NCBI GenBank assembly: GCA_030265965.1
Contig: JAJDHA010000001.1
Location: 65,394-129,393 of the forward strand
Source: Odoribacter sp. OttesenSCG-928-L07
GTDB lineage: Bacteria > Bacteroidota > Bacteroidia > Bacteroidales > BM520
Direction of reading: 5' to 3'
Length of the DNA stretch: 64,000 bases
Position numbers and translations under genes: made by a program. How positions within the stretch are numbered: position 1 is the stretch's first letter; the number at the start of each line of letters is the position of its first letter. The notes under the pieces were generated by a model that made no database searches, had not been told where the DNA came from, and saw only the letters and a list, made by a program, of their open reading frames with translations. Positions 1-64,000 of the stretch are shown here, piece after piece.

Positions 1-525
1 TTTGCTCTACTTGTAATAATTGGGATTGTAGTATGTTTAATTGTTCTTTTTGTCTTTTTGTTTTTGAAAAAACGTTATCCTGATAATAAGATAATTGTTA
101 AAATAACATCTTTGTTCTTAGGCTTTTGGGATGGAATTAAATCGTTGATATATATTAAAAGACCATGGCAATTTATTTTTCATACGGTTTTGCTTTGGAC
201 TTGTTATTTTTTCATGACATATTTTGTCTTTTTTGCCTTACCCGAAACTTCTCATTTAGGAGTTAATGCCGCAATGTCGTCTCTTGTTTTCAGCACTATA
301 GGTATTATTTTAGTTCAGGGCGGTATAGGAATTTATCCGATGATTGTTTCGGAAGTACTTGTTATTTATGGAATTTCATCCGCTATTGGTTACGCATCCG
401 GTTGGTTAATATGGCTTAATCAAACTGTAATGGTAATTTTTGGCGGAATAGTTGCGCTTATCTTATTACCGTTAATCAATAATAAAAAACATGAAAAACC
501 GCAAACCACAACGGAAAATTGTTAA
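1..525 (+). CDS. Integral membrane protein, 5' end outside window (UPF0104 / lysyl-PG-synthase-TM-like, tentative)
   Basis: Frame 1 is open from nt 1; the track lists only the Met-initiated part 58..525. Several hydrophobic helices ([61 protein letters not shown]). Confidence 0.55.
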
Positions 526-946
526 TGCAACCGAATTACCGCAAGACGTTAAAATCGTTTTTACAAATGGTTGTTTCGATATCTTGCATGCCGGTCATGT
601 TGATTATCTATTTAATGCAGCTCAGCTCGGAGATGTTTTAGTAGTTGGTTTAAATACCGATAATTCTGTCAAAAGATTAAAAGGTGAAAATCGCCCTATT
701 AATAAAGAAAATGATAGAGCAACTTTATTGGCATCTTTGTATTTTGTTGATTATGTGGTATTGTTTAACGAAGATACACCCTTAGAACTAATTAAGAAAA
801 TAAAACCTCATGTGCTTGTTAAGGGCGGTGATTACAAAGTGGAAGATATCGTCGGTGCGGATTTTGTAAAAAAATCAGGTGGCGAAGTTATCATTTTACC
901 TTTTAAAGATGGCTATTCTTCATCATCAATAATATCTAAATTTTAA
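491..946 (+). CDS. Cytidylyltransferase-fold adenylyltransferase, RfaE domain II type (heptose 1-phosphate adenylyltransferase-like)
   Basis: 151 aa. Nucleotidyltransferase motif [17 protein letters not shown]. Overlaps the preceding ORF by 35 nt. Confidence 0.75.
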
Positions 947-948
947 TT

Positions 949-2316
949 ATGGCTAAGACTAAAACTGTTTTTCTGTGTACTAACTGCGGCAACGAAAGTA
1001 TGAAATGGATGGGAAAATGTCCTGCATGCGGAGAATGGAATACCCTTGTTGAAGAGCATATTAAACAAGATAAAAAAGAAGACAGAAAGCTTGGATTTAT
1101 CAAACAGTCTGAACCGGTAAAAATAGAGGAGATAAGCGGCTCAGATAGCGAACAAAGAATTGTTAGTGACGACAATGAATTTAATCGTGTTCTCGGCGGC
1201 GGTATAGTTAAAGGTTCAATCGTACTTGTGGGCGGTGAACCCGGAATAGGAAAATCAACTTTGATGCTTCAAATTGCTATTGCTTTGAATGATTTGAAAG
1301 TGCTCTACGTTAGTGGTGAAGAAAGTAGAAGTCAAATTAAAATGCGCTACGACCGCATAAAAAAAAATACATCCGACAATCTTTTTCTTCTTAATGAAAC
1401 TGATATTGACATTATCTTTGATGAAATAAAAAAGTTAAATCCCGACATTTTAATTATAGATTCAATTCAAACTATTTATAATACTTCCTTTGAGTCATCG
1501 GCAGGAAGCATAATGCAAATACGCGAGTGCACGGCTGCATTTCAGCAATATGCAAAATCGAGTCAAGTGCCGGTGTTTCTGATAGGTCATATTACTAAAG
1601 ACGGAACTATTGCCGGTCCAAAGATCTTAGAACATATTGTTGATACTGTAATTATGTTTGAAGGTGAAAGAAATTACGGATACAGAATATTAAGAACGAT
1701 AAAAAACAGATTTGGTTCGGCGTCGGAATTGGGAATGTATTTTATGCAGCAATCCGGATTAGTTCAGGTTAATAATCCTTCCGAAGTATTGTTGTCGAAT
1801 AATACCGAGAATCTTAGTGGAATAAGTATTGGCGCTACGATTGAAGGAATGCGTCCGATAATTGTTGAGGTTCAAGCTTTGGTTGGCACATCGGCTTTTG
1901 GAGCGCCGCAACGTACAACAACAGGTTTTGATGTCAGAAGATTGAACATGCTTTTGGCGGTTTTAGAGAAGAGATGTAATTTTAAGCTTTCTGCAAAGGA
2001 TGTATTTTTAAATATTGCCGGAGGAATTAGGATCGATGACCCTGCTATAGATTTAGCTGTAGTAAGCGCAGTATTGTCGTCGGCAGTTGATATGCCGCTC
2101 AATCATGATTATTGCTTTGCCGGCGAAATTGGTTTGGCAGGAGAAGTTAGACCGGTTACGCACATTGAAAAAAGAATTTCAGAAGCAGAGAAAATCGGAT
2201 TTAATAAGATGATAATCTCCGGTCATGGAATAAAAAAACTCGACATAAGAGGAACAAATATCGAAATTATAGGATTGAATAGGATTGATGAGGTGTTTAG
2301 GTATTTGTTTGGGTAA
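949..2316 (+). CDS. radA: DNA repair protein RadA/Sms
   Basis: N-terminal Zn-ribbon CTNCGNESMKWMGKCPACGEWNT, Walker A GGEPGIGKST, RadA KNRFG motif, C-terminal Lon-like domain. Confidence 0.95.
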   Translation: MAKTKTVFLCTNCGNESMKWMGKCPACGEWNTLVEEHIKQDKKEDRKLGFIKQSEPVKIEEISGSDSEQRIVSDDNEFNRVLGGGIVKGSIVLVGGEPGIGKSTLMLQIAIALNDLKVLYVSGEESRSQIKMRYDRIKKNTSDNLFLLNETDIDIIFDEIKKLNPDILIIDSIQTIYNTSFESSAGSIMQIRECTAAFQQYAKSSQVPVFLIGHITKDGTIAGPKILEHIVDTVIMFEGERNYGYRILRTIKNRFGSASELGMYFMQQSGLVQVNNPSEVLLSNNTENLSGISIGATIEGMRPIIVEVQALVGTSAFGAPQRTTTGFDVRRLNMLLAVLEKRCNFKLSAKDVFLNIAGGIRIDDPAIDLAVVSAVLSSAVDMPLNHDYCFAGEIGLAGEVRPVTHIEKRISEAEKIGFNKMIISGHGIKKLDIRGTNIEIIGLNRIDEVFRYLFG

Positions 2317-2322
2317 TTCTAA

Positions 2323-2350
2323 GCCCCTAAATCCCCTAAAGGGGACTTTT
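2323..2350 (+). repeat. 28-nt hairpin element, copy 1 (GCCCCTAAATCCCCTAAAGGGGACTTTT)
   Basis: Starts 6 nt after the radA stop. TCCCC-TAAA-GGGGA hairpin followed by CTTTT. Near-identical copies at 35533, 60149(rc), 60508, 31784(rc) and 14681. Confidence 0.85.
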
Positions 2351-2380
2351 GGATACTACCAAATACAAAATAATTCTATG

Positions 2381-2432
2381 ACCTCCGTGCCTCCGTGGTA
2401 AAAGTATCACCCTCCATGCAGCCTCCGTGGTT
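2381..2432 (+). repeat. Three copies of CCTCCGTG(G) word within 52 nt
   Basis: acCTCCGTGcCTCCGTGG...gcCTCCGTGG read directly. C-rich on the radA sense strand. Confidence 0.7.
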
Positions 2433-2536
2433 ATTAAAAAAACAAAATCTGTTAATTCTGAAAATTATGTAATTCTGTCTATAAGAATCCCTTAATTTAA
2501 AGATAATTACCCTGGTGACGAACTTACAAAGAATTC

Positions 2537-3724
2537 CTAACTCTTAACCGGTTTTCTATTAACAAGAGCCACAAAAGTCAAATATATCAAACAAGCAAGC
2601 GGAATTAAAAATGCAAGTTTAGAATCGTAATTTGCAACTAATCCGGTGAGAAGCGGAACGAAAGCTGCGCCAACGATTGCAGTTGTCATTAATCCGGAGA
2701 TTTCATTACTTTTGTCGGGATATCTTTCTATACACATTGAGAAAATAAGTGGGAAAATATTTGCAAATCCAATGCCTATTAAAGAAAAACTTACCCAAGT
2801 GCTAATATTATTATAAGGTAAGAAAAGCATTAAATTACCAAGAATGGAAATGGCTATTGTCATGTACAAAAAGTTTTTCGGTTTCATATACCTTAATATG
2901 ACTCCACCTAAAAGTCTTCCAACAAATAAAGCCACAATGAATACAATATTTCCGGAAGCAGCTATTTCCGGTGAGTGTTCAAAAATTGAAGGAATTCTGT
3001 TAAACATTGATGCTTCGGCACCGCAGTAGAAAAAGATTCCAAGAAACATTGCAAGAATGTATGGATTTCCTAATGTTTTAAGGCATTTGCCTACTGTTGT
3101 AGGTTTTTCAATATCTTGTTTTGTTGCGTTAGGAACAAAAATAATTACCAAAATCAAGGTTAACAATAATACACAAGCAAATATTGGAAATAAAATTCTG
3201 AAACCAATGTTCATTACTTCTCCGTTTTCACCTTGCAGTGTAAACCATCCGTATTTCATTAATGAAGTTCCCGCGATAAGAATTATTAATGAAGTTGAAA
3301 GTGTTCCGATTGCTTTTACTGCTTGAGCAAATGAAAGATTGCTGGAATATTTCCCCGGTGAGGATACATCTCTCATTAATGGATTTCCGGAAACTTGTAG
3401 AATAGTTGCGCCGGCACCCATTAATAAAACAGCAACCAATATTGTTGGAAAAGTAAATGCAACAATAGGGAGAATTGCACCCAATAAGAAGAATAATAAA
3501 CCTATTATCAACATTTTCTTTTTACCGATTCTCGATTGTTGAACTCCCATTGGAACTGATAATACACCAAACATTATCATCCCTGAGAAAGAAACTAAAG
3601 ATGCTGTGAAAGGGGTAACATTAAAAGCTTTTTCAATTATTGAAACTAATTGTCCTGCTGCATCACCGAAGCCCATAGCAAGGAAAACTAAAAATACTGC
3701 AAATACGGATAAAGAATTTTTCAT
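2537..3724 (-). CDS. MFS transporter (sugar/FucP-like)
   Basis: 395 aa, about 12 predicted TM helices, with the typical MFS loop between TM2 and TM3 (GVQQSRIGKKKM). Confidence 0.7.
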   Translation of the reverse strand: MKNSLSVFAVFLVFLAMGFGDAAGQLVSIIEKAFNVTPFTASLVSFSGMIMFGVLSVPMGVQQSRIGKKKMLIIGLLFFLLGAILPIVAFTFPTILVAVLLMGAGATILQVSGNPLMRDVSSPGKYSSNLSFAQAVKAIGTLSTSLIILIAGTSLMKYGWFTLQGENGEVMNIGFRILFPIFACVLLLTLILVIIFVPNATKQDIEKPTTVGKCLKTLGNPYILAMFLGIFFYCGAEASMFNRIPSIFEHSPEIAASGNIVFIVALFVGRLLGGVILRYMKPKNFLYMTIAISILGNLMLFLPYNNISTWVSFSLIGIGFANIFPLIFSMCIERYPDKSNEISGLMTTAIVGAAFVPLLTGLVANYDSKLAFLIPLACLIYLTFVALVNRKPVKS

Positions 3725-3750
3725 AATTACTCTTATTTAATTAATTTTTG

Positions 3751-3758
3751 CAAATATA
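3751..3758 (-). promoter_or_regulatory. Bacteroidota sigma-A -7 box TATATTTG upstream of the MFS gene
   Basis: Exact match to TAnnTTTG, 26 nt upstream of the ATG at 3724. Confidence 0.45.
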
Positions 3759-3792
3759 TGAAATAATTTAGAAATTGATGTGATAATGTGAT

Positions 3793-3825
3793 GATTTGAA
3801 GATTTGAAGATTTGAAGATTTGATT
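3793..3825. repeat. 8-mer tandem array (GATTTGAA)x4
   Basis: gatttgaa gatttgaa gatttgaa gatttgat read directly. Same unit at 14567-14598 and, as reverse complement, at 20225-20248. Confidence 0.9.
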
Positions 3826-3902
3826 GATTATCCCCATAGGGGATCCCGAACGGTAGCCCGAGAATTGCCAAAACGCCCCCGCACGCCGTAGGTGTGCGAC
3901 GA
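3826..3902 (+). repeat. 77-nt two-hairpin intergenic element, copy A
   Basis: GATTATCCCCATAGGGGATCCCGAACGGTAGCCCGAGAATTGCCAAAACGCCCCCGCACGCCGTAGGTGTGCGACGA. Hairpins are ATCCCC/GGGGAT and CGCACGCC/GGTGTGCG. Homologous copies at 14598(rc), 60249 and 60418(rc). Confidence 0.9.
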
Positions 3903-3915
3903 TATTGGAAAACAA

Positions 3916-4956
3916 TCACATCGAAAACCTCATTATCAACCGTTCCACTATTTGATAAAACAACCAAATGGCAATAAAAAATCCAGCCAAAGCTAATCCT
4001 ATTTTTAATATCCTTTTCTTTGGTTTGTCTAATGTTTTTTCATTACTTTGTGTAAAAAAATCAATATTGATATCAGATTTTTTGATTGATAGGGAAATGG
4101 TTCTTCCAAATATTAATGGATTATTATTAGAAATATGACCGGCGGGAAAATTGAAACATACCGGATAATTGTATCCTTCAACAGTTTCACGGATAATCTC
4201 TTCAGCTGTTTTTCCATAAGGTATTATGTTGTCGTTCATTTGGGAAACATCGCCGACAATTAAGGCTTTCAATTCGGATAGTTTTCCGGCGCGTTTTAAA
4301 CCCATCATCATTCTATCAATATGATAAAGATATTCGTCTAAATCTTCAATAAACAAGATTTTATTTCTGAGATCAACATCACAATTACTTCCGATTAATG
4401 AATAAAGTATTGAAAGGTTTCCGCCGACAATTTCTCCGGTGCATTCGCCTCCAATATTTAGCGGATTTTCTTCTTCGAGCTGTATGTTGTATTGTAACGA
4501 CTCGCCGAATAGTGTGTTTTTTATTCGGTTTAATGTTTCCTGCGGCGCATCTTTTAATGTTTTCATAACGGGTGCGTGCAAGCCTTCAATTCCATTCATA
4601 TTAAGTTTGGAAAGAAAGACTGTTATATCGCTGAATCCGACAATCCATTTAGGAGATGATAATAATGGAGAGAAATCAATTTGGTCGATTATTCTTACAC
4701 AGCCATAGCCACCGCGAGCGCAAAAAATAGCTTTGATTTCCGGATTGTTTATTGCCTCCTGAAAATCCTCAATACGTTGTTTATCAGTTCCGGCAAATTG
4801 ATTTTCCGATTCAAAAAGATTTTTTGAAAACACGATTCTCAGTCCCCACGATTGTAATATCTCAATGCTCTCGGATATTTCGCTCAAAGAAATTTTGCGT
4901 GCAGGAGCTACAATTGCGATTGAATCACCGGGTTTAAGATATGGGGGTGTGATCAT
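3916..4956 (-). CDS. ldcA: LD-carboxypeptidase (peptidase S66, LdcA-like) with C-terminal TM tail
   Basis: Nucleophile motif IVGFSDITV and His motif FPAGH. Extra C-terminal hydrophobic segment ILKIGLALAGFFIAIWLFYQIV. Confidence 0.85.
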   Translation of the reverse strand: MITPPYLKPGDSIAIVAPARKISLSEISESIEILQSWGLRIVFSKNLFESENQFAGTDKQRIEDFQEAINNPEIKAIFCARGGYGCVRIIDQIDFSPLLSSPKWIVGFSDITVFLSKLNMNGIEGLHAPVMKTLKDAPQETLNRIKNTLFGESLQYNIQLEEENPLNIGGECTGEIVGGNLSILYSLIGSNCDVDLRNKILFIEDLDEYLYHIDRMMMGLKRAGKLSELKALIVGDVSQMNDNIIPYGKTAEEIIRETVEGYNYPVCFNFPAGHISNNNPLIFGRTISLSIKKSDINIDFFTQSNEKTLDKPKKRILKIGLALAGFFIAIWLFYQIVERLIMRFSM

Positions 4957-4967
4957 GGTTTGATGTT

Positions 4968-5007
4968 GTTACGGGGTTAAGAAGTTACGAGGTTACGTGG
5001 TTAGAGT
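4968..5007. repeat. 8-mer tandem array (GTTACGNG)x5
   Basis: gttacggg gttaagaa gttacgag gttacgtg gttagagt. A related word, tacggggttaa, also occurs at ~35629. Confidence 0.75.
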
Positions 5008-5069
5008 TTGCTACTGTAGAAACATGCAGCGCTGAGCACGTAAGGATGCGCGACTGTCGAGCTCGGTGG

Positions 5070-5089
5070 GGACGCACGGCCGTGCGTCC
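5070..5089. repeat. Perfect 20-nt GC-rich palindrome GGACGCACGG/CCGTGCGTCC (possible terminator hairpin of the beta-barrel gene)
   Basis: Read directly. Lies 9 nt downstream of the 5098 stop on the minus strand. No U-tract on the minus strand. Confidence 0.5.
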
Positions 5090-5097
5090 TTTACGAG

Positions 5098-5889
5098 TTA
5101 TTTGAAAATAAAAGGAAATCCCGCCGAAACGCAAATTTCGATTCCTCTGTGGTATCTGGTAGTACCATTAAGATTATATCCATTAACATTTACAGGTATT
5201 GATTCTCCTTCAAGTTGCTTTTTTGAATATGTATTAGATAATCCGAAATAATATCCGCAATCAACTCTAATAAAGCAGGCGCTTTTGTTAATTTCATACC
5301 AAATAATACAACCTGCGCCGAATTTCATTCCATAATTGAAATAAGAGTAATTGCCATTAGTTAATAATACTTTTTGTTCGTTTAACGTTTCATTTCCGCT
5401 GAAGCAATTAAATTCAAATTCCGGTGCAACTAAAAGGTATGGATTAGCATATCTACTCAATGGCAGATTAAAATATACCGGCATATTTATATTTAAATTA
5501 TGTGCAGATAATTTATAAGGAGTTTCATTAATGTTGCTTGTAAGTCGGCTGCCTCCAGCTTTATATGTTACACCGGGAGCTAACGAAACCACACTTCCCA
5601 AATTTATTTCAACAAATAAGCCTGCAATTGTCAGTGGATGAACAACGGAAGTATAATCTTCATTAATTTGGGGATTACTATATTCCATATAAGCTAAATT
5701 AACACCGCCCTTTACACCGAAGTATGCTCTTCTTGCATTGATGTTAAATAATTTACTATTACCACGATTATAATAATTTGATCTATTATAATCAGATTTT
5801 AAATAGCTTCTTTGAGCAAAAGTTTCATTACTAATTAAAACAAAAATTAATAATGTTAAGATTATAAATATTTTATTTGTTTTCATCAT
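5098..5889 (-). CDS. Outer-membrane beta-barrel protein (porin-family / OMP_b-brl-like)
   Basis: Signal peptide MMKTNKIFIILTLLIFVLISNETFAQ, alternating aromatic beta-strand pattern, YFGVKGGVNLA motif, C-terminal aromatic residue. Start moved to the internal Met just after the upstream stop. Confidence 0.7.
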   Translation of the reverse strand: MMKTNKIFIILTLLIFVLISNETFAQRSYLKSDYNRSNYYNRGNSKLFNINARRAYFGVKGGVNLAYMEYSNPQINEDYTSVVHPLTIAGLFVEINLGSVVSLAPGVTYKAGGSRLTSNINETPYKLSAHNLNINMPVYFNLPLSRYANPYLLVAPEFEFNCFSGNETLNEQKVLLTNGNYSYFNYGMKFGAGCIIWYEINKSACFIRVDCGYYFGLSNTYSKKQLEGESIPVNVNGYNLNGTTRYHRGIEICVSAGFPFIFK

Positions 5890-5890
5890 T

Positions 5891-6496
5891 CTACCAATTA
5901 TAATTTTTTGCCAATTCATCTTTATCTTTAAATTTTCTTATAAAATCTTTTTCTACTGAACTACCATCAGGATTAACCATAATATAAGAGTATGTATAAT
6001 AATTTATTCCTTCATCAGTTATTGTTCCGGTAATTATTGCAGTTGTTTTTGTATTACTTCCTGTTGAAGGGCTTATTTTATCTTCATTAAAATAAACAGT
6101 GAAATTATCTCCCGAACCTTGAATGTAGGCACGGCACTTAACAGATGTGCCACCTTTAATAGACTCGTAAGTTATTGTATTATCGTGAGTCTGCCCGTAA
6201 AACTTGATGAGTTTATGCCCCCAGTCGTATCCTATACTATCATGCGGAGACGAAGAATAAGTTAAAACATAAGGATCTACAATGAAGCCTCTTTTATTAA
6301 TAATAGGAGGATCGTCACCCAAGTATAAATTATCAATTTTATTAATTAAACTTTTAGGAACAATATTTTCTATTGGTTCTACATATCTTTTAGATGGTAA
6401 AATAATGGTTTCATAACCATCTCGTTCACAGCTGATACAAAATGCCAGCGCAAAAATAGCTATTAAATTAATTGGCAAATATTTTAATCGTTTCAT
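5891..6496 (-). CDS. Lipoprotein of unknown function
   Basis: Lipobox ...LAFCISC. 201 aa. Sits between the giant surface-protein gene and the beta-barrel gene. Confidence 0.7.
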   Translation of the reverse strand: MKRLKYLPINLIAIFALAFCISCERDGYETIILPSKRYVEPIENIVPKSLINKIDNLYLGDDPPIINKRGFIVDPYVLTYSSSPHDSIGYDWGHKLIKFYGQTHDNTITYESIKGGTSVKCRAYIQGSGDNFTVYFNEDKISPSTGSNTKTTAIITGTITDEGINYYTYSYIMVNPDGSSVEKDFIRKFKDKDELAKNYNW

Positions 6497-6526
6497 TTGA
6501 ATATAGTTTTAACGTTTAATAATGGT

Positions 6527-9500
6527 TTAATGCTGAATAACAATACGTTCAGTTGTTGATTTTTTCTTGTTTCGAATCTGAATAAAGTACATTCCATGTT
6601 TATAGGAACTGATATTATGTTGAATAATTTCAACTTTTGAATTAAAGTTGGCATCAATTTCATCAATTAACTTTCCGGAAGTATCATAAATAGAAATATT
6701 AGTTTCGCCATCATAATTTTCAAATTTGATATTAATAATATCGTTTGCAGGATTAGGATAAATTGTGATATTCTCTCCATCAATATTATCTATAGATACA
6801 TGAGCATTCATTGTAATAGAAGTAATTGGAGAGCTGCCGCAATCATTAAAAGCCTGAACTGTAATAGTTCCGACATCTCTTGTTCTCACATATAAAGTAC
6901 ATACAGTTCCGTAATCATGAACAATATGCCATGGGGCATCATGTATTTCCCATTCATAATGAGTAGCCCCTTCTACAGGATCAATAGTATAAATAAATTC
7001 ACCGTTGAAAACATCGGATGAGAAAACACATTCTGTTTCTCCATGAATTTCTCCTATTTCCGTAATTTCTAATGCATTAATAACTTCTAAGTTAATTTCA
7101 TAAATACTATCGCAACGATTTGCTACTGTTTGGAGATGTGCAGTATATATTCCACTCTCTGTTAGTGATTGTCCATACCATAAATATGGCAGATCATTAG
7201 CACAAATGGTATCAAATGTTTCTATAAAATAAGATGGGAAGGTATATAATGTTAAATTAATAATACTATCACATCCGAATTGAGTTTTAAAAATTATCTC
7301 ATACAAACCTGGAGTCTCAATTATTGTGTCTCCATATGTGAGAGGTAATTCAGATTCACATAATCTTTTAACATCAGTGCCATAATAGCCTTGATTCATT
7401 TCTATCGTGATTGCATCAAAAAGATTTTGTCTGCAACCGTTAGCATCAAGCACATAAACTTCATAAGTTCCTGTGAAAAGATTAGTATATGTATAAGTTT
7501 CGTTATATGTTGGATCGCTATTAAACACTTGCCCTGAGTCCTTTTTCCAGCAGTAAATATACGGAGGTGTTCCACCCGATGCTTCTACAGTAATCTCTCC
7601 TCCGTTTCCACCTGAGCAACCATTGTTTACTTCAGCAAGATTAAGATATAGATTATTAGGTACTAATATATAAGTGTATGACCATTGGGAAGTATTACCT
7701 GCACAATCTTCATAAGTGAATGTGTATTTTCTTGTACCTTGACATGCTAAAGGATTAGGCTCATCTTCTTGTTCAATAGTTGGAGTAATAATATTATGGC
7801 AAGCATCATAAATTACAGGCAAAGGTGGAACAACAGCGTCAGCAATATTAGTAATTGTACTTTGCATATCTCCCGGCACAGATGGTCCAACTGATGGAGC
7901 TACATTATATGTATATGTCCATTCTGCGGTATGACCTGCAACATCAGTAAATTCATATCTATATACGCGAGTACCGATACATGTAATTGGGTTAGGTTCA
8001 TCAGTATATCCCAAATATTGAGGATTGTTTAGCAATATACCACATTGGTCATATACTGCAGGAAGTAGATGAGTTGGAGTAACAACATCAGACAAGCAAT
8101 TTACTGTTACATTTCCTGGCTCAGTACTAATGATTAATTCTTCAGGTCCGGTAATATTAAAAGTATAAGTCCATGGTGCAGAATTACCAGCGCAATCATA
8201 ATAAGTATAATGATATGTTGCAGTTCCGGCATAAACGAAAGGAGTAGGATTATAAACAACATTATTGTAAACTATATTAGTAATAGTATCTCCACAATAA
8301 TCAAAGACTACAGGAAGTAAATCATCAGGTTTATAAGCATCGGATTTACAAAGAACTGTTTCTTCTCCTGGCTCTGCTGTCATTTCAAATTGAGGCATTT
8401 CAATTATATACCTGTAACGCCAATCAGCTTCAAAGCCTGCACAATCAGTATAAGTATAAACGTATTCTACGTATCCATTACAATCAGATGCAGGTATTGT
8501 ATCTGTTAATTCGAATGTATTGCTTATATCATTGTCGCAATAGTCGTAAACAGGAGGCATAACACTTGGGGTAATTGTATGAGGAAGAACAGAAGCCAAA
8601 TCAAGGCATTCGATAATGGTATCTCTATAATTCTCTGTTATAATAAATTGTTGAGGAACGATATTATATTTATATTGCCATTCAGCTTCAAGTCCAACAC
8701 AATTAGCAAATGTATAAGTGTATGTAACAGATCCTTGACAATTTAATGTATCATAATCTACATTAATATTCTCGTATTCTTCGATAATGTTTCCGCAATA
8801 ATCAGTTACATTCGGCATCACACTTGGCTCTGTATTATGAGGTTCAATCAGAGCTGCAGATATACAACTTACAGTCTTTTCCATATCTTGATTAATAGTA
8901 AAAGGCTCTGCAGTTAAATAGTAGGTGAAAACCCAGTTTTCCTCAAATCCGTTGCAATTTATGTATGTGCATGTATATACTCGTGTACCTTCACAAGTGA
9001 TATCATGTGGAGTGTCAAGGGGTTCGGAGATAATAGGATTTGTTATAACATTACCGCAAGCATCTTCAACAACAGGAAGATATTGCCATGGCTCTACCAT
9101 TTCGCTCTTACAACTAACATTAGCAGAATTTTGTCCGCCGGTAAAAGTTAATGTATTAGGCATAACAATATTAAATACATGTTCCCAAACAGCTGTATTA
9201 CCGGCACAATCTCTATATGTATATTTATATGTTCTGCTTCCGTTGCATGCTAAAGGTTTAGGGTCATCAACAATTTCAAGTTTTATATCTGTAATATCAT
9301 TACCACAAGCATCTTGTTCTCCCGGTGGAGTGGGTGGGTCAATATCAGCTATACAGTCAACAGTACTTAAACCAAAAGTAGTATTGATAGTAAATGGCTC
9401 TCTTTCAACTTGAAATACGTAGTTCCAATCGGCAGTATGACCAGCGCAGTCAGTATATCTATATACGTAAGTACGTGTTCCGTTACATGTAAATCCGGGA

Positions 9501-12106
9501 GGATTGTTTATGATATTCTTCTGAAAAACATTTGTAATAGGATTACCACAAGCATCATTAATTTGAGGTATTTCAGCTATAGGATCATAAATTTCGCTTA
9601 TACAAGAAACTGTATTGTAATATGTTGGGTATATTTCTTCGTCAATTACAAGTTCAGGAACTTTTACTTGAAAGATATAGTCCCAATCGGCATAATTACC
9701 TGCGCAATCGAAATAACGGAAAGTGTATGTTACAGTTCCTTCACAAGTAAAGTTTGATTCAGGCGGATTATATGTAGTTGATAAAAGTTGAGGTGAATCA
9801 ATGGTAACTCCACAATTAACCATGATAGGTTCTAACTCATTAACCGGATTATATACACCATCTAAACAATCTACAGTAACAATAGTTGGCGGCTTTGTTA
9901 TTACAAGTTCGGGCATTATATGATATGTGAATGTCCATTCTGCTGTTTCGCCGTTACAATCGGTATAAAAATAAGTGTAGGTTTTTGTCCCGCTGCATGT
10001 TAATGTCCCAGGGATACTGCTAACGCTTGGTGCTGAAGGAGTAAGAATATTACCACAAGCATCTCGAATAGTAGGGATAGTGGTTGGAGGGTTAGCGGCA
10101 TCACTTACACATTTTACATAAGCAACTCCGGGTGCTGCTGTAATTACCAATGGAGGTATTTCCACATGAAATGTAAAATTCCAGACTGCAGTGTCTCCGG
10201 TGCAGTCATAAAATGTGTAATGATAAGTGCGATCTCCATTACAGGTTATTGGACCGGTTGGAGTATAGCCTGTACATATTATAGTAGTAATTTCATTTCC
10301 ACAACCATCGACTATTCCATTCGGTATAAATGAATCTGGCTGAAAAACATCACTTGGACAATTTACCGTTGTATCTCCATCTGCAAAAGTAGGTTGAAAT
10401 GACGGCATATCCTCTATTTTATAAGTATAAGTCCAATTCTTAGTATTTCCTGCGCAATCGGTGTAGGTATAAACATATTTACGTGTACCTTCACATGTTA
10501 ATGGAGAAGGACTATCAATTGTATCTGTTAGTTGGATATCAGTAATAATGTTTTCACAAAAGTCGGGGACATTATCAGGTGGAGTTGGTTCAACCATTTC
10601 ATAGATACAACCAACTAAAACCGGATCAGGATCGTCGGGCAAAGTAAATGTGGGGGGAACTACATTAAAAATGTAATTCCATGTAGCAGAGTTTCCCGAA
10701 CAATCATAGTATGTGTATTCATATCTTCGTGAGCCTGCACATGTAAGCAAGCCATCCGGTTCTTCAAAAATACCGGTAGGAACTGTAGGTTTTGTTACTT
10801 CACCTCCGCATGTATCATATACTGTAGGAAGCATATCAGATGTAGGCATTACTATATCATCAACACAGTTTACAGTAACTACCGTATCCGGTACATTGAT
10901 AACGAAAGTAGAAGCGGTTCCAATAATATATGTACATTCCCATACTTTATTATTACCCAAACAATCATCAAATCGGTAAGTGTATGTTCTGGTACTATTA
11001 CATGTTAATGGAGTCTGGCTGTCAACATAACCCAATAAGGTGTGGGGTATTCTTGATCCGCAAATAGTATCATAAATAACCGGAAGTATCGGTGGAACCG
11101 GCTCAGTAACCTCAGATGGGCAACCAACAGTAATATCAACATGATTTCCGTCAGGTAGCTCAAATCCAGGTGGATTAATATTGTAAGTATATCTCCATAT
11201 CTCTTCATGACCGGAGCAAGGATCGGTGTAAGAATATTCGAAAATACGAGTGCCGGCACATAAAAGTGGATTAGGGTTGTCTATAATAGAAAGTAGAACA
11301 GGTGGAATACTATCACCACAATCATTAGGAACAACAGTGAGTGGTGGTGGAACAGCTTGGGCTATACACTCAATATCTTTCGGATCCGGATCCGGATTAA
11401 TTGTAAAAGGAGGTCTCGTTAATATAATATTTTGTGAGATGGTTGTTGAATTACCGCAAGCATCTGTAATAGTATATATTCTTGTAATTTCTGATTGGCA
11501 TGCATTTTCAGGACGATCTATATGTGTAACAGTAAATAGGTCACTATCTATTGAACAATTATCGGTAATAGCCAAACCAAATGATGCAATCAAGGAAGCA
11601 ATATTATCTTCTGCGGGATAAATAGTTACAAGATCATCAGGGTGGCAGCCTTCAAGAAATTGAGCTGATAAAGTGCCGGTAATAGTAGGTGGTTCATTGT
11701 CTTCTACGATGAAAGTTGTTTGAGCGGCAGCTGTATCTCCATCGGCATCTATTATGGTAACCGAAATATTGTAGGTTCTATTACAAGTTTCAGGTGCAAT
11801 GGTTAATGTAGCTACCAAATCATTAGAGCTTTTTATTGCACCAATCCATTGTACGGAATAATCAGGAGTCGGTGTCCCAGTAATGTTAGCTGTAAAGGTA
11901 ACCATACCTCCGGCAATTGCATTAGAACAAATAGGACTTGTTTCGGAAGCAGTAATTGTAACTGTAAAATCAGCCCGCGAATCCGATTTTCCAAAAACAT
12001 TTTCTTTATCAGGATTGTTTAAAGAATTATTATTGGCAAAAGTGTTAGTGCATGTAATAAACATTAGCATTAACACAGAAAAAAATGATAACAAAAACTT
12101 TTTCAT
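6527..12106 (-). CDS. Giant T9SS-sorted cell-surface repeat protein (adhesin-like)
   Basis: 1859 aa with a signal peptide. About 16 tandem ~85-aa modules with 4 conserved Cys (..V.C....P...LP.V.D.CGN.I........P..C.GTR.Y.Y.YTDCAGN...W.YTF.V). SprB-type repeat GGEITVEASGGTPPYIYCW. Type-A Por C-terminal sorting domain ENITIYPNPANDIINIKF...IVIQH. Confidence 0.9.
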   Translation of the reverse strand: MKKFLLSFFSVLMLMFITCTNTFANNNSLNNPDKENVFGKSDSRADFTVTITASETSPICSNAIAGGMVTFTANITGTPTPDYSVQWIGAIKSSNDLVATLTIAPETCNRTYNISVTIIDADGDTAAAQTTFIVEDNEPPTITGTLSAQFLEGCHPDDLVTIYPAEDNIASLIASFGLAITDNCSIDSDLFTVTHIDRPENACQSEITRIYTITDACGNSTTISQNIILTRPPFTINPDPDPKDIECIAQAVPPPLTVVPNDCGDSIPPVLLSIIDNPNPLLCAGTRIFEYSYTDPCSGHEEIWRYTYNINPPGFELPDGNHVDITVGCPSEVTEPVPPILPVIYDTICGSRIPHTLLGYVDSQTPLTCNSTRTYTYRFDDCLGNNKVWECTYIIGTASTFVINVPDTVVTVNCVDDIVMPTSDMLPTVYDTCGGEVTKPTVPTGIFEEPDGLLTCAGSRRYEYTYYDCSGNSATWNYIFNVVPPTFTLPDDPDPVLVGCIYEMVEPTPPDNVPDFCENIITDIQLTDTIDSPSPLTCEGTRKYVYTYTDCAGNTKNWTYTYKIEDMPSFQPTFADGDTTVNCPSDVFQPDSFIPNGIVDGCGNEITTIICTGYTPTGPITCNGDRTYHYTFYDCTGDTAVWNFTFHVEIPPLVITAAPGVAYVKCVSDAANPPTTIPTIRDACGNILTPSAPSVSSIPGTLTCSGTKTYTYFYTDCNGETAEWTFTYHIMPELVITKPPTIVTVDCLDGVYNPVNELEPIMVNCGVTIDSPQLLSTTYNPPESNFTCEGTVTYTFRYFDCAGNYADWDYIFQVKVPELVIDEEIYPTYYNTVSCISEIYDPIAEIPQINDACGNPITNVFQKNIINNPPGFTCNGTRTYVYRYTDCAGHTADWNYVFQVEREPFTINTTFGLSTVDCIADIDPPTPPGEQDACGNDITDIKLEIVDDPKPLACNGSRTYKYTYRDCAGNTAVWEHVFNIVMPNTLTFTGGQNSANVSCKSEMVEPWQYLPVVEDACGNVITNPIISEPLDTPHDITCEGTRVYTCTYINCNGFEENWVFTYYLTAEPFTINQDMEKTVSCISAALIEPHNTEPSVMPNVTDYCGNIIEEYENINVDYDTLNCQGSVTYTYTFANCVGLEAEWQYKYNIVPQQFIITENYRDTIIECLDLASVLPHTITPSVMPPVYDYCDNDISNTFELTDTIPASDCNGYVEYVYTYTDCAGFEADWRYRYIIEMPQFEMTAEPGEETVLCKSDAYKPDDLLPVVFDYCGDTITNIVYNNVVYNPTPFVYAGTATYHYTYYDCAGNSAPWTYTFNITGPEELIISTEPGNVTVNCLSDVVTPTHLLPAVYDQCGILLNNPQYLGYTDEPNPITCIGTRVYRYEFTDVAGHTAEWTYTYNVAPSVGPSVPGDMQSTITNIADAVVPPLPVIYDACHNIITPTIEQEDEPNPLACQGTRKYTFTYEDCAGNTSQWSYTYILVPNNLYLNLAEVNNGCSGGNGGEITVEASGGTPPYIYCWKKDSGQVFNSDPTYNETYTYTNLFTGTYEVYVLDANGCRQNLFDAITIEMNQGYYGTDVKRLCESELPLTYGDTIIETPGLYEIIFKTQFGCDSIINLTLYTFPSYFIETFDTICANDLPYLWYGQSLTESGIYTAHLQTVANRCDSIYEINLEVINALEITEIGEIHGETECVFSSDVFNGEFIYTIDPVEGATHYEWEIHDAPWHIVHDYGTVCTLYVRTRDVGTITVQAFNDCGSSPITSITMNAHVSIDNIDGENITIYPNPANDIINIKFENYDGETNISIYDTSGKLIDEIDANFNSKVEIIQHNISSYKHGMYFIQIRNKKKSTTERIVIQH

Positions 12107-12503
12107 TTTAATATAATATATTTCGTTTATACTTTTTAATTTCGTCTTATTAATGACAAATTTTATAATATTTCTCCACTAAATTCATTTCAAAATGACT
12201 CAAAATTGTCGCAAATCAACAAATCTAATATTTATAGAATTTTTTATTCTAACTTAAAACGGATAATGACATTGTAATTATTGTATTGATAAATAGAATT
12301 TTATCTAATAATAAAATATCAATATTTGCTTTTTATTAAAACAACTTTTGAAACTATAAAAATTTCAAAAAACGACTCCAAAGGTGTTAATAAATATTAA
12401 ATAAAACAAGTTTTTAGAAAACTTTTTTTGTTAAAACCTTGAATTTTCTAAGGAAGAGGCTAATTAGTAGAAAAATAAATGAAGCTTTTTTAATAAAAAG
12501 AAG

Positions 12504-12511
12504 TAATTTTG
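12504..12511 (+). promoter_or_regulatory. -7 box TAATTTTG upstream of metG
   Basis: Exact TAnnTTTG match, 15 nt upstream of the ATG at 12527. Confidence 0.45.
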
Positions 12512-12526
12512 CAAAAATTTTAATAC

Positions 12527-14566
12527 ATGAATAATTTTAAAAGATATACAGTAACAACTGCTTTGCCGTATGCAAACGGTCCTTTACACATTGGCCACCT
12601 TGCCGGAGTATATATTCCTGCTGATATTTATGTCAGATATTTGAGATCTATCGGCACGGATGTGGTATTTATCGGCGGCTCTGACGAACATGGAGTGCCT
12701 ATAACTATTAAAGCTAGAAAAGAAGGTGTTACCCCGCAGGATATAGTGGATAGATATCACAATATTATTAAGAAATCTTTCGCGGAATTTGGAATATCTT
12801 TTGACGTTTATTCGCGCACATCAAACGAAATACATAAAGAAACGGCATCGGAGTTTTTCCTCAAATTGTATAATGACGGAAAACTTATTGAAGATACGGA
12901 AGAACAATATTATGATGAGGAAGCTAAACAGTTTCTGGCGGATAGATACATTACAGGAACTTGTCCGATTTGCGGAAACCCAAAAGCTTACGGCGACCAA
13001 TGCGAAAGCTGCGGCACTTCTTTGAATGCTCGAGATTTGATTGAGCCTAAATCTACAATTAGCGGTAGCGCTCCTATTTTAAGAGAAACAAAACATTGGT
13101 ACTTGCCTTTGGATAGATATGAAGATTGGCTCAAAGAATGGATCTTAAACGAACATAAAGAATGGAAGGTTAATGTTTATGGTCAATGTAAGTCGTGGCT
13201 TGATGCCGGACTACATCCGCGTGCTGTTACCCGCGATCTTGATTGGGGAGTGAAAGTGCCTCTGAAAGATGCAAACGGTAAAGTACTTTATGTCTGGTTT
13301 GATGCACCGATCGGTTATATTTCTGCTACAAAAGAATTGACTAATGATTGGGAAAAATATTGGAAAGATAAAGATACACGATTAATACACTTCATTGGTA
13401 AAGATAATATTGTATTTCACTGCATTATTTTCCCAACAATGTTGAAAGCAGAAGGCTCTTATATTCTTCCCGACAACGTTCCTGCCTTTGAGTTTTTAAA
13501 TTTAGAAGGTGACAAAATATCTACATCCAGAAATTGGGCAGTATGGTTACACGAATATCTTGTAGATTTTCCGGATAAACAAGATGTGCTGAGATATGTT
13601 CTTACAGCAAATGCACCCGAAACAAAGGATAATGACTTCACTTGGAAAGATTTCCAAACAAAAAATAACAGCGAACTTGTCGCTATTTTCGGAAATTTTA
13701 TTAATAGAACTTTAGTGCTGACACAAAAATATTTCGATGGCTTTGTTCCTCCAAGAAATAAATTTGAAGAAATTGATATTTCTACTTTGGAAGAGCTGAA
13801 ATGTATTCCTACAAGAATTGAAAATAGTCTTGATAATTTCAAATTCAGAGAATCTTTGAGCGAGATGATGAGTCTTGCTCGACTTGGTAATAAATATCTT
13901 ACAGAAACAGAACCGTGGAAAACTTTCAAAGACAATCCTGAACGTGTGCAAACGGTTTTGAATATTGCTCTTCAAATATGCGCAAATCTTGCTGTTGTTT
14001 CAGCGCCATTTTTGCCTTTCACATCTGAAAAAATATTCAGAATGTTGAACTTGCCGAGTATGAAATGGTTTAAAGCCGGTAATACCGACCTTCTTGAGCC
14101 TGAACATAAACTCGGAGAACCTGTTCTACTTTTCGAAAAAATTGAAGATAAAGATATTGAATATCAAATCAACAGATTGGAACAAATAAAAACCGCTAAT
14201 GATAAAGAAAGCGAAGAAATCAAAGTGTCTCCACAAAAAGAAACAATTTGTTTTGATGATTTCGTGAAAATAGATATTAGAACCGGAAAAATACTTGAAG
14301 CTGAAAAAGTTCCAAAAGCTAACAAACTGCTCAAACTAAAAATAGATACCGGTATTGATATCCGTACTGTAGTCTCAGGAATCGCCGAATTTTACAATCC
14401 GGAAGAAATAATCGGACAAAATGTTAGTATTCTCGTGAATCTTGCCCCAAGAAATCTACGCGGAATAGAATCCGAAGGAATGATTTTAATGGCAGAAAAC
14501 AGCGAAGGAAAACTTTGTTTTGTCTCCCCAATAGAAGATTTCAATCCCGGCAGCGAAATCAAATAA
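12527..14566 (+). CDS. metG: Methionine--tRNA ligase
   Basis: HIGH-type PLHIGHL, Zn knuckles CPICG/CESCG, KMSKS-type KISTSRN, C-terminal Trbp111/EMAP-like tRNA-binding domain. Confidence 0.95.
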
Positions 14567-14598
14567 TTTGAAGATTTGAAGATTTGAAGATTTGATGA
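14567..14598. repeat. 8-mer tandem array (TTTGAAGA)x4 starting at the first nt after the metG stop
   Basis: tttgaaga tttgaaga tttgaaga tttgatga. Confidence 0.9.
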
Positions 14599-14668
14599 AA
14601 CCTACGGCGTGCGGGGGGGTGTTGGCAATTATCGGGCTACCGTTCGGAATCCCCTATGGGGATAATCA
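14598..14668 (-). repeat. 77-nt two-hairpin element, copy B (reverse orientation, outer arm of the GC hairpin truncated)
   Basis: The reverse complement reads GATTATCCCCATAGGGGATTCCGAACGGTAGCCCGATAATTGCCAACACCCCCCCGCACGCCGTAGGTTT. Confidence 0.85.
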
Positions 14669-14680
14669 TCTCATCATTTT

Positions 14681-14705
14681 GCCCCTAAATCTAAAGGGGG
14701 CTTTT
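14681..14705 (+). repeat. 28-nt hairpin element, degenerate copy
   Basis: gcccctaaatctaaagggggctttt. Confidence 0.6.
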
Positions 14706-14726
14706 GTATTTTCATCAAATCTTCCC

Positions 14727-14774
14727 CACATCATCATATCACCTAATTATCACATCACCACATCATCACATCAC
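14727..14774. repeat. CATCA/CATCAC low-complexity tract
   Basis: cacatcatcatatcacc...atcacatcaccacatcatcacatcac. Related GATG/GTGATG tracts at 3771-3795, 35728-35745, 60114-60143 and 60551-60575. Confidence 0.7.
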
Positions 14775-14777
14775 AAA

Positions 14778-15563
14778 TCAATACCTTTGTACCAAAATAT
14801 TGGAGCGGTAATCGATTCCGAGCAGTTCGGCGCCGTTTGATTTGTTCATTGCAACTTCAAGATATCCGTGCGAACCGAAAAGAACAACAATATCGGCTTC
14901 TTTTGCATCTGAATATCCGGTGGATATTTTTCCGATTTTATTGGACGTAACTAATATCTCATATGGGGATTTCTTTACAAAATTTTGAAATATTTCTTTA
15001 GTAATATTTGTAATAATATTTTGATAATTGTCTATTAACAATATGTGTCCTTGAAGTATATCTCCATTAATAATGGGTTGAAATGTTATGTAATTCTTTT
15101 TAAATCCTTCTTGTTTACGAAGATATTGCGAATAATTTTCACCTGCAGCAATCAAAATAGCAATTTCTGCAAAGACATCTTTTGTAGAAAATGTAAAAAC
15201 CGGAGATTCCTGTATAAAATCTATTTCATAAATGCTGACTTCTTTATTATAAAACACGATAGGCAAAATACCATTATCAGCGCAAATGAAAAATTGGTCA
15301 TCGGCTTTTACTAAAATATGAGGCGTCTCAATTGAGGCTTCCGAATTAACACCAATGATGTGTATTGTACCTTTTGGAAAAAATTTGTAGCTGTTACTCA
15401 ACACAAAAGCAGCTTCACGAGTATTGAAAGGCGTAATATCATGACTTATGTCGACAATATTTACATCAGGCAATCTCGAAAATATTGTGCCTTTAATAGC
15501 AGCAACATAATGATCTTTATTTCCAAAGTCTGTAAGTAATGTTATAATTTTTTTTACCATCAA
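14778..15563 (-). CDS. SAM hydrolase / SAM-dependent halogenase family protein (DUF62)
   Basis: N-terminal ITLLTDFGNKDHYVAAIKG family signature; 261 aa. Confidence 0.8.
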   Translation of the reverse strand: MMVKKIITLLTDFGNKDHYVAAIKGTIFSRLPDVNIVDISHDITPFNTREAAFVLSNSYKFFPKGTIHIIGVNSEASIETPHILVKADDQFFICADNGILPIVFYNKEVSIYEIDFIQESPVFTFSTKDVFAEIAILIAAGENYSQYLRKQEGFKKNYITFQPIINGDILQGHILLIDNYQNIITNITKEIFQNFVKKSPYEILVTSNKIGKISTGYSDAKEADIVVLFGSHGYLEVAMNKSNGAELLGIDYRSNILVQRY

Positions 15564-15586
15564 TATAATACAATCAAAAAAAAATA

Positions 15587-15594
15587 TACCTTTG
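15587..15594 (+). promoter_or_regulatory. -7 box TACCTTTG upstream of phoH
   Basis: Exact TAnnTTTG match, 46 nt upstream of the ATG at 15641. Confidence 0.45.
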
Positions 15595-15640
15595 TAATCG
15601 TTTACAAAAGTAATTAAAAAAGTTAATCTAAAAATAGAGA

Positions 15641-16585
15641 ATGTCAGAAAGTATTATTAATCTTTCAAATTATGATCCGATAGCAATTTACGGCACACAG
15701 GATGTATATCTTACGAAAATAAAGCAATTGTTTCCGAAGTTAAAAATCATTGCACGCGGCGAACTGATAAAGGTTGTCGGCGCTGAAGAAGATAGAATTG
15801 CATTTGAAAAATATATTGATATGCTTTTATTGCAGATCGATAGTTATGGTCAGATTACTGAGAAAGACCTTGTGGAATGTTTAGTAATGGAGGAAAAAGA
15901 AAATTTACCTTTAAAGGATAATGATTTGATTTTGTATGGCAAAAACGGCAATTTAATTAAGGCGAGAACTAAAAATCAGAAAGTAATGGTTAAGTCGATT
16001 GATTCCAACGATTTACTTTTTGCAATTGGTCCGGCAGGCTCCGGGAAAACATTTACAGCTGTTGCTCTTGCCGTTCGTGCGTTGAAAAATAAAGAGATAA
16101 GAAGAATTATCTTAACTCGTCCGGCTGTTGAAGCAGGCGAAAATCTTGGTTTCCTCCCCGGCGACCTTAAAGAAAAATTAGACCCATATCTCCGCCCGCT
16201 TTATGATGCATTAAACGAAATGCTTCCATCACAAAAATTGAAATCTTATTTGGAAGACGGCACAATTGAAATAGCTCCTTTGGCGTTTATGAGAGGTAGA
16301 ACCTTGAATAACGCATACGCTATACTCGACGAGGCGCAAAATGCTACCGATAAACAACTTAAAATGTTTTTGACTCGAATGGGCGAAGATTCAAAGTTTA
16401 TTATTACAGGAGATATTACTCAAATAGACCTTCCGAAAAAATCTGCGAGCGGACTGCTTAATGCAGATAAAATTTTGAAAAATATTGAAGGTATCGATTT
16501 TATTCATCTTAATGAAAAAGATATTGTGAGACATAAATTAGTGACGTCCATTGTCAAAGCATACGAAAAATATGATATTAATTAA
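15641..16585 (+). CDS. phoH: PhoH-family ATPase
   Basis: Walker A GPAGSGKT and Walker B-like AILDEAQN. Typical length for the family (314 aa). Confidence 0.9.
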   Translation: MSESIINLSNYDPIAIYGTQDVYLTKIKQLFPKLKIIARGELIKVVGAEEDRIAFEKYIDMLLLQIDSYGQITEKDLVECLVMEEKENLPLKDNDLILYGKNGNLIKARTKNQKVMVKSIDSNDLLFAIGPAGSGKTFTAVALAVRALKNKEIRRIILTRPAVEAGENLGFLPGDLKEKLDPYLRPLYDALNEMLPSQKLKSYLEDGTIEIAPLAFMRGRTLNNAYAILDEAQNATDKQLKMFLTRMGEDSKFIITGDITQIDLPKKSASGLLNADKILKNIEGIDFIHLNEKDIVRHKLVTSIVKAYEKYDIN

Positions 16586-16597
16586 TGAAATGTAATT

Positions 16598-17566
16598 ATG
16601 AATGATGTAATTTTAAGAACAGATTTTGATTTTGAAGGTGTAAAAAATATTTATCACGGAAAGGTTAGAGATGTTTACAATATTGAAGATAAATATTTAT
16701 TGATGATTGCTACAGATAGAATTTCTGCATTTGATGTTGTTTTACCAAAAGGAATTCCATACAAAGGACAAGTTCTCAGTCAGATAGCTGATATGTTTTT
16801 AGATTCTACTGAAGATATTGTTCAAAATTGGAAAATAGCTTTACCGGATCCGATGGCTACATTCGGCATTTTATGCGAACCGTTTAAAGTTGAAATGGTT
16901 ATTCGCGGATATCTTACCGGTCACGCATGGAGAGAATATAAGGCAGGTAAAAGAACTCTCTGCGGAATTCCTCTTCCCGAAGGAATGAAAGAAAATGAAA
17001 AATTTCCGGAACCAATTATCACTCCTACAACAAAAGCTGATGAAGGCCATGATGAAGATATCTCGCGTGAAGAAATTATTAAACAAGGACTCGTAAGTGA
17101 AGAAGACTATATCAAGTTGGAAGATTATACACGACGACTTTATCAAAGAGGTTGTGAAATTGCAGATAAACGCGGACTAATTCTCGTTGATACAAAATAT
17201 GAGTTCGGCAAAAAGAATAATGAAATCTTCCTTATTGATGAAATTCATACTCCAGACTCTTCAAGATATTTTTACAAAGAAGGTTATGAAGAATGTATTA
17301 AAGAAGGTAAACAACCAAAACAGTTATCCAAAGAATTTGTCAGACAATGGCTGCTTGATAACGGTTTTAGTGGTCAAGAAGGACAAAAAATACCTGAAAT
17401 GACACCTGAGATTGTGAATAATATCAGCGAAAGATATATAGAATTATATGAAAATATTACCGGTAAAGAGTTCATTAGAACAGATATAAGTAATGTTTTA
17501 GAGAGAGTTGAAGAAAATGTTAAAGAATTTTTGAATATATATTTGGAAAAATATCATTTCAATTAA
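16598..17566 (+). CDS. purC: Phosphoribosylaminoimidazole-succinocarboxamide (SAICAR) synthase
   Basis: [18 protein letters not shown] and LVDTKYEFG motifs; long-form PurC. Confidence 0.9.
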
Positions 17567-17573
17567 AAAGTAT

Positions 17574-17581
17574 TATATTTG
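17574..17581 (+). promoter_or_regulatory. -7 box TATATTTG upstream of recQ
   Basis: Exact TAnnTTTG match, 30 nt upstream of the ATG at 17612. Confidence 0.45.
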
Positions 17582-17611
17582 TACAATAGTTTTTAAACAA
17601 AAAATATTCAA

Positions 17612-19807
17612 ATGACAAAGATGGATCAGTATTCTCTTCATGATTTACTGAAGAAAGTATTCGGTTTTGATAGCTTCAAAGGAGATCAAGAAGCTATCAT
17701 CAGAAGTGTTTTGGATGGACATGATACTTTTGTCATAATGCCTACCGGTAGCGGAAAGTCGATGTGTTATCAATTACCGGCGATTATTAGCGAAGGTACT
17801 GCAATTATTATTTCTCCTTTGATAGCCTTGATGAAGAATCAAGTTGATGCAATCAGAAATTTCGGTCAAGAAAAAGGTATCGCACATGTTCTCAACTCAT
17901 CATTAACACGTACAGAAACACAGCAAGTGAAAGATGATGTGCTAAGTGGCAAAACAAAACTATTGTATGTTGCACCTGAATCTCTTACTAAAGAAGATAA
18001 AATTTCCTTCTTTAAAAAAGTTAATATATCTTTTTATGCTATTGATGAAGCACATTGTATTTCAGAATGGGGGCATGATTTCAGACCGGAATACAGAAGA
18101 ATACGTCCAATAGTTGATGCAATCGGACAAAAGGTTCCAATAATTGCTCTAACGGCAACTGCAACTCCAAAAGTTCAGCAAGATATACAGAAAAATCTCA
18201 ATATGTTGAATGCTAATCTTTTTAAAACATCATTCAATAGACCAAATCTGTATTATGAAGTTCGTTCAAAAGATAAAGACGTTGTAAAAGAAATTATTAA
18301 GTATATAAAAAATAATCAAGGTAAATCGGGAATTATCTACTGCCTCAGCAGAAAAAAAGTAGAAGAAATTGCCGAAGTACTTACTGTTAATAATATTAAA
18401 GCTTTACCTTATCATGCCGGTTTAGATTCCACTACCAGAAAAAGAAATCAAGATATGTTTCTTATGGAAGAAGTCGATGTTATAGTCGCAACTATCGCTT
18501 TTGGTATGGGTATCGACAAGCCGGATGTAAGATTTGTGATTCATTACGATATTCCAAAAAGTCTGGAAGGCTATTACCAAGAAACAGGTAGAGCAGGCAG
18601 AGACGACGGTGAAGGTAATTGTATCGCTTTTTATTCTTATGATGATATTTTGAAATTAGAAAAATTTATGGCAAAGAAAACTGTTGCGGAAAAAGAAATA
18701 TCCGCGCAATTATTACAAGAAACTATTGCTTATGCTGATACTGCAATATGTAGAAGAAAACAATTACTTCATTATTTTGGTGAAACATATAAAGATGATA
18801 ATTGTCATAATTGTGATAATTGCATTAAACCTAAAGAAACTTATGATGCTCAAGACGACCTGATTCTTGTTCTCGAAACTGTTCAAGAAATTAAAGGTCA
18901 ATTTAAAGAAAACCATATCCTCAATATTATTTTAGGAGAAAATAATACGACAATTAAACAGTGCAAACATAATAAGTTGCCAATGTTTGGGAAAGGCTCG
19001 TCTAATAGCGAGAAATATTGGCTTAATGTTATCAGACATGCTTTGGTTGGGAATTTTATTAGTAAAGATATTGAAAATTATGGCTTGCTGAAAATTAGCG
19101 AAAAAGGTCTTGAATTTTTGGAAGAACCTTATGCTGTAACTTTCACGCGCGAACCCGAAGAAGATGAAGAGAATGAAGATATGATTGTTTCTGGAGATCA
19201 TAAAACAAGCTCTTGCGATAAAGTACTTTTCTCTCTGTTGAAAAATTTGAGAAAAGATATCTCCAAAAAAGAAAACTTGCCGCCATTTGTTATCTTCCAA
19301 GATCCATCACTCGAAGATATGGCAATTCAATACCCGATTACAATGGCGGAACTTACGAATATCACAGGTGTTGGACAAGGTAAAGCCGCAAAATACGGAA
19401 AACCTTTCCTCGATCTTATCAAAGTATATGTCGAAGAAAATGATATTATACGTCCGAATGATATGGTTGTTAAATCGGTAATTAATAAATCCGGACTCAA
19501 AGTGTACATCATTCAAAGTATCGACAGAAAACTTTCTTTAGACGATATAGCTTATACTAAGGGTATCGAGTTGGATGAATTACTGACGGAAATGGAAAGT
19601 ATTGTTGCTTCGGGAACAAAATTAAATATCGATTATTATATCAATGAGAATATAGACCTCGAACATCAAGAAGAAATTATCGATTATTTCAGTGAAGCTC
19701 ATACCGATTCTATTCAAGATGCTCTCGTTGAACTCGGTGAAAATGAATATACCGAAGAAGAAATTCGTTTGATGAGGTTAAAATATATTTCTGAAGTCGG
19801 TAATTAA
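17612..19807 (+). CDS. recQ: ATP-dependent DNA helicase RecQ
   Basis: Walker A PTGSGKS, DEAH box (IDEAHC), Zn-binding Cys cluster, RQC and C-terminal HRDC region. Confidence 0.95.
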   Translation: MTKMDQYSLHDLLKKVFGFDSFKGDQEAIIRSVLDGHDTFVIMPTGSGKSMCYQLPAIISEGTAIIISPLIALMKNQVDAIRNFGQEKGIAHVLNSSLTRTETQQVKDDVLSGKTKLLYVAPESLTKEDKISFFKKVNISFYAIDEAHCISEWGHDFRPEYRRIRPIVDAIGQKVPIIALTATATPKVQQDIQKNLNMLNANLFKTSFNRPNLYYEVRSKDKDVVKEIIKYIKNNQGKSGIIYCLSRKKVEEIAEVLTVNNIKALPYHAGLDSTTRKRNQDMFLMEEVDVIVATIAFGMGIDKPDVRFVIHYDIPKSLEGYYQETGRAGRDDGEGNCIAFYSYDDILKLEKFMAKKTVAEKEISAQLLQETIAYADTAICRRKQLLHYFGETYKDDNCHNCDNCIKPKETYDAQDDLILVLETVQEIKGQFKENHILNIILGENNTTIKQCKHNKLPMFGKGSSNSEKYWLNVIRHALVGNFISKDIENYGLLKISEKGLEFLEEPYAVTFTREPEEDEENEDMIVSGDHKTSSCDKVLFSLLKNLRKDISKKENLPPFVIFQDPSLEDMAIQYPITMAELTNITGVGQGKAAKYGKPFLDLIKVYVEENDIIRPNDMVVKSVINKSGLKVYIIQSIDRKLSLDDIAYTKGIELDELLTEMESIVASGTKLNIDYYINENIDLEHQEEIIDYFSEAHTDSIQDALVELGENEYTEEEIRLMRLKYISEVGN

Positions 19808-19811
19808 TCTT

Positions 19812-20207
19812 TTGATGAAAAAAACTTTCAATATTTTATTGCTGATATGTATTATTGCAACATGTTTGGCGGGTTCATCATGTAAGCGAAATAAAGTACC
19901 TCCTTACGTTATGGCAAAAGATTCGGTGATAAATATCCTTGTTGATCATCACATAATTGAAGGAATAATTGCTTACGAAAACACTAAAAAACCGAATACT
20001 CCGAAATATGCAACAAAGTATTTTAATTGCTATTTCGAAATCAATAATATTGATAAAGCTCGATACGATACGAGTTTAGTCTATTACTATCATGATGCTA
20101 TTGATATCGCTAATGTTGTCAATGAAGATGTTGTAAACAGATTATCGGTTATCGAAGCGGAAATCGATAAGTTGATAATGACGGAAAAGAAGAAGGGCGA
20201 TGAGTGA
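19812..20207 (+). CDS. Small lipoprotein (DUF4296-like, tentative)
   Basis: Lipobox LAGSSC; 131 aa. Confidence 0.5.
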   Translation: MMKKTFNILLLICIIATCLAGSSCKRNKVPPYVMAKDSVINILVDHHIIEGIIAYENTKKPNTPKYATKYFNCYFEINNIDKARYDTSLVYYYHDAIDIANVVNEDVVNRLSVIEAEIDKLIMTEKKKGDE

Positions 20208-20224
20208 TGAAATGACAACCCAAT

Positions 20225-20248
20225 CTTCAAATCTTCAAATCATCAACC
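20225..20248. repeat. 8-mer array (TCTTCAAA)x2 plus a degenerate unit; reverse complement of the TTTGAAGA family
   Basis: tcttcaaa tcttcaaa tcatcaac. Overlaps the deoC stop codon and its last codons. Confidence 0.8.
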
Positions 20249-20940
20249 AATCTACTTGCACCTATTCTAAATAGATTTGGTTGTAACCAATCTTTGTCGA
20301 GAATTGTTTCTACTAATTTTATGTATTCCTTTGCTTCTTCGTATGTTGCGATTCCACCTGCGGCTTTAAATCCGATTTTAATGCCGGTTTGTGAGTAATA
20401 TTGCTTAATAACTTCTAATATATAAACTGATGCTTCGATAGTTGCTGCCGGACTTATTTTTCCTGTGGAAGTTTTAATAAAATCTGCACCGCCCTCAATA
20501 GCTAATTCTGAAGCGAGAACAATGTCTTTCCTTGTTTTTAATGCTCCGGTTTCAATGATGCATTTTAATTTTGCCGAACCACAAACTCTCTTTATTGCTT
20601 TGATTTCAGATAGAACTTCTTCTGTATTTCCTTCGAGCAATTTACCAACTGAGATTACCATATCGATTTCGTCTGCACCTGATTTTACGGCGTATTCAAC
20701 TTCCGCAGTTTTAATGTCAATATCTGATTGTGCCGATGGAAAACATCCCGCAACGGAAGCAGATTTAACATTACTTCCAGCGAGCAACTCTTTTGTTTGC
20801 GCAACAAAATTAGGATAAGTGCAAACAGCAGCAACATTGTTTTCTTTAGCCTTATTACAGAGTTTGTAAATAACTTCGTAATTATCATCAACGCTTAGCG
20901 TAGTTAAATCAATAAATTGAAGAATGTCTTTTCTATCCAT
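20227..20940 (-). CDS. deoC: Deoxyribose-phosphate aldolase
   Basis: Schiff-base Lys motif DFIKTSTGK; class I aldolase TIM barrel length. Confidence 0.9.
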   Translation of the reverse strand: MDRKDILQFIDLTTLSVDDNYEVIYKLCNKAKENNVAAVCTYPNFVAQTKELLAGSNVKSASVAGCFPSAQSDIDIKTAEVEYAVKSGADEIDMVISVGKLLEGNTEEVLSEIKAIKRVCGSAKLKCIIETGALKTRKDIVLASELAIEGGADFIKTSTGKISPAATIEASVYILEVIKQYYSQTGIKIGFKAAGGIATYEEAKEYIKLVETILDKDWLQPNLFRIGASRLVDDLKI

Positions 20941-20945
20941 AATAA

Positions 20946-21914
20946 TTAAATTATTCCTTCGCGAAGTATATCATGAATATGAATTACTCCAATATAATTA
21001 TTTTCTTTATCCACAACCAAAAGTTGTGTAATTGAATTTTTTCTCATTGTCTCCAAAGCATTAACAACCAATACATCTTCCTCAATTGTTTTAGGCGCGT
21101 CGGTCATAATATCATTAGCTTTAATATTGTTGATATCATCAAACTTCGACATCATTCGTCTTAAATCGCCATCGGTAATTACTCCAATAAGCTTGTTGTT
21201 GTCAAGTACTGCTGCAACTCCGAGACAGTTAGAGGAAATCTCATAAATGATAGTTTTAATATCATCATTAATATTGACAAGAGGTTTGTTGTTTCTTTTA
21301 TATAAATCGGATACTTTTAAGTACAGTTTTTTTCCTAAAGCTCCTCCCGGATGAACTTTTGCAAAATCATTAGCGGTAAAACCTTTACATTCCATAAGCG
21401 CAACTACAAGCGCATCGCCGATAACTAATTGTGCGGTGCTGCTGGCGGTGGGAGCAAGATTATTAGGGCAAGCTTCTTTTTGAACGTTGGAACACAAAAC
21501 AATATCAGATTCTTGTGCCAAATAAGAAGTTTTATTTCCGGTAATTGCAATAACTTTATTAGCGGCAGTTTTTAAAAGTGGTAGAAGTAATTTTATTTCA
21601 GGAGTTTCACCACTACAAGAAATACAAATAACGCAGTCATGTTTGCTTATCATTCCTAAGTCGCCGTGAATAGCTTCACCTGCATGAAGAAATTGCGCAT
21701 AAGTGCCGGTAGAATTTAAGCTGGAAACTATCTTGTTTGCAACAATTCCACTTTTGCCGATTCCTGTAACTACAACCTTTCCTTTGGTTTCTAATATTGT
21801 ATTAACTGCATTAATAAAGCTTTCATCAATGTAATTTGCCAAATTTTTAATGGAATTGGCTTCATGATTGATTGTATCTATTGCAATTTGTTTTATTTCT
21901 TCTGCTGATTTCAT
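20946..21914 (-). CDS. KpsF/GutQ-family sugar-phosphate (arabinose-5-phosphate) isomerase
   Basis: SIS domain (VVTGIGKSG) followed by a tandem CBS pair. Confidence 0.9.
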   Translation of the reverse strand: MKSAEEIKQIAIDTINHEANSIKNLANYIDESFINAVNTILETKGKVVVTGIGKSGIVANKIVSSLNSTGTYAQFLHAGEAIHGDLGMISKHDCVICISCSGETPEIKLLLPLLKTAANKVIAITGNKTSYLAQESDIVLCSNVQKEACPNNLAPTASSTAQLVIGDALVVALMECKGFTANDFAKVHPGGALGKKLYLKVSDLYKRNNKPLVNINDDIKTIIYEISSNCLGVAAVLDNNKLIGVITDGDLRRMMSKFDDINNIKANDIMTDAPKTIEEDVLVVNALETMRKNSITQLLVVDKENNYIGVIHIHDILREGII

Positions 21915-21933
21915 TTTTTTAATTTGAATAAAA

Positions 21934-23127
21934 TTAATCCGTTAACAGTACTAAACCTTTGAGGTATTCTGTTTCGGGATGAAAAATATTTATCGGATGG
22001 TCAGGTGCCTGATGAAGCTGATGCACTATCGAAGTTTGTTTCTTCGAGTCGCCGGCAGCATTATAGATGGCGGTAAAAAAATCCGGTTTAGTAATAACTT
22101 GTGAACAGGAAAAAGTAAAGAGCAATCCGTTTCTGTTCAGCTTATTAAATCCTGCTGCATTTAATCTTCGGTATGCTTTCATTGCATTGTTCTTAGCATC
22201 AAGATGTTTTGCAAAAGCTGGCGGATCGAGAATTACTATATCGAATTTTTCTTCGTTATTTTTTAAAAATTCAAAAGCATCTGCAACAACTCCCTGATGT
22301 TCGACATTTTTACCGAAGTTAAGTTCAATATTTCTATTTGCCATCTCGATAGCATTTTCCGAGACATCAACGGTAACAACTTTTGATGCGCCGCCGGCAA
22401 ATGCAGCAACGGAGAAGGCTCCGGTATATCCGAAGACATTGAGAACACTTTTGCCTTTACAATATTCTGAAAGTATTTTCCTATTATCACGTTGGTCGAG
22501 AAAAAATCCGGTTTTTTGTCCTTTTACCAAATCAAGATGAAATTTCATATCATTTTCAGTGAAAGTTATTTCATCAGCTGAGCCGTAAAGAAATCCTTCT
22601 TTCAAGTCATTATCTTCAGTTTGCTTTATTGTTGAACCACTTTTAGAGTAAACAGCAACGAGCTTTTCTTTTAAAACATCTTTTAGAACTTCGGTCAAAA
22701 CAGGTAAAAGTTCAAGCATTCCTACCGAATGAGCTTGTAAAACAACAACTTCGTTGTAATAGTCAGCAATCAGTCCGGGCATCAAATCACTTTCACCGTG
22801 AATTAATCTGAATGAATTGGTATTAGGATTATCAAAAAGATTTAGAACTTTGCGACGATTAATAGCATTAGTGATTGCTTCTTTCCAGAAATCATTAATT
22901 TTTTCCTTATCAATTTTATTGAAAGAAAATATTCTCACGCAGATAGAACCATTTTGAAAATGTCCTGTTGCAAGATATTGTTTATCATGGGAAAACACTT
23001 CGACTATTTCGCCGTCTTGAAGTTCCTTAGACACGCCATATACAGCTCCAGAGAATATCCAAAGATGTTTTCTCAGGATTGATTTCTCTCTGTTAGGTTT
23101 TAGAAATACTTTTGAGAAATCTGCCAT
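21934..23127 (-). CDS. Class I SAM-dependent rRNA methyltransferase (RlmI/RlmK-like)
   Basis: PUA-like N-terminus, SAM-binding VLNVFGYTGAFS, ILDPPAFAK motif. Confidence 0.8.
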   Translation of the reverse strand: MADFSKVFLKPNREKSILRKHLWIFSGAVYGVSKELQDGEIVEVFSHDKQYLATGHFQNGSICVRIFSFNKIDKEKINDFWKEAITNAINRRKVLNLFDNPNTNSFRLIHGESDLMPGLIADYYNEVVVLQAHSVGMLELLPVLTEVLKDVLKEKLVAVYSKSGSTIKQTEDNDLKEGFLYGSADEITFTENDMKFHLDLVKGQKTGFFLDQRDNRKILSEYCKGKSVLNVFGYTGAFSVAAFAGGASKVVTVDVSENAIEMANRNIELNFGKNVEHQGVVADAFEFLKNNEEKFDIVILDPPAFAKHLDAKNNAMKAYRRLNAAGFNKLNRNGLLFTFSCSQVITKPDFFTAIYNAAGDSKKQTSIVHQLHQAPDHPINIFHPETEYLKGLVLLTD

Positions 23128-23146
23128 GACAATCTATTTCAGTTTA

Positions 23147-26100
23147 TTATAAAGTTCTTTGAATTTTTACTTCTTCAAAGCCCTCAATAATATCGCCAAC
23201 TTTTATATCGTTAAAATTCTCGATGTTTAATCCGCATTCGTATCCGGATTTAACTTCTTTAGCATCATCTTTAAACCGTTTCAGTGAGCCGAGATGTCCG
23301 GTGTAAATTACAATTCCATCACGGATTAAACGAATTCTCGTATTTCTTGTAATTACACCGCTTTGTACCATACAACCGGCAACGCTTCCGACTTTAGATA
23401 TCTTATAAACCTCGCGAATTTCAACATTACAAGTGATACGTTCTTCGATTTCCGGAGAAAGCATCCCTTGAATAGCGTCTTTAATTTCTTCGATAGCTTT
23501 GTAGATAACAGAGTAAGTACGAATATCTATTTGTTCTTGTTCTGCTAATCTACGAGCGCCGAGCGAAGGACGTACTTGGAATCCTACGATAATTGCATTT
23601 GATGCCGAAGCCAACATTACGTCGTTCTCAGTAATTTGTCCGACAGATTTATGGATAACATTAACTTGAACTTCAGGGTTGCTAAGTTTTAACAACGAAT
23701 CTGAGAGTGCTTCGATAGAACCGTCAACATCGGCTTTAACGATAATGTTAAGTTCTTTGAAGTCGCCGATAGCGATTCTACGACCGATTTCATCGAGTGT
23801 AATATGTTTTTGTGTTCTCAGTCCGATTTCGCGTTGAAGTTGAATTCGTTTATTAGCCAGCGCTTTTGCGTCGTGTTCGTTTTTGAATACCGTAAAGCTG
23901 TCGCCTGCTTGTGGAGCGCCGTTTAATCCGAGCATTAATACAGGAGTAGAAGGACCTGATGCGTCAACTTTTTTATTTCTATCATTGAACAAAGCTTTAA
24001 CCTTTCCGTAGTGACTTCCTGCAACGACAATATCTCCATGATGCAAAGTTCCGTCTTGAACGAGCATTTTCGCAACATAACCTCTTCCTTTATCTAAAGA
24101 AGATTCGATAACAGTACCTTCAGCGCGTTTGTTAGGATTACCTTTTAGGTCGAGCATATCAGCTTCCAGTAAAACTTTTTCTAAGAGAAGATCTAAGTTT
24201 ATACCTTGTTTTGCTGATATTTCCTGGCTCTGATATTTGCCGCCCCAATCTTCAACAAGAATTCTGATTGCAGAAAGTTCTTCCTTGATTTTTTCCGGAT
24301 TAGCACTTGGTTTATCTATTTTATTAATAGCGATAACGATAGGTACGTTGGCAGCTTGGGCGTGGTTAATAGCTTCAACAGTTTGAGGCATCACGCGGTC
24401 GTCGGCAGCGACAACGATGATAGCGATATCGGTAAGTTTGGCGCCGCGGGCACGCATAGCTGTAAATGCTTCGTGACCGGGAGTATCCAAGAATGTGATA
24501 CTTCTTCCGCTTGGAAGGTGAACTTCATAAGCGCCGATATGTTGTGTGATACCGCCGGCTTCACCCGCGATAACATTGGTTTTTCTAATATTGTCGAGCA
24601 AAGATGTTTTACCATGGTCAACGTGTCCCATAACTGTAACGACAGGATTACGAGTTACGCGGTCGCCTTCATCTTCGTCTTCATCAACGGTGATGTTTTC
24701 GTTGAGTTCTGCATCAACAAATTCAATGTCGTAACCAAACTCATCAGCAACAACAGTCATTGTTTCAGCATCAAGTCGTTGGTTGATAGACACGATAACA
24801 CCAAGGTTGAGACAAGTTTGAATTACTTGCATTACGTTAACATTCATCAAATTGGCAAGTTCGTTAACCGTGACAAACTCTGTAACTTTAAGAGTAGATT
24901 TTTCCGCTTCTTGAACTTCAATTAAACGGCGACGTTCTTCCTCTTTAAAGTCACGTTTATCTCTTCTACGTTTTGCCGATTTATTTTTAGTTTTATGTTC
25001 GAGTTCTTTTAAAGTCTCGCTAACTTGTTTTTGGATTTCTTCATCAGAAATAACATTCTTTTTGAAATCTTTTTTCTTTTTAGATTTCTTACCTGCATTT
25101 TGTTGTTGAGATTGTTGTTGTTGACCGGTTTTTTCTTTATCGCCGCTTGGTTTTTCAAGAGCTCCGGCTTTATTAGGATTAACAAAATCGGTACTTTCTT
25201 TTTTAATTCTTTTCCGTTTTTTCTTTTTACCGCCTTCACCATGTTCAGCCTTAGGCTCTTTTGGTTTTTCAACAGGAAGTTCAACTCTACCGATTATTTT
25301 TGGTCCTGTAAGTTTAGGAGCTCTAATATCGAATATTTCGGGTTTTCCTTCTTCTTTAGGCTCAGGTTTTTGTTCTTCGGTAACAACTTCAACAACAACT
25401 TTTTCTTCTTTAGTTTCTTTTAAAGGAGTACTTTCAACTTTTGGAGTTTCTTTTTCTTTAACTTCTTCTTTTGTAGCTGTTTCTACAATAACTTCTTTAG
25501 GTTCTTCAATTTCAGGTTTTTTCTCTGTCTCTTGAACTTTGGTTTCTGTTGTTGCGGTTTTTGTTGATTTTGTTGTAGTAATATCTTTCTTTACTTTTTC
25601 TTCAACAATTTTTTCTTCCTTTTTGCTTGTTTTTTTCTTTTTCTCTTCAGTTTTTTCGGCAGTCTTTTTCTTCTTTCCATTATCTTTAACAGAATCCAAG
25701 TCAATTTTACCGATTACCTTAGGAGTAGTTTTTTCTATTTCTATTTGGAAGATGTCATTATCAGCAGTTGTTGTTTTAGAAGAATCTTCTTTTTCGGCAG
25801 TTTTTTCGATTTTGGCAGTAGGTATAGCAGCAGGTTTTTCTTCTTTTTCTTCTTTCTTTTCAACAGATTTGTCAACGGGTAAACTTTCTTTTTCAGCTTC
25901 TTGAGAAATCGTAGGTGTTTGTTCTGTTTTTTCAACAGTAGTAGGTTTTTGACTTACCGGTTTTGGAGTACTAATAGTTGTACCTTTAATGATATATTCT
26001 GTTTTATCATTTTCAGTATCACTTTTTTCAGCGACTTTTTCAACCTTTTCAACTTCATCTATAGTTTGAGTTTTTTTAGCATAAGACAAAGTTATCTTAT

Positions 26101-26296
26101 CCGATTCTTCCTTCATGGTTTTATCGCTTTGAAATTCGTTGGTAACCAACTTTATCATAGTTTCATCCAATTTGGAAGTCGGGTTAAAATCCTCCTTATA
26201 ACCCTTTTTCCTCAAGAATTCAATGACGGTACTTGTACCAACATTAAATTCTTTTGCTATTTTGTTTAACCTTACTGCTTTTGTTTCGTCTGCCAT
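23147..26296 (-). CDS. infB: Translation initiation factor IF-2
   Basis: GTPase motifs [14 protein letters not shown] and NKID. Long K/E/T-rich low-complexity N-terminal half. Confidence 0.97.
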
Positions 26297-26316
26297 ATTA
26301 TAATTTATATTAATAA

Positions 26317-27549
26317 TTATTCTTCAAATTCTGCTTCAAGAATTTTCAATACGTCTCTAAGAGTTTCTTCTTCCAAATCGGTACGTTTCATCAAGTCGTC
26401 AAAATTCAATTCCATAACGCTACGTGCCGTATCACAACCGATTCCTTTAAGAACATCAATGATCCATGGTTCGATTTCATCGGTGAAAAGATCAAGATTA
26501 ACGTCGTCAACATCAGATTCTCTGTAAACATCGATATCATAACCGGTTAGTTTACTTGCTAATTTAATATTATACCCATTTTTACCGATTGCATAATATA
26601 CTTGATCGGGGTCCATATACACATCAGCTTTTTTCGTATCATTATGAAGAACAACGGAAGAAATTTTTGCCGGACTTAATGCTCTTGTTATGAAAAGGGT
26701 AGGATTGTTTGTATAATTTACCACGTCAATATTTTCGCTTTTTAATTCGCGAACTATAACGTGGATACGAGATCCTTTCATTCCGACGCAAGCTCCTACA
26801 GGATCTATGCGGTCGTCATAAGATTCGACTGCAATTTTAGCTCGTTTACCCGGAATTCTAACAATTTTCTTAATAGTGATTAATCCGTCGAAAACTTCCG
26901 GAACTTCAGCTTCGAACAAACGTTCAAGGAATACCGGTGATGTTCTTGATAAGATAATATATGGGATATTATTTCTCAGTTCAACCCTTGATACTACTGC
27001 GCGAATGATATCGCCTTTATGGTAATAATCTTCAGGTATTTGTTCAGTTTTTGGAAGAATTAATTCAATACCTTCATCGTCTAAAATGAGCATTTCTCTT
27101 TTCCATACTTGGTAAACTTCGCCTGTAACAATTTCGCCGACTTTATCAACGTATTTTTTGTAGATACTGTTTTTCTCATATTCTTGCACCTTAGCGCTTA
27201 GGCTTTGGCGGATAGCTAAAATATCGCGTCTTCCAAAGTGGCTAATGCTGATACTTTCCACGAAGTCTTCACCCACCTCATAATCGGGTTCTGTGTTAAT
27301 TGCTTCGGAATAAGCAATTTGTAGGTTTGGGTCTTCTACTTCATTATCTTCAACAATGAGTCGTGTTCTCCATATTTCAAAGTCGCCGCGATTAACATTG
27401 ACAATCACATCAATATTTTCATCAGTGCCGTATTTTTTCACGAGCATACTTCTGAAAACGTCCTCTAAGATTCTCATCATAGTGGTTCTATCAATGTTTT
27501 TAAACTCCTGAAATTCGGAAAACGATTCAACTAAATTAATACTTTCCAT
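26317..27549 (-). CDS. nusA: Transcription termination/antitermination factor NusA
   Basis: N-terminal domain, S1 and two KH domains. Conserved position between rimP and infB. Confidence 0.95.
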
Positions 27550-27562
27550 TGGTTATTTATAT

Positions 27563-28033
27563 TTATTTAAAATCAAAAAATAGCTTTGTTATTTTTACAT
27601 CATTAAAATTTAAAAAGATGTCTTCTTCCGCTTTAACTTTAGCTTTTTGTCCTTTCTTTACATTCGATAATGTTTGTTTTGTAAGAGTAAAGCCTTGGTC
27701 AGAAACATTTTTGAGAATACCTTTTACGATTTTTTCGTCGTTAAACGTTGCAATAACTTCCTTGCCGATGTTTTTTCGATATTGTCTGATAACAGTAAAC
27801 GGCGATGTAACGCCAGCTGAGCTAATCATCAGATTATAATCTTCTTTATCACGGTCGAAATTACTTTCAATATGTCGGTTTAAAGCCACACAGTTGTCGA
27901 TAGTAACAAAAGTATCACTATCGAGATATATTTCAATATTATTTTTATCAGAAACATTTATCTCCACTGCGAAGATATCAGAATCAACAAAAAAATCATT
28001 TACTAATGTTATTATTTCTTTATTATCTATCAT
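27563..28033 (-). CDS. rimP: Ribosome maturation factor RimP
   Basis: 156 aa, immediately upstream of nusA. Family-typical length and synteny. Confidence 0.85.
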   Translation of the reverse strand: MIDNKEIITLVNDFFVDSDIFAVEINVSDKNNIEIYLDSDTFVTIDNCVALNRHIESNFDRDKEDYNLMISSAGVTSPFTVIRQYRKNIGKEVIATFNDEKIVKGILKNVSDQGFTLTKQTLSNVKKGQKAKVKAEEDIFLNFNDVKITKLFFDFK

Positions 28034-28043
28034 AAATTAAAGG

Positions 28044-28072
28044 CAAAAAAGAAGGGGATTCTTGCATCCCCT
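28044..28072 (-). terminator. Intrinsic-terminator-like hairpin in the rimP-nusA-infB leader
   Basis: The minus strand reads AGGGGAT-gcaaga-ATCCCCT followed by TCTTTTTTG. It ends about 10 nt before the rimP ATG. Confidence 0.55.
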
Positions 28073-28108
28073 CAAAATCAACATCTTAATCATTATAAAT
28101 TTGCGCTG

Positions 28109-28116
28109 CAAAAATA
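28109..28116 (-). promoter_or_regulatory. -7 box TATTTTTG upstream of the rimP leader hairpin
   Basis: Exact TAnnTTTG match on the minus strand, 75 nt upstream of the rimP ATG. Confidence 0.4.
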
Positions 28117-28164
28117 ATATAATTTTTTAAAATATGCAAGTTTTTTGTTGTAAAAAGCTTGAAA

Positions 28165-28227
28165 GTGACGGGTGACGGGTGACGAGTGATGGGTGACGAG
28201 TGACGGGTGACGGGTGACGAGTGACGG
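28165..28227 (-). repeat. Heptamer array 1: (GTCACNC)x9 on the minus strand
   Basis: The + strand reads gtgacgg gtgacgg gtgacga gtgatgg gtgacga gtgacgg gtgacgg gtgacga gtgacgg. Lies 14 nt downstream of the tRNA-methyltransferase stop. Confidence 0.95.
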
Positions 28228-28241
28228 ATTCTGTCATATTG

Positions 28242-28940
28242 CTAAATCAACAAATCACCAATAATATCATTATACTTTTCATCTCCAATAACAAATCTGT
28301 CATTAATTCGTTCTTCCTTATTTTTTTGAAATACTAAAATCATTCTTTTCGGATTTTCATCGTTTCCTTTAGAAAATATTTCAACAGTTTGATTGCAAAA
28401 TAATCCCTCAATCAAAGCGGTTCGTATAAATCCGCGCGCTTCGGATGTGGGAAGAATACAAATAAATTTACCTTCTTTGCTCATTAATTCTTCAACGCAA
28501 AATGCAAGAACATTAAACGGCAGATTATCATTATGTCGCGCTAAATCTTTTAATTGATTTCCCGACTTTAAAGAATTTTCAAAATACGGTGGATTGGATA
28601 TTATTAAATCAAATTTCTTTTTGTGATTTTGATGAAAATTTTGCAATGAAATATGTTTTGTTTCCATTCTATTGCTCCAAGGAGAATTGATGAAATTTTC
28701 TGTTGCCTCATTAAATGAATTTTCATCAATATCTATAGCAGTGATTTCTGCGTTTGGAAACTTTTGTGCTGAGATAAGCGCAAGAACTCCGCAACCTGTT
28801 CCGATATCTAAAATTTTTGAAATGTTTTCTTTGTCGGCAATAAGTTTTGATAGATATCCTCCGAGTACTACGGCATCTGTACCTACTCTCATTGTACTCT
28901 TCGAATGCGAAAGTTCAAATTGTTGGAATTTAAAAATCAT
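28242..28940 (-). CDS. tRNA1(Val) (adenine37-N6)-methyltransferase-like (YfiC/TrmN6 family)
   Basis: SAM motif ILDIGTGCGVLAL; N6-adenine MTase motif IISNPPYF. Confidence 0.75.
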   Translation of the reverse strand: MIFKFQQFELSHSKSTMRVGTDAVVLGGYLSKLIADKENISKILDIGTGCGVLALISAQKFPNAEITAIDIDENSFNEATENFINSPWSNRMETKHISLQNFHQNHKKKFDLIISNPPYFENSLKSGNQLKDLARHNDNLPFNVLAFCVEELMSKEGKFICILPTSEARGFIRTALIEGLFCNQTVEIFSKGNDENPKRMILVFQKNKEERINDRFVIGDEKYNDIIGDLLI

Positions 28941-30262
28941 GAAACTTTTATTTTTTTAGGTGCCATTAACCATAATAAACCACCTCTGAAAGCTAAATAA
29001 AACAAGAATGCAATCCATAATCCATTGTTCCCCATAGTATTAATTAAAACGAAATACAAAATAAAAAATACAGCGGTTGCAATAAACATAGAGTTTCTCA
29101 TAGTTTTGGATTCTGTTGCTCCAATGTAAATTCCATCGAAAAGAAATGCAGCAAAACCGCAAATAGGAACTAATAGACTCCAGATGATATATTCCATTGC
29201 AGTATTAATAACTTCTCGATTGTTGGTTAATAATGACAAGATATTTCTTCCCCAGAAAAGATAAATCAATGTGAAAGCGATTGTTATGATAATTCCCCAT
29301 CGTAATAATAATTTCACAGACTGTTGTAATGAACGATTGTCTTTTGCGCCGATATATTTTCCAACCAAAGCTTCACCAGCGTAAGCAAACCCATCCATGA
29401 TGTAGGAAAACAAAGTAAAAAGTTGCATCAACAAAGTATTTACAGCTAAGATTCTGTCGCCCATAGATGCTGATATTGCCGGAATAAATGTGAACACTGC
29501 AACTAAACACAAAGTACGTAAAAAGATGTCGCTGTTGACTTTGAAAAAAGTTTTCATCTCTTGAAACTTCAAACTTTCTTTTATTTCGATATCCTTTCTA
29601 AGATAACCGTATTTTTTTATCCAGAGAATTATCGCGATAATGAGTCCGCTGTATTGAGCTAAAACTGTTCCCATTGCTACACCTCTGATTCCGAGCTTTA
29701 AAACGACGGCAAAAATCAAGCTGAAAATAATATTGACAACATTCAAGGTTATTGCAACAATCATCGGATATTTAGCATTTTGCATTCCGATAAACCAACC
29801 TTTTAGAACGTATAATCCGAGTGTTGCAGGTGCTGCCCAAATACGAATATAGAAATAGCTGAGGGCTAAATTTATTGTATCTTCAGAACCTTTAATCAGC
29901 TTTCCCGACAGCCAACCGACTGGCGACTGTAAAAGAATTAGTAGAGTTGCAATGGAAACAGCAATGGCGCTTCCTCGTACTAAAATTTTCAAGCATTCCT
30001 TTGTGTCGTTAGCTCCGTATGCTTGCGCGGTAAATCCGCTTGTGCCCATTCTCAAAAATCCGAAGTTCCAATAAATGAGGTTGAAAATCATTGTGCCTAA
30101 AGCTATTGCGCCGATGTGTTTTTCATCACCAATATGACCAACGATTGCAAGGTCAACCATACCTAATAACGGGACAGTTATATTGGTGATAATGTTGGGG
30201 ATAGCTAAATTTAAAATTTTCTTATTCAAAATATTTTTTTTCGTTTTGCAAAAGTAGTACAT
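28937..30262 (-). CDS. MATE-family efflux transporter
   Basis: 12-TM protein with the MATE N-terminal signature LNLAIPNIITNITVPLLGMVD. Start placed at the first ATG (the track start at 30268 is TTG). Confidence 0.85.
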   Translation of the reverse strand: MYYFCKTKKNILNKKILNLAIPNIITNITVPLLGMVDLAIVGHIGDEKHIGAIALGTMIFNLIYWNFGFLRMGTSGFTAQAYGANDTKECLKILVRGSAIAVSIATLLILLQSPVGWLSGKLIKGSEDTINLALSYFYIRIWAAPATLGLYVLKGWFIGMQNAKYPMIVAITLNVVNIIFSLIFAVVLKLGIRGVAMGTVLAQYSGLIIAIILWIKKYGYLRKDIEIKESLKFQEMKTFFKVNSDIFLRTLCLVAVFTFIPAISASMGDRILAVNTLLMQLFTLFSYIMDGFAYAGEALVGKYIGAKDNRSLQQSVKLLLRWGIIITIAFTLIYLFWGRNILSLLTNNREVINTAMEYIIWSLLVPICGFAAFLFDGIYIGATESKTMRNSMFIATAVFFILYFVLINTMGNNGLWIAFLFYLAFRGGLLWLMAPKKIKVS

Positions 30263-30265
30263 TTG
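30258..30265 (+). promoter_or_regulatory. -7 box TACATTTG upstream of the cytidylate-kinase-like gene
   Basis: Exact TAnnTTTG match, 23 nt upstream of the ATG at 30289. This favours that start over 30268. Confidence 0.4.
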
Positions 30266-30288
30266 CAATGTATTTAATCTTATTTTTT

Positions 30289-30921
30289 ATGACAAATTTT
30301 GCGGTAAATATTGGAAGAAGCTTCGGCTCTGGTGGTCATGAAGTTGGGAAACTTTTGGCAGCAGAACTGAATTGGAATTTTTATGATGACGAACTGATTA
30401 AAATGGCAGCTATAAAAAGTGGTTTCTCGGAAGAATTATTTAAAGCCAACGATGAAAAAAGGTCATTAATTACTACTCGCGTATTTGATTATTTCCCAGG
30501 AACAAGCGGCACAGTAAATGTTAATAATACTCCGGCTGTAATGTCGGAAGAATACCTTTTCAAGATAAATTCGGATGTGATGAAAAAGCTTTCCGAAGAA
30601 AGTAATAGCGTTTTTATTGGAAGATGTGCCGATTATATATTGCGAGATAGTGCGAAGTGTATCAATGTTTTTTGTTATGCGCCGAAAAATTTCCGTATTA
30701 AAAATGTTGTTGAAAGATTAGGTGTTGATGAATCTAAAGCCGATAAGCTTATATCAAAAGGTGATCGATCAAGAGCTTTGTATTACTCTAAATTTACAGA
30801 TAAAAAATGGTGTGCCGCTGAATCGTATCATTTGATGATTGATACATCTATATTGGGGATTAAGGGTACGGTGGAGTTTTTGAAGGTTTATGTCGAGGAG
30901 CGGATTATGACACACAGATGA
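30289..30921 (+). CDS. Cytidylate kinase-like family protein
   Basis: N-terminal AVNIGRSFGSGGHEVGKLLA (P-loop-like) typical of the family. Confidence 0.7.
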   Translation: MTNFAVNIGRSFGSGGHEVGKLLAAELNWNFYDDELIKMAAIKSGFSEELFKANDEKRSLITTRVFDYFPGTSGTVNVNNTPAVMSEEYLFKINSDVMKKLSEESNSVFIGRCADYILRDSAKCINVFCYAPKNFRIKNVVERLGVDESKADKLISKGDRSRALYYSKFTDKKWCAAESYHLMIDTSILGIKGTVEFLKVYVEERIMTHR

Positions 30922-31015
30922 CACAGATTTAACAGATAACCACAATTTTTTTGTTTCGTATTAGTAAGTTAAAAAGAAATCTGTGTAAATTTTTTAAATC
31001 GGTGTCATCTGTGTG
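30911..31015. repeat. Nested inverted repeat spanning the gap between two convergent genes (bidirectional terminator candidate)
   Basis: CACACAGATGACAC (30911-30924) pairs with GTGTCATCTGTGTG (31002-31015). An inner pair is ACAGATTT / AAATCTGT. The left arm contains the upstream stop codon. Confidence 0.6.
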
Positions 31016-31762
31016 CTACCCAAGTCGCAATTCAACCAAATACATAAAATGTTCGTCTTCGTAAAGTTTTTTGCAAACAAAACCGTTAGCTGTTGCGTGT
31101 TTTTCTAAGGTTCTGAAATCAACGAATAACCAAGGAAATTCTTCTCCTTCTTCATTATCAAAAATAAATTTGTAATTTATTTCTCCGTAATATTTTTCCG
31201 GCAGATCTTCAAAATCATCATATAGATAGATTAAGTCGGAAGAGTCTAAGATTATTTTCCCGTTCTCTGTTAATAGTTTTTTTGCTTTGAAGAAGAAACT
31301 ATCGAGATTATTAATATTACCGACAATACCTATTCCATTCATCAACATTAAAAGTGTATCGTACTTTTCGGTTTCATCTATGTTAAAGAAATCTGCTAAG
31401 AAAACATTTTTCAAGCCACGCTCTTTCATAACTTCAATTGCTCCGGGAGAAATGTCGATGGCAGTAATGTCAAAGCCTTTTTCTTGAAGTATGAGCGAGT
31501 GACTTCCTGCACCGGCGCCGATATCAAGTGTTTTGCCGTTTACATTTTGTAATGCTTTTTTCTCAATTTTCGGCATCTCGTCAAAAGTTCGAAAGAACAA
31601 ACTTATAGGCCAAGTCTCGGTGACTGCAATATCGCTTTCAACGATAAATTCAGCATTTTTTTTACCGTGATGATAGCTGAGTAAGCCTTTTCCGTATGGA
31701 TCCCCCAAGTTGCGCTTCGCTTGCATGGGGTTACTAATTTTAATCCCTTCTTCTTTCTCCAT
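31016..31762 (-). CDS. Class I SAM-dependent methyltransferase
   Basis: SAM motif LDIGAGAGSHS. The start is uncertain (31762 or 31726) because the track start 31819 lies across a 28-nt repeat element. Confidence 0.75.
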   Translation of the reverse strand: MEKEEGIKISNPMQAKRNLGDPYGKGLLSYHHGKKNAEFIVESDIAVTETWPISLFFRTFDEMPKIEKKALQNVNGKTLDIGAGAGSHSLILQEKGFDITAIDISPGAIEVMKERGLKNVFLADFFNIDETEKYDTLLMLMNGIGIVGNINNLDSFFFKAKKLLTENGKIILDSSDLIYLYDDFEDLPEKYYGEINYKFIFDNEEGEEFPWLFVDFRTLEKHATANGFVCKKLYEDEHFMYLVELRLG

Positions 31763-31783
31763 GTCACCTTCTCCTTTCTTCCA

Positions 31784-31812
31784 AAAAGTCCCTTTAAGGG
31801 GATTTATGGGGC
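31784..31812 (-). repeat. 28-nt hairpin element copy (sense on the minus strand)
   Basis: The reverse complement reads gccccataaatccccttaaagggactttt. Lies 3 nt downstream of the EnvC-like stop. Confidence 0.75.
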
Positions 31813-31815
31813 CTT

Positions 31816-33033
31816 TCATCTTTTAATAATCCAATGTTCGGGATCCAGTAGGGTAGAGCCTTTCCAAACTTCGAAGTGCAACTTTGTTGTTCCCTCTGAA
31901 CTATTGCTGTAAATAGTGCCAATGTTTTGTTTGGTTTTGATTTCTTCTCCTACGCTTACTAAAACTTCGTCGAGATTGGCGTAAACTGTAAGAAAATCCC
32001 CGTGGCGAATAATGACAACGTTGTTATATTGAGGTATTTGTGTAACTTTTGTGACTTTGCCGTTGAAAATTGCACGCGCCATACTTTTTGCTTCGGTAAG
32101 AATATCTACTCCTGTGGAATTAATCTTGATATCTTTTAATTCAGGATGCGCTTTTGTACCGAATGATTCGGAAATGATTCCTCTTTCGCAGGGCCAAGGC
32201 AATTTTCCTTTGTTGCCTTCAAACTGTCCGGAGATAATCTTTTCTTCAGGTGTGAGTTCAAGTCTGCCGCTTGTGCCGCGCGATTTTATTTCTTCTGCAA
32301 TAATTCGCTCTATCTCTTTGTTTAATTTCGATAATGCTGCTTGTTGATTTTTTATCTTATTACGCAATTCTTTTTCTTGCTTGGTAAGACTTTGAATAGT
32401 GTTGTTTTTTTCTACCTTTTCTGCTTGAAGAGCAGAAGTTTCCTTCTCTTTTGTTACTCTTAAATTTTCCTTTTCGCCTTTTTGTTTTTCAAGAGTAAAC
32501 TTTTTGTTTTGTAATTCGTTTGTTTTGCTGATAATTTCTTTACTGTATTCTTTTCTTTTGTCGGAATAAGATTTAAAATACGAAATTCGCCTGAAAGCCT
32601 GATTCAAATCTTCAGAAGCAAAGATATATGACAACCTTTTATATGTGTTTTTAGTCGACCATGTATGTAAAATCATGTCGGCATACTCTTTTCTAAGTAA
32701 CTCTAATTCATAGTCCAATTCTTTGATGGTTTTTGAAGTTGAAGAAATGTCGTTATCAAGATATTTTACTTCCTTATTAATTGTTGAGATTAATTTTGTT
32801 CTATCATTAATTTTTTTATTAATCAATGTAACTTGCTCCGTTGATGTTTTTTTGCCCGATAAAGTTTGATTTAATAATTTGTTTGTAAGCTGGATTTCAT
32901 CTTCCAATTTGGCTTTTTCATTTTGCAAATCTTCTTTCGACTGAGCAAAAAGAAGACAATTGCAAGAAATAATCGCAATAACAATTAATGATAATATTTT
33001 CTTTATTCTAAACATCTTTTTAAAACGTATCAA
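31816..33033 (-). CDS. EnvC-like murein hydrolase activator (coiled coil plus degenerate LytM/M23 domain)
   Basis: Long K/E/L-rich coiled coil. The C-terminal LytM fold lacks the HxxxD motif (STGVDI) and has a single His in LHFEVW. Confidence 0.75.
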   Translation of the reverse strand: MIRFKKMFRIKKILSLIVIAIISCNCLLFAQSKEDLQNEKAKLEDEIQLTNKLLNQTLSGKKTSTEQVTLINKKINDRTKLISTINKEVKYLDNDISSTSKTIKELDYELELLRKEYADMILHTWSTKNTYKRLSYIFASEDLNQAFRRISYFKSYSDKRKEYSKEIISKTNELQNKKFTLEKQKGEKENLRVTKEKETSALQAEKVEKNNTIQSLTKQEKELRNKIKNQQAALSKLNKEIERIIAEEIKSRGTSGRLELTPEEKIISGQFEGNKGKLPWPCERGIISESFGTKAHPELKDIKINSTGVDILTEAKSMARAIFNGKVTKVTQIPQYNNVVIIRHGDFLTVYANLDEVLVSVGEEIKTKQNIGTIYSNSSEGTTKLHFEVWKGSTLLDPEHWIIKR

Positions 33034-33793
33034 CTTTAATATAATTGTTTGGTATTTTTATATTTAGATTGTTTTTCTTTTCAAAATTAAAACGAGACAA
33101 TTTTATTTTGCAATACATGTCTTCTGTGTTCAATTCAATTTCTGTTGGTAAAATAATATTTTCTACATTCAAAAAATTAAAATACGAAATTACATAAAAC
33201 AAACTAATCTCGCTGAAAATTTGCATTTTTTCTACTTTAAAATCATTATTAAAATTGATATTGTAAAAAATTCTGCTGCTGTTTCTATAATTTAAGGAGT
33301 AATATTTTTCGACAGAGTATGAAAACACTTCATTATTAGGGAAATCGATTCTCATTCCAAGTAAAATATTTTTAATATCGTCGAAAGTAATTTCTCTTTT
33401 AAGAAAATCGTAATTTGAAAGAGCATCTGAAATATATGATTTTCCGAGTTTATTAAGAATTAAAATGCTGTCGTTTGTTATTAAAGCCGATGCAATATTA
33501 ATAGCTTTCGATGTAATTTGCAGCATCATGCTGTCGGAATTAAAAGACAATGTGCCTTTGAGATTATCTGATTTATTTTTAGCTTTATCAATAATTTCGG
33601 CTTCGAATCGACAATTTAGATTTTCCGGTTTAATATTATACTTTTCGATGCTGTCGTTTAAATCGCTCAGCTCCAGTTTTGATAATTGAGTTGGAATCTC
33701 AGTTTTAATGGAAGAAATCTTACGTGTATGCGAGCATGAAAATGATATGCAGGCAATTATAAGACATATTACAGTAAGAATCCTTTTATTCAT
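33020..33793 (-). CDS. Lipoprotein, DUF4292/LolB-like (tentative)
   Basis: Lipobox CISFSC. Conserved Bacteroidota neighbourhood dut-TPR-DUF4292-M23. Confidence 0.55.
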   Translation of the reverse strand: MNKRILTVICLIIACISFSCSHTRKISSIKTEIPTQLSKLELSDLNDSIEKYNIKPENLNCRFEAEIIDKAKNKSDNLKGTLSFNSDSMMLQITSKAINIASALITNDSILILNKLGKSYISDALSNYDFLKREITFDDIKNILLGMRIDFPNNEVFSYSVEKYYSLNYRNSSRIFYNINFNNDFKVEKMQIFSEISLFYVISYFNFLNVENIILPTEIELNTEDMYCKIKLSRFNFEKKNNLNIKIPNNYIKVDTF

Positions 33794-33798
33794 GATTT

Positions 33799-35589
33799 CT
33801 ATTCGAAATAATAAGTTTTATCTTTTATTTTCTTTTTCAGAATATCTGAAGCCTCATCTGGATTAGATTCGTAAGCTTTTTCCCAATATTCGAGCGCTTT
33901 GGTTGCTTCATTAAGTTTCCATTTTGTGTCTCCGAGATGTTCAAGGATTACGGTTCTGTCGTCGCCATCGTACTTTAATGCCTCTTCCAAATATCTCTCA
34001 GCTTCTTTATAATTTCCTCTCATAAACAATGCCCAAGCGTAAGTGTCTAAATAATAAGAACTTTTCGAATTTAGCTCCACCGCTTTCTTTCCCATTTCCA
34101 CCGCTTTATCCAAACTCATATTTGAAGTACTTAAATAATAGCTGTAATTATTAAGTAAATATGCGTTATCATAATTTAGTGCCAGCGATTTGTCATAATT
34201 ATCGAATGCCTCAGTTTTATTATTGAGCTGATAATAACAGTCGCCCAACATCATATAAAAATCAGCTTTAAGCAGGTCGTTATCCACAATCATAATTGAG
34301 CCTGTTTTCAGAGTTGAGATAGCTCCTTCATAATCCTTTTCAATATATTTTGCTAAGCCGTTGTAATAATAAAACTCCGGAATTAACGGGTACAATTCAA
34401 TTGCTTTATTCGATAAACTTATTATTGAGTCGTAGTTGTTGATTGTTGATTCAATGTAAATTAGGTTCAAATAAACAGAAGGATTACTCAATCCTAATTC
34501 GCGAGTTTTGTAAAAACCTTGTTTTGCCATTCCAATCTGATTATTCTGCAGATAGAAATCACTGAGCATCGCAAGCGACACAGGGTCTTCGGGGTGAGTA
34601 TCGCTAATTGTTAATAATAGTTCAAATGCTTCGCGATTATTGGTGGTATAAATTTCTTCGTAAGAGTAATATTTGAGAAATATTGAGATTTTAGTTTTTG
34701 CATCTAATTCAGGAGATGCGAATCCTAACATTAATTCTTCATAAGCCCTTGTATCGTTTTTAGATTTTCTGTAATATTCTGAAAGAGTGATATGAACGTA
34801 TGGATTGTTTGGTTCCATTTCAGCAATCTTATTATAACATTCTAAAGCTTCTTTTTCTTTTCCGTAATTCAAATATAGTTCAGCAAGCATTGAAATGTAT
34901 TTTGTATTGTTTGGATAAGCATCACAAAGTCGTTTCATTTCCGCTATAGCTTTATTTTTTTTATTTTGAAGATCATAAATTCTAGCAATCTTCATACTTA
35001 TCTCCTCGTTAATGCCCATAACTTCTTCCAATTTTGCCAACTGTTTTAAAGTCTCATCATAATTAGTTGTAAGAAGTAAAGCATTTGTATAATTAAATAC
35101 TGCTTCGATATTTGTTGGGTCTAATTCAATAATTTTTTTGTGCAGAGCGAGTTCTTCCTTATTTGCCGGTGTTGTGCTAATTAAGCTAACAAGGTTCATT
35201 AAATAGAAAACATTCTTATTATTGAGTTCAACAGCTTTTCTTGCAGCTTCAACAGCGCCTTCAGTATTGTATTTTAAAAGATATAATTGCGAAAGTTCGT
35301 AATATGCTGCGTCATTATTCTGGTCAAGTTTTATTGCCTGTTCAAATAATTTAATGGCATTATCAGTATCCCCAGTTATCTTTGCTGCAACAGCATCAAT
35401 AAAAACAGAAGTTTTTTTAATTTCTTCCGCCGTCATTGGTGTAGAATTAAGGTCGACTGGAATTTTTACTTGTGCTAATAATGAGTTACAAGTGAAAAGT
35501 ATTGCAAATAAAAGAGTTGTTAAGATTCTTATGCCCCTAAATCCCCTAAAGGGGACTTTTTGATATTTTATTATTGTAAAATTTGTCAT
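33799..35589 (-). CDS. Tetratricopeptide-repeat protein
   Basis: Multiple TPR units (A..YYELSQLYL..., A...Y.KA.E..P.N). The N-terminal signal-like segment is preceded by residues encoded by a 28-nt repeat element. Confidence 0.8.
   Translation of the reverse strand: MTNFTIIKYQKVPFRGFRGIRILTTLLFAILFTCNSLLAQVKIPVDLNSTPMTAEEIKKTSVFIDAVAAKITGDTDNAIKLFEQAIKLDQNNDAAYYELSQLYLLKYNTEGAVEAARKAVELNNKNVFYLMNLVSLISTTPANKEELALHKKIIELDPTNIEAVFNYTNALLLTTNYDETLKQLAKLEEVMGINEEISMKIARIYDLQNKKNKAIAEMKRLCDAYPNNTKYISMLAELYLNYGKEKEALECYNKIAEMEPNNPYVHITLSEYYRKSKNDTRAYEELMLGFASPELDAKTKISIFLKYYSYEEIYTTNNREAFELLLTISDTHPEDPVSLAMLSDFYLQNNQIGMAKQGFYKTRELGLSNPSVYLNLIYIESTINNYDSIISLSNKAIELYPLIPEFYYYNGLAKYIEKDYEGAISTLKTGSIMIVDNDLLKADFYMMLGDCYYQLNNKTEAFDNYDKSLALNYDNAYLLNNYSYYLSTSNMSLDKAVEMGKKAVELNSKSSYYLDTYAWALFMRGNYKEAERYLEEALKYDGDDRTVILEHLGDTKWKLNEATKALEYWEKAYESNPDEASDILKKKIKDKTYYFE
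35533..35560 (+). repeat. 28-nt hairpin element copy inside the annotated 5' end of the TPR gene
   Basis: gcccctaaatcccctaaaggggactttt, identical to copy 1. Confidence 0.85.
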
Positions 35590-35744
35590 AATTGTTAATA
35601 TTCAATTGTAAATGGATCGCTACGCTTGTACGGGGTTAAATGTGTAATGCCTGCTGCATTTTATCCATTTTATCCATCTCTATATTCCGATCCGTCTAAA
35701 TTTTTGCGTTAAATAGCACATTTGCTAATCATCACATCATCAAA

Positions 35745-36176
35745 TCATACTCCCGTAGATCCAAATCCGCCTTCGCCTCTCGAAGTTTCGTCGAGATTAT
35801 CAACAAGATTCCAGTCGGCTCTTTCGTGTTTGCTGATTATCATTTGAGCTATTCTGTCGCCGTCATTAATGACAAACGTTTCTTTTGATAGGTTTATTAT
35901 TATTACGCAAATTTCACCACGGTAGTCGGCATCGATTGTGCCGGGAGAATTTAAAACAGTTATTCCTTTTTTGATTGCGAGTCCGCTACGTGGTCTAACT
36001 TGCGCTTCGAAACCTTTGGGTAGAGAGATAAATAATCCGGTTGGAATTAAAGTTCTTTCCAGCGGTTCCAAAGAAATCGGACTTTCTAAGTTGGCACGTA
36101 AATCCATTCCTGCCGAAAACTCAGTTTCGTATTCCGGAAGATTGTGTTTTGATTTGTTGATAATGTTTATTTTCAT
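35745..36176 (-). CDS. dut: dUTP diphosphatase
   Basis: Motifs [16 protein letters not shown] and [10 protein letters not shown]. Start moved to MKINII because the longer track ORF starts inside the heptamer array. Confidence 0.93.
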
Positions 36177-36193
36177 TGATTTGATTTTTTTGA

Positions 36194-36256
36194 GTGACGA
36201 GTGACGAGTGACGAGTGACAAGTGACGAGTGACAAGTGACGAGTGACAAGTGACGA
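36194..36256 (-). repeat. Heptamer array 2: (GTCACTY)x9 on the minus strand
   Basis: The + strand reads gtgacga x3, gtgacaa, gtgacga, gtgacaa, gtgacga, gtgacaa, gtgacga. Ends 17 nt from the dut ATG. Confidence 0.95.
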
Positions 36257-36277
36257 ATAATCATTGTGAGTATTCAT

Positions 36278-36412
36278 TTTATCGACTTTATCGGCTTTAT
36301 CGGCTTTATCAGTTTTATCCATTTTATCGGCTTTATCGGCTTTATCGGCTTTATCAGTTTTATCCATTTTATCGATTTTATCGGCTTTATCCATTTTATC
36401 CACTTCATCCGA
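36278..36412 (-). repeat. 9-mer array 1: (NNNGATAAA)x15 on the minus strand
   Basis: The + strand reads tttatcgac, tttatcggc x2, tttatcagt, tttatccat, tttatcggc x3, tttatcagt, tttatccat, and so on. Shows a higher-order 36-45-nt period. Overlaps the flippase stop codon. Confidence 0.95.
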
Positions 36413-37880
36413 CCCTTCTCCCTTTTACCAAAGGCTTTATCTCCTTCAAATAAACCACAATAATAAATCCTGCAAAGAAAAACGTGTTGCAGATTATCTT
36501 TATTAGTGTTGATGGATAAGGAATATATAAAGTAATAAAATAAATTGCTAATGCAAAAATAGTGTAAGCTGAAATTGTTTTGAGGTCGTAATTGATAGGA
36601 TAATATTTTCTTCCCCAAATATACGACAAGATGACCATAACTAAATAGCACGCAACGCTTGCAATTGCCGATGCCATATATCCGATAACCGGAATAAATG
36701 CAAAGTTTATGATTAAAGTAACTAATGCGCCAATAATTGATTGATAGGCGCCGTATTTTGTTTTGTCGGTAACTTTATACCAGATCGATTGATTGTAATA
36801 TACGCCGAGAAGTAAATTGGCAACGAGTATTATTGGTACGATTTTTAACCCTTCGTAATAAGCCGAGCTTTCTAAGAATTTGAATAAATCTATATATAAT
36901 GTAACGCCCAAAAAGATTACCCATCCGAGGATTACAAAATATTTCATTATATCGGCATAAGTTTTTCGAACATCTTTGCTATCGTCTTGTGAAAAGAAAA
37001 AAGGCTCAAAAGAATAGTTGAATGCCTGAATAAATAAACTCATAAAAATGGCAATCTTATAATTAGCACCGTAAACCCCAATTTGATGCATGGCATTTTC
37101 ACCTTCCGGAACTAAAAACTTTAATAATATCTTGTCGATGTTCTGATTAATTTGTCCGGCAAACCCTACAACTAATATAGGAAGAGCGTATTTCAGCATC
37201 TGTTTTAATAAAGTGAAATTTATCCTGAACTTAATTTTCTTTATTTCAGGATATAACAATATTAATACAATAATATTTGCAATAAGATTTGAGGTAAATA
37301 CATAACAAATTCCAACTGCAGGATTGTAAAGAAATCTGAAGAATGAATCAGGGTTATTTAAGCTTAACGGTCGTAAAACCAAGAAGAAAAGAAGATTCAA
37401 TCCGATATTTATTCCAATGTTTATAAGTTTTAATGTAGCAAATCGGAGCGCTTTATTTTCTTTTCTAAGATATGCAAATGGAATTGCTGTAAATGCGTCT
37501 ATTGCAACGATAATAGCAAGATATAAAATGTATTTTTCTTTTCCGGGATAACCTAATGTGTTTGTTATCGGATTGAGAAATAATACAACTAATAAGATGA
37601 ATATCAGTGAACTTGAAAATATTGAAGAAGCACTCGTGCTATATACATCATTACTATTGGCATGTTTTTTTGAAAATCTGAAGAATGCTGTCTCCATTCC
37701 GTAAGTCAGAAATATCAGTAAAAAAGCTACATAAGCGTATAAATTATTGATGATTCCATATTCTTCCGGTGGAAAAAGGTGGGTGTACAGCGGGAATAAA
37801 AGAAAATTTAATGTTCTTCCGATAATGCTGCTTAGTCCGTAGATTGCCGTTTCGCCGGCGAGCTTCTTAAAGGGATTCAT
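36405..37880 (-). CDS. Oligosaccharide/polysaccharide flippase (MOP superfamily, Wzx-like)
   Basis: 491 aa with about 14 TM helices; N-terminal GETAIYGLSSIIGRTLNFLL family pattern. Confidence 0.75.
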   Translation of the reverse strand: MNPFKKLAGETAIYGLSSIIGRTLNFLLFPLYTHLFPPEEYGIINNLYAYVAFLLIFLTYGMETAFFRFSKKHANSNDVYSTSASSIFSSSLIFILLVVLFLNPITNTLGYPGKEKYILYLAIIVAIDAFTAIPFAYLRKENKALRFATLKLINIGINIGLNLLFFLVLRPLSLNNPDSFFRFLYNPAVGICYVFTSNLIANIIVLILLYPEIKKIKFRINFTLLKQMLKYALPILVVGFAGQINQNIDKILLKFLVPEGENAMHQIGVYGANYKIAIFMSLFIQAFNYSFEPFFFSQDDSKDVRKTYADIMKYFVILGWVIFLGVTLYIDLFKFLESSAYYEGLKIVPIILVANLLLGVYYNQSIWYKVTDKTKYGAYQSIIGALVTLIINFAFIPVIGYMASAIASVACYLVMVILSYIWGRKYYPINYDLKTISAYTIFALAIYFITLYIPYPSTLIKIICNTFFFAGFIIVVYLKEIKPLVKGRRVG

Positions 37881-38248
37881 TCTTCGGCAAGTAATTTTTC
37901 GGCAAGTTCTTTAATTCGAATTAGTTTTTCACGAACAATGATGTCTTTATCAGTAATATCGATGCTTTCAACTTTTGCAATAACCTCTTGTTGTTCACCC
38001 GTTTCTAAAGGAATTTTCGATTTTAATGCTTTTCTTGCTCCTTCGAGAGTGTACTTCTGCTTTTTAACAAGGGTGTGAATTTTTTCAATATTATCAATAT
38101 CTTTTGCAGTATAATATCTTACACCTCTTTTGTTTCTTTTAGGTTGAATATATTTTGGAAACTCTGTTTCCCAGAAACGAATCAGCGACTGAGAAAGATT
38201 GAATTTTTCAGCAACTTCACTTATAGTATAATAGAGTTTTCCTTCCAT
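37877..38248 (-). CDS. MerR-family transcriptional regulator
   Basis: N-terminal HTH YTISEVAEKFNLSQSLIRFWE; 4-nt overlap with the flippase gene. Confidence 0.85.
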   Translation of the reverse strand: MEGKLYYTISEVAEKFNLSQSLIRFWETEFPKYIQPKRNKRGVRYYTAKDIDNIEKIHTLVKKQKYTLEGARKALKSKIPLETGEQQEVIAKVESIDITDKDIIVREKLIRIKELAEKLLAEE

Positions 38249-38257
38249 TTTTCAACA

Positions 38258-39226
38258 TTAATCCATTGTTTGCGTAGGTATTTCCGAAAGTTGGAGCATT
38301 GTCTCGTATTCTTCGGGAGTAATATCGTTGTAGAAATAATTTATCGGATTAACAGCTTTTCCGTTTTTACGAACTTCGTAATGTAGATGCGGACTGGTTG
38401 ATTTTCCTGTATTTCCAACATAACCAATAATCTGACCTCTTTTCACTTTGTCACCTTTTTTGACATTATATGCGCTAAGGTGTGCATATCGTGTTACGTA
38501 GCCGAAACCATGGTCAATAAAGATACAATTACCATAACCGCCATTTTTTGAGGCAAGAGTAACAACGCCGTCGCCGGTAGCAATAATCTCTTCTCCTACA
38601 GCCATTGAAAAATCAATACCCTCATGCATTTTTCTAACCTTGTAGAATGGATCTGTTCTATATCCGAAATGTGAAGCAATTCGTCTTACATCAGTTTCGC
38701 GTACCGGACGAATAGCGGGGAGACTGTTAAGCATCTGCTCTTTGTTGATTGCTAACTCATAAATTTCATCTAATGATGTTGTTTGTGCATACAATCTTCC
38801 GGTTAAAATATCTATCCTTTGAGCAATATCTGTTAACAATTCCTTGTTTTCATAATTTTCATACTTAGAATATCTATTGGTACCACCGTAACCACCTTGT
38901 CTAATATCAGAGGCAATTGGCTCAGTTTCGAAAATAATACGATAAATATTATCATCTCTATACTCAATATCAGCTAAAATTTCTTCTAACTCATTTAATT
39001 TATCATTAAACATCCTGAGTTCAAACTCGGTGCGATTGAGCTCTTTTCTTAAAATTTTCTCCCTTGGAGAATCTACAAGATAAAAAGCAATTAGCGCACC
39101 TGCACCGCCAAAAACTATGGCAATGGATAAGTAAAATAAAACGTTGTTAATGATTTGACGAACTCCTGTCTCTATTTTTTCATACGTCAAATTCGCCGGA
39201 TTGTATCTGAATTTATGTTTTGACAT
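38258..39226 (-). CDS. M23-family metallopeptidase (catalytically intact)
   Basis: N-terminal TM helix, coiled coil, HEGIDF (HxxxD) and SPHLHYEV (HxH). Confidence 0.9.
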   Translation of the reverse strand: MSKHKFRYNPANLTYEKIETGVRQIINNVLFYLSIAIVFGGAGALIAFYLVDSPREKILRKELNRTEFELRMFNDKLNELEEILADIEYRDDNIYRIIFETEPIASDIRQGGYGGTNRYSKYENYENKELLTDIAQRIDILTGRLYAQTTSLDEIYELAINKEQMLNSLPAIRPVRETDVRRIASHFGYRTDPFYKVRKMHEGIDFSMAVGEEIIATGDGVVTLASKNGGYGNCIFIDHGFGYVTRYAHLSAYNVKKGDKVKRGQIIGYVGNTGKSTSPHLHYEVRKNGKAVNPINYFYNDITPEEYETMLQLSEIPTQTMD

Positions 39227-39251
39227 TCGACAGCTTTTGATATCTAACTTG

Positions 39252-39259
39252 CAAAAGTA
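39252..39259 (-). promoter_or_regulatory. -7 box TACTTTTG for the M23 gene
   Basis: Exact TAnnTTTG match on the minus strand, 25 nt upstream of the ATG at 39226. Confidence 0.45.
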
Positions 39260-39271
39260 AATAATTTATTT

Positions 39272-39279
39272 TAATTTTG
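39272..39279 (+). promoter_or_regulatory. -7 box TAATTTTG for alaS
   Basis: Exact TAnnTTTG match, 39 nt upstream of the ATG at 39319. Divergent with the previous box. Confidence 0.45.
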
Positions 39280-39318
39280 CACAATTTTTTAATCTAAAAT
39301 GTTAAAACTTATATAGTA

Positions 39319-41943
39319 ATGACTTCAGCTGAAATTCGACATACTTTTCTATCTTTTTTTGCTTCTAAAGGACATGTTATTGTGCCTTCTGCTCCAATGG
39401 TAAATAAAACAGACCCAAATTTGATGTTTACTAATGCGGGAATGAATCAATTTAAAGATATTTTCTTAGGTAATAAACCTATTGTTAGTCCGCGTGTTGT
39501 TGATTCGCAAAAATGTTTAAGAGTCTCCGGAAAACATAATGACTTGGAACAAGTTGGTATTGATACTTACCACCATACAATGTTTGAAATGCTTGGAAAC
39601 TGGTCTTTTGGCGATTATTTTAAAGCTGATGCAATTTCTTATGCTTGGGAACTATTAACCAAAGTATATAAAATTGATAAAGATAGATTGTATGTAACGG
39701 TATTTGAAGGTGATAAGAAAGATGGATTAGAGCCTGACTATGAAGCAAAAGATCAATGGTTGAGGTTTATTGCTCCTGAAAGAATCTTATTTGGAAATAA
39801 AAAAGATAACTTTTGGGAAATGGGCGACCAAGGTCCTTGCGGTCCATGCTCTGAAATCCACGTTGATATTAGAGATGATGAAGAAAGAAAGAAAATTTCC
39901 GGCGCCGAATTGGTAAACAAAGATAATCCGTTGGTTATTGAAATATGGAATCTTGTGTTTATTCAGTATAATCGTAAAGCCGATGGAAGCCTCGAAACTT
40001 TACCTCATAAACATGTTGATACCGGAATGGGCCTCGAAAGATTATGCATGGTTCTCCAAAATGTTAAATCGAATTATGATACAGACGTTTTTCAACCGTT
40101 AATAAAATATATTGCTGAATATTCCGAACTAAAATATGGCGATAATGAGAAAACAGACATTGCCATGCGGGTTGTTGCCGACCACATAAGAGCTGTTGCA
40201 TTTGCAATAACAGACGGACAACTTCCGTCGAATACCGGCGCAGGTTATGTTATAAGAAGAATTTTAAGAAGAGCTGTACGTTACGCTTATTCTTTCCTAA
40301 ATATAAAAGAACCTTTCCTATTTGAATTGCTTAATGTGCTATGCGAACAAATGGGCGAAGCTTATCCGGAATTGTTGGAACAAAAATCTTTCTGCAAAAG
40401 AGTAATCGCTGAAGAAGAAACCTCTTTCTTGAGAACTCTCGAAACAGGAATCCAAAAATTTCATGCGTATATCAATGCTAATCCGGATAAAAATAATGTT
40501 GATGGCGATTTCGCTTTTGAACTGTTTGATACTTTCGGATTTCCAATCGACCTTACAGCTTTGATGGCTGCAGAATTTAATAAAGATGTGGATTTGAATG
40601 GTTTTACACAAAATCTTGAAAAACAAAAAGAACGTTCAAGGAAAGCTGCTGCACAAACTTTGTCGGATTGGATTTTTGTTGACGAAAATAAAGCTTTGGA
40701 TAACGAAAGTACTTTGACTTTCTGTGGTTACGATGATTGGGATGTAAATATCGATATTCTAAAACATAGAAAGGTTACAACAAAAGACGGTACTTTATAT
40801 CAATTAGTATTTCCGATGACTCCGTTTTATGCAGAAAGCGGCGGGCAAGTTGGTGATTGTGGAATGATTGTCAACGAACATGAAAGTGTTAAGATAATAA
40901 ATACTATCAAGGAAAACGACTTGAGTATTCATCTTGCTGAAAGTCTTCCTAAATATTTACATCTGCCTTTCAGAGCAATTGTCGATGTTGAACATAGGAA
41001 AGCAGTTATGGCGAATCACTCGGCAACACATTTGCTCCATAAAGCCCTACGCTCTATTCTCGGAACACATGTTGAACAAAAAGGTTCTTATGTTGGTCCG
41101 GATTACTTGCGCTTCGATTTCTCTCATTTCCAAAAATTGACAGATGATGAAATAATTGCTGTTGAAGAATATGTCAATGCATCTATTCGTGAAAATGTTA
41201 AAAAAGATGAGTTGCGCAATATCCCTATTGATGAAGCAAAGAAAAAAGGCGCAATGGCTCTTTTCGGTGAAAAATACGGCGATACAGTAAGGGTTGTCAG
41301 CTTTGGAGATTCTGTCGAACTTTGCGGCGGTACTCACGTAGAAGCAACAGGAAGTATCGGAGTCTTTAAAATTATTTCCGAAGGTGCAATAGCTGCCGGA
41401 ATCAGAAGAATCGAGGCTGTAACCGCAAAAGCCGCTTTCGATTATCTTAATCAACAAACTCATACAGTTCAAGAAGTTAAAAATCTTCTCAAAGTAAAAG
41501 ATGCTTTAAAAGGTGTGGAAAATCTTGTTGAACAAAATAATAATCTACGCAAAGAAATTGAAACGCTAAAACAAGAAAAATTGTCGGGAATGAAAGATGT
41601 TCTTTTGTCAAAAACAAAAGATATTAATGGTATTAATGTAATTGCAGAAAAAGTTGAGATCGACTCTTCTGCAATTAAAGACCTTGCTTTCGAATTAAAA
41701 CAAAATAAAGATAATCTTGCTATTATATTAGGTAGTAATCAGAATGGTAAAGCTGCCATTTGCATTGTCTTTACAGACGATTTAGTAAAGAAAGGTTTGC
41801 ATGCCGGCAATATCATTCGCGAAGCAGTAAAAGAAATTGACGGTGGTGGAGGAGGACAAGCTCATTTTGCTACCGCAGGCGGAAAATCACCGGAAAAAAT
41901 CGACATGGCAATTGCAAAAGCAAAAGATTTAATAATTATGTAG
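39319..41943 (+). CDS. alaS: Alanine--tRNA ligase
   Basis: Class II AlaRS catalytic core, editing-domain HSATHLLH and CGGTH motifs, C-terminal DHHA1-like GGGG domain. Confidence 0.97.
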   Translation: MTSAEIRHTFLSFFASKGHVIVPSAPMVNKTDPNLMFTNAGMNQFKDIFLGNKPIVSPRVVDSQKCLRVSGKHNDLEQVGIDTYHHTMFEMLGNWSFGDYFKADAISYAWELLTKVYKIDKDRLYVTVFEGDKKDGLEPDYEAKDQWLRFIAPERILFGNKKDNFWEMGDQGPCGPCSEIHVDIRDDEERKKISGAELVNKDNPLVIEIWNLVFIQYNRKADGSLETLPHKHVDTGMGLERLCMVLQNVKSNYDTDVFQPLIKYIAEYSELKYGDNEKTDIAMRVVADHIRAVAFAITDGQLPSNTGAGYVIRRILRRAVRYAYSFLNIKEPFLFELLNVLCEQMGEAYPELLEQKSFCKRVIAEEETSFLRTLETGIQKFHAYINANPDKNNVDGDFAFELFDTFGFPIDLTALMAAEFNKDVDLNGFTQNLEKQKERSRKAAAQTLSDWIFVDENKALDNESTLTFCGYDDWDVNIDILKHRKVTTKDGTLYQLVFPMTPFYAESGGQVGDCGMIVNEHESVKIINTIKENDLSIHLAESLPKYLHLPFRAIVDVEHRKAVMANHSATHLLHKALRSILGTHVEQKGSYVGPDYLRFDFSHFQKLTDDEIIAVEEYVNASIRENVKKDELRNIPIDEAKKKGAMALFGEKYGDTVRVVSFGDSVELCGGTHVEATGSIGVFKIISEGAIAAGIRRIEAVTAKAAFDYLNQQTHTVQEVKNLLKVKDALKGVENLVEQNNNLRKEIETLKQEKLSGMKDVLLSKTKDINGINVIAEKVEIDSSAIKDLAFELKQNKDNLAIILGSNQNGKAAICIVFTDDLVKKGLHAGNIIREAVKEIDGGGGGQAHFATAGGKSPEKIDMAIAKAKDLIIM

Positions 41944-41948
41944 GTTAT

Positions 41949-42029
41949 ATGGATAAAGTCGATAAAACGGATAAAATGGATAAAGTCGATAAAATGGATA
42001 AAACGGATAAAGTCGATAAAATAGATATT
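41949..42029 (+). repeat. 9-mer array 2: (NNNGATAAA)x9
   Basis: atggataaa gtcgataaa acggataaa atggataaa gtcgataaa atggataaa acggataaa gtcgataaa atagatatt. 27-nt super-period. Starts 5 nt after the alaS stop. Confidence 0.95.
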
Positions 42030-42042
42030 ACAATGTTTACTC

Positions 42043-42119
42043 GTCACCCGTCACCCGTCACTCGTCACCCGTCACCCGTCACTTGTCACCCGTCACCCGT
42101 CACCCGTCACTCATCACCC
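42043..42119 (+). repeat. Heptamer array 3: (GTCACYC)x11
   Basis: gtcaccc x2, gtcactc, gtcaccc x2, gtcactt, gtcaccc x3, gtcactc, atcaccc. 21-nt super-period. Confidence 0.95.
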
Positions 42120-42127
42120 AAATAAAC

Positions 42128-42135
42128 TAATTTTG
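42128..42135 (+). promoter_or_regulatory. -7 box TAATTTTG upstream of the PASTA-domain gene
   Basis: Exact TAnnTTTG match, 8 nt after the heptamer array and 49 nt upstream of the ATG at 42185. Confidence 0.45.
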
Positions 42136-42184
42136 TAACAATAAAAAAACCTCATAATAGGTTATTAATAATAAAAGTTTTATA

Positions 42185-43042
42185 ATGCAACGTTTTTTAA
42201 AATTAATCTCTAATGTTTATTTTTGGTTGCAATTTGTAATCGCTATAGCATTGATTTTTATTGTACTGTTCATAATTAAAGGCAGTTTAAAAAAATATAC
42301 CCGTCACGATAAAGAACTTGTGGTTCCTGTAATTGAAAATATGTATTATGATGATCTCGTAAACAGTTCTTATGGCGAGCTTTTCAGTTTTACCATTTCA
42401 GATTCGACATACAATGCATTATATGAACCCGGAATTATAATCAGTCAAAATCCAGTTGCCGGATCAAAAGTTAAACCCGGGAGGAAAATTTATCTTACTG
42501 TTTCTGCAGAGTCTCCGGGAGATGTACAAATGCCTAATCTGATAAATTTATCTGTGCGTCAAGCAATTAGTATCGTTGAATCTTCAGGATTGAAATTCGG
42601 TTCAATGGAATTTGTACCTTCGTTTGATAAAGATGCAGTTCTCCAACAAAAATGTAGAGATGTTCAGATTGAACCGGGAACTCTTGTGGTGAAAGGTTCC
42701 GTAATCGACATTGTTGTCGGTGCGGGTTATGACAGACCAATAACTCATCTGCCATTTATCTTAGGCAAAAATGCTAATGAAGCAAAAAACATTCTTAGAA
42801 GTATGTCGCTTAATATTGGTGAAGAACATTTCCACGATTCTTATGATATTAAAGAGGTCTTTGTTTATGGAACAGAACCCATCTGGACTGATACTACAAT
42901 GGTTAACCTCGGCGAATATATTAATCTGTTTTATACTGCTGATACTACTCTTATAAGAATCTCAATAGAAGATGCGTTAATAGAAAAAGATACTATCTTT
43001 GACGAATATTATTTCGATGAAGAAATAAATTTTGATGATTAA
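42185..43042 (+). CDS. PASTA-domain-containing membrane protein
   Basis: N-terminal TM helix followed by repeated PASTA-like units (VPNLINLSVRQAISIVESSGLKFG; LPFILGKNANEAKNILRSMSLNIG). Confidence 0.75.
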   Translation: MQRFLKLISNVYFWLQFVIAIALIFIVLFIIKGSLKKYTRHDKELVVPVIENMYYDDLVNSSYGELFSFTISDSTYNALYEPGIIISQNPVAGSKVKPGRKIYLTVSAESPGDVQMPNLINLSVRQAISIVESSGLKFGSMEFVPSFDKDAVLQQKCRDVQIEPGTLVVKGSVIDIVVGAGYDRPITHLPFILGKNANEAKNILRSMSLNIGEEHFHDSYDIKEVFVYGTEPIWTDTTMVNLGEYINLFYTADTTLIRISIEDALIEKDTIFDEYYFDEEINFDD

Positions 43043-43047
43043 TTAAA

Positions 43048-45027
43048 TTGAATTTAATGAAGAAATTAAATAAATTATTTGCATTTGTAATATTATGCTC
43101 ATTTGCCGGAATGGTTAATGCACAAGAAGTTATTACAAATATGAACACAAATCCGGTATTGCAAAAGAAAACAGCAGAAATCAAAATTAAAACTAAGTCA
43201 GTAGAATCAATTAATCTACCTTTTTTTGATGATTTTACTTATAAAGATGTATTCCCTTCACAATTGTATTGGCAGGATAAAAATGCTTACATAAATAATG
43301 ACTATGCATATCATCCTGTTAGTTATGGTGTTGCTACACTTGATGCGCTGGATGAAAATGGGAAGGTGCATTCTAATTTATATCCGGGGGTTAAAGAGGT
43401 TGCAGATTATCTGACATCACAACCAATTCGCCTTGATTCTATTTTTGGTACTGAAAATAGACTTTTACACGATTACGACTCTGTTTATTTTAGTTTCTTC
43501 TACCAACCTAATTATTGGGATGAAGCTTTGCTTGGATCCCAAGGCTTAAAAGGAGATTCTTTAGTTGTTGAATTTTACTCGCCTGCTGATGAAGAATGGT
43601 ATCATGTGTGGAGTACTGAAAGATTTCCTTTCGATAGTATTAAACCGGAAGAAAATAATGGCAGAACATTTATTGAAGTGATTATTCCAATCGTTGATGA
43701 AGATAGATATTTCCATGATGGCTTCCAATTTAGATTTAAAAATTATGTGACACTAACCGAAGGTAATTATTATCCCGGTTGGCAAGTGAATGGTAGTCAA
43801 TGGAATATTGATTATGTTTATTTAGATAGAGATAGAAGATTTAATGCATATTATAAGGATATTTGTTTCGTAAATAATGCAGGTTCTTTTTTAAAGAATT
43901 ACTCATCAATGCCGTATAATCAGTATTCTGTTAGCTTATTTACTGCTTTAGATGAAATGAGAGATAGTGTTCCTATTCTTATTTCTAATTTAGATAAAAC
44001 AGCAAATAATGTCGGATACGATTATATTGTTACTAAAAGCAATGGTGAGATAATTGATCATCAAGTTGGTGGTAGTGGTGTAATATATCCGTTTCATACA
44101 TCAGGGTATTATCAAAACGGAGAGTATATGCAACCTGTTTTAGATGGTGCAAAGTATTTCCCGCTAAGCACTTCCGCTGATTCTGCAGAATTTACAATTA
44201 CACATTACTTGACCTCTGATCTGGATTTCAAACAAAATGATACTATTTCATTTGTACAAAAATTTCATAATTATTATGCTTATGACAATGGCTCGTCAGA
44301 ATATAGTTATACTTTGAAAACAACAGGGAATGCAGAATTAGCTGTGCTTTTTAAAATTAATTCTGCAGATACTCTTCGAGCAGTAAAAATATATTTTAAT
44401 GATATTGCCGGCGCTGCATCTGAGTTTTATTATAATTTGCGCATTTGGAATAGACAAGATTTAAAACCTCATACTATTATTCATGAACAAGAAATTGTTG
44501 TAAAAAATGATAATCCTGAAAATGATGATTTTATAACTATTATGCTCGATAAACCCATTGTTATTAATCAGGAGAACTTTCCAAATATGGTATTTTATGT
44601 CGGACTTGAAAAACCATCAACGGAAAAAATGGCATTAGGATTTGATATATCTAAAGATAATTCATCTAATACTTACTATAATGTTACCGGTCAATGGGAA
44701 AGAAGTATTTTCTCCGGAACAGTAATGATTAGACCAGTGTTGGGAAAGAAGTTTGAACTTGCTTCAATAGAATATCATGAAGATAAAGAAAAAATTATTG
44801 TTTATCCGAATCCGGTTAAAAACGGCCAAATCAATATTAGAAGCGAAGTCGAAATAAAAAGTATATATATATATAATGGTTTTGGGGTTAAAGTTTATGA
44901 AAGTAATAATGAATTTACTTATAATAAATCTGTATCAATGAGTAACCTACGACAAGGCATTTATTTAGTAGTTGTTGTTGATAACAGAGGTCTGAAATAT
45001 ACAGAGAAAATTATTTTAATGCATTAA
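43048..45027 (+). CDS. T9SS-sorted secreted protein of unknown function
   Basis: Signal peptide ...SFAGMVNAQ. Type-A C-terminal sorting domain IIVYPNPVKNGQINIRS...GIYLVVVVD...IILMH. Confidence 0.8.
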   Translation: MNLMKKLNKLFAFVILCSFAGMVNAQEVITNMNTNPVLQKKTAEIKIKTKSVESINLPFFDDFTYKDVFPSQLYWQDKNAYINNDYAYHPVSYGVATLDALDENGKVHSNLYPGVKEVADYLTSQPIRLDSIFGTENRLLHDYDSVYFSFFYQPNYWDEALLGSQGLKGDSLVVEFYSPADEEWYHVWSTERFPFDSIKPEENNGRTFIEVIIPIVDEDRYFHDGFQFRFKNYVTLTEGNYYPGWQVNGSQWNIDYVYLDRDRRFNAYYKDICFVNNAGSFLKNYSSMPYNQYSVSLFTALDEMRDSVPILISNLDKTANNVGYDYIVTKSNGEIIDHQVGGSGVIYPFHTSGYYQNGEYMQPVLDGAKYFPLSTSADSAEFTITHYLTSDLDFKQNDTISFVQKFHNYYAYDNGSSEYSYTLKTTGNAELAVLFKINSADTLRAVKIYFNDIAGAASEFYYNLRIWNRQDLKPHTIIHEQEIVVKNDNPENDDFITIMLDKPIVINQENFPNMVFYVGLEKPSTEKMALGFDISKDNSSNTYYNVTGQWERSIFSGTVMIRPVLGKKFELASIEYHEDKEKIIVYPNPVKNGQINIRSEVEIKSIYIYNGFGVKVYESNNEFTYNKSVSMSNLRQGIYLVVVVDNRGLKYTEKIILMH

Positions 45028-45029
45028 TT

Positions 45030-46127
45030 ATGACTAAAAAAACAAGTAAGAATAAAGAAGAATTACTTGAAGAACAAAAATTTGATAACGAGCAACTTTC
45101 TGATGATGAGAATGATGAATTAGATCAAGAGGGAAGTTATTATGAACATTTTAATGTAATAGTTGATAAAGGACAGTCGCCAGTTAGAGTTGATAAATTC
45201 TTGTTTTCTAAATTGGAGAATGCGTCGCGAAATAAAATACAAGCGGCTGTCAAAGCAAGTTGTATTCTTGTAAATGGCACTCCGGTAAAATCAAATTATA
45301 AAGTAAAACCTCAAGATGAGCTTTCGGTTCTGATGCCGGAACCGCCGCGTGATACGGAAGTTATTCCGCAAGATATTCCCTTGGATATTGTATATGAAGA
45401 TAATGATATAATAATTGTAAATAAACAAAGTAATCTCGTCGTCCATCCTTCGTATGCAAATTATAACGGTACGCTATTAAATGGTTTGGTTTACCATCTA
45501 AACAAAGAAGGAAAAAACCTTAAACCCGAATTGGTACACAGAATAGATAAAGATACAACAGGTTTGTTGTTGATAGCAAAAAACCTTGAAGCTCAAAGTT
45601 TTTTAGCACAACAATTTTATGTGCACTCAATAGATAGAAGGTATCATGCGCTTGTTTGGGGTGATTTGGAAAATGATAATGGTACTATTATTGGAAATCT
45701 TTCGAGACATCCGAAAGACAGAAGAATTGTTGTCGTTTGTCCTGATGATAGAGGTCAGCATGCAATAACACATTATAAAGTTCTTGAAAGATTAGGATAT
45801 GTAACCTTAATAGAATGTAAATTAGAAACAGGAAGAACGCATCAGATTCGTGCTCACATGCAGCATATCGGACATCCTTTATTCGGTGACCCTACTTATG
45901 GTGGAAATGAAATAGTGAAAGGTACAACATTCAGCAAATACAAACAGTTTGTTTATAATTGCTTTAAGATATTGCCGCGACAAGCTTTGCACGCCAAATC
46001 CTTAGGCTTTATTCACCCTGCCTCAAATCAATTTGTTCAATTCGACTCAGAATTGCCTCAAGATATGACGGATGTTCTTGAAAGATGGAGAAAATATGTT
46101 GGCGCCGGTTGGAGAAGTGGCGATTAG
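45030..46127 (+). CDS. rluD: RluA-family 23S rRNA pseudouridine synthase (RluD-like)
   Basis: S4 domain (VRVDKFL) and catalytic HRIDKDTTGLLL. Acidic N-terminal extension. Confidence 0.9.
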   Translation: MTKKTSKNKEELLEEQKFDNEQLSDDENDELDQEGSYYEHFNVIVDKGQSPVRVDKFLFSKLENASRNKIQAAVKASCILVNGTPVKSNYKVKPQDELSVLMPEPPRDTEVIPQDIPLDIVYEDNDIIIVNKQSNLVVHPSYANYNGTLLNGLVYHLNKEGKNLKPELVHRIDKDTTGLLLIAKNLEAQSFLAQQFYVHSIDRRYHALVWGDLENDNGTIIGNLSRHPKDRRIVVVCPDDRGQHAITHYKVLERLGYVTLIECKLETGRTHQIRAHMQHIGHPLFGDPTYGGNEIVKGTTFSKYKQFVYNCFKILPRQALHAKSLGFIHPASNQFVQFDSELPQDMTDVLERWRKYVGAGWRSGD

Positions 46128-46139
46128 ATGAAAACTGAT

Positions 46140-46181
46140 GCTTCGACTTTGCTCAGCACAAGGCTTCGACTTCGCTCAGCA
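46140..46181 (+). repeat. Tandem duplication of a 19-nt word (GCTTCGACTTYGCTCAGCA), period 23 nt
   Basis: Read directly downstream of rluD. A related gcttcaacaagctcagc occurs at 60204-60220. Confidence 0.75.
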
Positions 46182-46337
46182 TTAGTAGTTGAAAATTGAA
46201 AGATTTATCTTTAGCTGATTTGATGTTTGATTTGATGTAAATTTCATTTAAAAACACAATAATTGCTTGATTGTCTCATGCTCAATGTGATGCATGTTGA
46301 AAATTTATGTTTTTTTAAGAAAAAAATCAATCAGATT

Positions 46338-46368
46338 TTTGCTTTTCTCTCCAAAATTATTATATTTG
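46338..46368 (+). promoter_or_regulatory. Full Bacteroidota promoter: -33 TTTG, 19-nt spacer, -7 TATATTTG (C25 peptidase gene)
   Basis: TTTG at 46338-46341 and TATATTTG at 46361-46368, 39 nt upstream of the ATG at 46408. Confidence 0.55.
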
Positions 46369-46407
46369 CAAATTGAATAATTTTTTTATAACCCAAAAAA
46401 TTTTAAT

Positions 46408-49400
46408 ATGAAAAAACTACTATTTTCCTTTACGCTTGTTTTAATAAGTGTTTTCACTTATGGACAAGTAAAGTCGATTGCCATGCAATCGAATGAGGTC
46501 AAGCAAGAATGCATTAAAGATAACTTTGAAGGCTTTAATGCTGTTTTTTCTTTTGACCACATTAATGCAGTTCCAATAAACACTGAAAAAGGAGATTTCT
46601 CTATCATTAATATTGATGGAGCGTTTCCTACAGGTAATGCTGGAACTCCTGAACTACCGGCGTTTCGTAAATTAATAGCCATTCCTCAAGGCGCTACACC
46701 TAAAGTTATTGTAAAGAGCTATACAGAAGAAGAGTATGATTTGAATAATTATTCTTGGAATAAGATTTTTCCAAAACAACCTTCTACAAGAAAAGATTTG
46801 GAACCGGAAGATATTATTTTTGTTTATGAAGAAGCAGCATACGCAACAAAAGGCTATGAAAGTAGAGAAGTTGCAGTTGTTGAAGAATTAGGAACAATGC
46901 GTAATATCAGAATTGGATCATTACAAGTAAACCCTATTGTTTATGATGCTGGTTCCAACAAAATTAAAGTTAGAAATAATATTGAAGTTGAAGTAGTATT
47001 TGAAGGCGCTGATAAAACAGCAACACAAAACTTATTCGAATCAACTTATAGTATTTATTTCGAACCTGTTTATAAACAATTCTTTAATAGAAATATCTAT
47101 GATGAACATCCAGATTTATACAAAACACCTGTTCACATGTTAGTTGTGGCTAACAGAATGTTTGAAGAAACTTTACAACCATGGATTGAATGGAAAACTA
47201 AAAAAGGATTCTACATGGATGTTAATTATACTGACGAAGTTGGAACAACCGCTAATGAACTTAAAACATTATGTCAAACAAAATATAATGATGGAGTAGC
47301 TAATGGACAAACACCTTCATTTGTTGTTTTGGTTGGTGACGTAGCACAGGTTGTTGCAAGTGCAAGAGGTAGTAAAACTTATAAAGATACAGACTTGTAT
47401 TATGGCTCTGTTGATGGAGATTATTTCCCTGATATGTACTACAGTCGTATGTCTGCAATAAACACAACCCAATTAGAAAATATCATTGAAAAAATATTGT
47501 ATTACGAACAATATCAATTTGAAGACCCAGCTTATTTGGATAATGTTTTGTTAGTTGCAGGTGCTGATGGTAATTGGAATCCAAAAGTCGGTCAACCTCA
47601 AATGAATTATGCGACTACATATTATTATAATGAAGATCATGGATTTGAAAATGTGCATAAATATCTAACCTCACCATATACAGGATGTTATAATAATCTT
47701 GCAAATGTTGGCTTTGCAAATTATACTGCACATTGTGGTGAAACAAGTTGGGGAGACCCGTCTTTTACTATTTCCGGAGTTAATGCACTAACTAATGTAA
47801 ATAAATATTTTGTTGCAATGGGAAATTGCTGTTTAGCAGCAGATTTTGGTTATGGCGAATGTATCGGTGAAGCTTTTATCAGAGGTAATAAAAAAGGTGC
47901 GGTAGGTTATATTGGTTCTTCACCAAGTAGTTATTGGGGCGAAGATTTCCATTTTACTGTCGGTGCTTATGCAGGATCAATAAGTACAGTTGCTACTCCA
48001 ACCATAGAAAATACCAGCGATGGTTGTTATGACTTATCCTTCAGAGAAGCAGACTTCCATTGTTTAAGTTCAATGATATTCGGCGGAAACTTGTCAGTTA
48101 CACACGCAAGTGCTACAGGATGTACAATGCACATCGGCGTTGAATATTATTGGCAAGCATACAATGTATTGGGAGATGGCTCATTAATGCCGTATTGGTC
48201 ACAAGGAGATGAAAATACAGTTTCTCACATGGAAATAGTTCCTATTGGAGTTGATTTTTATGAAGTATCAGCTATTCCGGGTTCTTATGTTGCAATATCA
48301 AAAGACGGCGTTCTTCATGGCGCTGCTTCAGTTGGCGAAACAGGAACAGTACAAGTACCATTGATACCTATTACCTCAGGTGGAGATGTTGATATCGTTG
48401 TTACTGCTCCGCAAAGAATACCTTATATTACTACTCGTCCGGCAGCTGCTCTTGAAGGAGCTTATATTGTTGCAGATGCATATCAACTTGCAGGAGACGG
48501 TATATTAAGCTACGGCGAAACAACCGAAATGGAACTTACAATTAAAAATGTTGGCGGCGACCCATCAGAATCAACAATTAATGTTGTTTTGACTAATACA
48601 GACGGTTTAGCAACTGTTATTGAAGGTACTGCTCAATATCCTATTTTAGAGGTTGGCGCTACAGCTACACAATCAGGATTTAGCTTTGAAGTTTCACAAG
48701 ATGTAAATAATGGACAAACAATTTATTTCGCTGCTGAAATAACTTGCGGCAGAGAAGTGTGGACAAGTAATATCGCTATTAAAGTGTATAAACCTATATT
48801 GAGCTATGAAACTATGGTATGGAAAAATAGCTTTAGCCAAGGTGAAAGCTTTGATATTATGGTAGAATATAAAAACAAAGGCGGGTATTTAGTTTCTAAT
48901 GTTGAAGCTACTCTTGAAACAACGAATGCAGATGTTACTATCAATGTTGCTGAAACTAATTTAGGGACAATTGCACCCGACGGAATAGGTTATGCAATAT
49001 TTAATGTTACTCTATCAGATGATATTTCTGAAAGCTCATCTATTGATTTTGTTAGTCATGTCTCTGGTGATGACGGAGTTATTACGGCTGAAGCTAATTT
49101 CTCCCTAACTAATAAATGTACTATGACCTTCAAAATGTGGGATTCATCAGGAGATGGTTGGGATAATAACGGCCGTATAAGTATTAAACAAAATAATGTT
49201 GAGATAGCTACTGTTAGACTTGAAACCGGAAATTACGGAACAACAACAAAAGATCTACCTACAGGAGAATTGGATTTTGTATGGATATATGGAAATTCTT
49301 ATGATTATGAAAATTCATTTGAGATATATAACTATAATAATGAATTAATCTATAAAACAAGTGGAACACCACAAGCAGGTTCGTTCTTAATATATGAAAA

Positions 49401-49917
49401 TACTTGCTCTTCAGGAAGTGGTAACACATTTGAAGCTCCAAAAGAATTGGTAGTAGAAATTGTTGAATCAACAGTTACTATTTCTTGGGTAGAACCGGAA
49501 GAAAGAGAATGGACAAACTTTTCAATTTTAAAAGATGGATTATTGTTAGATGTTATTACTGAAACAATTTATGTGGAAAATGAAGTTGAAGAAGGCGCTC
49601 ATACTTACTGTGTAATTGCTAATTATGATGATGGATCATCTGTTCCTGTATGTGAAAATGTTGTGGTTAGTCCGGTTGGTATTTCTACTTTTGATAATAA
49701 TATTATTGTTTATCCTAATCCGGCAACAAATAATGTAACGGTAAAAGGTAATGATATATTAGTTATAAAAGTATATAATACTCATGGCCAATTAATATTA
49801 GTTGAGAAAGATACTGAAGTGATAAATGTTTCCTCGTTTAATAACGGAATTTATATCTTTAGTATAGAAACCAAAGACGGAAGTCGAGTACAAAGAAAAA
49901 TTATTGTTAGTCATTAA
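46408..49917 (+). CDS. Peptidase C25 (gingipain-like cysteine peptidase), T9SS-sorted
   Basis: Propeptide-like N-terminus (GTPELPAFRKLIAIPQG). Catalytic His/Cys region YTAHCGETSWGDP...AMGNCCLAADFG aligns with the gingipain H...C dyad. Ig-like/CleC-like middle domains. Type-A CTD IIVYPNPATNNVTV...IIVSH. Confidence 0.88.
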   Translation: MKKLLFSFTLVLISVFTYGQVKSIAMQSNEVKQECIKDNFEGFNAVFSFDHINAVPINTEKGDFSIINIDGAFPTGNAGTPELPAFRKLIAIPQGATPKVIVKSYTEEEYDLNNYSWNKIFPKQPSTRKDLEPEDIIFVYEEAAYATKGYESREVAVVEELGTMRNIRIGSLQVNPIVYDAGSNKIKVRNNIEVEVVFEGADKTATQNLFESTYSIYFEPVYKQFFNRNIYDEHPDLYKTPVHMLVVANRMFEETLQPWIEWKTKKGFYMDVNYTDEVGTTANELKTLCQTKYNDGVANGQTPSFVVLVGDVAQVVASARGSKTYKDTDLYYGSVDGDYFPDMYYSRMSAINTTQLENIIEKILYYEQYQFEDPAYLDNVLLVAGADGNWNPKVGQPQMNYATTYYYNEDHGFENVHKYLTSPYTGCYNNLANVGFANYTAHCGETSWGDPSFTISGVNALTNVNKYFVAMGNCCLAADFGYGECIGEAFIRGNKKGAVGYIGSSPSSYWGEDFHFTVGAYAGSISTVATPTIENTSDGCYDLSFREADFHCLSSMIFGGNLSVTHASATGCTMHIGVEYYWQAYNVLGDGSLMPYWSQGDENTVSHMEIVPIGVDFYEVSAIPGSYVAISKDGVLHGAASVGETGTVQVPLIPITSGGDVDIVVTAPQRIPYITTRPAAALEGAYIVADAYQLAGDGILSYGETTEMELTIKNVGGDPSESTINVVLTNTDGLATVIEGTAQYPILEVGATATQSGFSFEVSQDVNNGQTIYFAAEITCGREVWTSNIAIKVYKPILSYETMVWKNSFSQGESFDIMVEYKNKGGYLVSNVEATLETTNADVTINVAETNLGTIAPDGIGYAIFNVTLSDDISESSSIDFVSHVSGDDGVITAEANFSLTNKCTMTFKMWDSSGDGWDNNGRISIKQNNVEIATVRLETGNYGTTTKDLPTGELDFVWIYGNSYDYENSFEIYNYNNELIYKTSGTPQAGSFLIYENTCSSGSGNTFEAPKELVVEIVESTVTISWVEPEEREWTNFSILKDGLLLDVITETIYVENEVEEGAHTYCVIANYDDGSSVPVCENVVVSPVGISTFDNNIIVYPNPATNNVTVKGNDILVIKVYNTHGQLILVEKDTEVINVSSFNNGIYIFSIETKDGSRVQRKIIVSH

Positions 49918-49943
49918 AGACTAACCTTGATTAGATAATCAAA

Positions 49944-49975
49944 AGCGAGAGTATGAAAATGCTCTCGCTTTTTTT
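49944..49975. terminator. Bidirectional intrinsic terminator between convergent genes
   Basis: 8-bp stem AGCGAGAG/CTCTCGCT with a 10-nt loop, a T-run on the + strand and an A-run upstream (T-run for the minus strand). Confidence 0.8.
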
Positions 49976-49976
49976 A

Positions 49977-50852
49977 TTAAAAATCAATGATTTCTTCTGC
50001 ATTAACAGGTCGATTATTAAACCAAAGCTCAAAATGCAGATGAGGTCCGGTTGTAAGTTCTCCCGAATTTCCACACACTGCTATTGCTTCACCGGCACGA
50101 ACGAAATCGCCAGTCTTTTTTAAAAGGACTGAATTATGTTTGTAAATACTTATTATGCTGTGAAGATGACTAATAATAATCACATTACCTGTTTCTACCG
50201 TCCAACCATTAAAAATAACAACCCCATCCATAACCGATTTAACTAACTCAGATCCTATTGGAATAATATCGGTGCCAATATGATTTTGTTTAGGGTCAAA
50301 TTTAGATGTAATTATTCCTTTTATTGGCGGGTAAAATGCAAAACTTCTGATTCCGGTTTTATCAATTATTGCATAATTTTCGTGAATATTATACATAGAC
50401 TCATGCTCAAATTCGCTCCTAAAAGCAGAATCCGCCGGCGATATTTTATATTCAAAATCTATATTATTGCCTGTTGAGATTCCATCAACACGTTCGATGA
50501 CAGTACTGTCTTCGCCAACTAATATTCTACGAATATTGGCGTTGTAGAGTAACATTTGCTCTAAAACGATATTCAAACTATCAGTCTTTTGTTCCAAATC
50601 ATATAATTCCTCACGCAATGTAGGATCAGAATAACCCGGTATTAAAATTCGTAAAGGAGTAAATGAAATTAACGAAACTGTTATGATAATAAAAAACATT
50701 ATTATTGCAATAGCCATTGATATTAACTTAATAGGAGTAACGCTAAACTGCTTCTTTTCCTGAAAATCATGTTCAGTTTGAACAATAACCCTTAATCGGC
50801 GCTTTAATTCGCTTTTCCATTTCTTTCTTTGCCCTGAAGAATTCTTAGCCAT
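49977..50852 (-). CDS. M23-family metallopeptidase (catalytically intact)
   Basis: TM helix, NHIGTDI (HxxxD) and GPHLHFELW (HxH). Start moved to MAKNSS because the longer track ORF would overlap the divergent gene and its promoter. Confidence 0.85.
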   Translation of the reverse strand: MAKNSSGQRKKWKSELKRRLRVIVQTEHDFQEKKQFSVTPIKLISMAIAIIMFFIIITVSLISFTPLRILIPGYSDPTLREELYDLEQKTDSLNIVLEQMLLYNANIRRILVGEDSTVIERVDGISTGNNIDFEYKISPADSAFRSEFEHESMYNIHENYAIIDKTGIRSFAFYPPIKGIITSKFDPKQNHIGTDIIPIGSELVKSVMDGVVIFNGWTVETGNVIIISHLHSIISIYKHNSVLLKKTGDFVRAGEAIAVCGNSGELTTGPHLHFELWFNNRPVNAEEIIDF

Positions 50853-50940
50853 AAGATCGTATTTATTATAATAACTGCAAATATCTAAATTTTTTTTCAA
50901 TTTATATTCAGAAACTAAGTCATTAATTAAAAAAATGAAA

Positions 50941-50948
50941 TAAATTTG
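50941..50948 (+). promoter_or_regulatory. -7 box TAAATTTG upstream of the TPR lipoprotein gene
   Basis: Exact TAnnTTTG match, 43 nt upstream of the GTG start at 50992. Confidence 0.4.
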
Positions 50949-50991
50949 CCATTTATTAGTTAATATATTATTACAATTATACTTTTTAATA

Positions 50992-53655
50992 GTGAAGTCG
51001 AAAAATATATTTATAACATTACTGGTTTTCTTTGTTATAGCAATGCTTTCCTCTTGTTCCACCAAGAAGAATACATTCACACGCCGTGCATATAATAACC
51101 TTACAACTCATTATAACGGTTATTGGAATGCACGCGATAATATGAAAATTACTATAAAACAAATGCAAGATAACGGAATTGACAATTTTTCATCCGTAAT
51201 TCCAGTGGTTTATTATGGTACAAAACAAGAAACGCAATCAATTAAACCTAACTTAGATAATTCTATAGAAAAGGCATTTCTTATGATTAGAAGACACTCT
51301 ATGGTTTTTGATCACGAAGAAAAAGTTAAATGGATTGACGACTGCTATATGGTTATCGGTACCTGCTATTTTTACCAAAAAGATTATAGCAATGCTCGAA
51401 GAACATTTCAATATATAATTAAGACTTATCCCGATAAAACTGTTCAACATGAAGCTCAGTTGTGGCTTGCAAAAACTTATATTCAAAATAAAGAGTTTGA
51501 AAAAGCCCAAGTAGTACTTGAAGATATGCAAATTTCAGTTAAGAAATTCGAAGTTGTTAGAAGTATTCAAAAAGAATTTCCAATAGTTTATGCGGAATAT
51601 TATTTAAGTCAAAGAAAATATTCTGAAGCGCTAAAATATTTGGAAGATGCGCTCGAACAAAATAAAGGTAATAGAAAACTCAAACAACGTATCAATTATA
51701 TTATCGGACAAGTTCATCAAGAAAATTCAAAATACGCTCTTGCACTAAAAAGCTTCAAAAAATCGAGTAAAGGTAGTAACTTCTTAATCAGTTTCAATTC
51801 TAAAATTAAAATGGCTCAATGTGCCGATCCTAAAGAAGGAACTTATGTTATGAAGGTTCTCAATAAAATGCTTAAAGAAGATAAAAATAAAGATTACAGA
51901 GACCAAATTTATTTTGCAATGGCAGAAGTTGCAAGACGCAATAACGACCAACAATCAGAAATGAAATACTTGGCATTGTGTGTGTCTGCAAGTGTAAATA
52001 ATAACTACCAAAAGGCTTTGGGTGCATATAGACTCGCTGATATATATTTCGATCAGAAAAAATATATTGAATCACAACCGTATTATGATACAACAATCCA
52101 GTTCTTGCCGACCGATTATATTGATTATGTTGAAATAAAAGAAAAAACTAATGTTCTTACTGATTTGGTTTCTTGCTTGACAACAGTTCAAACTGAAGAC
52201 AGTATGCAATATCTTGCAAATTTGCCCGAAGATAAACGTATGGGAATAATCAGAGGTATTATTGCTGAATTAAAAGAACAAGAACGAATCCAAAAAGAAA
52301 TTGAAATGCAACAGCAAAGAAATTTCGGCGCTTCAATGGTAAGCCAATATGAAGATCAAAGAATTCAAGGCAGATTGGGCGGAACGTCAAGCAATTGGTA
52401 CTTTTATAACAGCCAAATGGTTAGTAGTGGTATCAATGAATTTAAACGCAAGTGGGGTGATAGAAAATTAGAAGATCTCTGGTTCTTGAAAAATAAGCAA
52501 TCTTTTTCTTGGGATGAATGGGCTGGTATGGATGAAGAAACTACTGTCAGCGATACTACAGAATATATCACAGATGTCATGGACGAAAGATATTATCTCC
52601 AAGATATTCCATTAACGGAAGAAAAAATGGCTCTGTCTAATGAAAAAATAGAGAAATCATTATATGATGCAGGATTTATTGCTTCGGAAAGACTATATGA
52701 TTATGATTTGTCAAATGAATGTTTTAACAGTTTAATTGAAAGATTTCCCGAATCAAAATATTTGCTTTTATCGTATTACATGGTTTATATGAACTGTACT
52801 TCATTGTCTGATGATAATTGTGCAACAAATACAAAATCTACAATTATCTCACGATTCCCTGATAGTGATTATGCTAAATTACTTCAAGACCCATCGTATC
52901 TTATCACAATGCGTGAACGTATGGACGCTTCAAGAAACCTCTATTCAGATGTTTATTTGACATATGAAGATAACATGTTCGATATTGTGCAATTATATGC
53001 TGAGGAAGGTATAGAACTTAATGATCCGGAATTTGTACCGAAATTCTTATATCTGTCTGCAATGACAGACTTGGCAAAAAATGAAGATAAAGATGCAGCA
53101 CTAATAAAATTTAGAGAAATAGTTAGTAAACATTCAAATAACGAAGTGACACCTTTAGCTCAAAATATGATAAATTATTTAGCCGGCGTGGAACCGCAAG
53201 TGGTTGACTCAGCAACGGTGGCTATTATGGAACAAGAACGACTTGAACAAGAACTTTTTGAAAAAGAAGTATCTCAATATAAATATAAATGTAACGCAAC
53301 TTATTTCTATGTTTTAATCTTGGATAATACAAAATGTAATATTCAAGCAACATCAGTAAGAGTTTCAGATTATCTGATGAGATATCATAAATTAGATAAT
53401 CTGAAAGCAAATGCACCTATTATGCTTACTGATAATTATGAATTAATTACCGTTACTGCATTCTCTGATTGTAATATTGCATTGGATTTTTATGAAAGTG
53501 CAATCATTAATCAATATATTTATGCCGGATTACCTCAGGATGCTTATCATCATTTTGTAATTTCTCAAGAGAATTATCCTGTGTTTTATAGAAGTAAGAA
53601 TATTGATGCTTATCTTCACTTTTTTAATACAAAGTTATTATCTACAAGAGAATAA
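50992..53655 (+). CDS. Large TPR lipoprotein, possibly the T9SS component PorW/SprE
   Basis: Lipobox AMLSSC followed by STKKNTFTRRAYNNLTTHYNGYWNA, which resembles my recollection of SprE/PorW N-termini. TPR units. 887 aa. GTG start. Confidence 0.55.
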   Translation: MKSKNIFITLLVFFVIAMLSSCSTKKNTFTRRAYNNLTTHYNGYWNARDNMKITIKQMQDNGIDNFSSVIPVVYYGTKQETQSIKPNLDNSIEKAFLMIRRHSMVFDHEEKVKWIDDCYMVIGTCYFYQKDYSNARRTFQYIIKTYPDKTVQHEAQLWLAKTYIQNKEFEKAQVVLEDMQISVKKFEVVRSIQKEFPIVYAEYYLSQRKYSEALKYLEDALEQNKGNRKLKQRINYIIGQVHQENSKYALALKSFKKSSKGSNFLISFNSKIKMAQCADPKEGTYVMKVLNKMLKEDKNKDYRDQIYFAMAEVARRNNDQQSEMKYLALCVSASVNNNYQKALGAYRLADIYFDQKKYIESQPYYDTTIQFLPTDYIDYVEIKEKTNVLTDLVSCLTTVQTEDSMQYLANLPEDKRMGIIRGIIAELKEQERIQKEIEMQQQRNFGASMVSQYEDQRIQGRLGGTSSNWYFYNSQMVSSGINEFKRKWGDRKLEDLWFLKNKQSFSWDEWAGMDEETTVSDTTEYITDVMDERYYLQDIPLTEEKMALSNEKIEKSLYDAGFIASERLYDYDLSNECFNSLIERFPESKYLLLSYYMVYMNCTSLSDDNCATNTKSTIISRFPDSDYAKLLQDPSYLITMRERMDASRNLYSDVYLTYEDNMFDIVQLYAEEGIELNDPEFVPKFLYLSAMTDLAKNEDKDAALIKFREIVSKHSNNEVTPLAQNMINYLAGVEPQVVDSATVAIMEQERLEQELFEKEVSQYKYKCNATYFYVLILDNTKCNIQATSVRVSDYLMRYHKLDNLKANAPIMLTDNYELITVTAFSDCNIALDFYESAIINQYIYAGLPQDAYHHFVISQENYPVFYRSKNIDAYLHFFNTKLLSTRE

Positions 53656-53665
53656 AATTTAGCCT

Positions 53666-54025
53666 ATGGGAAAAGAAACTGAAACCGAAAAAACAAATTG
53701 TGCAAATATTATCCAATATGGTACTTCAATTATTGGAAATCTGGAAACAAGCGGAAATATAAGAATTGACGGAAATGTCAAAGGAAATGTTAAAGCTCTC
53801 GGTAAAGTTATTATCGGTGAACAAGGCTTTGTAGAAGGCGACTTGGAATGCTCTAACGCCTCAATAGAAGGAAAATGTAAAGCTAATATAAATGTTTCTG
53901 AACTGCTGGAACTGAAATCTACTGCAGTGTTTGAAGGCGAAATTAATACTTCAAAAATTTATATCGAGTCGGGAGCAGTATTCCTCGGCTCATGCAAAAT
54001 GAAAATGGAAGAACGTATTAAATAA
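53666..54025 (+). CDS. Bactofilin-family polymer-forming protein
   Basis: Beta-helical repeat pattern [42 protein letters not shown]; 119 aa. Confidence 0.75.
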
Positions 54026-54041
54026 TAAATTATTAACACAA

Positions 54042-54701
54042 ATGACAGATATTGAAACAAGATCATTCCTTGCTGAAGATAACATAGATTTTGATGATCC
54101 AAAAGGTTATGGCGGATTGAAAGATTTATATAATCCTGAAATTATTGATAAATTAAAATTCCATTATAAGGAAATATTGCAATTACTCGGCGAAGATGTT
54201 GACAGAGAGGGCTTGGTGAAAACTCCTTTGAGAATTGCTAAGGCTATGAGGTTTTTTACAAACGGTTATCTCGTTGATCCTAAAGAAATTTTACGCTCAG
54301 CAATGTTTCAAGAAGATTATAAACAAATGGTTGTTGTTAAAGATATAGAGATTTATTCTATGTGTGAACATCATTTGTTGCCCTTTATTGGAAAGGCACA
54401 TGTGGGATATATTCCACGTAATCATATTGTCGGATTAAGCAAGATTGCTCGTGTAGTTGATGCTTTTGCGAGAAGATTACAAGTTCAAGAACGTATGACA
54501 ACGGAAATAAAGGAAGCTATTCAAGAAACATTAAATCCCTTAGGTGTAGGTGTTGTTATTGAAGCTCAACATACATGTATGTCGATGCGCGGTGTCCAAA
54601 AACAAAATTCGGTAGCTACTACATCAGATTTTGTCGGTGCTTTCCTTAGAAAAGAAACTCGTGAAGAGTTTATGCACTTAATAGGCACAAAATTACATTA
54701 A
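54042..54701 (+). CDS. folE: GTP cyclohydrolase I
   Basis: Zn-site motif [10 protein letters not shown] and the conserved QVQERMT segment. Confidence 0.93.
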
Positions 54702-54740
54702 AATTAAATACTAATACATTAATAATAACTGAAAGAAAAC

Positions 54741-55616
54741 ATGAAAGCGTATATTTTCCCCGGTCAAGGGGCACAATATTCAGGAATGGGAAAGGATCTT
54801 TATGATTCTTCATCCATAGCAAAAGATTTGTTCAATAAAGCGAATAATATCTTAGGTTTTAAAATCTCTGATATAATGTTTGAAGGAGCAGAAGAAGAAT
54901 TAAAACAAACAAAGGTAACTCAACCTGCAATCTTTTTGCACTCGGTTATCTTATCTATCGTGAAAAAAGACAAGTTCACTCCTGATATGGTAGCAGGTCA
55001 CTCTCTTGGAGAATTTTCTGCTTTGGCAGCTATTGGCGCTTTGTCATTTGAAGACGGTTTAAAACTTGTTTCTCGTAGAGCAATGCTGATGCAATATGCT
55101 TGCGAATTACAACCATCAACAATGGCAGCGGTACTTAAACTCGACAATGCAACAATCGAATCAATATTAAAAAGTATTACTGATGATATTGTTGTTCCTG
55201 CCAATTATAATGCTCCGGGTCAATTAGTTATTTCCGGAACTGTTTCGGGAATAGAAAAAGCTTCGAAATTAATAGCTGAAGCCGGTGGAAAAGCAATCAC
55301 TTTAAAAGTTGGCGGCGCATTCCATTCTCCATTAATGGAACCTGTAAAACAAGAATTAGCAGATGCCATCAATAAAACAAATATCAAAGAGCCAATCTGC
55401 CCGATTTACCAAAATGTTAATGCATTACCGGTAAAAAATCCGGATGTGATTAAAACTAATCTTGTAAACCAATTGACTTTCCCTGTAAAATGGATGCAGA
55501 TAGTTCAAAATATTATCGCAAACGGTGCAAATCAATTCTACGAAGTTGGTCCGGGTACGGTGTTGCAAGGATTGGTAAAGAAAATTAAAGCTGATGCAGA
55601 TGCACAGTCGTTGTAA
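54741..55616 (+). CDS. fabD: ACP S-malonyltransferase
   Basis: FPGQGAQ N-terminus, active-site GHSLGE, GAFHSPLM. Confidence 0.95.
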   Translation: MKAYIFPGQGAQYSGMGKDLYDSSSIAKDLFNKANNILGFKISDIMFEGAEEELKQTKVTQPAIFLHSVILSIVKKDKFTPDMVAGHSLGEFSALAAIGALSFEDGLKLVSRRAMLMQYACELQPSTMAAVLKLDNATIESILKSITDDIVVPANYNAPGQLVISGTVSGIEKASKLIAEAGGKAITLKVGGAFHSPLMEPVKQELADAINKTNIKEPICPIYQNVNALPVKNPDVIKTNLVNQLTFPVKWMQIVQNIIANGANQFYEVGPGTVLQGLVKKIKADADAQSL

Positions 55617-55624
55617 GGTTTAAG

Positions 55625-55708
55625 GTCACACGTCACCCGTCACACGTCACACGTCACGCGTCACACGTCACCCGTCACGCGTCACACGTCACCCGTCACC
55701 CGTCACCC
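55625..55708 (+). repeat. Heptamer array 4: (GTCACNC)x12
   Basis: gtcacac gtcaccc gtcacac gtcacac gtcacgc gtcacac gtcaccc gtcacgc gtcacac gtcaccc x3. Starts 8 nt after the fabD stop. Overlaps the ribF stop and last codons on the other strand. Confidence 0.95.
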
Positions 55709-56622
55709 AAAATCTCCTTTGCAGTCAAAACATCCTTATTTAGCTGTTCCTTGAGCATTGCTAAATCTTTAAAAGCAATCTCATCCCTTATTCTATCAAC
55801 GAAATATACGCCGATATATTCGTCATAAATATCTCTGTCGAAATTGAAGATATTTGCTTCGATGGTTAAATCTTTGCCGTGTACTGTTGGTCTATAACCA
55901 ATATTGCACATCCCGAAGAAATTTTCATTATTGATCTTGATTTTACAAGCGTAAACGCCGTTTGCTGCAATCAGCTTTAAATCATTTTCAATAAATACAT
56001 TTGCGGTTGGGAATCCTATTGTTCTGCCAATCTGTTGTCCGTAAACAACTCTACCGTAAACCGAATATTCGTAGCCGAGCATTAAATTTGCTTCCTTAAT
56101 ATCTCCTCTTTCCAAAGCATTCCTTATCTGTGTTGAGCTAACAATTTTGCCGTCGCAATAAACAGGAGGAATATTCGTGATTTCGTAATGATATTTCTTT
56201 TTTAACTCATTTAATGCTTCCATAGTTTTATTATGGTCAGGACCAAAATGACAATCATAACCGACAACAATGTTTTTTGCATTAATATATTTAACAAGAT
56301 AATTTTCAATAAATTGATAAGCAGATAACTTCGAGAACTCCTTAGTAAAATTGATATCCATTAAATAATCAACTCCAAGTTTTGCGAGCAAATGAGCTTT
56401 TCTACTTTGAGAGTGAATAAATTTCACATTTTTGTCTGAAAGTACACTTCTTGGATGCGGATGAAAAGTAACAATGACAATGTTTCCTCCATTCTTTTCC
56501 TTTATTTGTTTCATTTTCTCAATAACAGCTTTATGTCCCAAATGAACACCATCAAAATTACCAACAGCAACAATGGCATTGTCTATTTTAGGAAATTCTG
56601 TTATATCGGAATAATATCTCAT
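55696..56622 (-). CDS. ribF: Bifunctional riboflavin kinase / FAD synthetase
   Basis: N-terminal FMN adenylyltransferase (GNFDGVHLGH) plus C-terminal riboflavin kinase (GFPTAN). Confidence 0.93.
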   Translation of the reverse strand: MRYYSDITEFPKIDNAIVAVGNFDGVHLGHKAVIEKMKQIKEKNGGNIVIVTFHPHPRSVLSDKNVKFIHSQSRKAHLLAKLGVDYLMDINFTKEFSKLSAYQFIENYLVKYINAKNIVVGYDCHFGPDHNKTMEALNELKKKYHYEITNIPPVYCDGKIVSSTQIRNALERGDIKEANLMLGYEYSVYGRVVYGQQIGRTIGFPTANVFIENDLKLIAANGVYACKIKINNENFFGMCNIGYRPTVHGKDLTIEANIFNFDRDIYDEYIGVYFVDRIRDEIAFKDLAMLKEQLNKDVLTAKEILGDG

Positions 56623-56636
56623 TGTTCTTTATTTTA

Positions 56637-57620
56637 TTAATGGTTATTTAATAATCCTTTCAAAATTTGGACAGCATTAGTTGCAGCTCCTTTTCTTAAA
56701 TTATCTGCTGTAATCCATATATTTAACGAATTTGGTGCAGAGAAGTCGCGGCGTATTCTACCGACAAACACATCATCTTTTCCTTCGGCAAAAAGTGGGG
56801 TAGGATATATATTATTTTTAATATCATCCATAACAGTTATGCCGGAAGTATTTTTTAAAGTAGAATAAATTTCATCGAGAGTAAAATCTTTTTCAAATTC
56901 GATATTTAAAGAAATCGAGTGTCCGCCGGTTACAGGAACTCTGACAACAGTTGCTGTAATTTGAATAGAATTATCGTTTAATATTTTGCGTGTTTCGTCA
57001 ACAAGTTTAATTTCTTCTTCGGTATAGCCATTATCGAGGAAAGCGCCGCCGTGCGGAATAATATTCAGATCGATTTGATGCGGATAAGCAGGCGAAGAAT
57101 TGTCGGCACCTTTTCTTTCCGCAAAAAGCTGATTAATTCCTTTTGCGCCGGAGCCGGAAACAGACTGATAAGTTGATGCAACTAAACGTTTGATTTTAAA
57201 AATATTGTGTAATTCATGGATTGCCAAAACCATTTGTATTGTAGAACAATTCGGATTTGCAATAAGTTTATTATTATATGCTGAATTAAAGTTTATTTCA
57301 GGAACAACCAAGGGTACATCATTATTCATTCGCCAAGCAGAAGAATTGTCAATCACAGTAGTTCCGTTATTGACAAAGAGCGGTGCATATTTTTTTGAAA
57401 TTTCTTTTCCTGCGGAGAAGATAGCAAAATCAGGTTTTCGTTCAATAGCTTCTTCAATAGAAATAATTTTATAATTTTCATTATTAAAAGAAACATTTTT
57501 TCCAATAGATTTAATAGATGCGACGGGTAAAAGATCGGATATTGGAATTTGTTGTTCTTCCAAGACTTTTAGCATAATACTTCCGACCACGCCGGTACAA
57601 CCTATGATTGCTATTTTCAT
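56637..57620 (-). CDS. asd: Aspartate-semialdehyde dehydrogenase
   Basis: Rossmann motif IIGCTGVVG and active-site NPNCSTIQ. Start moved to MKIAII because the track ORF N-terminus is translated tRNA. Confidence 0.93.
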   Translation of the reverse strand: MKIAIIGCTGVVGSIMLKVLEEQQIPISDLLPVASIKSIGKNVSFNNENYKIISIEEAIERKPDFAIFSAGKEISKKYAPLFVNNGTTVIDNSSAWRMNNDVPLVVPEINFNSAYNNKLIANPNCSTIQMVLAIHELHNIFKIKRLVASTYQSVSGSGAKGINQLFAERKGADNSSPAYPHQIDLNIIPHGGAFLDNGYTEEEIKLVDETRKILNDNSIQITATVVRVPVTGGHSISLNIEFEKDFTLDEIYSTLKNTSGITVMDDIKNNIYPTPLFAEGKDDVFVGRIRRDFSAPNSLNIWITADNLRKGAATNAVQILKGLLNNH

Positions 57621-57636
57621 CGAAATAAAATTTTTG

Positions 57637-57708
57637 TGACCTCGGAGGGATTCGAACCCCCACCTCAAGAACCGGAATCTTGAATTCTATCCATTTAACT
57701 ACGAGGCC
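57637..57708 (-). tRNA. tRNA-Arg (anticodon CCG)
   Basis: Folded by hand into a cloverleaf: acceptor GGCCTCG/CGAGGTC, anticodon stem CAAGA/TCTTG with loop TTCCGGT, T-arm GGGGG-TTCGAAT-CCCTC, discriminator A, no encoded CCA. Confidence 0.9.
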
Positions 57709-57753
57709 AATATTCACTGAAGTTTAAGCATCAATGAAGGATTGAAAGAATTG

Positions 57754-57761
57754 CAAAGTTA
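57754..57761 (-). promoter_or_regulatory. -7 box TAACTTTG upstream of tRNA-Arg
   Basis: Exact TAnnTTTG match on the minus strand, 45 nt upstream of the tRNA 5' end. Confidence 0.4.
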
Positions 57762-57768
57762 TGAAAAA

Positions 57769-64000: not shown

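What the first reader, a model, noticed from the sequence alone, without database searches (positions are those of the whole stretch)
3826..3902. A ~77-nt two-hairpin intergenic element family with a compensatory stem change
There are four copies in 64 kb: 3826-3902 (+), 14598-14668 (-, truncated), 60249-60326 (+) and 60418-60494 (-). The consensus is TGATTATCCCC-RTA-GGGGATCCCGAACGGTAGCCCGAGAATTG-N-C-rich-CGCACRCC-GTA-GGTGTGCGACGA. Both hairpins have 3-nt loops. In copy D the second stem reads CACACACC/GGTGTGTG, against CGCACACC/GGTGTGCG in copy C. This is a paired G:C to A:T change that preserves pairing. Copy A has a G:T wobble at another position. The segment between the hairpins carries indels, so the element is not coding even though several track ORFs translate it as ...ACGGVLAI(L/I)GLPFGIPYGDN. 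It occurs in both orientations relative to flanking genes and is always intergenic. It behaves like a REP/BIME-type or MITE-like structured repeat. I cannot place it in a known family.
Basis: seen in the sequence. Interest (0 to 1): 0.65.

Follow-up and report, generated by a model that had tools for sequence, protein, structure and literature searches.

The report
Double-hairpin REP-like repeat in a Bacteroidales genome
The four copies are real. They are a lineage-specific family of a small two-hairpin DNA repeat which, in other Bacteroidota, sits beside a 153-aa IS200-like single-strand DNA transposase gene, so they are most likely that enzyme's recognition sites spread through intergenic DNA, not an RNA gene.

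Summary
The window holds four copies of a ~77-nt, ~60% GC element in a 34% GC genome. All are intergenic, they lie in both orientations, and each has two hairpins with 3-nt loops. Copy B lacks the 3' arm of hairpin 2.

A covariance model built from the four copies found full-length relatives in two other Bacteroidota genomes. Those are the only two of about 120 sampled loci that also carry a 153-aa Y1 HUH transposase gene or a fragment of one. The protein has the DHxH / WQ / Y---Q--HH motifs of 'TnpA-Y1 subclass 1.2'.

Five of five independent loci of that gene carry the same kind of element close by:
- two hairpins with a CC-RTA-GG apex on one strand;
- 47-56 nt from apex to apex;
- an invariant TAG 9 nt after hairpin 1.

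Both stems covary across seven genomes. Copies C and D form an inverted doublet like the one that flanks the gene elsewhere, but with no gene between them. The closest syntenic relative lacks the whole complex.

Best reading: a REP/REPIN-like substrate of a Y1 transposase, embedded in a BIME-like mosaic.

Not shown: a transposase gene in this genome, the genome-wide copy number, or any activity.

The parts
3826..3902 (+). Copy A, full length. Hairpin 1 ATCCCC-ATA-GGGGAT, linker with GGTAG, C-rich spacer, hairpin 2 CGCACGCC-GTA-GGTGTGCG with a G.T wobble.
   Evidence: (107 bits)
14598..14668 (-). Copy B, decayed. Hairpin 1 and the linker are intact. The 3' arm of hairpin 2 is replaced by the 8-mer array.
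   Evidence: 92 bits, 14592-14667
60249..60326 (+). Copy C. The linker motif is GTGG in place of GTAG. It has a 1-nt deletion and a 2-nt insertion in the linker and spacer.
   Evidence: 96 bits
60418..60494 (-). Copy D, tail-to-tail with C. Hairpin 2 is CACACACC/GGTGTGTG, a compensatory change relative to C.
   Evidence: (103 bits)
60327..60417 (.). 91-nt AT-rich spacer between C and D. It occupies the position that the Y1 transposase gene occupies in L078 and L135.
60188..60195 (+). Orphan 5' end of the element (TGATTATC), joined to P' exactly as in B and D. It is separated from copy C by a unique 52-nt stretch (60196-60247) that is bounded by the same octamer at 60248-60255.
   Evidence: (I19)
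60147..60175 (-). P module (reverse complement of GCCCCTAAATCCCCTAAAGGGGACTTTGG). Outer left arm of the 60147-60540 palindromic complex.
   Evidence: (I19)
60505..60540 (+). P module, 13 nt from the 5' end of copy D. Outer right arm of the complex.
   Evidence: (D13)
14681..14705 (+). P-module variant (GCCCCTAAATCTAAAGGGGGCTTTT), 12 nt from the 5' end of copy B.
   Evidence: D11
3789..3823 (+). Tandem 8-mer array (GATTTGAA x 4.4) abutting the 5' end of copy A.
   Evidence: (D9)
14566..14595 (+). Identical 8-mer array abutting the truncated 3' end of copy B.
   Evidence: (D9)

Best explanation
E is a REP/REPIN-like DNA repeat. It is a lineage-specific family within a Bacteroidota-wide class of double-hairpin elements that accompany a 153-aa IS200-like Y1 (HUH) single-strand DNA transposase.

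Proposed mechanism:
1. On single-stranded DNA, for example the lagging-strand template, the two imperfect hairpins form. Each shows the same CC-RTA-GG apex on the same strand.
2. The Y1 enzyme binds them.
3. It cuts and rejoins near them. The invariant TAG (GT[AG]G in this genome) 9 nt after hairpin 1 is the candidate cleavage or guide motif.
4. This copies or moves the element into intergenic DNA, often next to other hairpin repeats such as P.

In that reading, C and D are a gene-less version of the inverted pair that brackets the transposase gene elsewhere. A is a singlet and B is a decaying singlet.

Shown here:
- the repeat family and its two hairpins;
- stem covariation across genomes;
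- co-occurrence with the Y1 gene in other genomes;
- absence of the element from the syntenic site of a relative.

Inferred:
- that this genome has, or once had, the enzyme;
- that the enzyme mobilises E;
- the role of the TAG motif.

Any effect on neighbouring transcripts would be secondary.
For: 1. Family and structure. Four copies, 14 base pairs, none elsewhere in the window.

2. Relatives. R1 finds full-length relatives at L104 5759-5839(-) and 5670-5748(+) (29.7 and 20.3 bits), and at L078 5605-5680(-) (25.8 bits, E 3e-4 in 435 kb).

3. L078 architecture. Two inverted elements, with hairpin 2 nearest the gene, bracket ORF 5144-5602. That ORF matches Pfam Y1_Tnp at E 4e-23 and NCBIfam transpos_IS200 at 70 bits against a cutoff of 55. 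At least five elements lie within 1.4 kb.

4. L104. It carries a C-terminal fragment of the same protein type (YFKNQQEHH; hmmsearch E 5e-4).

5. Co-occurrence. L078 and L104 are the only loci among about 120 sampled that have R1 hits, and also the only two with this protein type.

6. Generality. Five of five independent tnpA loci (L078, L135, L141, L142, L146) have double-hairpin elements within ~300 nt.

7. Shared architecture in 18 elements from 7 genomes. CC-RTA-GG apexes on one strand, 47-56 nt apart (the span in the 14 elements that measured), and a near-invariant TAG (A28 present in 17 of 18) in fixed register.

8. Covariation. 96.8% of cells are paired against 79.3% in shuffles (0 of 500 shuffles as high). 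8 of 12 pairs change on both sides. Slid controls give 33-50%.

9. Asymmetry. Position 3 of hairpin 2 is imperfect on the same strand in several genomes: G.T in A and in both MS502-39 (L104) elements, T.T in Mucilaginibacter. B has the 5' arm G, but its 3' arm is lost. From established knowledge of IS608 TnpA and E. coli RAYT, such imperfect hairpins are what these enzymes read.

10. Gain or loss. The relative with 85% identical FabF and the same OYE-SDR-acpP-fabF-rnc order has a 215-nt AT-rich spacer with no E and no P, against 556 nt here.

11. C-D folds into a REPIN-like long hairpin.
Against: - No Y1_Tnp gene lies in the window or in the ~16 kb of extra DNA obtained from the same species.
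- The rest of this genome could not be reached, so neither the enzyme's presence nor the genome-wide copy number is known.
- The reciprocal test is weak. Model R2, built only from transposase-flanking elements, ranks the four E loci top in the window, but at E about 0.1-0.3 and through hairpin 1 alone.
- R1 scores the L135 and L141 elements only 8-11 bits.
- The canonical REP feature, GT[AG]G at the 5' foot of the hairpin, is not present in that position.
- The covariation alignment was assembled partly by looking for hairpins, and the 4-nt loops were trimmed to 3 nt to keep register. That favours pairing.
- Palindromic DNA covaries in the same way whether it acts as DNA or as RNA.
- Quentin et al. 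2018 (PMC6006769) report this protein subclass as generally lacking terminal hairpins or REPs.
Confidence: 0.62

Rival explanations
1. E is primarily an RNA element: a small RNA, or a 3'-UTR stabiliser or attenuator. In this reading the two hairpins with identical C(GUA)G triloops bind an RNA-binding protein or block exonucleases.
For: - The hairpins fold with RNA parameters.
- The G.T position would be a legitimate G.U pair in RNA.
- All three loci lie next to at least one gene's 3' end.
- From general knowledge, REPs in E. coli do stabilise upstream mRNA.
Against: - Orientation relative to the flanking genes is not consistent. A is antisense to both neighbours, and C and D oppose each other.
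- There is no U-tract, and no terminator or promoter call sits at the elements.
- There is no Rfam match above threshold.
- Z-scores for single copies are only about -2.
- The element is absent from the conserved syntenic site upstream of acpP in the nearest relative, while the proximal ~95 nt of that region is conserved.
- Relatives in other genomes bracket a transposase gene.
Confidence: 0.15
2. E, or the C-D pair, is a MITE: a deletion derivative of a DDE-type insertion sequence, moved in trans by cut-and-paste.
For: - Small size, several copies, intergenic position.
- C and D together form a ~250-bp unit with long inverted ends.
Against: - The two ends of a single E are not inverted repeats of each other.
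- No direct duplication flanks A, B or the C-D pair.
- There is no match to plasmid or phage records that would reveal a parent IS.
- The related elements in other genomes flank a Y1 (HUH) gene, not a DDE gene.
Confidence: 0.05
3. E is a local, non-mobile duplication product. The intergenic mosaics (P, E and the 8-mer arrays) arose by slippage, template switching and recombination between nearby palindromes. There is no dedicated enzyme and no genome-wide family.
For: - All the known copies lie within 57 kb, and none is in the 16 kb of flanking DNA.
- Identical 30-nt 8-mer arrays abut A and B on opposite ends of the element.
- The whole region 60100-60580 is one large imperfect palindrome.
- The core pattern has no hit in 185,579 species genomes or in the metagenome collection, apart from one chance hit.
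Against: - The copies lie at three unlinked intergenic sites with unrelated flanks.
- Copies differ by 6-13% over the ungapped stretches compared, and mean column identity is 89% in the four-copy alignment, with the stems maintained.
- The same architecture recurs in distant genomes next to a transposase.
- The zero database hits are uninformative if this genome is masked or missing from those collections.
Confidence: 0.12

Closest known systems
REP / REPIN / BIME elements with their RAYT (TnpA-REP) transposase: the 'REPtron' of E. coli, Pseudomonas and Stenotrophomonas
   Same: - Short GC-rich imperfect palindromes in intergenic DNA, in both orientations.
- They occur as singlets and as inverted doublets that fold into one long hairpin.
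- They are mixed with other motifs in mosaics.
- Families are lineage-specific, with stems that differ between genomes.
- In related genomes the elements bracket a Y1 HUH gene in inverted orientation.
- A GT[AG]G motif is present (GGTAG; GTGG in copy C).
   Different: - The unit is two different hairpins about 50 nt apart on one strand, not a single palindrome.
- GT[AG]G is not at the 5' foot. It lies in the loops and 8 nt beyond hairpin 1.
- The associated enzyme scores as IS200-type (NCBIfam transpos_IS200 70 bits; REP_Tyr_transpos 28 bits against a cutoff of 80).
- Its nearest solved structures are ISDra2 TnpA, not E. coli RAYT.
IS200/IS605 ends and their non-autonomous derivatives (PATEs)
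   Same: - Subterminal imperfect hairpins read on one strand by a ~150-aa Y1 transposase.
- No terminal inverted repeats within the unit and no target duplication.
- Gene-less derivatives exist.
   Different: - In IS200/IS605 the left and right hairpins lie on the same strand at the two ends of the gene. Here each flank carries a two-hairpin unit and the two flanks are inverted.
- The enzyme family is highly conserved. The top 120 homologues are 73-79% identical to the query.
- In the loci seen, the gene is single-copy and sits beside housekeeping genes, unlike an active IS.
TnpA-Y1 subclass 1.2 of Quentin et al. 2018 (PMC6006769)
   Same: The 153-aa proteins next to the E-like elements carry that subclass's signature: DH[IV]H, WQ, Y---Q--HH, ~148 aa, in Bacteroidetes and Cyanobacteria.
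   Different: [quoted passage not shown]
- Its Table S1 contains no CCGTAGG or CCATAGG hairpins.
- Here five of five loci have them.
'Atypical secondary structures' flanking TnpA-Y1 subclass 2.6 (Bacteroidetes) and class 3
   Same: Non-canonical hairpins without a 5' GT[AG]G foot. They flank a Y1 gene and recur elsewhere in the genome.
   Different: Those enzymes have other motifs: NH[LIV]H with YIH[QN]NP for subclass 2.6, and a CnGA foot for class 3. No sequence comparison with their hairpins was possible beyond the absence of this element's motifs from their table.

Membership tests
REP/REPIN-RAYT (REPtron) | Short imperfect palindromes, intergenic, many copies per genome | tested here: inconclusive
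   The elements are palindromic and intergenic, with 4 copies in 64 kb. The genome-wide number could not be obtained. Only ~80 kb of this species was reachable, and the collection scans were blind to it.
REP/REPIN-RAYT (REPtron) | GT[AG]G tetranucleotide 0-2 nt 5' of the hairpin foot | tested here: not met
   The 5' feet read TGATT|ATCCCC and CCCC|CGCAC. GT[AG]G occurs only inside the apexes (C-GTAG-G) and 8 nt 3' of hairpin 1 (GGTAG or GGTGG).
REP/REPIN-RAYT (REPtron) | Inverted doublets (REPINs) that can fold as one hairpin | tested here: met
   C(+) and D(-) are tail-to-tail and fold at -91.7 kcal/mol, z = -16. The same arrangement is seen in L104.
REP/REPIN-RAYT (REPtron) | A cognate class-2 RAYT gene in the same genome, flanked by the repeats | not testable with these tools
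   None lies in the window or its flanks. In other genomes the flanked gene is class-1-like, with REP_Tyr_transpos at 28 bits against a cutoff of 80.
IS200/IS605 end or PATE | Imperfect hairpins on one strand recognised by a TnpA-IS200-type Y1 enzyme | tested here: inconclusive
   Both hairpins present the same apex on one strand, with a strand-specific G.T or T.T imperfection. Relatives adjoin a transpos_IS200-scoring gene. Binding was not tested.
IS200/IS605 end or PATE | Left and right ends in direct orientation around the gene, and insertion 3' of a fixed 4-5 nt target | tested here: not met
   The flanking units are inverted in L078 and L135. The left flanks of A to D differ (GATTTGAT, ATGAGA, TATGCG, ATGCGT) and no common target was found.
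MITE of a DDE transposon | Terminal inverted repeats plus a target-site duplication | tested here: not met
   The ends of a single E are not inverted repeats, and no duplications flank A, B or the C-D pair.
Any described RNA family (Rfam 15) | Score at or above the family's gathering threshold | tested here: not met
   The window holds only tRNA-Arg. The permissive scan of 60050-60600 gave only sub-threshold microRNA-precursor look-alikes, caused by the long inverted repeat.

The most novel reading that the evidence does not exclude
The double-hairpin CC-RTA-GG elements are the missing cognate DNA substrates of TnpA-Y1 subclass 1.2. That protein is a highly conserved 153-aa IS200-like HUH enzyme of Bacteroidota, and the literature describes it as having no associated hairpins or REPs. 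Together they would form a new REPtron-type system built on a class-1 (IS200-like) enzyme. Its unit is two hairpins plus a fixed TAG or GT[AG]G motif, and the window's E is one of its dispersing, lineage-specific families.
Probability: 0.4. Interest if true: 0.65.

Novelty: new variant of a known kind. Interest (0 to 1): 0.5.

Why it matters
REP-type repeats and their domesticated Y1 transposases are well described in Proteobacteria and poorly described in Bacteroidota.

If the link proposed here holds, an 'orphan' and very widespread enzyme subclass gains a defined DNA partner. More than 5,000 homologues were found at E <= 1e-10. The partner has a simple, testable grammar: two apex-identical hairpins about 50 nt apart, followed by a fixed TAG. 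That would let the enzyme's specificity be assayed directly. It would also explain GC-rich islands in AT-rich Bacteroidota intergenic DNA, and the assembly breaks and spurious ORFs they cause in MAGs.

For this window alone the practical message is ordinary. The element is a repeat, not a gene, and it should be masked or annotated as such.

Tried and rejected
1. Exact-pattern scans for the E core (TCCCCNNNGGGGATNCCGAACGGT).
- Genome collection: 0 hits.
- Viral contigs: 0 hits.
- Metagenome contigs: 1 hit, a chance match inside a high-GC protease gene.
- These zeros cannot be read as absence, because not even the window's own copies were found.

2. Searching 5.8 billion called proteins with the spurious translations of E, to pick up further copies. 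Nothing was found.

3. Extending the genome. Exact-protein look-ups gave only 9 kb to the left (L129) and 6.7 kb to the right (L131) from sister MAGs GCA_030266115.1 and GCA_030266045.1. These hold no further E.

4. Short-read contigs that end inside E or at P (L132, L004, L005, L130). I first read these as evidence for many copies. I rejected that reading for E, because the inverted C/D pair alone would break a de Bruijn graph.

5. Reciprocal model R2, built from transposase-flanking elements only. The four E loci rank top in the window but are not significant (E 0.1-0.3), and they match only through hairpin 1.

6. Plasmid and phage collections: no similarity.

7. Finding this species' own Y1 gene. 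This was not possible, because the homologue list shows only the best 120 of 5,373 and carries no genome labels.

8. Literature. No paper was found that describes these hairpins or the P motif.

Full report
**1. What is in the window**

The four reported copies are present as described. A 29-nt core matches three of them at up to 3 mismatches, against none in 100 shuffles. The fourth copy, C, differs from that core by a 1-nt deletion.

A covariance model built from the four copies (R1) recovers exactly these four at 92-107 bits when every position of the window is scored, and nothing else.

The window is 32-37% GC, while the element is 55-61% GC.

Each full copy has two hairpins with 3-nt loops, under either DNA or RNA parameters:
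- hairpin 1 is ATCCCC-RTA-GGGGAT;
- hairpin 2 is CRCACRCC-GTA-GGTGTGYG.

Copy B has lost the 3' arm of hairpin 2.

The paired G:C to A:T difference between C and D, and the G.T wobble in A, are both real.

All copies are intergenic:
- A lies downstream of an LD-carboxypeptidase gene and upstream of an MFS transporter gene.
- B lies between the convergent metG and a SAM hydroxide adenosyltransferase gene.
- C and D lie between an SDR gene and acpP-fabF.

Indels in the C-rich spacer shift the reading frame. No called protein among 5.8 billion resembles the element's translations.

**2.

- C(+) and D(-) are tail-to-tail around a 91-nt AT-rich spacer. As single-stranded DNA they fold into one long hairpin (-91.7 kcal/mol, z = -16).
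- A second repeat, here called P (GCCCCTAAATCCCCTAAAGGGGACTTT), sits 12-13 nt from the 5' end of B and of D. It also sits the same distance from an orphan 5' fragment of the element at 60188-60195.
- As a result, 60147-60540 is a nested palindromic complex: P' / fragment / C / spacer / D / P.
- Identical 8-mer arrays (GATTTGAA) abut A at its 5' end and B at its truncated 3' end.

This is the mosaic style of BIMEs.

**3. Source and relatives**

Identical DNA occurs in three sister MAGs: GCA_030266045.1, GCA_030266115.1 and GCA_030265935.1. The closest other FabF proteins are labelled Bacteroidales.

The nearest relative found has FabF 85% identical, on a 492-kb JGI contig (L127). It keeps the order OYE-SDR-acpP-fabF-rnc-asd-ribF. 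Its SDR-acpP spacer is 215 nt and AT-rich, against 556 nt here. Only the ~95 nt next to acpP align. It has no E, no P and no tandem arrays.

The GC-rich complex is therefore a gain in this lineage or a loss in the other. It is not a conserved regulatory region.

**4. Finding relatives of the element**

Exact-pattern scans for the E core were empty. They did not find the window's own copies either, so the zeros say nothing about abundance.

It returned 120 stretches of DNA carrying the exact 22-mer, mostly from Bacteroidota of several orders. That gave about 0.9 Mb of unrelated Bacteroidota DNA to search.

R1 found full-length matches in just two of those loci:
- L104 (Bacteroidia bacterium MS502-39): two elements, 29.7 and 20.3 bits, again a tail-to-tail pair next to a P-like module.
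- L078 (a Cytophagales MAG): 25.8 bits, E 3e-4.

**5. The link to a transposase**

In L078 the matched element and an inverted partner bracket an ORF at 5144-5602, with hairpin 2 nearest the gene. At least five such elements lie within 1.4 kb.

The ORF is a Y1 HUH transposase:
- Pfam Y1_Tnp, E 4e-23;
- NCBIfam transpos_IS200, 70 bits against a cutoff of 55;
- NCBIfam REP_Tyr_transpos, 28 bits against a cutoff of 80;
- the nearest solved structures are ISDra2 TnpA.

Its motifs (DHVH, WQ, YILNQEKHH) fit 'subclass 1.2' of Quentin et al. 2018 (PMC6006769). The family consensus keeps them.

L104 carries a C-terminal fragment of the same protein type (YFKNQQEHH).

So the only two of ~120 loci with R1 hits are also the only two with this protein type. 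If both traits were placed at random, that would happen about once in 7,000 trials.

I then fetched four more loci through homologues of the protein. In all of them, double-hairpin elements lie within ~300 nt of the gene:
- L135: one on each side, inverted.
- L141 (Mucilaginibacter sp. ZT4R22) and L146: two downstream.
- L142: two upstream.

**6. Shared grammar and covariation**

Eighteen elements from seven genomes share three features:
- Both hairpins have a CC-RTA-GG apex on the same strand. Occasional variant loops are GTTA, GTCA and GGA.
- The apexes are 47-56 nt apart in the 14 elements with both hairpins that measured.
- A TAG, with T and G invariant and A present in 17 of 18, lies 9 nt after the 3' foot of hairpin 1. 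In this window and in MS502-39 it reads GGTAG. Copy C has GGTGG. This is the GT[AG]G motif of classical REPs, but in a different position.

The stems differ between genomes yet still pair:
- 96.8% of cells form standard pairs, against 79.3% in shuffles (0 of 500 as high).
- 8 of 12 pairs change on both sides.
- Sliding the partner by 1-3 columns drops pairing to 33-50%.

Position 3 of hairpin 2 is imperfect on the same strand in several genomes: G.T here and in MS502-39, T.T in Mucilaginibacter. From established knowledge, strand-specific imperfection of this kind is what IS608 TnpA and E. coli RAYT read.

Caveats:
- Some of the elements were located by looking for hairpins.
- I trimmed 4-nt loops to 3 nt to keep register.
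- Palindromes covary in the same way whether they act as DNA or as RNA.

**7. Weak points**

- The reciprocal model R2, built only from transposase-flanking elements, ranks the four E loci top in the window. However, the E-values are only 0.1-0.3 and the matches go through hairpin 1 alone.
- R1 scores the L135 and L141 elements only 8-11 bits. The window family is linked to the class through L078, through the intermediate MS502-39 family, and through architecture. It is not linked by strong sequence similarity to every member.
- No Y1 gene lies in the window or in the 16 kb of extra DNA from this species. I could not reach the rest of the genome.

**8. Interpretation**

The best reading is a REP/REPIN-like substrate of an IS200-like Y1 transposase, scattered through intergenic DNA (confidence about 0.6). 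The C-D pair is a gene-less copy of the gene-bracketing arrangement. A and B are singlets, and B is decaying.

Rival readings and their approximate weights:
- An RNA-level role as the primary function, about 0.15. Against it are the inconsistent orientation, the absence from the syntenic site and the lack of any Rfam match.
- Purely local duplication, about 0.12.
- A DDE-type MITE, about 0.05. There are no terminal inverted repeats, no target duplications and no parent IS.

**9. Novelty**

REP-like repeats tied to Y1 enzymes are a known kind. This one differs in three ways:
- the unit is two hairpins plus a displaced GT[AG]G or TAG motif;
- the partner enzyme is class-1 and IS200-like;
- Quentin et al. 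list that subclass as having no REPs, and their Table S1 holds none of these hairpins.

I found no paper describing these elements. I rate it a new variant of a known kind, of moderate interest.

Noticed in passing
window 2320-2355(+), 35530-35565(+), 60147-60175(-), 60505-60540(+), variant at 14681-14705; loci L006-L125: The P module CCCCTAAATCCCC(T/G)AAAGGGGA is conserved as an exact 22-mer in at least 120 stretches of DNA. Most come from Bacteroidota of several orders (Cytophagales, Bacteroidales, Chitinophagales, Sphingobacteriales, Flavobacteriales), and a few come from MAGs labelled Pseudomonadota or Thiotrichaceae. P often occurs as inverted pairs 30-100 nt apart, and next to similar 'hairpin plus repeated 3' arm' motifs such as CTCCCTCCCCTTTAGGGGAGGGTTGGGGAGGGG. 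Its stem (TCCCC/GGGGA) is the same as hairpin 1 of E. I found no description of it in the literature. Such exact conservation of a short intergenic motif across orders is unexplained.
   Followed up: partly
window 28165-28227, 36192-36256, 42039-42119, 55625-55706: There are four intergenic arrays of a 7-nt unit (GTGACGG and its variants, 9-12 copies each), in both orientations. In a 34% GC genome these are conspicuous GC-rich microsatellite-like arrays, reminiscent of cyanobacterial STRR repeats.
   Followed up: no
window 36271-36410 and 41949-42027: Two 9-nt arrays (GATAAAATG type, about 9-15 copies) each sit next to a heptamer array. They form 80-84% inverted repeats of about 90 nt that bracket a 5.5-kb segment. 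That segment holds a polysaccharide-export-type gene, a MerR regulator gene, an M23 peptidase gene and alaS. It could be an invertible or recombination-prone segment. This was not examined.
   Followed up: no
window 60196-60247: A unique 52-nt stretch with its own small hairpin (GGGGCTTCAACAAGCTCAGCCCC) is bounded on both sides by the octamer TGATTATC (60188-60195 and 60248-60255). It looks like an insertion, with duplication, into the 5' end of an E copy. There is no second copy in the window.
   Followed up: partly
L104 200-830: In Bacteroidia bacterium MS502-39 the Y1 transposase fragment lies inside a ~630-bp near-perfect palindrome. The palindrome also contains hairpins with CC-GTAA-GG and CTCC...GGAG apexes. 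Large palindromes around these elements, as at window 60100-60580, may be a by-product of the enzyme or of hairpin-induced template switching.
   Followed up: no
L142 806-846 and 1668-1706: In one metagenomic locus, the whole unit of double-hairpin elements plus tnpA (~860 bp) is bounded by a ~40-nt direct repeat (tgctattgagcttcgttgtgtcactcacttgta). IS200/IS605 elements do not make target duplications, so this is unexpected.
   Followed up: no
L113 2050-3100 and L100 2600-3600: Two other Y1_Tnp-like genes in the sampled loci are flanked by a different set of small hairpins, with TTTCAG or CTGAAAG loops (for example TGCCTTTCAGGCA, CACCTTTCAGGTG). In L113 the hairpins appear in the same order on both sides of the gene. 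This is probably another Bacteroidota Y1/hairpin pairing.
   Followed up: no
window 62783-63681 versus L131 3767-4668: A ~900-bp segment at the right end of the window is 86.5% identical to a segment about 3 kb further on in the same contig. It lies within a block of four genes (including one with faint RHS-repeat hits) that is absent between the steroid-dehydrogenase-like and OYE genes of the nearest relative. It is likely an inserted polymorphic-toxin-type cassette with a duplicated module.
   Followed up: no
window 6527-12106(-): A 1,859-aa ORF contains about 250- and 500-nt periodic internal repeats with conserved Cys-containing motifs (families D4, D6-D8, D12). It is probably a large repetitive surface or adhesin-type protein. 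It was not annotated here.
   Followed up: no

What the first reader, a model, noticed from the sequence alone, without database searches (positions are those of the whole stretch)
28165..28227. Heptamer arrays (GTCACNC)n at four gene ends, always C-rich on the sense strand of the upstream gene
Nine in-phase 7-nt units lie here. The same GTCAC core forms arrays at 36194-36256 (9 units), 42043-42119 (11 units) and 55625-55708 (12 units). In all four loci the C-rich reading GTCACNC is on the sense strand of the gene that stops 8-140 nt upstream (tRNA methyltransferase, flippase, alaS, fabD). The arrays would therefore be transcribed as 63-84-nt C-rich, G-poor tails in an otherwise AT-rich genome. 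That composition and length match what is known of Rho-utilisation (rut) sites, so modular Rho-dependent terminators are one testable idea. Protein-binding arrays and slippage-prone tracts are alternatives. Each array has its own variant at unit positions 6-7 (C/T here and at 42 kb, T at 36 kb, A/G at 55 kb). This points to local expansion and homogenisation rather than transposition of one fixed element. I do not recognise this as a described repeat family.
Basis: partly seen in the sequence, partly recalled or inferred. Interest (0 to 1): 0.72.

Follow-up and report, generated by a model that had tools for sequence, protein, structure and literature searches.

The report
Heptamer microsatellite arrays at gene ends
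Four runs of a 7-base repeat (GTCACNC) just after genes in an uncultured Bacteroidales genome are real, but they belong to a known, fast-evolving class of bacterial microsatellites, are missing from the nearest relatives, and show no good evidence of being Rho terminators.

Summary
There are four in-phase (GTCACNC)n arrays of 9, 9, 11 and 12 units (37 two-unit matches against 0.08 expected). In each, the C-rich strand is the sense strand of the gene upstream.

The Rho-terminator reading is not supported:
- In 119 GTCAC-array loci from many phyla, orientation between co-directional genes is 17 (C-rich sense) to 27 (opposite). Fifteen of these loci are in cyanobacteria, which lack Rho.
- Array 2 ends 14 nt before the dut start codon, where relatives have a 10-nt operon junction.
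- Relatives with conserved gene order (FabD 84% and 78%, AlaS 85% and 80% identical) have no array at any of the sites compared. They carry ordinary hairpins or short spacers there instead.
- A 94% relative has different arrays after alaS.
- Ten of 47 gene ends in the window carry some 7-9-nt array flush with the stop codon, and most of these are not C-rich.

Best reading: these are lineage-specific heptanucleotide microsatellites of the STRR / long-SSR class. They expanded in the only permissive intergenic slots and were occasionally copied between loci; loci 2 and 3 share a 9-mer array, a homologous spacer and the 7-mer array. Two things remain unexplained: the invariant GTCAC core, and a polarity in which the array sits flush against stop codons.

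The parts
28163..28227 (-). Array 1: 9 heptamer units (GTCACTC/GTCACCC, one ATCACTC, last GTCACTT). It starts 14 nt after the stop of the methyltransferase gene (28242-28940) and ends about 23 nt upstream of the rimP promoter -33 TTG.
   Evidence: Same 9 units in an independent contig, L225, with one substitution (unit 3, C to T at position 7) as the only difference in 1827 nt.
36192..36256 (-). Array 2: 9 heptamer units (GTCACTT/GTCACTC, with a 14-nt super-repeat). It ends 14 nt before the dut ATG (36177).
   Evidence: TRF reports a period-14 repeat at 98% identity.
36257..36274 (-). Spacer between the 9-mer and 7-mer arrays at locus 2, homologous to the spacer at locus 3. The homologous stretch ATGAATACTCACAATGATTATTC also takes in the adjoining array edges on both sides.
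   Evidence: About 74% identity to the locus 3 spacer; 4-6 of 20000 random or shuffled pairs reach the score. Flank test p=0.0024.
36275..36410 (-). 9-mer array (GATAAANNN, about 14 units). Its first, degenerate unit contains the TGA stop of the flippase gene (36405-36407).
41949..42027 (+). 9-mer array (GATAAANNN, about 9 units), starting 5 nt after the alaS stop.
42028..42042 (+). Spacer of locus 3 (the homologous stretch ATAGATATTACAATGTTTACTC also takes in the adjoining edge of the 9-mer array), homologous to that of locus 2.
42043..42119 (+). Array 3: 11 heptamer units (GTCACCC/GTCACTC/GTCACTT, last ATCACCC). It ends 8 nt before a TAATTTTG -7 box (42128-42135) that is conserved in the 85% relative, which has no array.
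55625..55708 (+). Array 4: 12 heptamer units (GTCACAC/GTCACCC/GTCACGC, with a 21-nt super-repeat). It fills the whole fabD-ribF convergent spacer. It starts 8 nt after the fabD stop and supplies the last 3 codons and the TGA of ribF (55696-55698).
   Evidence: Identical unit order in three other samples.

Best explanation
The four tracts are non-coding heptanucleotide microsatellites. They belong to the long-SSR class that includes cyanobacterial STRRs, Xanthomonas GGGAATC arrays and TAACTGA arrays. They arose recently in this Bacteroidales lineage. Shown: they are perfect head-to-tail 7-nt arrays with 14- and 21-nt super-repeats. They are absent from syntenic relatives, replaced by other arrays in the closest relative, and accompanied in the same window by 8-mer and 9-mer arrays at equivalent positions. 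Inferred: they grow by slipped-strand mispairing or unequal exchange of one to three units. They persist only where a 60-230-nt insertion does no harm, which means right after a stop codon and before the next promoter, or between convergent stops. They are passively transcribed as 3' or intercistronic RNA. The in-window strand rule is most simply explained by small numbers plus tolerance. The GTCAC reading has no stop codons and gives unstructured RNA, so it is harmless next to a downstream start. The GTGAC reading has TGA in all three frames and folds, and it is the reading found flush with stop codons. At least once a whole composite (9-mer array, spacer, 7-mer array) was copied to a second locus, by an unknown route. 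I infer no dedicated function. Any effect on termination or mRNA stability would be incidental.
For: Arrays and super-repeats. The window has 15.6 short-period arrays per 100 kb against 3.9 in 1.19 Mb of other Bacteroidota, where period 7 is the commonest class but none of 25 heptamer arrays is GTCAC-type. Orthologous sites: the fabD-ribF spacer in the 84% and 78% relatives holds hairpins and no array. There are no GTCAC arrays in about 20 kb around the gene in 16 loci. The alaS-PASTA and flippase-dut spacers in the 85% and 80% relatives are 61/22 nt and 145/10 nt, with no arrays. The rimP upstream region in the 71% relative has a conserved promoter and leader but no array. The 94% relative has (GATGATTT)3 plus (TTCACTT) of at least 4 units after alaS instead. 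Gene-end placement is general: 10 of 47 gene ends have a 7-9-nt array within -20 to +14 nt of the stop. These include G-rich and A/T-rich units after metG, dut, deoC and the SAM-hydroxide adenosyltransferase gene. Across phyla, convergent spacers outnumber divergent ones 35 to 11 (p=5e-4), there is no orientation rule between tandem genes (17 vs 27), and degenerate 7-periodic flanks occur on both sides. [quoted passage not shown] Heptamer assemblages in Bacteroidetes that relatives lack, and contigs that break at them, are also reported (PMC4679880). The paralogous composite is shown.
Against: Pure slippage does not explain why GTCAC (positions 1-5) is almost invariant while position 6 takes all four bases. 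Sixteen of 18 minor-variant units differ at positions 6-7 and none at 2-5. It also does not explain why the same core recurs at four loci in 64 kb and in many phyla. No unit-number polymorphism was seen. Array 4 is identical in 3-4 samples and array 1 in 2, although these may be one strain. At loci 1 and 4 the array occupies the place where relatives have a terminator hairpin, and no hairpin is left. This is what a functional replacement would look like. The strong polarity (GTCAC-3' end flush with a stop codon, median 6.5 nt, against 109 nt at the other end, p=2e-8) is only partly explained by tolerance arguments. My gene calls in the 119 loci are heuristic ORFs, not curated annotation.
Confidence: 0.6

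Rival explanations
1. Modular Rho-dependent terminators or attenuators. Transcribed as (GUCACNC)9-12, the arrays give Rho a 63-84-nt C-rich, G-poor, unstructured loading site with a YC dinucleotide every 7 nt. Transcription stops downstream of the array.
For: Composition is C 38-52% and G 13-17%, with 16-29 YC dimers per array. The C-rich RNA of arrays 1-3 folds at 0 to -4.7 kcal/mol, less stable than shuffles. In the window the C-rich strand is sense for the upstream gene 4 times out of 4. At loci 1 and 4 no hairpin terminator is present, whereas relatives have one at the corresponding gene ends. Bacteroidota encode Rho (PMC11347177).
Against: Array 2 ends 14 nt before the dut ATG with no recognisable promoter in between, and the same junction is 10 nt in a relative. 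dut must therefore be read through the array. Orientation between tandem genes in 119 loci is 17 C-rich-sense to 27 opposite. Fifteen of the loci are cyanobacterial, and cyanobacteria lack Rho (PMC13289151). The arrays are absent from syntenic relatives at the sites compared, so there is no long-term selection for them. Array 4's C-rich RNA does fold (-13.9 kcal/mol, z -2.1). Other arrays in the same positions in this window are G-rich or A/T-rich on the sense strand. In-window orientation is confounded with a gene-strand and GC-skew switch near 39 kb.
Confidence: 0.12
2. Protein-binding heptad arrays. A sequence-specific DNA-binding protein polymerises on contiguous GTCAC heptads, one dimer per 7 bp, as the ribbon-helix-helix omega/ParB protein of pSM19035 does on WATCACW heptads. 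The array would act as an insulator, a nucleoid anchor or a centromere-like site.
For: The 7-bp register is exact, with 9-12 contiguous units and an almost invariant 5-bp core next to two free positions. Omega binds 7-10 consecutive 7-bp WATCACW repeats and needs at least 4 contiguous ones (PMC9499535). The TCAC core is shared, and ATCAC variants occur in arrays 1 and 3. The core recurs across phyla with all kinds of NN.
Against: The match to WATCACW is only 4-5 of 7 positions. All units here are direct, whereas omega sites mix direct and inverted heptads. Arrays are depleted between divergent genes, where promoters and operators lie (11 against 35 convergent). They are absent from close relatives. 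No candidate binding protein was found next to any array, although small ORFs were not searched exhaustively. The cross-phylum recurrence of the GTCAC core is partly imposed by my search pattern.
Confidence: 0.1
3. Non-autonomous mobile or otherwise copied composite elements. Arrays travel between loci as part of a larger unit (9-mer array, spacer, 7-mer array) and then diverge locally.
For: Loci 2 and 3 have the same architecture, order and orientation, and a homologous 22-nt spacer. The window also holds other dispersed intergenic modules next to 8-mer arrays.
Against: No terminal inverted repeats, target-site duplications or transposase were seen. Arrays 1 and 4 share no flanks with the others. 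This explains dispersal but not what the arrays do. It is compatible with the best explanation rather than exclusive of it.
Confidence: 0.1
4. G-quadruplex or i-motif forming structural repeats, as shown for GGGAATC / GGGGA(C/T)T arrays.
For: GGGTGAC units give G3 tracts with 4-nt loops. Arrays 1, 3 and 4 have 5-8 G3 tracts, and relaxed-loop G4 motifs exist in arrays 1 and 3. The positional asymmetry is the same as reported in PMC4692102.
Against: No array has a canonical four-tract motif with loops of 7 nt or less. Array 2 has no G3 tract at all. The hypervariable position 6 is exactly the one that makes or breaks the G3 tract.
Confidence: 0.04
5. Contingency (phase-variation) loci. Unit gain or loss changes expression of the downstream gene.
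For: Arrays 1-3 lie upstream of the next gene. Array 1 is about 23 nt from the rimP -33 element and array 3 is 8 nt from a -7 box.
Against: The neighbouring genes are housekeeping genes (rimP-nusA-infB, dut, PASTA, ribF). The arrays lie outside the -33/-7 spacer and outside coding sequence. Unit number and order are identical in 2-4 samples.
Confidence: 0.04

Closest known systems
Cyanobacterial STRR (short tandemly repeated repetitive) heptanucleotide arrays. Three tandem heptanucleotides of Calothrix PCC 7601 are cited in PMC4692102. The unit sequences CCCCAGT, TTGGTCA and CAACAGT are from my own knowledge.
   Same: Head-to-tail 7-nt units, dispersed at many intergenic loci, one or a few preferred units per genome, function unknown. 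The genome scan found GTCACTG (= CTGGTCA) arrays in Scytonema and GTCACCT arrays in Anabaena, Trichormus and Sphaerospermopsis. These are one base away from STRR2 in cyclic register.
   Different: The unit sequence differs. The host is a 34% GC Bacteroidales bacterium, not a heterocystous cyanobacterium. Here the arrays are combined with 9-mer arrays at two loci.
GGGAATC (Xanthomonas) and GGGGA(C/T)T (Nostoc) heptamer repeats, Rehm et al. 2015, PMC4692102
   Same: [quoted passage not shown] Length and sequence vary between close species, and neighbouring genes are housekeeping genes. I reproduce the same asymmetry for GTCAC arrays.
   Different: Those arrays prefer four units and form G-quadruplexes. 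The arrays here have 9-12 units and no canonical G4 motif, and one has none at all. In Xanthomonas most repeats sit between the same genes in two species. Here they are absent from relatives.
TAACTGA direct repeats of Beggiatoaceae, cyanobacteria and five Bacteroidetes, MacGregor 2015, PMC4679880
   Same: A genome-specific preferred heptamer. The unit contains stop codons. Long arrays and mixed heptamer assemblages occur in Bacteroidetes intergenic regions that the closest relatives lack, and short-read contigs end in them.
   Different: In the Beggiatoa genome most TAACTGA sets (2-6 copies) lie a few nt upstream of start codons in forward orientation, which suggested translational control. 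Here only array 2 is next to a start, and copy numbers are higher.
Omega (ParB) heptad operators / parS of plasmid pSM19035, PMC9499535
   Same: 7-bp period, 7-10 contiguous units, TCAC core. This is a proven mechanism in which one RHH dimer binds per heptad and at least 4 contiguous units are needed.
   Different: The consensus is WATCACW, not GTCACNC. Omega sites mix direct and inverted heptads, overlap promoters and are plasmid-borne in Firmicutes. Here no cognate protein is known, and the arrays are chromosomal, all direct and placed at gene ends.
Rho utilisation (rut) sites
   Same: C-rich and G-poor, largely unstructured, about 60-85 nt of RNA downstream of a stop codon.
   Different: Natural rut sites are not perfect tandem repeats. 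Here one array precedes a gene that must be expressed, the orientation is not general, and there is no conservation in relatives.

Membership tests
Heptameric simple sequence repeat (long SSR / STRR-like class) | Head-to-tail copies of a 7-nt unit without spacers | tested here: met
   TRF period 7, 9.0-11.7 copies, 85-89% matches, 0% indels. Units in register.
Heptameric simple sequence repeat (long SSR / STRR-like class) | Same unit dispersed at several non-coding loci of one genome | tested here: met
   Four intergenic loci in 64 kb. None of 25 heptamer arrays in 1.19 Mb of other Bacteroidota is GTCAC-type.
Heptameric simple sequence repeat (long SSR / STRR-like class) | Presence and length vary between close relatives | tested here: met
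   Absent from the 71-85% relatives at the sites compared. Different arrays after alaS in the 94% relative.
Heptameric simple sequence repeat (long SSR / STRR-like class) | Unit-number polymorphism within a species (slippage) | tested here: inconclusive
   Array 4 has identical order in SRR29082273, SRR29082287 and SRR29082290 and in the window. Array 1 has 9 units in both sources, with one substitution. The samples may hold one strain, and short-read contigs show only the majority form.
Cyanobacterial STRR1-3 in the strict sense | Unit CCCCAGT, TTGGTCA or CAACAGT (own knowledge) in heterocystous cyanobacteria | tested here: not met
   The unit is GTCACNC and the host is Bacteroidales. The nearest match is GTCACTG = CTGGTCA in Scytonema, one mismatch from STRR2.
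Rho-dependent terminator (rut site) | C>G, at least about 60 nt, little RNA structure on the transcribed strand | tested here: met
   C 38-52%, G 13-17%. MFE 0, -4.7 and -1.7 kcal/mol for arrays 1-3. Array 4 is -13.9 kcal/mol (z -2.1).
Rho-dependent terminator (rut site) | Consistent sense orientation relative to the terminated gene | tested here: not met
   True 4 of 4 in the window, but 17 against 27 in 119 loci, and the opposite reading is the one flush with stop codons.
Rho-dependent terminator (rut site) | Downstream gene does not depend on read-through | tested here: not met
   Array 2 ends 14 nt before the dut ATG. The junction is 10 nt in relative L222.
Rho-dependent terminator (rut site) | Rho-dependent RNA 3' ends | not testable with these tools
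   No transcriptome data are available for this organism.
Omega/ParB-type heptad operator | Consensus 5'-WATCACW-3' | tested here: not met
   The units are (C)GTCAC(N). Only TCAC, and in two units ATCAC, match.
Omega/ParB-type heptad operator | At least 4 contiguous 7-bp units | tested here: met
   9-12 contiguous units. Requirement taken from PMC9499535.
Omega/ParB-type heptad operator | Cognate RHH protein encoded with the sites | not tested
   Pfam scans of 20 neighbouring proteins showed none. Small ORFs and the rest of the genome were not searched.
G-quadruplex-forming heptamer repeat (Rehm et al.) | Four or more G3 tracts with short loops | tested here: not met
   No canonical motif in any array, and zero G3 tracts in array 2.
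REP / MITE-type dispersed element | Palindromic or terminal-inverted-repeat structure | tested here: not met
   The arrays are direct repeats. The C-rich strand does not fold. No shared flanks except between loci 2 and 3.
Known RNA family (Rfam) | Match at gathering score | tested here: not met
   Only tRNA-Arg at 57637-57708 was found in the window.

The most novel reading that the evidence does not exclude
GTCAC-core heptad arrays are a cross-phylum cis-element read in 7-nt register by a sequence-specific factor. The factor could be a polymerising DNA-binding protein of the omega/RHH kind. It could instead be an RNA-binding factor such as Rho or a cold-shock-type OB-fold protein acting on (GUCACNC)n. 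In this genome the arrays would then have functionally replaced hairpin terminators at gene ends. This would explain the invariant 5-nt core beside a free position 6, the 9-12-unit size, the loss of hairpins at loci 1 and 4, and the polarity towards stop codons.
Probability: 0.12. Interest if true: 0.7.

Novelty: new member of a known kind. Interest (0 to 1): 0.3.

Why it matters
Heptamer arrays are the over-represented long-microsatellite class in many bacteria. More than thirty years after the STRRs were described, nobody knows why seven, why each genome favours its own unit, how a unit reaches many loci, or whether the arrays do anything. This window adds a clean case in Bacteroidales:
- Four arrays have syntenic array-free relatives, which dates them as recent.
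- Two paralogous composites show that arrays can be copied between loci together with flanking sequence.
- A core-versus-variable-position pattern exists that slippage alone does not predict.
- A cross-phylum data set reproduces the 'flush with the stop codon' polarity reported for other heptamers.

If the arrays turned out to be terminators or protein-binding platforms, they would be a new kind of modular gene-end signal. On present evidence they are more likely tolerated, self-expanding DNA. In practice they also break short-read assemblies exactly at gene ends.

Tried and rejected
1. Assembly artefact: rejected. The same units appear in independent NCBI and Logan contigs.
2. Orthology through a metagenome scan with AlaS: the best hits were only 55-60% identical. 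They were used only as a Bacteroidota background. Closer relatives came from the protein searches.
3. blastn of the 119 loci against the window: only array-to-array matches and one hairpin module, no orthologous genes.
4. Shared flanks for arrays 1 and 4: none (p 0.07-0.98).
5. The 9-mer array in other loci: none found.
6. G-quadruplex: no canonical motif.
7. DnaA boxes or oriC. The 9-mer TTTATCCAC resembles TTATCCACA, and a strand switch lies near 39 kb. There were 91 matches against 99.9 expected, with no cluster. Rejected.
8. GTSAC as an avoided or favoured pentamer: 26 occurrences outside the arrays against a median of 53 for same-composition pentamers. Unremarkable.
9. tRNA or Rfam elements at the arrays: none.
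10. Coding potential: the GTCAC reading is open in all frames, but no array lies inside a credible gene. The TTG-start ORF 35745-36221 merely runs into array 2, and dut starts at ATG 36177.
11. Intrinsic terminators at the arrays: the consensus scan found none there. The one hairpin near array 1 lies in the rimP leader.
12. Exact look-up of the PASTA protein, to reach array 3 in other samples: not on record.
13. Literature search for the unit in tandem: 0 papers.
Full report
**What is there.**
The window is 34% GC. It comes from an uncultured Bacteroidales bacterium; identical FabD and RimP proteins are named by NCBI as 'Bacteroidales bacterium OttesenSCG-928-K03'. Four perfect-phase heptamer arrays are present:

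| Array | Coordinates | GTCAC strand | Units |
|---|---|---|---|
| 1 | 28163-28227 | - | 9 |
| 2 | 36192-36256 | - | 9 |
| 3 | 42043-42119 | + | 11 |
| 4 | 55625-55708 | + | 12 |

A two-unit pattern matches 37 times against 0.08 expected. Independent assemblies carry the same units, so the arrays are real DNA.

**Anatomy and context.**
- Array 1 starts 14 nt after the stop of an MTS-type methyltransferase gene. It ends about 23 nt upstream of a Bacteroidetes-type promoter for rimP-nusA-infB (TTG-N20-TATTTTTG, 28139-28109 on the - strand).
- Array 2 follows the Polysacc_synt flippase gene and ends 14 nt before the dut ATG (36177).
- Array 3 follows alaS and ends 8 nt before a TAATTTTG -7 box (42128-42135) of the PASTA-domain gene.
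- Array 4 fills the whole spacer between convergent fabD and ribF. It begins 8 nt after the fabD stop and supplies the last three codons and the TGA of ribF.
- At loci 2 and 3 the heptamers are preceded by a second array of 9-mers (GATAAANNN; 36275-36410 and 41949-42027). These begin at, or 5 nt after, the stop codon.
- The roughly 22-nt spacer between the 9-mer and 7-mer arrays is about 74% identical at the two loci. Only 4-6 of 20000 random or shuffled pairs score as well. Loci 2 and 3 are therefore paralogous copies of one composite, not independent local expansions. Arrays 1 and 4 share no flanks with the others.

**Unit structure.**
Of the 41 units, positions 2-5 never vary and position 1 varies twice (G to A). 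Position 6 takes C, T, A and G, and position 7 is C or T. The only difference between the window and an independent 1827-nt contig spanning array 1 is a C-to-T change at position 7 of one unit. Super-repeats of 14 nt (array 2, 98% identity) and 21 nt (arrays 3 and 4) show multi-unit duplication.

**The window is generally rich in short tandem arrays.**
It has 15.6 arrays of at least 4 copies (period 5-12) per 100 kb. The figure is 3.9 in 1.19 Mb of other Bacteroidota sampled through alaS. In that background period 7 is the commonest class, but none of the 25 heptamer arrays has a GTCAC core. Ten of 47 gene ends in the window have a 7-9-nt array within -20 to +14 nt of the stop codon. These include (TGAAGATT)n after metG and deoC, (TGATGTGG)n after a SAM-hydroxide adenosyltransferase gene, and (TGATGATT)n after dut. 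Most of these are G-rich or A/T-rich on the sense strand. Placement at gene ends is therefore a property of all array families here, not of the C-rich one.

**Elsewhere.**
They come from Bacteroidota, Ignavibacteria, Chlorobi, Cyanobacteria (15 loci), Planctomycetes, Verrucomicrobia, Acidobacteria, Chloroflexi, Proteobacteria, Firmicutes and Actinobacteria, and nearly every NN occurs. I called ORFs heuristically and oriented each array with GTCAC on top:

| Flanking genes | Count |
|---|---|
| Convergent | 35 |
| Both opposite to GTCAC | 27 |
| Divergent | 11 |
| Array inside an ORF (always GTCAC-sense) | 20 |

- Convergent against divergent gives p=5e-4.
- In the Bacteroidota/Chlorobi/Ignavibacteria subset the tandem split is about 7 to 8, counting the window.

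A strong polarity appeared. When a gene's sense strand reads GTGAC, its stop codon lies a median of 6.5 nt from the array (41 of 72 within 10 nt). When it reads GTCAC, the median is 109 nt (p=2e-8). In many loci a native TAA or TAG sits 0-6 nt before the first unit. In others the TGA of unit 1-3 is the stop. Both flanks keep residual 7-nt periodicity, slightly more on the slack side (0.40 against 0.36; control 0.27).

**Relatives.**
Gene order is conserved in genomes whose FabD is 84% and 78% identical and whose AlaS is 85% and 80% identical.
- *fabD-ribF spacer.* It is 112 or 51 nt and holds an ordinary hairpin. There is no array there, and no GTCAC array of 3 or more units anywhere in about 20 kb around the gene in 16 loci.
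- *alaS-PASTA spacer.* In the 85% relative it is 61 nt, and its -7 box and leader are homologous to the sequence just downstream of array 3. In the 80% relative, alaS is followed after 22 nt by a different gene.
- *flippase-dut spacer.* It is 145 nt in one relative and 10 nt in the other.
- *rimP upstream region.* In a 71% RimP relative the promoter and leader hairpin are about 93% conserved. The upstream gene there is rpmE, which has a classic intrinsic terminator, and there is no array.
- *Closest relative (AlaS 94%, upstream flank about 99% identical).* alaS ends inside a (GATGATTT)3 array. This is followed by (TTCACTT) of at least 4 units up to the contig end. The same site thus carries different arrays.
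- *Within the species.* Array 4 has the same 12 units in the same order in three other samples, and array 1 has the same 9 units in one other.

The arrays are young and lineage-specific. They turn over between sister lineages, yet they are not visibly hypervariable within the sampled population.

**The Rho hypothesis.**
The physical prerequisites are met. C is 38-52% and G is 13-17%, with a YC dinucleotide at least every 7 nt. The C-rich RNA of arrays 1-3 is essentially unstructured (0 to -4.7 kcal/mol, z +0.7 to +2.0), whereas the G-rich reading folds at -15 to -41 kcal/mol. Bacteroidota have Rho (PMC11347177). At loci 1 and 4 no hairpin terminator remains.

Several results count against it:
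- Array 2 sits in an operon junction 14 nt before dut.
- The orientation rule fails outside the window.
- The same arrays are common in cyanobacteria, which lack Rho (PMC13289151).
- Non-C-rich arrays occupy the same positions in this window.
- The in-window orientation cannot be separated from a gene-strand and GC-skew switch near 39 kb. I found no oriC signal there.

I rate Rho-dependent termination as a possible incidental effect, not as the explanation.

**What it is most likely.**
The literature describes this class. Heptamers are the over-represented long SSR in many bacteria. GGGAATC and GGGGA(C/T)T arrays show the following features (PMC4692102):
- They are intergenic and depleted between divergent ORFs.
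- They lie 0-50 bp from, or overlap, the stop codon with the G-rich strand on the coding strand.
- They are mostly transcribed.
- They vary between close species.
- Their function is unknown.

TAACTGA arrays occur in Beggiatoaceae, cyanobacteria and Bacteroidetes. In Bacteroidetes, long mixed heptamer assemblages lie in spacers that the closest relatives lack, and contigs end in them (PMC4679880). The arrays here fit that class feature by feature. No paper in the library holds this unit in tandem.

I therefore read them as self-expanding heptanucleotide microsatellites. They persist where an insertion is harmless: right after a stop codon and before the next promoter, or between convergent stops. 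The comparison with the 85% relative shows exactly this for array 3. They are occasionally copied to new loci.

**What this does not explain.**
Three things remain open: the invariant GTCAC core beside a freely varying position 6, the recurrence of the core in many phyla, and the polarity towards stop codons. Part of the cross-phylum recurrence is imposed by my search pattern. A mechanistic analogue exists for a sequence-specific reader in 7-bp register. The omega/ParB protein of pSM19035 binds 7-10 contiguous WATCACW heptads, one dimer each (PMC9499535). However, the consensus, the mixed heptad orientation and the promoter location of that family are not matched here. I keep it as a rival at low probability.

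**Verdict.**
The Rho-terminator model, the claim of purely local origin and the claim of an undescribed kind are not supported. This is a new member of a known, functionally unexplained class, and interest is modest.

Noticed in passing
window 3789-3823, 14566-14595, 20222-20246 (TGAAGATT family); 14726-14774 (TGATGTGG on the - strand); 35727-35748 (TGATGATT on the - strand); 60112-60143; 4968-5003: Several families of 8-mer tandem arrays are rich in TGA on one strand. Most lie flush with, or overlap, a stop codon (metG, SAM-hydroxide adenosyltransferase gene, deoC, dut). The 4968-5003 array ends 11 nt before a start codon. The same (GATGATTT)n overlaps the alaS stop in relative L219.
   Followed up: partly
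window 14600-14691 (+), 60427-60518 (+), 3824-3902 (-), partial copy at 60231-60281: A dispersed structured module of about 90 nt (ACCTACGGCGTGCGGGGGGGTG...GGAATCCCCTATGGGGATAATC...) occurs in 3-4 copies at 86-94% identity, next to 8-mer arrays. The array lies at different ends and on different strands relative to the module. There is no Rfam match. It looks like a REP/MITE-like family.
   Followed up: partly
window 2320-2355, 35530-35565, 60505-60540 (+), 60147-60175 (-); L020 5887-5911: A hairpin module, CCCCTAAATCCCCTAAAGGGGACTTT(T), occurs four times in the window, once 4 nt after a stop codon, and looks like an intrinsic terminator. The same 25 nt is 100% identical in a Prolixibacteraceae MAG, where it lies beside a GCAGTGG heptamer array.
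   Followed up: partly
window 28139-28034 (- strand); L223 about 3900-4000: The rimP-nusA-infB leader consists of a TTG-N20-TATTTTTG promoter followed by a hairpin and U-run (28073-28042), 8 nt before the rimP ATG. The whole block is about 93% conserved in a relative whose RimP is only 71% identical. This fits a NusA-autoregulated attenuator.
   Followed up: partly
window 36275-36410 and 41949-42027: The 9-mer arrays (GATAAANNN) flank, in inverted orientation, a 5.5-kb block (flippase, MerR, M23 peptidase, alaS) whose gene order is unchanged in relatives. Some units resemble a DnaA box (TTATCCAC), but there is no enrichment or clustering of DnaA-box-like 9-mers in the window.
   Followed up: yes
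L001, L002, L003, L219, L224, L226, L227 (contig ends): Public short-read contigs of this species end inside or at the arrays, so genes next to arrays sit at contig edges in the NCBI MAG GCA_030266115.1 and in Logan assemblies. This is a practical cause of fragmentation.
   Followed up: yes
window 6527-12106 (-): This gene encodes a 1859-aa protein with 15 HYR_4C repeats, SprB and PKD-like domains and a Por_Secre_tail (T9SS cargo). Its internal 250- and 500-nt DNA periodicity accounts for several direct-repeat families in the window.
   Followed up: partly
window 57636-57708 (-): The only tRNA in the window is tRNA-Arg(CCG). It overlaps the 5' end of the mechanically listed TTG-start ORF 56637-57668, so the asd gene must start further downstream.
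   Followed up: no
L203 10877-10988; L205 10877-10927: Relatives have a hairpin between convergent fabD and ribF (AGGATTAAAATCCT, and GTTGTGGCGGC...CACAAC). In the window the array occupies this spacer completely, and no hairpin is left.
   Followed up: yes
loci L004-L122 (e.g. L004, L005, L011, L014, L044, L113, L117): Many GTCAC arrays are bordered by arrays of one-base variants (GTGAACA, GTGAGAA, GAATAAC and others). In 20 loci the array lies inside a long ORF in the GTCAC reading, where it would encode heptapeptide repeats. These were not examined further.
   Followed up: no

Follow-up and report, generated by a model that had tools for sequence, protein, structure and literature searches.

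A composite nonamer and heptamer tandem repeat between a flippase gene and dut in Odoribacter sp. OttesenSCG-928-L07 is probably one copy of a dispersed mosaic element

The BIME/REP elements of enterobacteria consist of short modules, combined in varied order and orientation, that occupy 3' and intercistronic spacers and are transcribed within operons; the REP unit is an imperfect, hairpin-forming palindrome, and RAYT transposases mobilise it. Heterocystous cyanobacteria carry STRR heptamers with the units CCCCAGT, TTGGTCA and CAACAGT. The closest precedents for the locus described here are two heptamer repeats, one in Xanthomonas and one in Nostoc, and BrickBuilt of Porphyromonas. The heptamers, GGGAATC in Xanthomonas and GGGGAYT in Nostoc, occur preferentially between aligned ORFs, on the sense strand and no more than 50 bp from a stop codon. 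They are present in the pec operon too (pecE/pecF) and are transcribed; they differ from one close relative to the next, and no function is known for them (PMC4692102). TAACTGA heptamers are common to Beggiatoaceae, Cyanobacteria and some Bacteroidetes (MacGregor 2015, PMC4679880), and a passage of the same paper cites Mrazek et al. 2007, who described a class of 'long SSR'. BrickBuilt of Porphyromonas gingivalis is a minisatellite-MITE with 23-nt units, small terminal inverted repeats and promoter activity (PMC4596501). The arrays of Xanthomonas, Nostoc and Beggiatoaceae that stand behind stop codons or in operons have been catalogued without a known function, and a Bacteroidales example can now be added to them. 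This example differs from the precedents in its repeat units, in a conserved junction that couples nonamers to heptamers, in having no inverted termini and in its location 1-16 nt from stop codons.

The window, by which we mean the whole 64-kb stretch analysed, contains a repeat block in the 228-nt spacer between an oligosaccharide flippase gene (Polysacc_synt by Pfam, 36405..37880, minus strand, with homologues at 92-66% identity) and the downstream cistron dut, which encodes dUTPase (Pfam; 35745..36176, minus strand). Read along the minus strand, the flippase stop codon TGA (36405-36407) is followed after 1 nt by 14-15 nonamers, a 23-nt linker, nine heptamers and 15 A-rich nucleotides, and then by the dut ATG at 36176. 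The nonamer array comprises 14 exact RYN-GATAAA units (NNNGATAAA; 36403-36278) and spans 36269..36403 when a degenerate 15th edge unit (ATGAATACT, 36277-36269) is included. The junction ATGAATACTCACAATGATTATTC (36255..36277), measured from the last GATAAA to the first GTCAC, leads into the heptamer array of nine GTCACT[T/C] units (36192..36254), which has a 14-nt higher-order unit according to Tandem Repeats Finder (TRF), and the A-rich trailer AAAAAAATCAAATCA (36177..36191) directly precedes dut. Direct reading of the sequence, TRF and a register-exact scan all agree on the arrays. They bear out the bipartite module of 9-mers and 7-mers proposed in the initial annotation and its recurrence in the same order and polarity after alaS; the linker and tail lengths given there (21, 17 and 13 nt) differ from ours by a few nucleotides, depending on how degenerate edge units are counted. 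With TRF scores of 91-221, and with 39 of the 65 GTCAC/GTGAC pentamers of the window concentrated in 287 nt of arrays, the repeats are far beyond chance. At the gathering score of Rfam, a tRNA was the sole match in the window and the repeat block had none.

The second composite lies behind alaS (AlaRS by Pfam; 39319-41943, plus strand, stop codon TAG at 41941-41943). Its nonamer array (41949..42029, plus strand; TRF and register-exact scan) begins 5 nt past the stop codon and consists of eight exact units and a degenerate one. The 22-nt junction ATAGATATTACAATGTTTACTC (42021..42042) connects it to a heptamer array of ten GTCACYC units and a degenerate ATCACCC (42043..42119, plus strand; same methods). 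Beyond this array, TAATTTTG (42128..42135, plus strand) is the promoter motif of the downstream PASTA-domain gene; the box is kept in the array-free relative L003 and therefore marks the 3' edge of the insertion. When the junctions of the two composites, ATGAATACTCACAATGATTATTC and ATAGATATT-ACAATGTTTACTC, are aligned, 17 of 23 positions match, and 6 of 20,000 composition-matched shuffles align as well (about 3e-4). Because the junctions are homologous, the flippase-dut and alaS composites are paralogous copies of one element, and their common architecture reflects copying, not convergence. The two loci are thus not independent, as had been assumed initially. Since then both units (GTCACTY at flippase-dut vs GTCACCC at alaS) and the higher-order periods (45 nt in the flippase-dut nonamers vs 27 nt at alaS; TRF) have diverged, which is the pattern expected of block duplication after copying.

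Elsewhere in the window, a heptamer-only array of about nine units (28163..28225, minus strand) lies 16 nt past a methyltransferase stop codon, with the rimP promoter downstream of it, and another, of 12 GTCAC[A/C/G]C units (55625..55708, plus strand), fills the gap of the convergent pair fabD/ribF; the ribF stop codon TGA falls within it. A nonamer array of two units, GATAAAATG x2, is located in the dut-TPR spacer (35657..35674, minus strand). Across 55 nonamers, positions 4-9 (GATAAA) are nearly invariant and positions 1-3 read R-Y-N (ATG 18, GCC 11, GTC 10 and others); in the 56 heptamers, GTCAC hardly varies, any base may stand at position 6, and position 7 holds C or T. Such near-invariant cores could be due to block duplication that homogenised the units, or to selection acting on the core, for instance as a binding site. 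Block duplication is indicated by the higher-order periods of 14, 21, 27 and 45 nt that TRF found across the arrays. Copy number differs between copies and between lineages, and the nonamer and heptamer blocks qualify as long simple-sequence repeats or VNTR-type tandem arrays (5-11-nt unit).

Related elements were retrieved by using the array ORF as a protein-database probe, followed by a two-sequence profile. This led to L128, another contig of Odoribacter sp. OttesenSCG-928-L07, and to L129 and L130, both from the MAG of Bacteroidales bacterium OttesenSCG-928-K22; about 92 kb of the two repeat-bearing genomes were covered. In L128 and L129, nonamers (8 and 11 units, respectively) are followed by a 98-nt hairpin core, GGAAAGCCWAATTCCCCCTTTSAAGGGGGCAGGGGGATGTTCAGATAAACTCGTCATTGCGAGGAG...GCAATATGAAT, by inverted heptamers (GTGACRA, four in L128 and ten in L129) and by a conserved 75-nt tail that extends to the start codon (ATG) of the gene that follows. 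Outside the arrays, identity between the two elements is about 95%, yet the proteins encoded downstream of them are unrelated. Over 63 nt, the L129 heptamer array matches window positions 36194-36256 at 100% identity, on the opposite relative strand. The L128 copy is found in a 765-nt divergent intergenic region and not behind a stop codon, and the L130 element, which has nonamers on both flanks of the hairpin core, is inserted in the operon junction of an MFP gene and an ABC ATPase gene. The same modules thus occur at unrelated loci in varied combinations and orientations, as is characteristic of a dispersed mosaic, and arrays of this kind can travel as modules of a mosaic element common to two gut MAGs. 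The window junction showed no significant homology to the 'tail' of L128 (p 0.04-0.8), and Rfam returned nothing relevant in L128 and L129 at E<=1. Within L129, ACTCGTCA pairs with each TGACGAGT unit, but this pairing is internal to the element. Heptamer arrays are tied to a 'GTCATTGCGAGG...GAAGCAAT' module in L008, L128 and L129; as a general link this was set aside, since it recurs in one of 138 metagenome arrays among the matches listed.

These L128-L130 copies are further composites of the kind that the initial annotation had proposed to look for in the genome, and they show another order or orientation. An invariant order and polarity, also considered there, is not borne out for the heptamers, which are inverted in L128 and L129 across the 98-nt core. 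The nonamers do keep their polarity: in seven of seven nonamer arrays (window and L128-L130), GATAAA is on the strand that codes for the neighbouring gene. Within the window, all four heptamer arrays are in the sense orientation relative to the upstream gene. Neutrality alone does not account for the array polarity, which is, however, confounded with the direction of replication.

Like the Xanthomonas and Nostoc repeats, the window heptamers are head-to-tail 7-nt units that are mostly intergenic and also occur inside operons. They differ in unit sequence and in host, a Bacteroidales MAG, and the flippase-dut array has no G-quadruplex potential, the complement of GTCACTY being free of G runs. 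Furthermore, they are coupled to nonamers via the conserved junction and recur as a module of a larger mosaic. With the TAACTGA and cyanobacterial STRR heptamers they share dispersed intergenic arrays and a patchy distribution across phyla; TAACTGA sets, however, are mostly placed just upstream of start codons, whereas the window arrays stand just downstream of stop codons, the TAACTGA unit is unrelated in sequence to the window units, and no nonamer partner has been described for it. Assignment to the cyanobacterial STRR heptamers was rejected on account of the GTCACNN units and the Bacteroidales host. A search of 185,579 reference genomes, a set that does not include the window's own genome, for the composite pattern gave one match, in the heterocystous cyanobacterium Sphaerospermopsis (L001), where GAGATAAAC x4 is followed by GTCACCA x5 in the same polarity, 78 nt past a stop codon. 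This single case echoes the sharing between Cyanobacteria and Bacteroidetes noted by MacGregor.

The resemblance to BrickBuilt lies in the Bacteroidales host, the dispersed, strictly intergenic and species-restricted nature of the element, and its spacer-less tandem array with leader and tail parts and a copy number that varies between copies; the L128/L129 form also has a conserved tail that reaches the next gene. Unlike BrickBuilt, the composites of the window are built of 9- and 7-nt units and lack both inverted termini and a promoter motif, and they are located 1-16 nt from upstream stop codons, whereas BrickBuilt keeps a distance of at least 49 nt from genes. Placement in the MITE class was rejected, as neither terminal inverted repeats (of at least 8 nt) nor a target-site duplication was found for the window composites. 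As in BIME/REP, modules are combined in differing order and orientation in 3' and intercistronic spacers, but, unlike REP, the window composites are free of palindromes and unusually unstructured. A literature search for the core sequences found nothing relevant.

The gene order M23 peptidase-MerR-flippase-dut-TPR-DUF4292-M23 is kept in relatives retrieved through flippase homology, and repeat arrays are absent at flippase-dut in all five related lineages. In L003 (flippase amino acid identity 92%) the two genes are separated by 145 nt of unrelated, array-free sequence. They are 10 nt apart in L004 (81%) and 1 nt apart in L253 (66%), and overlap by 1 nt in L006 (71%) and by 4 nt in L251 (69%), so that in four of the five the genes either overlap or are separated by no more than 10 nt. 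From the array-free state of the relatives and this tight spacing we conclude that the block was inserted into an operon junction that is ancestral; the comparative data fix the ancestral state of that junction as coupled, at -4 to +10 nt. The C-terminal length of the flippase is equal in the window and in L004, and therefore the position of the flippase stop codon is the ancestral one, and the spacer that received the block was ~10 nt or less. At the other locus, the gap between alaS and the PASTA-domain gene is 61 nt in L003 vs 241 nt in the window, and the TAnnTTTG box and leader of L003 align with window sequence that starts right after the last heptamer; here the block has the stop codon on one side and the promoter of the next gene on the other. 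L003, the closest available relative, has arrays at neither locus, but as its DNA is only about 77-79% identical, 'recent' here means since the split from a different species, and the insertion is recent and dispensable only relative to that distance. No target-site duplication was evident in the comparison with the empty sites of L003.

Expression of dut across the block was considered by scanning for the TAnnTTTG -7 box of the type used by Bacteroidota, with 20-60 nt upstream of the start codon as the class criterion. The 228-nt spacer before dut contains no match, in agreement with the earlier statement that it leaves no room for such a promoter, and no match was found before the TPR gene that follows dut. 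Most genes that follow gaps of >80 nt do have the motif, which is present 23-141 nt upstream of 13 of them. The nearest upstream copy, TACTTTTG (39252..39259, minus strand), stands 33 nt before the M23-peptidase gene and is a candidate promoter of the M23-MerR-flippase-dut-TPR... operon. Sigma-70-type hits within the arrays (TGGATA-16-TAAAAT) were set aside as a product of the repeat unit, from a scan that is not for the TAnnTTTG type. Neither composite contains inverted repeats of at least 8 nt, and a scan for intrinsic terminators (a G+C-rich hairpin and a U tract) found none in 36177-36404 or 41944-42127. Predicted RNA folds are weaker than those of dinucleotide shuffles (z +1.9 and +2.8), with 196/200 and 200/200 shuffles, respectively, folding at least as stably. 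A 228-nt repeat block can thus separate two cistrons without bringing in a promoter or a terminator.

The lack of a promoter, terminator or hairpin in the block, together with the ancestral coupling of flippase and dut (overlapping or 1-10 nt apart in four lineages), supports the view that dut is an internal operon gene reached by transcription through both arrays, as the initial annotation had suggested. Its argument that the arrays are not simple, efficient terminators likewise agrees with the lack of a hairpin or terminator in the block. A putative 'bridging' ORF, called mechanically, runs through both arrays (36173..36403, minus strand; start at GTG 36403 or ATG 36394). It starts 1 nt past the flippase stop codon and its terminal TGA overlaps the dut ATG (ATGA). 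Its statistics are weak, since the frame remains open in 28% of shuffles; for an analogous ORF in L130 this is 4%, a value that carries ascertainment bias because that locus was found through its called ORF. An open frame from the flippase stop codon to the ATGA might keep ribosomes on the spacer, a tentative suggestion.

Taken together, the block is probably one copy of a lineage-restricted, dispersed mosaic tandem repeat that is tolerated because it is transparent to transcription and to translation initiation. The family consists of interchangeable modules: RYN-GATAAA nonamers and GTCACNN heptamers, each in arrays, to which other copies add G/C hairpin cores. A composite of nonamers, conserved junction and heptamers, in two paralogous copies, would have landed in very short neutral spacers 3' of the flippase and alaS stop codons, after which slippage, or the duplication of blocks of several units, may have lengthened the arrays and made them diverge. 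The insertion at flippase|dut would have pushed apart two genes that ancestrally overlapped or almost did, with dut presumably still made from an operon transcript that begins upstream of the M23-peptidase gene and continues through both arrays. Tolerance of the insertion is understandable from the lack of a promoter, hairpin or terminator, the unusually unstructured RNA and the A-rich leader before the dut ATG. Most likely, then, the block is passenger DNA that is read through and not a dedicated regulator, and we infer that the mosaic repeat is selfish or neutral. The conditional attenuating or processing role offered in the initial annotation is indicated by nothing that we found, the closest relative (about 77-79% nucleotide identity) being array-free at both loci. 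The option of no role at all, also named there, is live and is the reading we prefer.

Rho offers a different, though unlikely, explanation, in which the heptamer arrays are rut-like loading sites that terminate or attenuate transcription when the spacer is untranslated, with conditional attenuation at flippase|dut and termination at alaS|PASTA. As sense RNA the heptamer arrays measure 60-90 nt; on this strand they contain 35-51% C and 12-17% G, with 16-30 YC dinucleotides per array, and so resemble in composition, and in composition only, the 60-90 nt of C-rich, G-poor, unstructured RNA expected of a rut site. The low degree of structure of the composite RNA compared with shuffles also fits, as do the uniform sense orientation of the window arrays, 8-16 nt past a stop codon or directly after nonamers, and the lack of an intrinsic terminator at these gene ends. 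Yet the heptamers of L128 and L129 are inverted and hence G-rich in the sense direction of the neighbouring gene, and a terminator at flippase|dut would silence dut and the co-directional genes downstream in an ancestrally tight, essential-looking operon. Moreover, the array-free relative L003 has no replacement terminator. Metagenome GTCACYC arrays also show no polarity, with 38 sense and 37 antisense to the 5' gene (138 arrays listed), although this survey is crude, its listed matches coming mostly from unrelated organisms of 55-70% GC, in whose high-GC DNA ORF calling is crude, so that it says little about the window's genome. None of the metagenome (GTCACYC)n matches listed is from the window's lineage.

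It is rather improbable that the arrays instead dock a sequence-specific protein that binds RNA or DNA, one protomer to each unit of 7 or 9 nt, and thereby allow post-transcriptional or nucleoid-level control of the flanking genes. Invariant cores of 5-6 nt alternating with variable spacers of 2-3 nt, in more than 100 units at several loci of two genomes, would suit such a protein, and so would the constant sense orientation of the nonamers and the unstructured single strands. Protein binding has been proposed, though not proven, for the Beggiatoaceae and Nostoc heptamers (PMC4679880; bioRxiv 10.1101/2022.06.06.494920). Against docking, no candidate binding protein was identified, the flanking genes are unrelated in function (dut, alaS, rimP, fabD/ribF, MFP-ABC and secreted proteins), relatives have no arrays at the same loci, and the number of units differs freely from copy to copy. 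The arrays resemble DnaA boxes weakly and without enrichment: two array positions are within one mismatch of TTATCCACA, and the window count is 28 against 21.7 ± 4.1 expected, for which reason a DnaA-box cluster was rejected.

An equally improbable thought is that the elements are adapted to invade operon junctions as 'translationally transparent' mobile spacers, or that their invariant 5-6-nt cores dock, unit by unit, an RNA- or DNA-binding protein of Bacteroidales, a group not known to have Hfq or CsrA. As a spacer, an element would provide its own start codon, every nonamer array opening with ATG/GTG-GATAAA 1-8 nt from the upstream stop codon, and across the stop-free, unstructured arrays ribosomes would be handed to the next cistron.

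That the block encodes a small protein, a DK-rich repeat followed by a VTRH(P/S)S(P/L) repeat of 73-77 aa here and 58 aa after alaS, is highly improbable. Frames with an ATG or GTG start are open through both composites, and the alaS-side ORF and similar ORFs in L128-L130 have been called hypothetical proteins by NCBI. However, on this strand the heptamers are open in three of three frames and the nonamers in two of three, so that ORFs arise by construction, and the frame-open probability of the window ORF is 0.28 by shuffling. The array at 55625..55708 has no start codon, database matches are low-complexity ORFs of unrelated high-GC organisms, no Pfam domain is present, and the ORF is missing from relatives. 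In practice, such arrays give rise to spurious NCBI 'hypothetical proteins' (ORFs with DK repeats and VTRHPSP).

The assembly contig L007 (GCA_030265935.1, JAJDGW010000029.1) is 100% identical to window positions 36302-47880 and has identical alaS arrays, from which we conclude that the arrays are real; its end falls inside the flippase-side nonamer array, whose copy number comes from the window's assembly alone. This break in an NCBI short-read contig is what an assembly artefact would have in its favour, but with the alaS-side composite identical in that assembly, the same modules on other contigs and in another MAG, contiguous flanks and conserved synteny, an artefact is hardly credible. 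In practice the elements break short-read assemblies and can mislead the calling of start codons. Look-ups of dut, in forms of 143 and 158 aa, and of P0163 matched no database record.

In collections of mobile DNA, the L129 element had no match among plasmids and the window composite none among phages, and the hairpin core was absent from viral contigs. As a separate and uninformative observation, GATAAANNN x4 is common in viral contigs, largely from giant-virus bins, where it probably represents coding DKx repeats.

The sole match to the composite pattern (nonamers, a junction and heptamers) among 185,579 reference genomes, a set that did not include the window's own genome, lies outside the Bacteroidales, at positions 5971-6052 of a locus of Sphaerospermopsis kisseleviana NIES-73 (L001). 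It consists of four copies of GAGATAAAC, 13 nt and five copies of GTCACCA, its order and polarity agreeing with those of the window, and starts 78 nt after the stop codon of a 515-aa ORF.

In four other lineages neither the flippase-dut nor the dut-TPR junction is longer than 32 nt, and the closest relative, L003, carries its own inserts of unrelated sequence at both (11462-11606, 145 nt, and 12039-12239, 201 nt, respectively). The two junctions seem to take insertions repeatedly. Within the window, copies of a hairpin module, GCCCCTAAATCCCCTAAAGGGGACT, are dispersed at 2325-2352 and 35535-35560 (both plus strand) and at 60150-60180 (reverse orientation). Its layout of a C run, TTTNA, a G run and a second G run matches the core of the mosaic on L128, another contig of the same genome, and on L129, a contig of Bacteroidales bacterium OttesenSCG-928-K22. 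The mechanically called TPR ORF opens with ~20 codons that relatives lack, and the copy at 35.5 kb falls among them. The real TPR start probably lies further downstream than the call, in which case the dut-TPR spacer would exceed 155 nt.

Short tandem arrays of 8-nt units occupy intergenic spacers at 3789-3823, 4968-5003, 14566-14595, 14726-14780, 20222-20246, 35727-35748 and 60112-60143, with the units TGAAGATT (in both orientations), CCACATCA, GTTACGAG, AATCATCA and GAGATGAT. TRF returned 69 rows in the window at a minimum score of 30 and 5 rows in the 21-kb syntenic locus of L003 at a minimum score of 40, a different threshold. The 8-nt arrays and the hairpin module precede a dispersed, structured-looking element of ~90-170 nt, TGATTATCCCCATAGGGGATYCCGAACGGTAGCCCGAKAATTGCC...CGCACGCCGTAGGTGTGCGACGAAA, with four copies in the window (3817-3902, 14600-14728, 60130-60378 and 60416-60554) and one in the K22 MAG (L130, 3360-3545), at 85-89% identity. 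No Rfam family matched this element at the gathering score.

In a convergent intergenic region (2382-2482), CCTCCGTG repeats stand before a stretch of 35 nt that matches the conserved tail of the L128/L129 mosaic (CTGTTAATTCTGAAAATTATGTAATTCTGTCTAT) at 94-97%. Another module, CGTCATTGCGAG...GAAGCAAT, directly adjoins GTCAC/GTGAC heptamers on L128 (5640-5725) and at a further heptamer locus, L008 (1949-2010); on L129 the opening 8 nt of the module (ACTCGTCA) read as the reverse complement of every heptamer unit (TGACGAGT). Among metagenome arrays, it stands beside heptamers in only one of 138. Heptamers unrelated to GTCAC were found in the K22 MAG (AATCTGG x12.6; L129, 4806-4893) and on a metagenome contig of 39% GC (GGTATTC/GATTACC type; L094, 1-150), which indicates that multiple heptamer families occur side by side in several repeat-rich genomes.

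Public annotations place hypothetical proteins of 57-78 aa over repeat modules on L007 (5756-5932; an NCBI contig identical to window positions 36302-47880), L128 (6001-6174), L129 (6001-6201) and L130 (6001-6237). Their translations contain DK repeats, VTRHPSP repeats and IPPLKGAGGCSD..., and these are probably spurious genes.

A 12-unit GTCAC[A/C/G]C array (55625-55708) forms the whole spacer of the convergent genes fabD (end, 55616) and ribF (end, 55696), with no hairpin terminator between them, and provides the TGA stop and the last three codons of ribF. The rimP leader (28040-28160), downstream of the heptamer array at 28 kb, contains a TATTTTTG box followed by a G/C hairpin and its T run (GAGGGGATGCAAGAATCCCCTTCTTTTTT), an arrangement that resembles an attenuator in front of the rimP operon.
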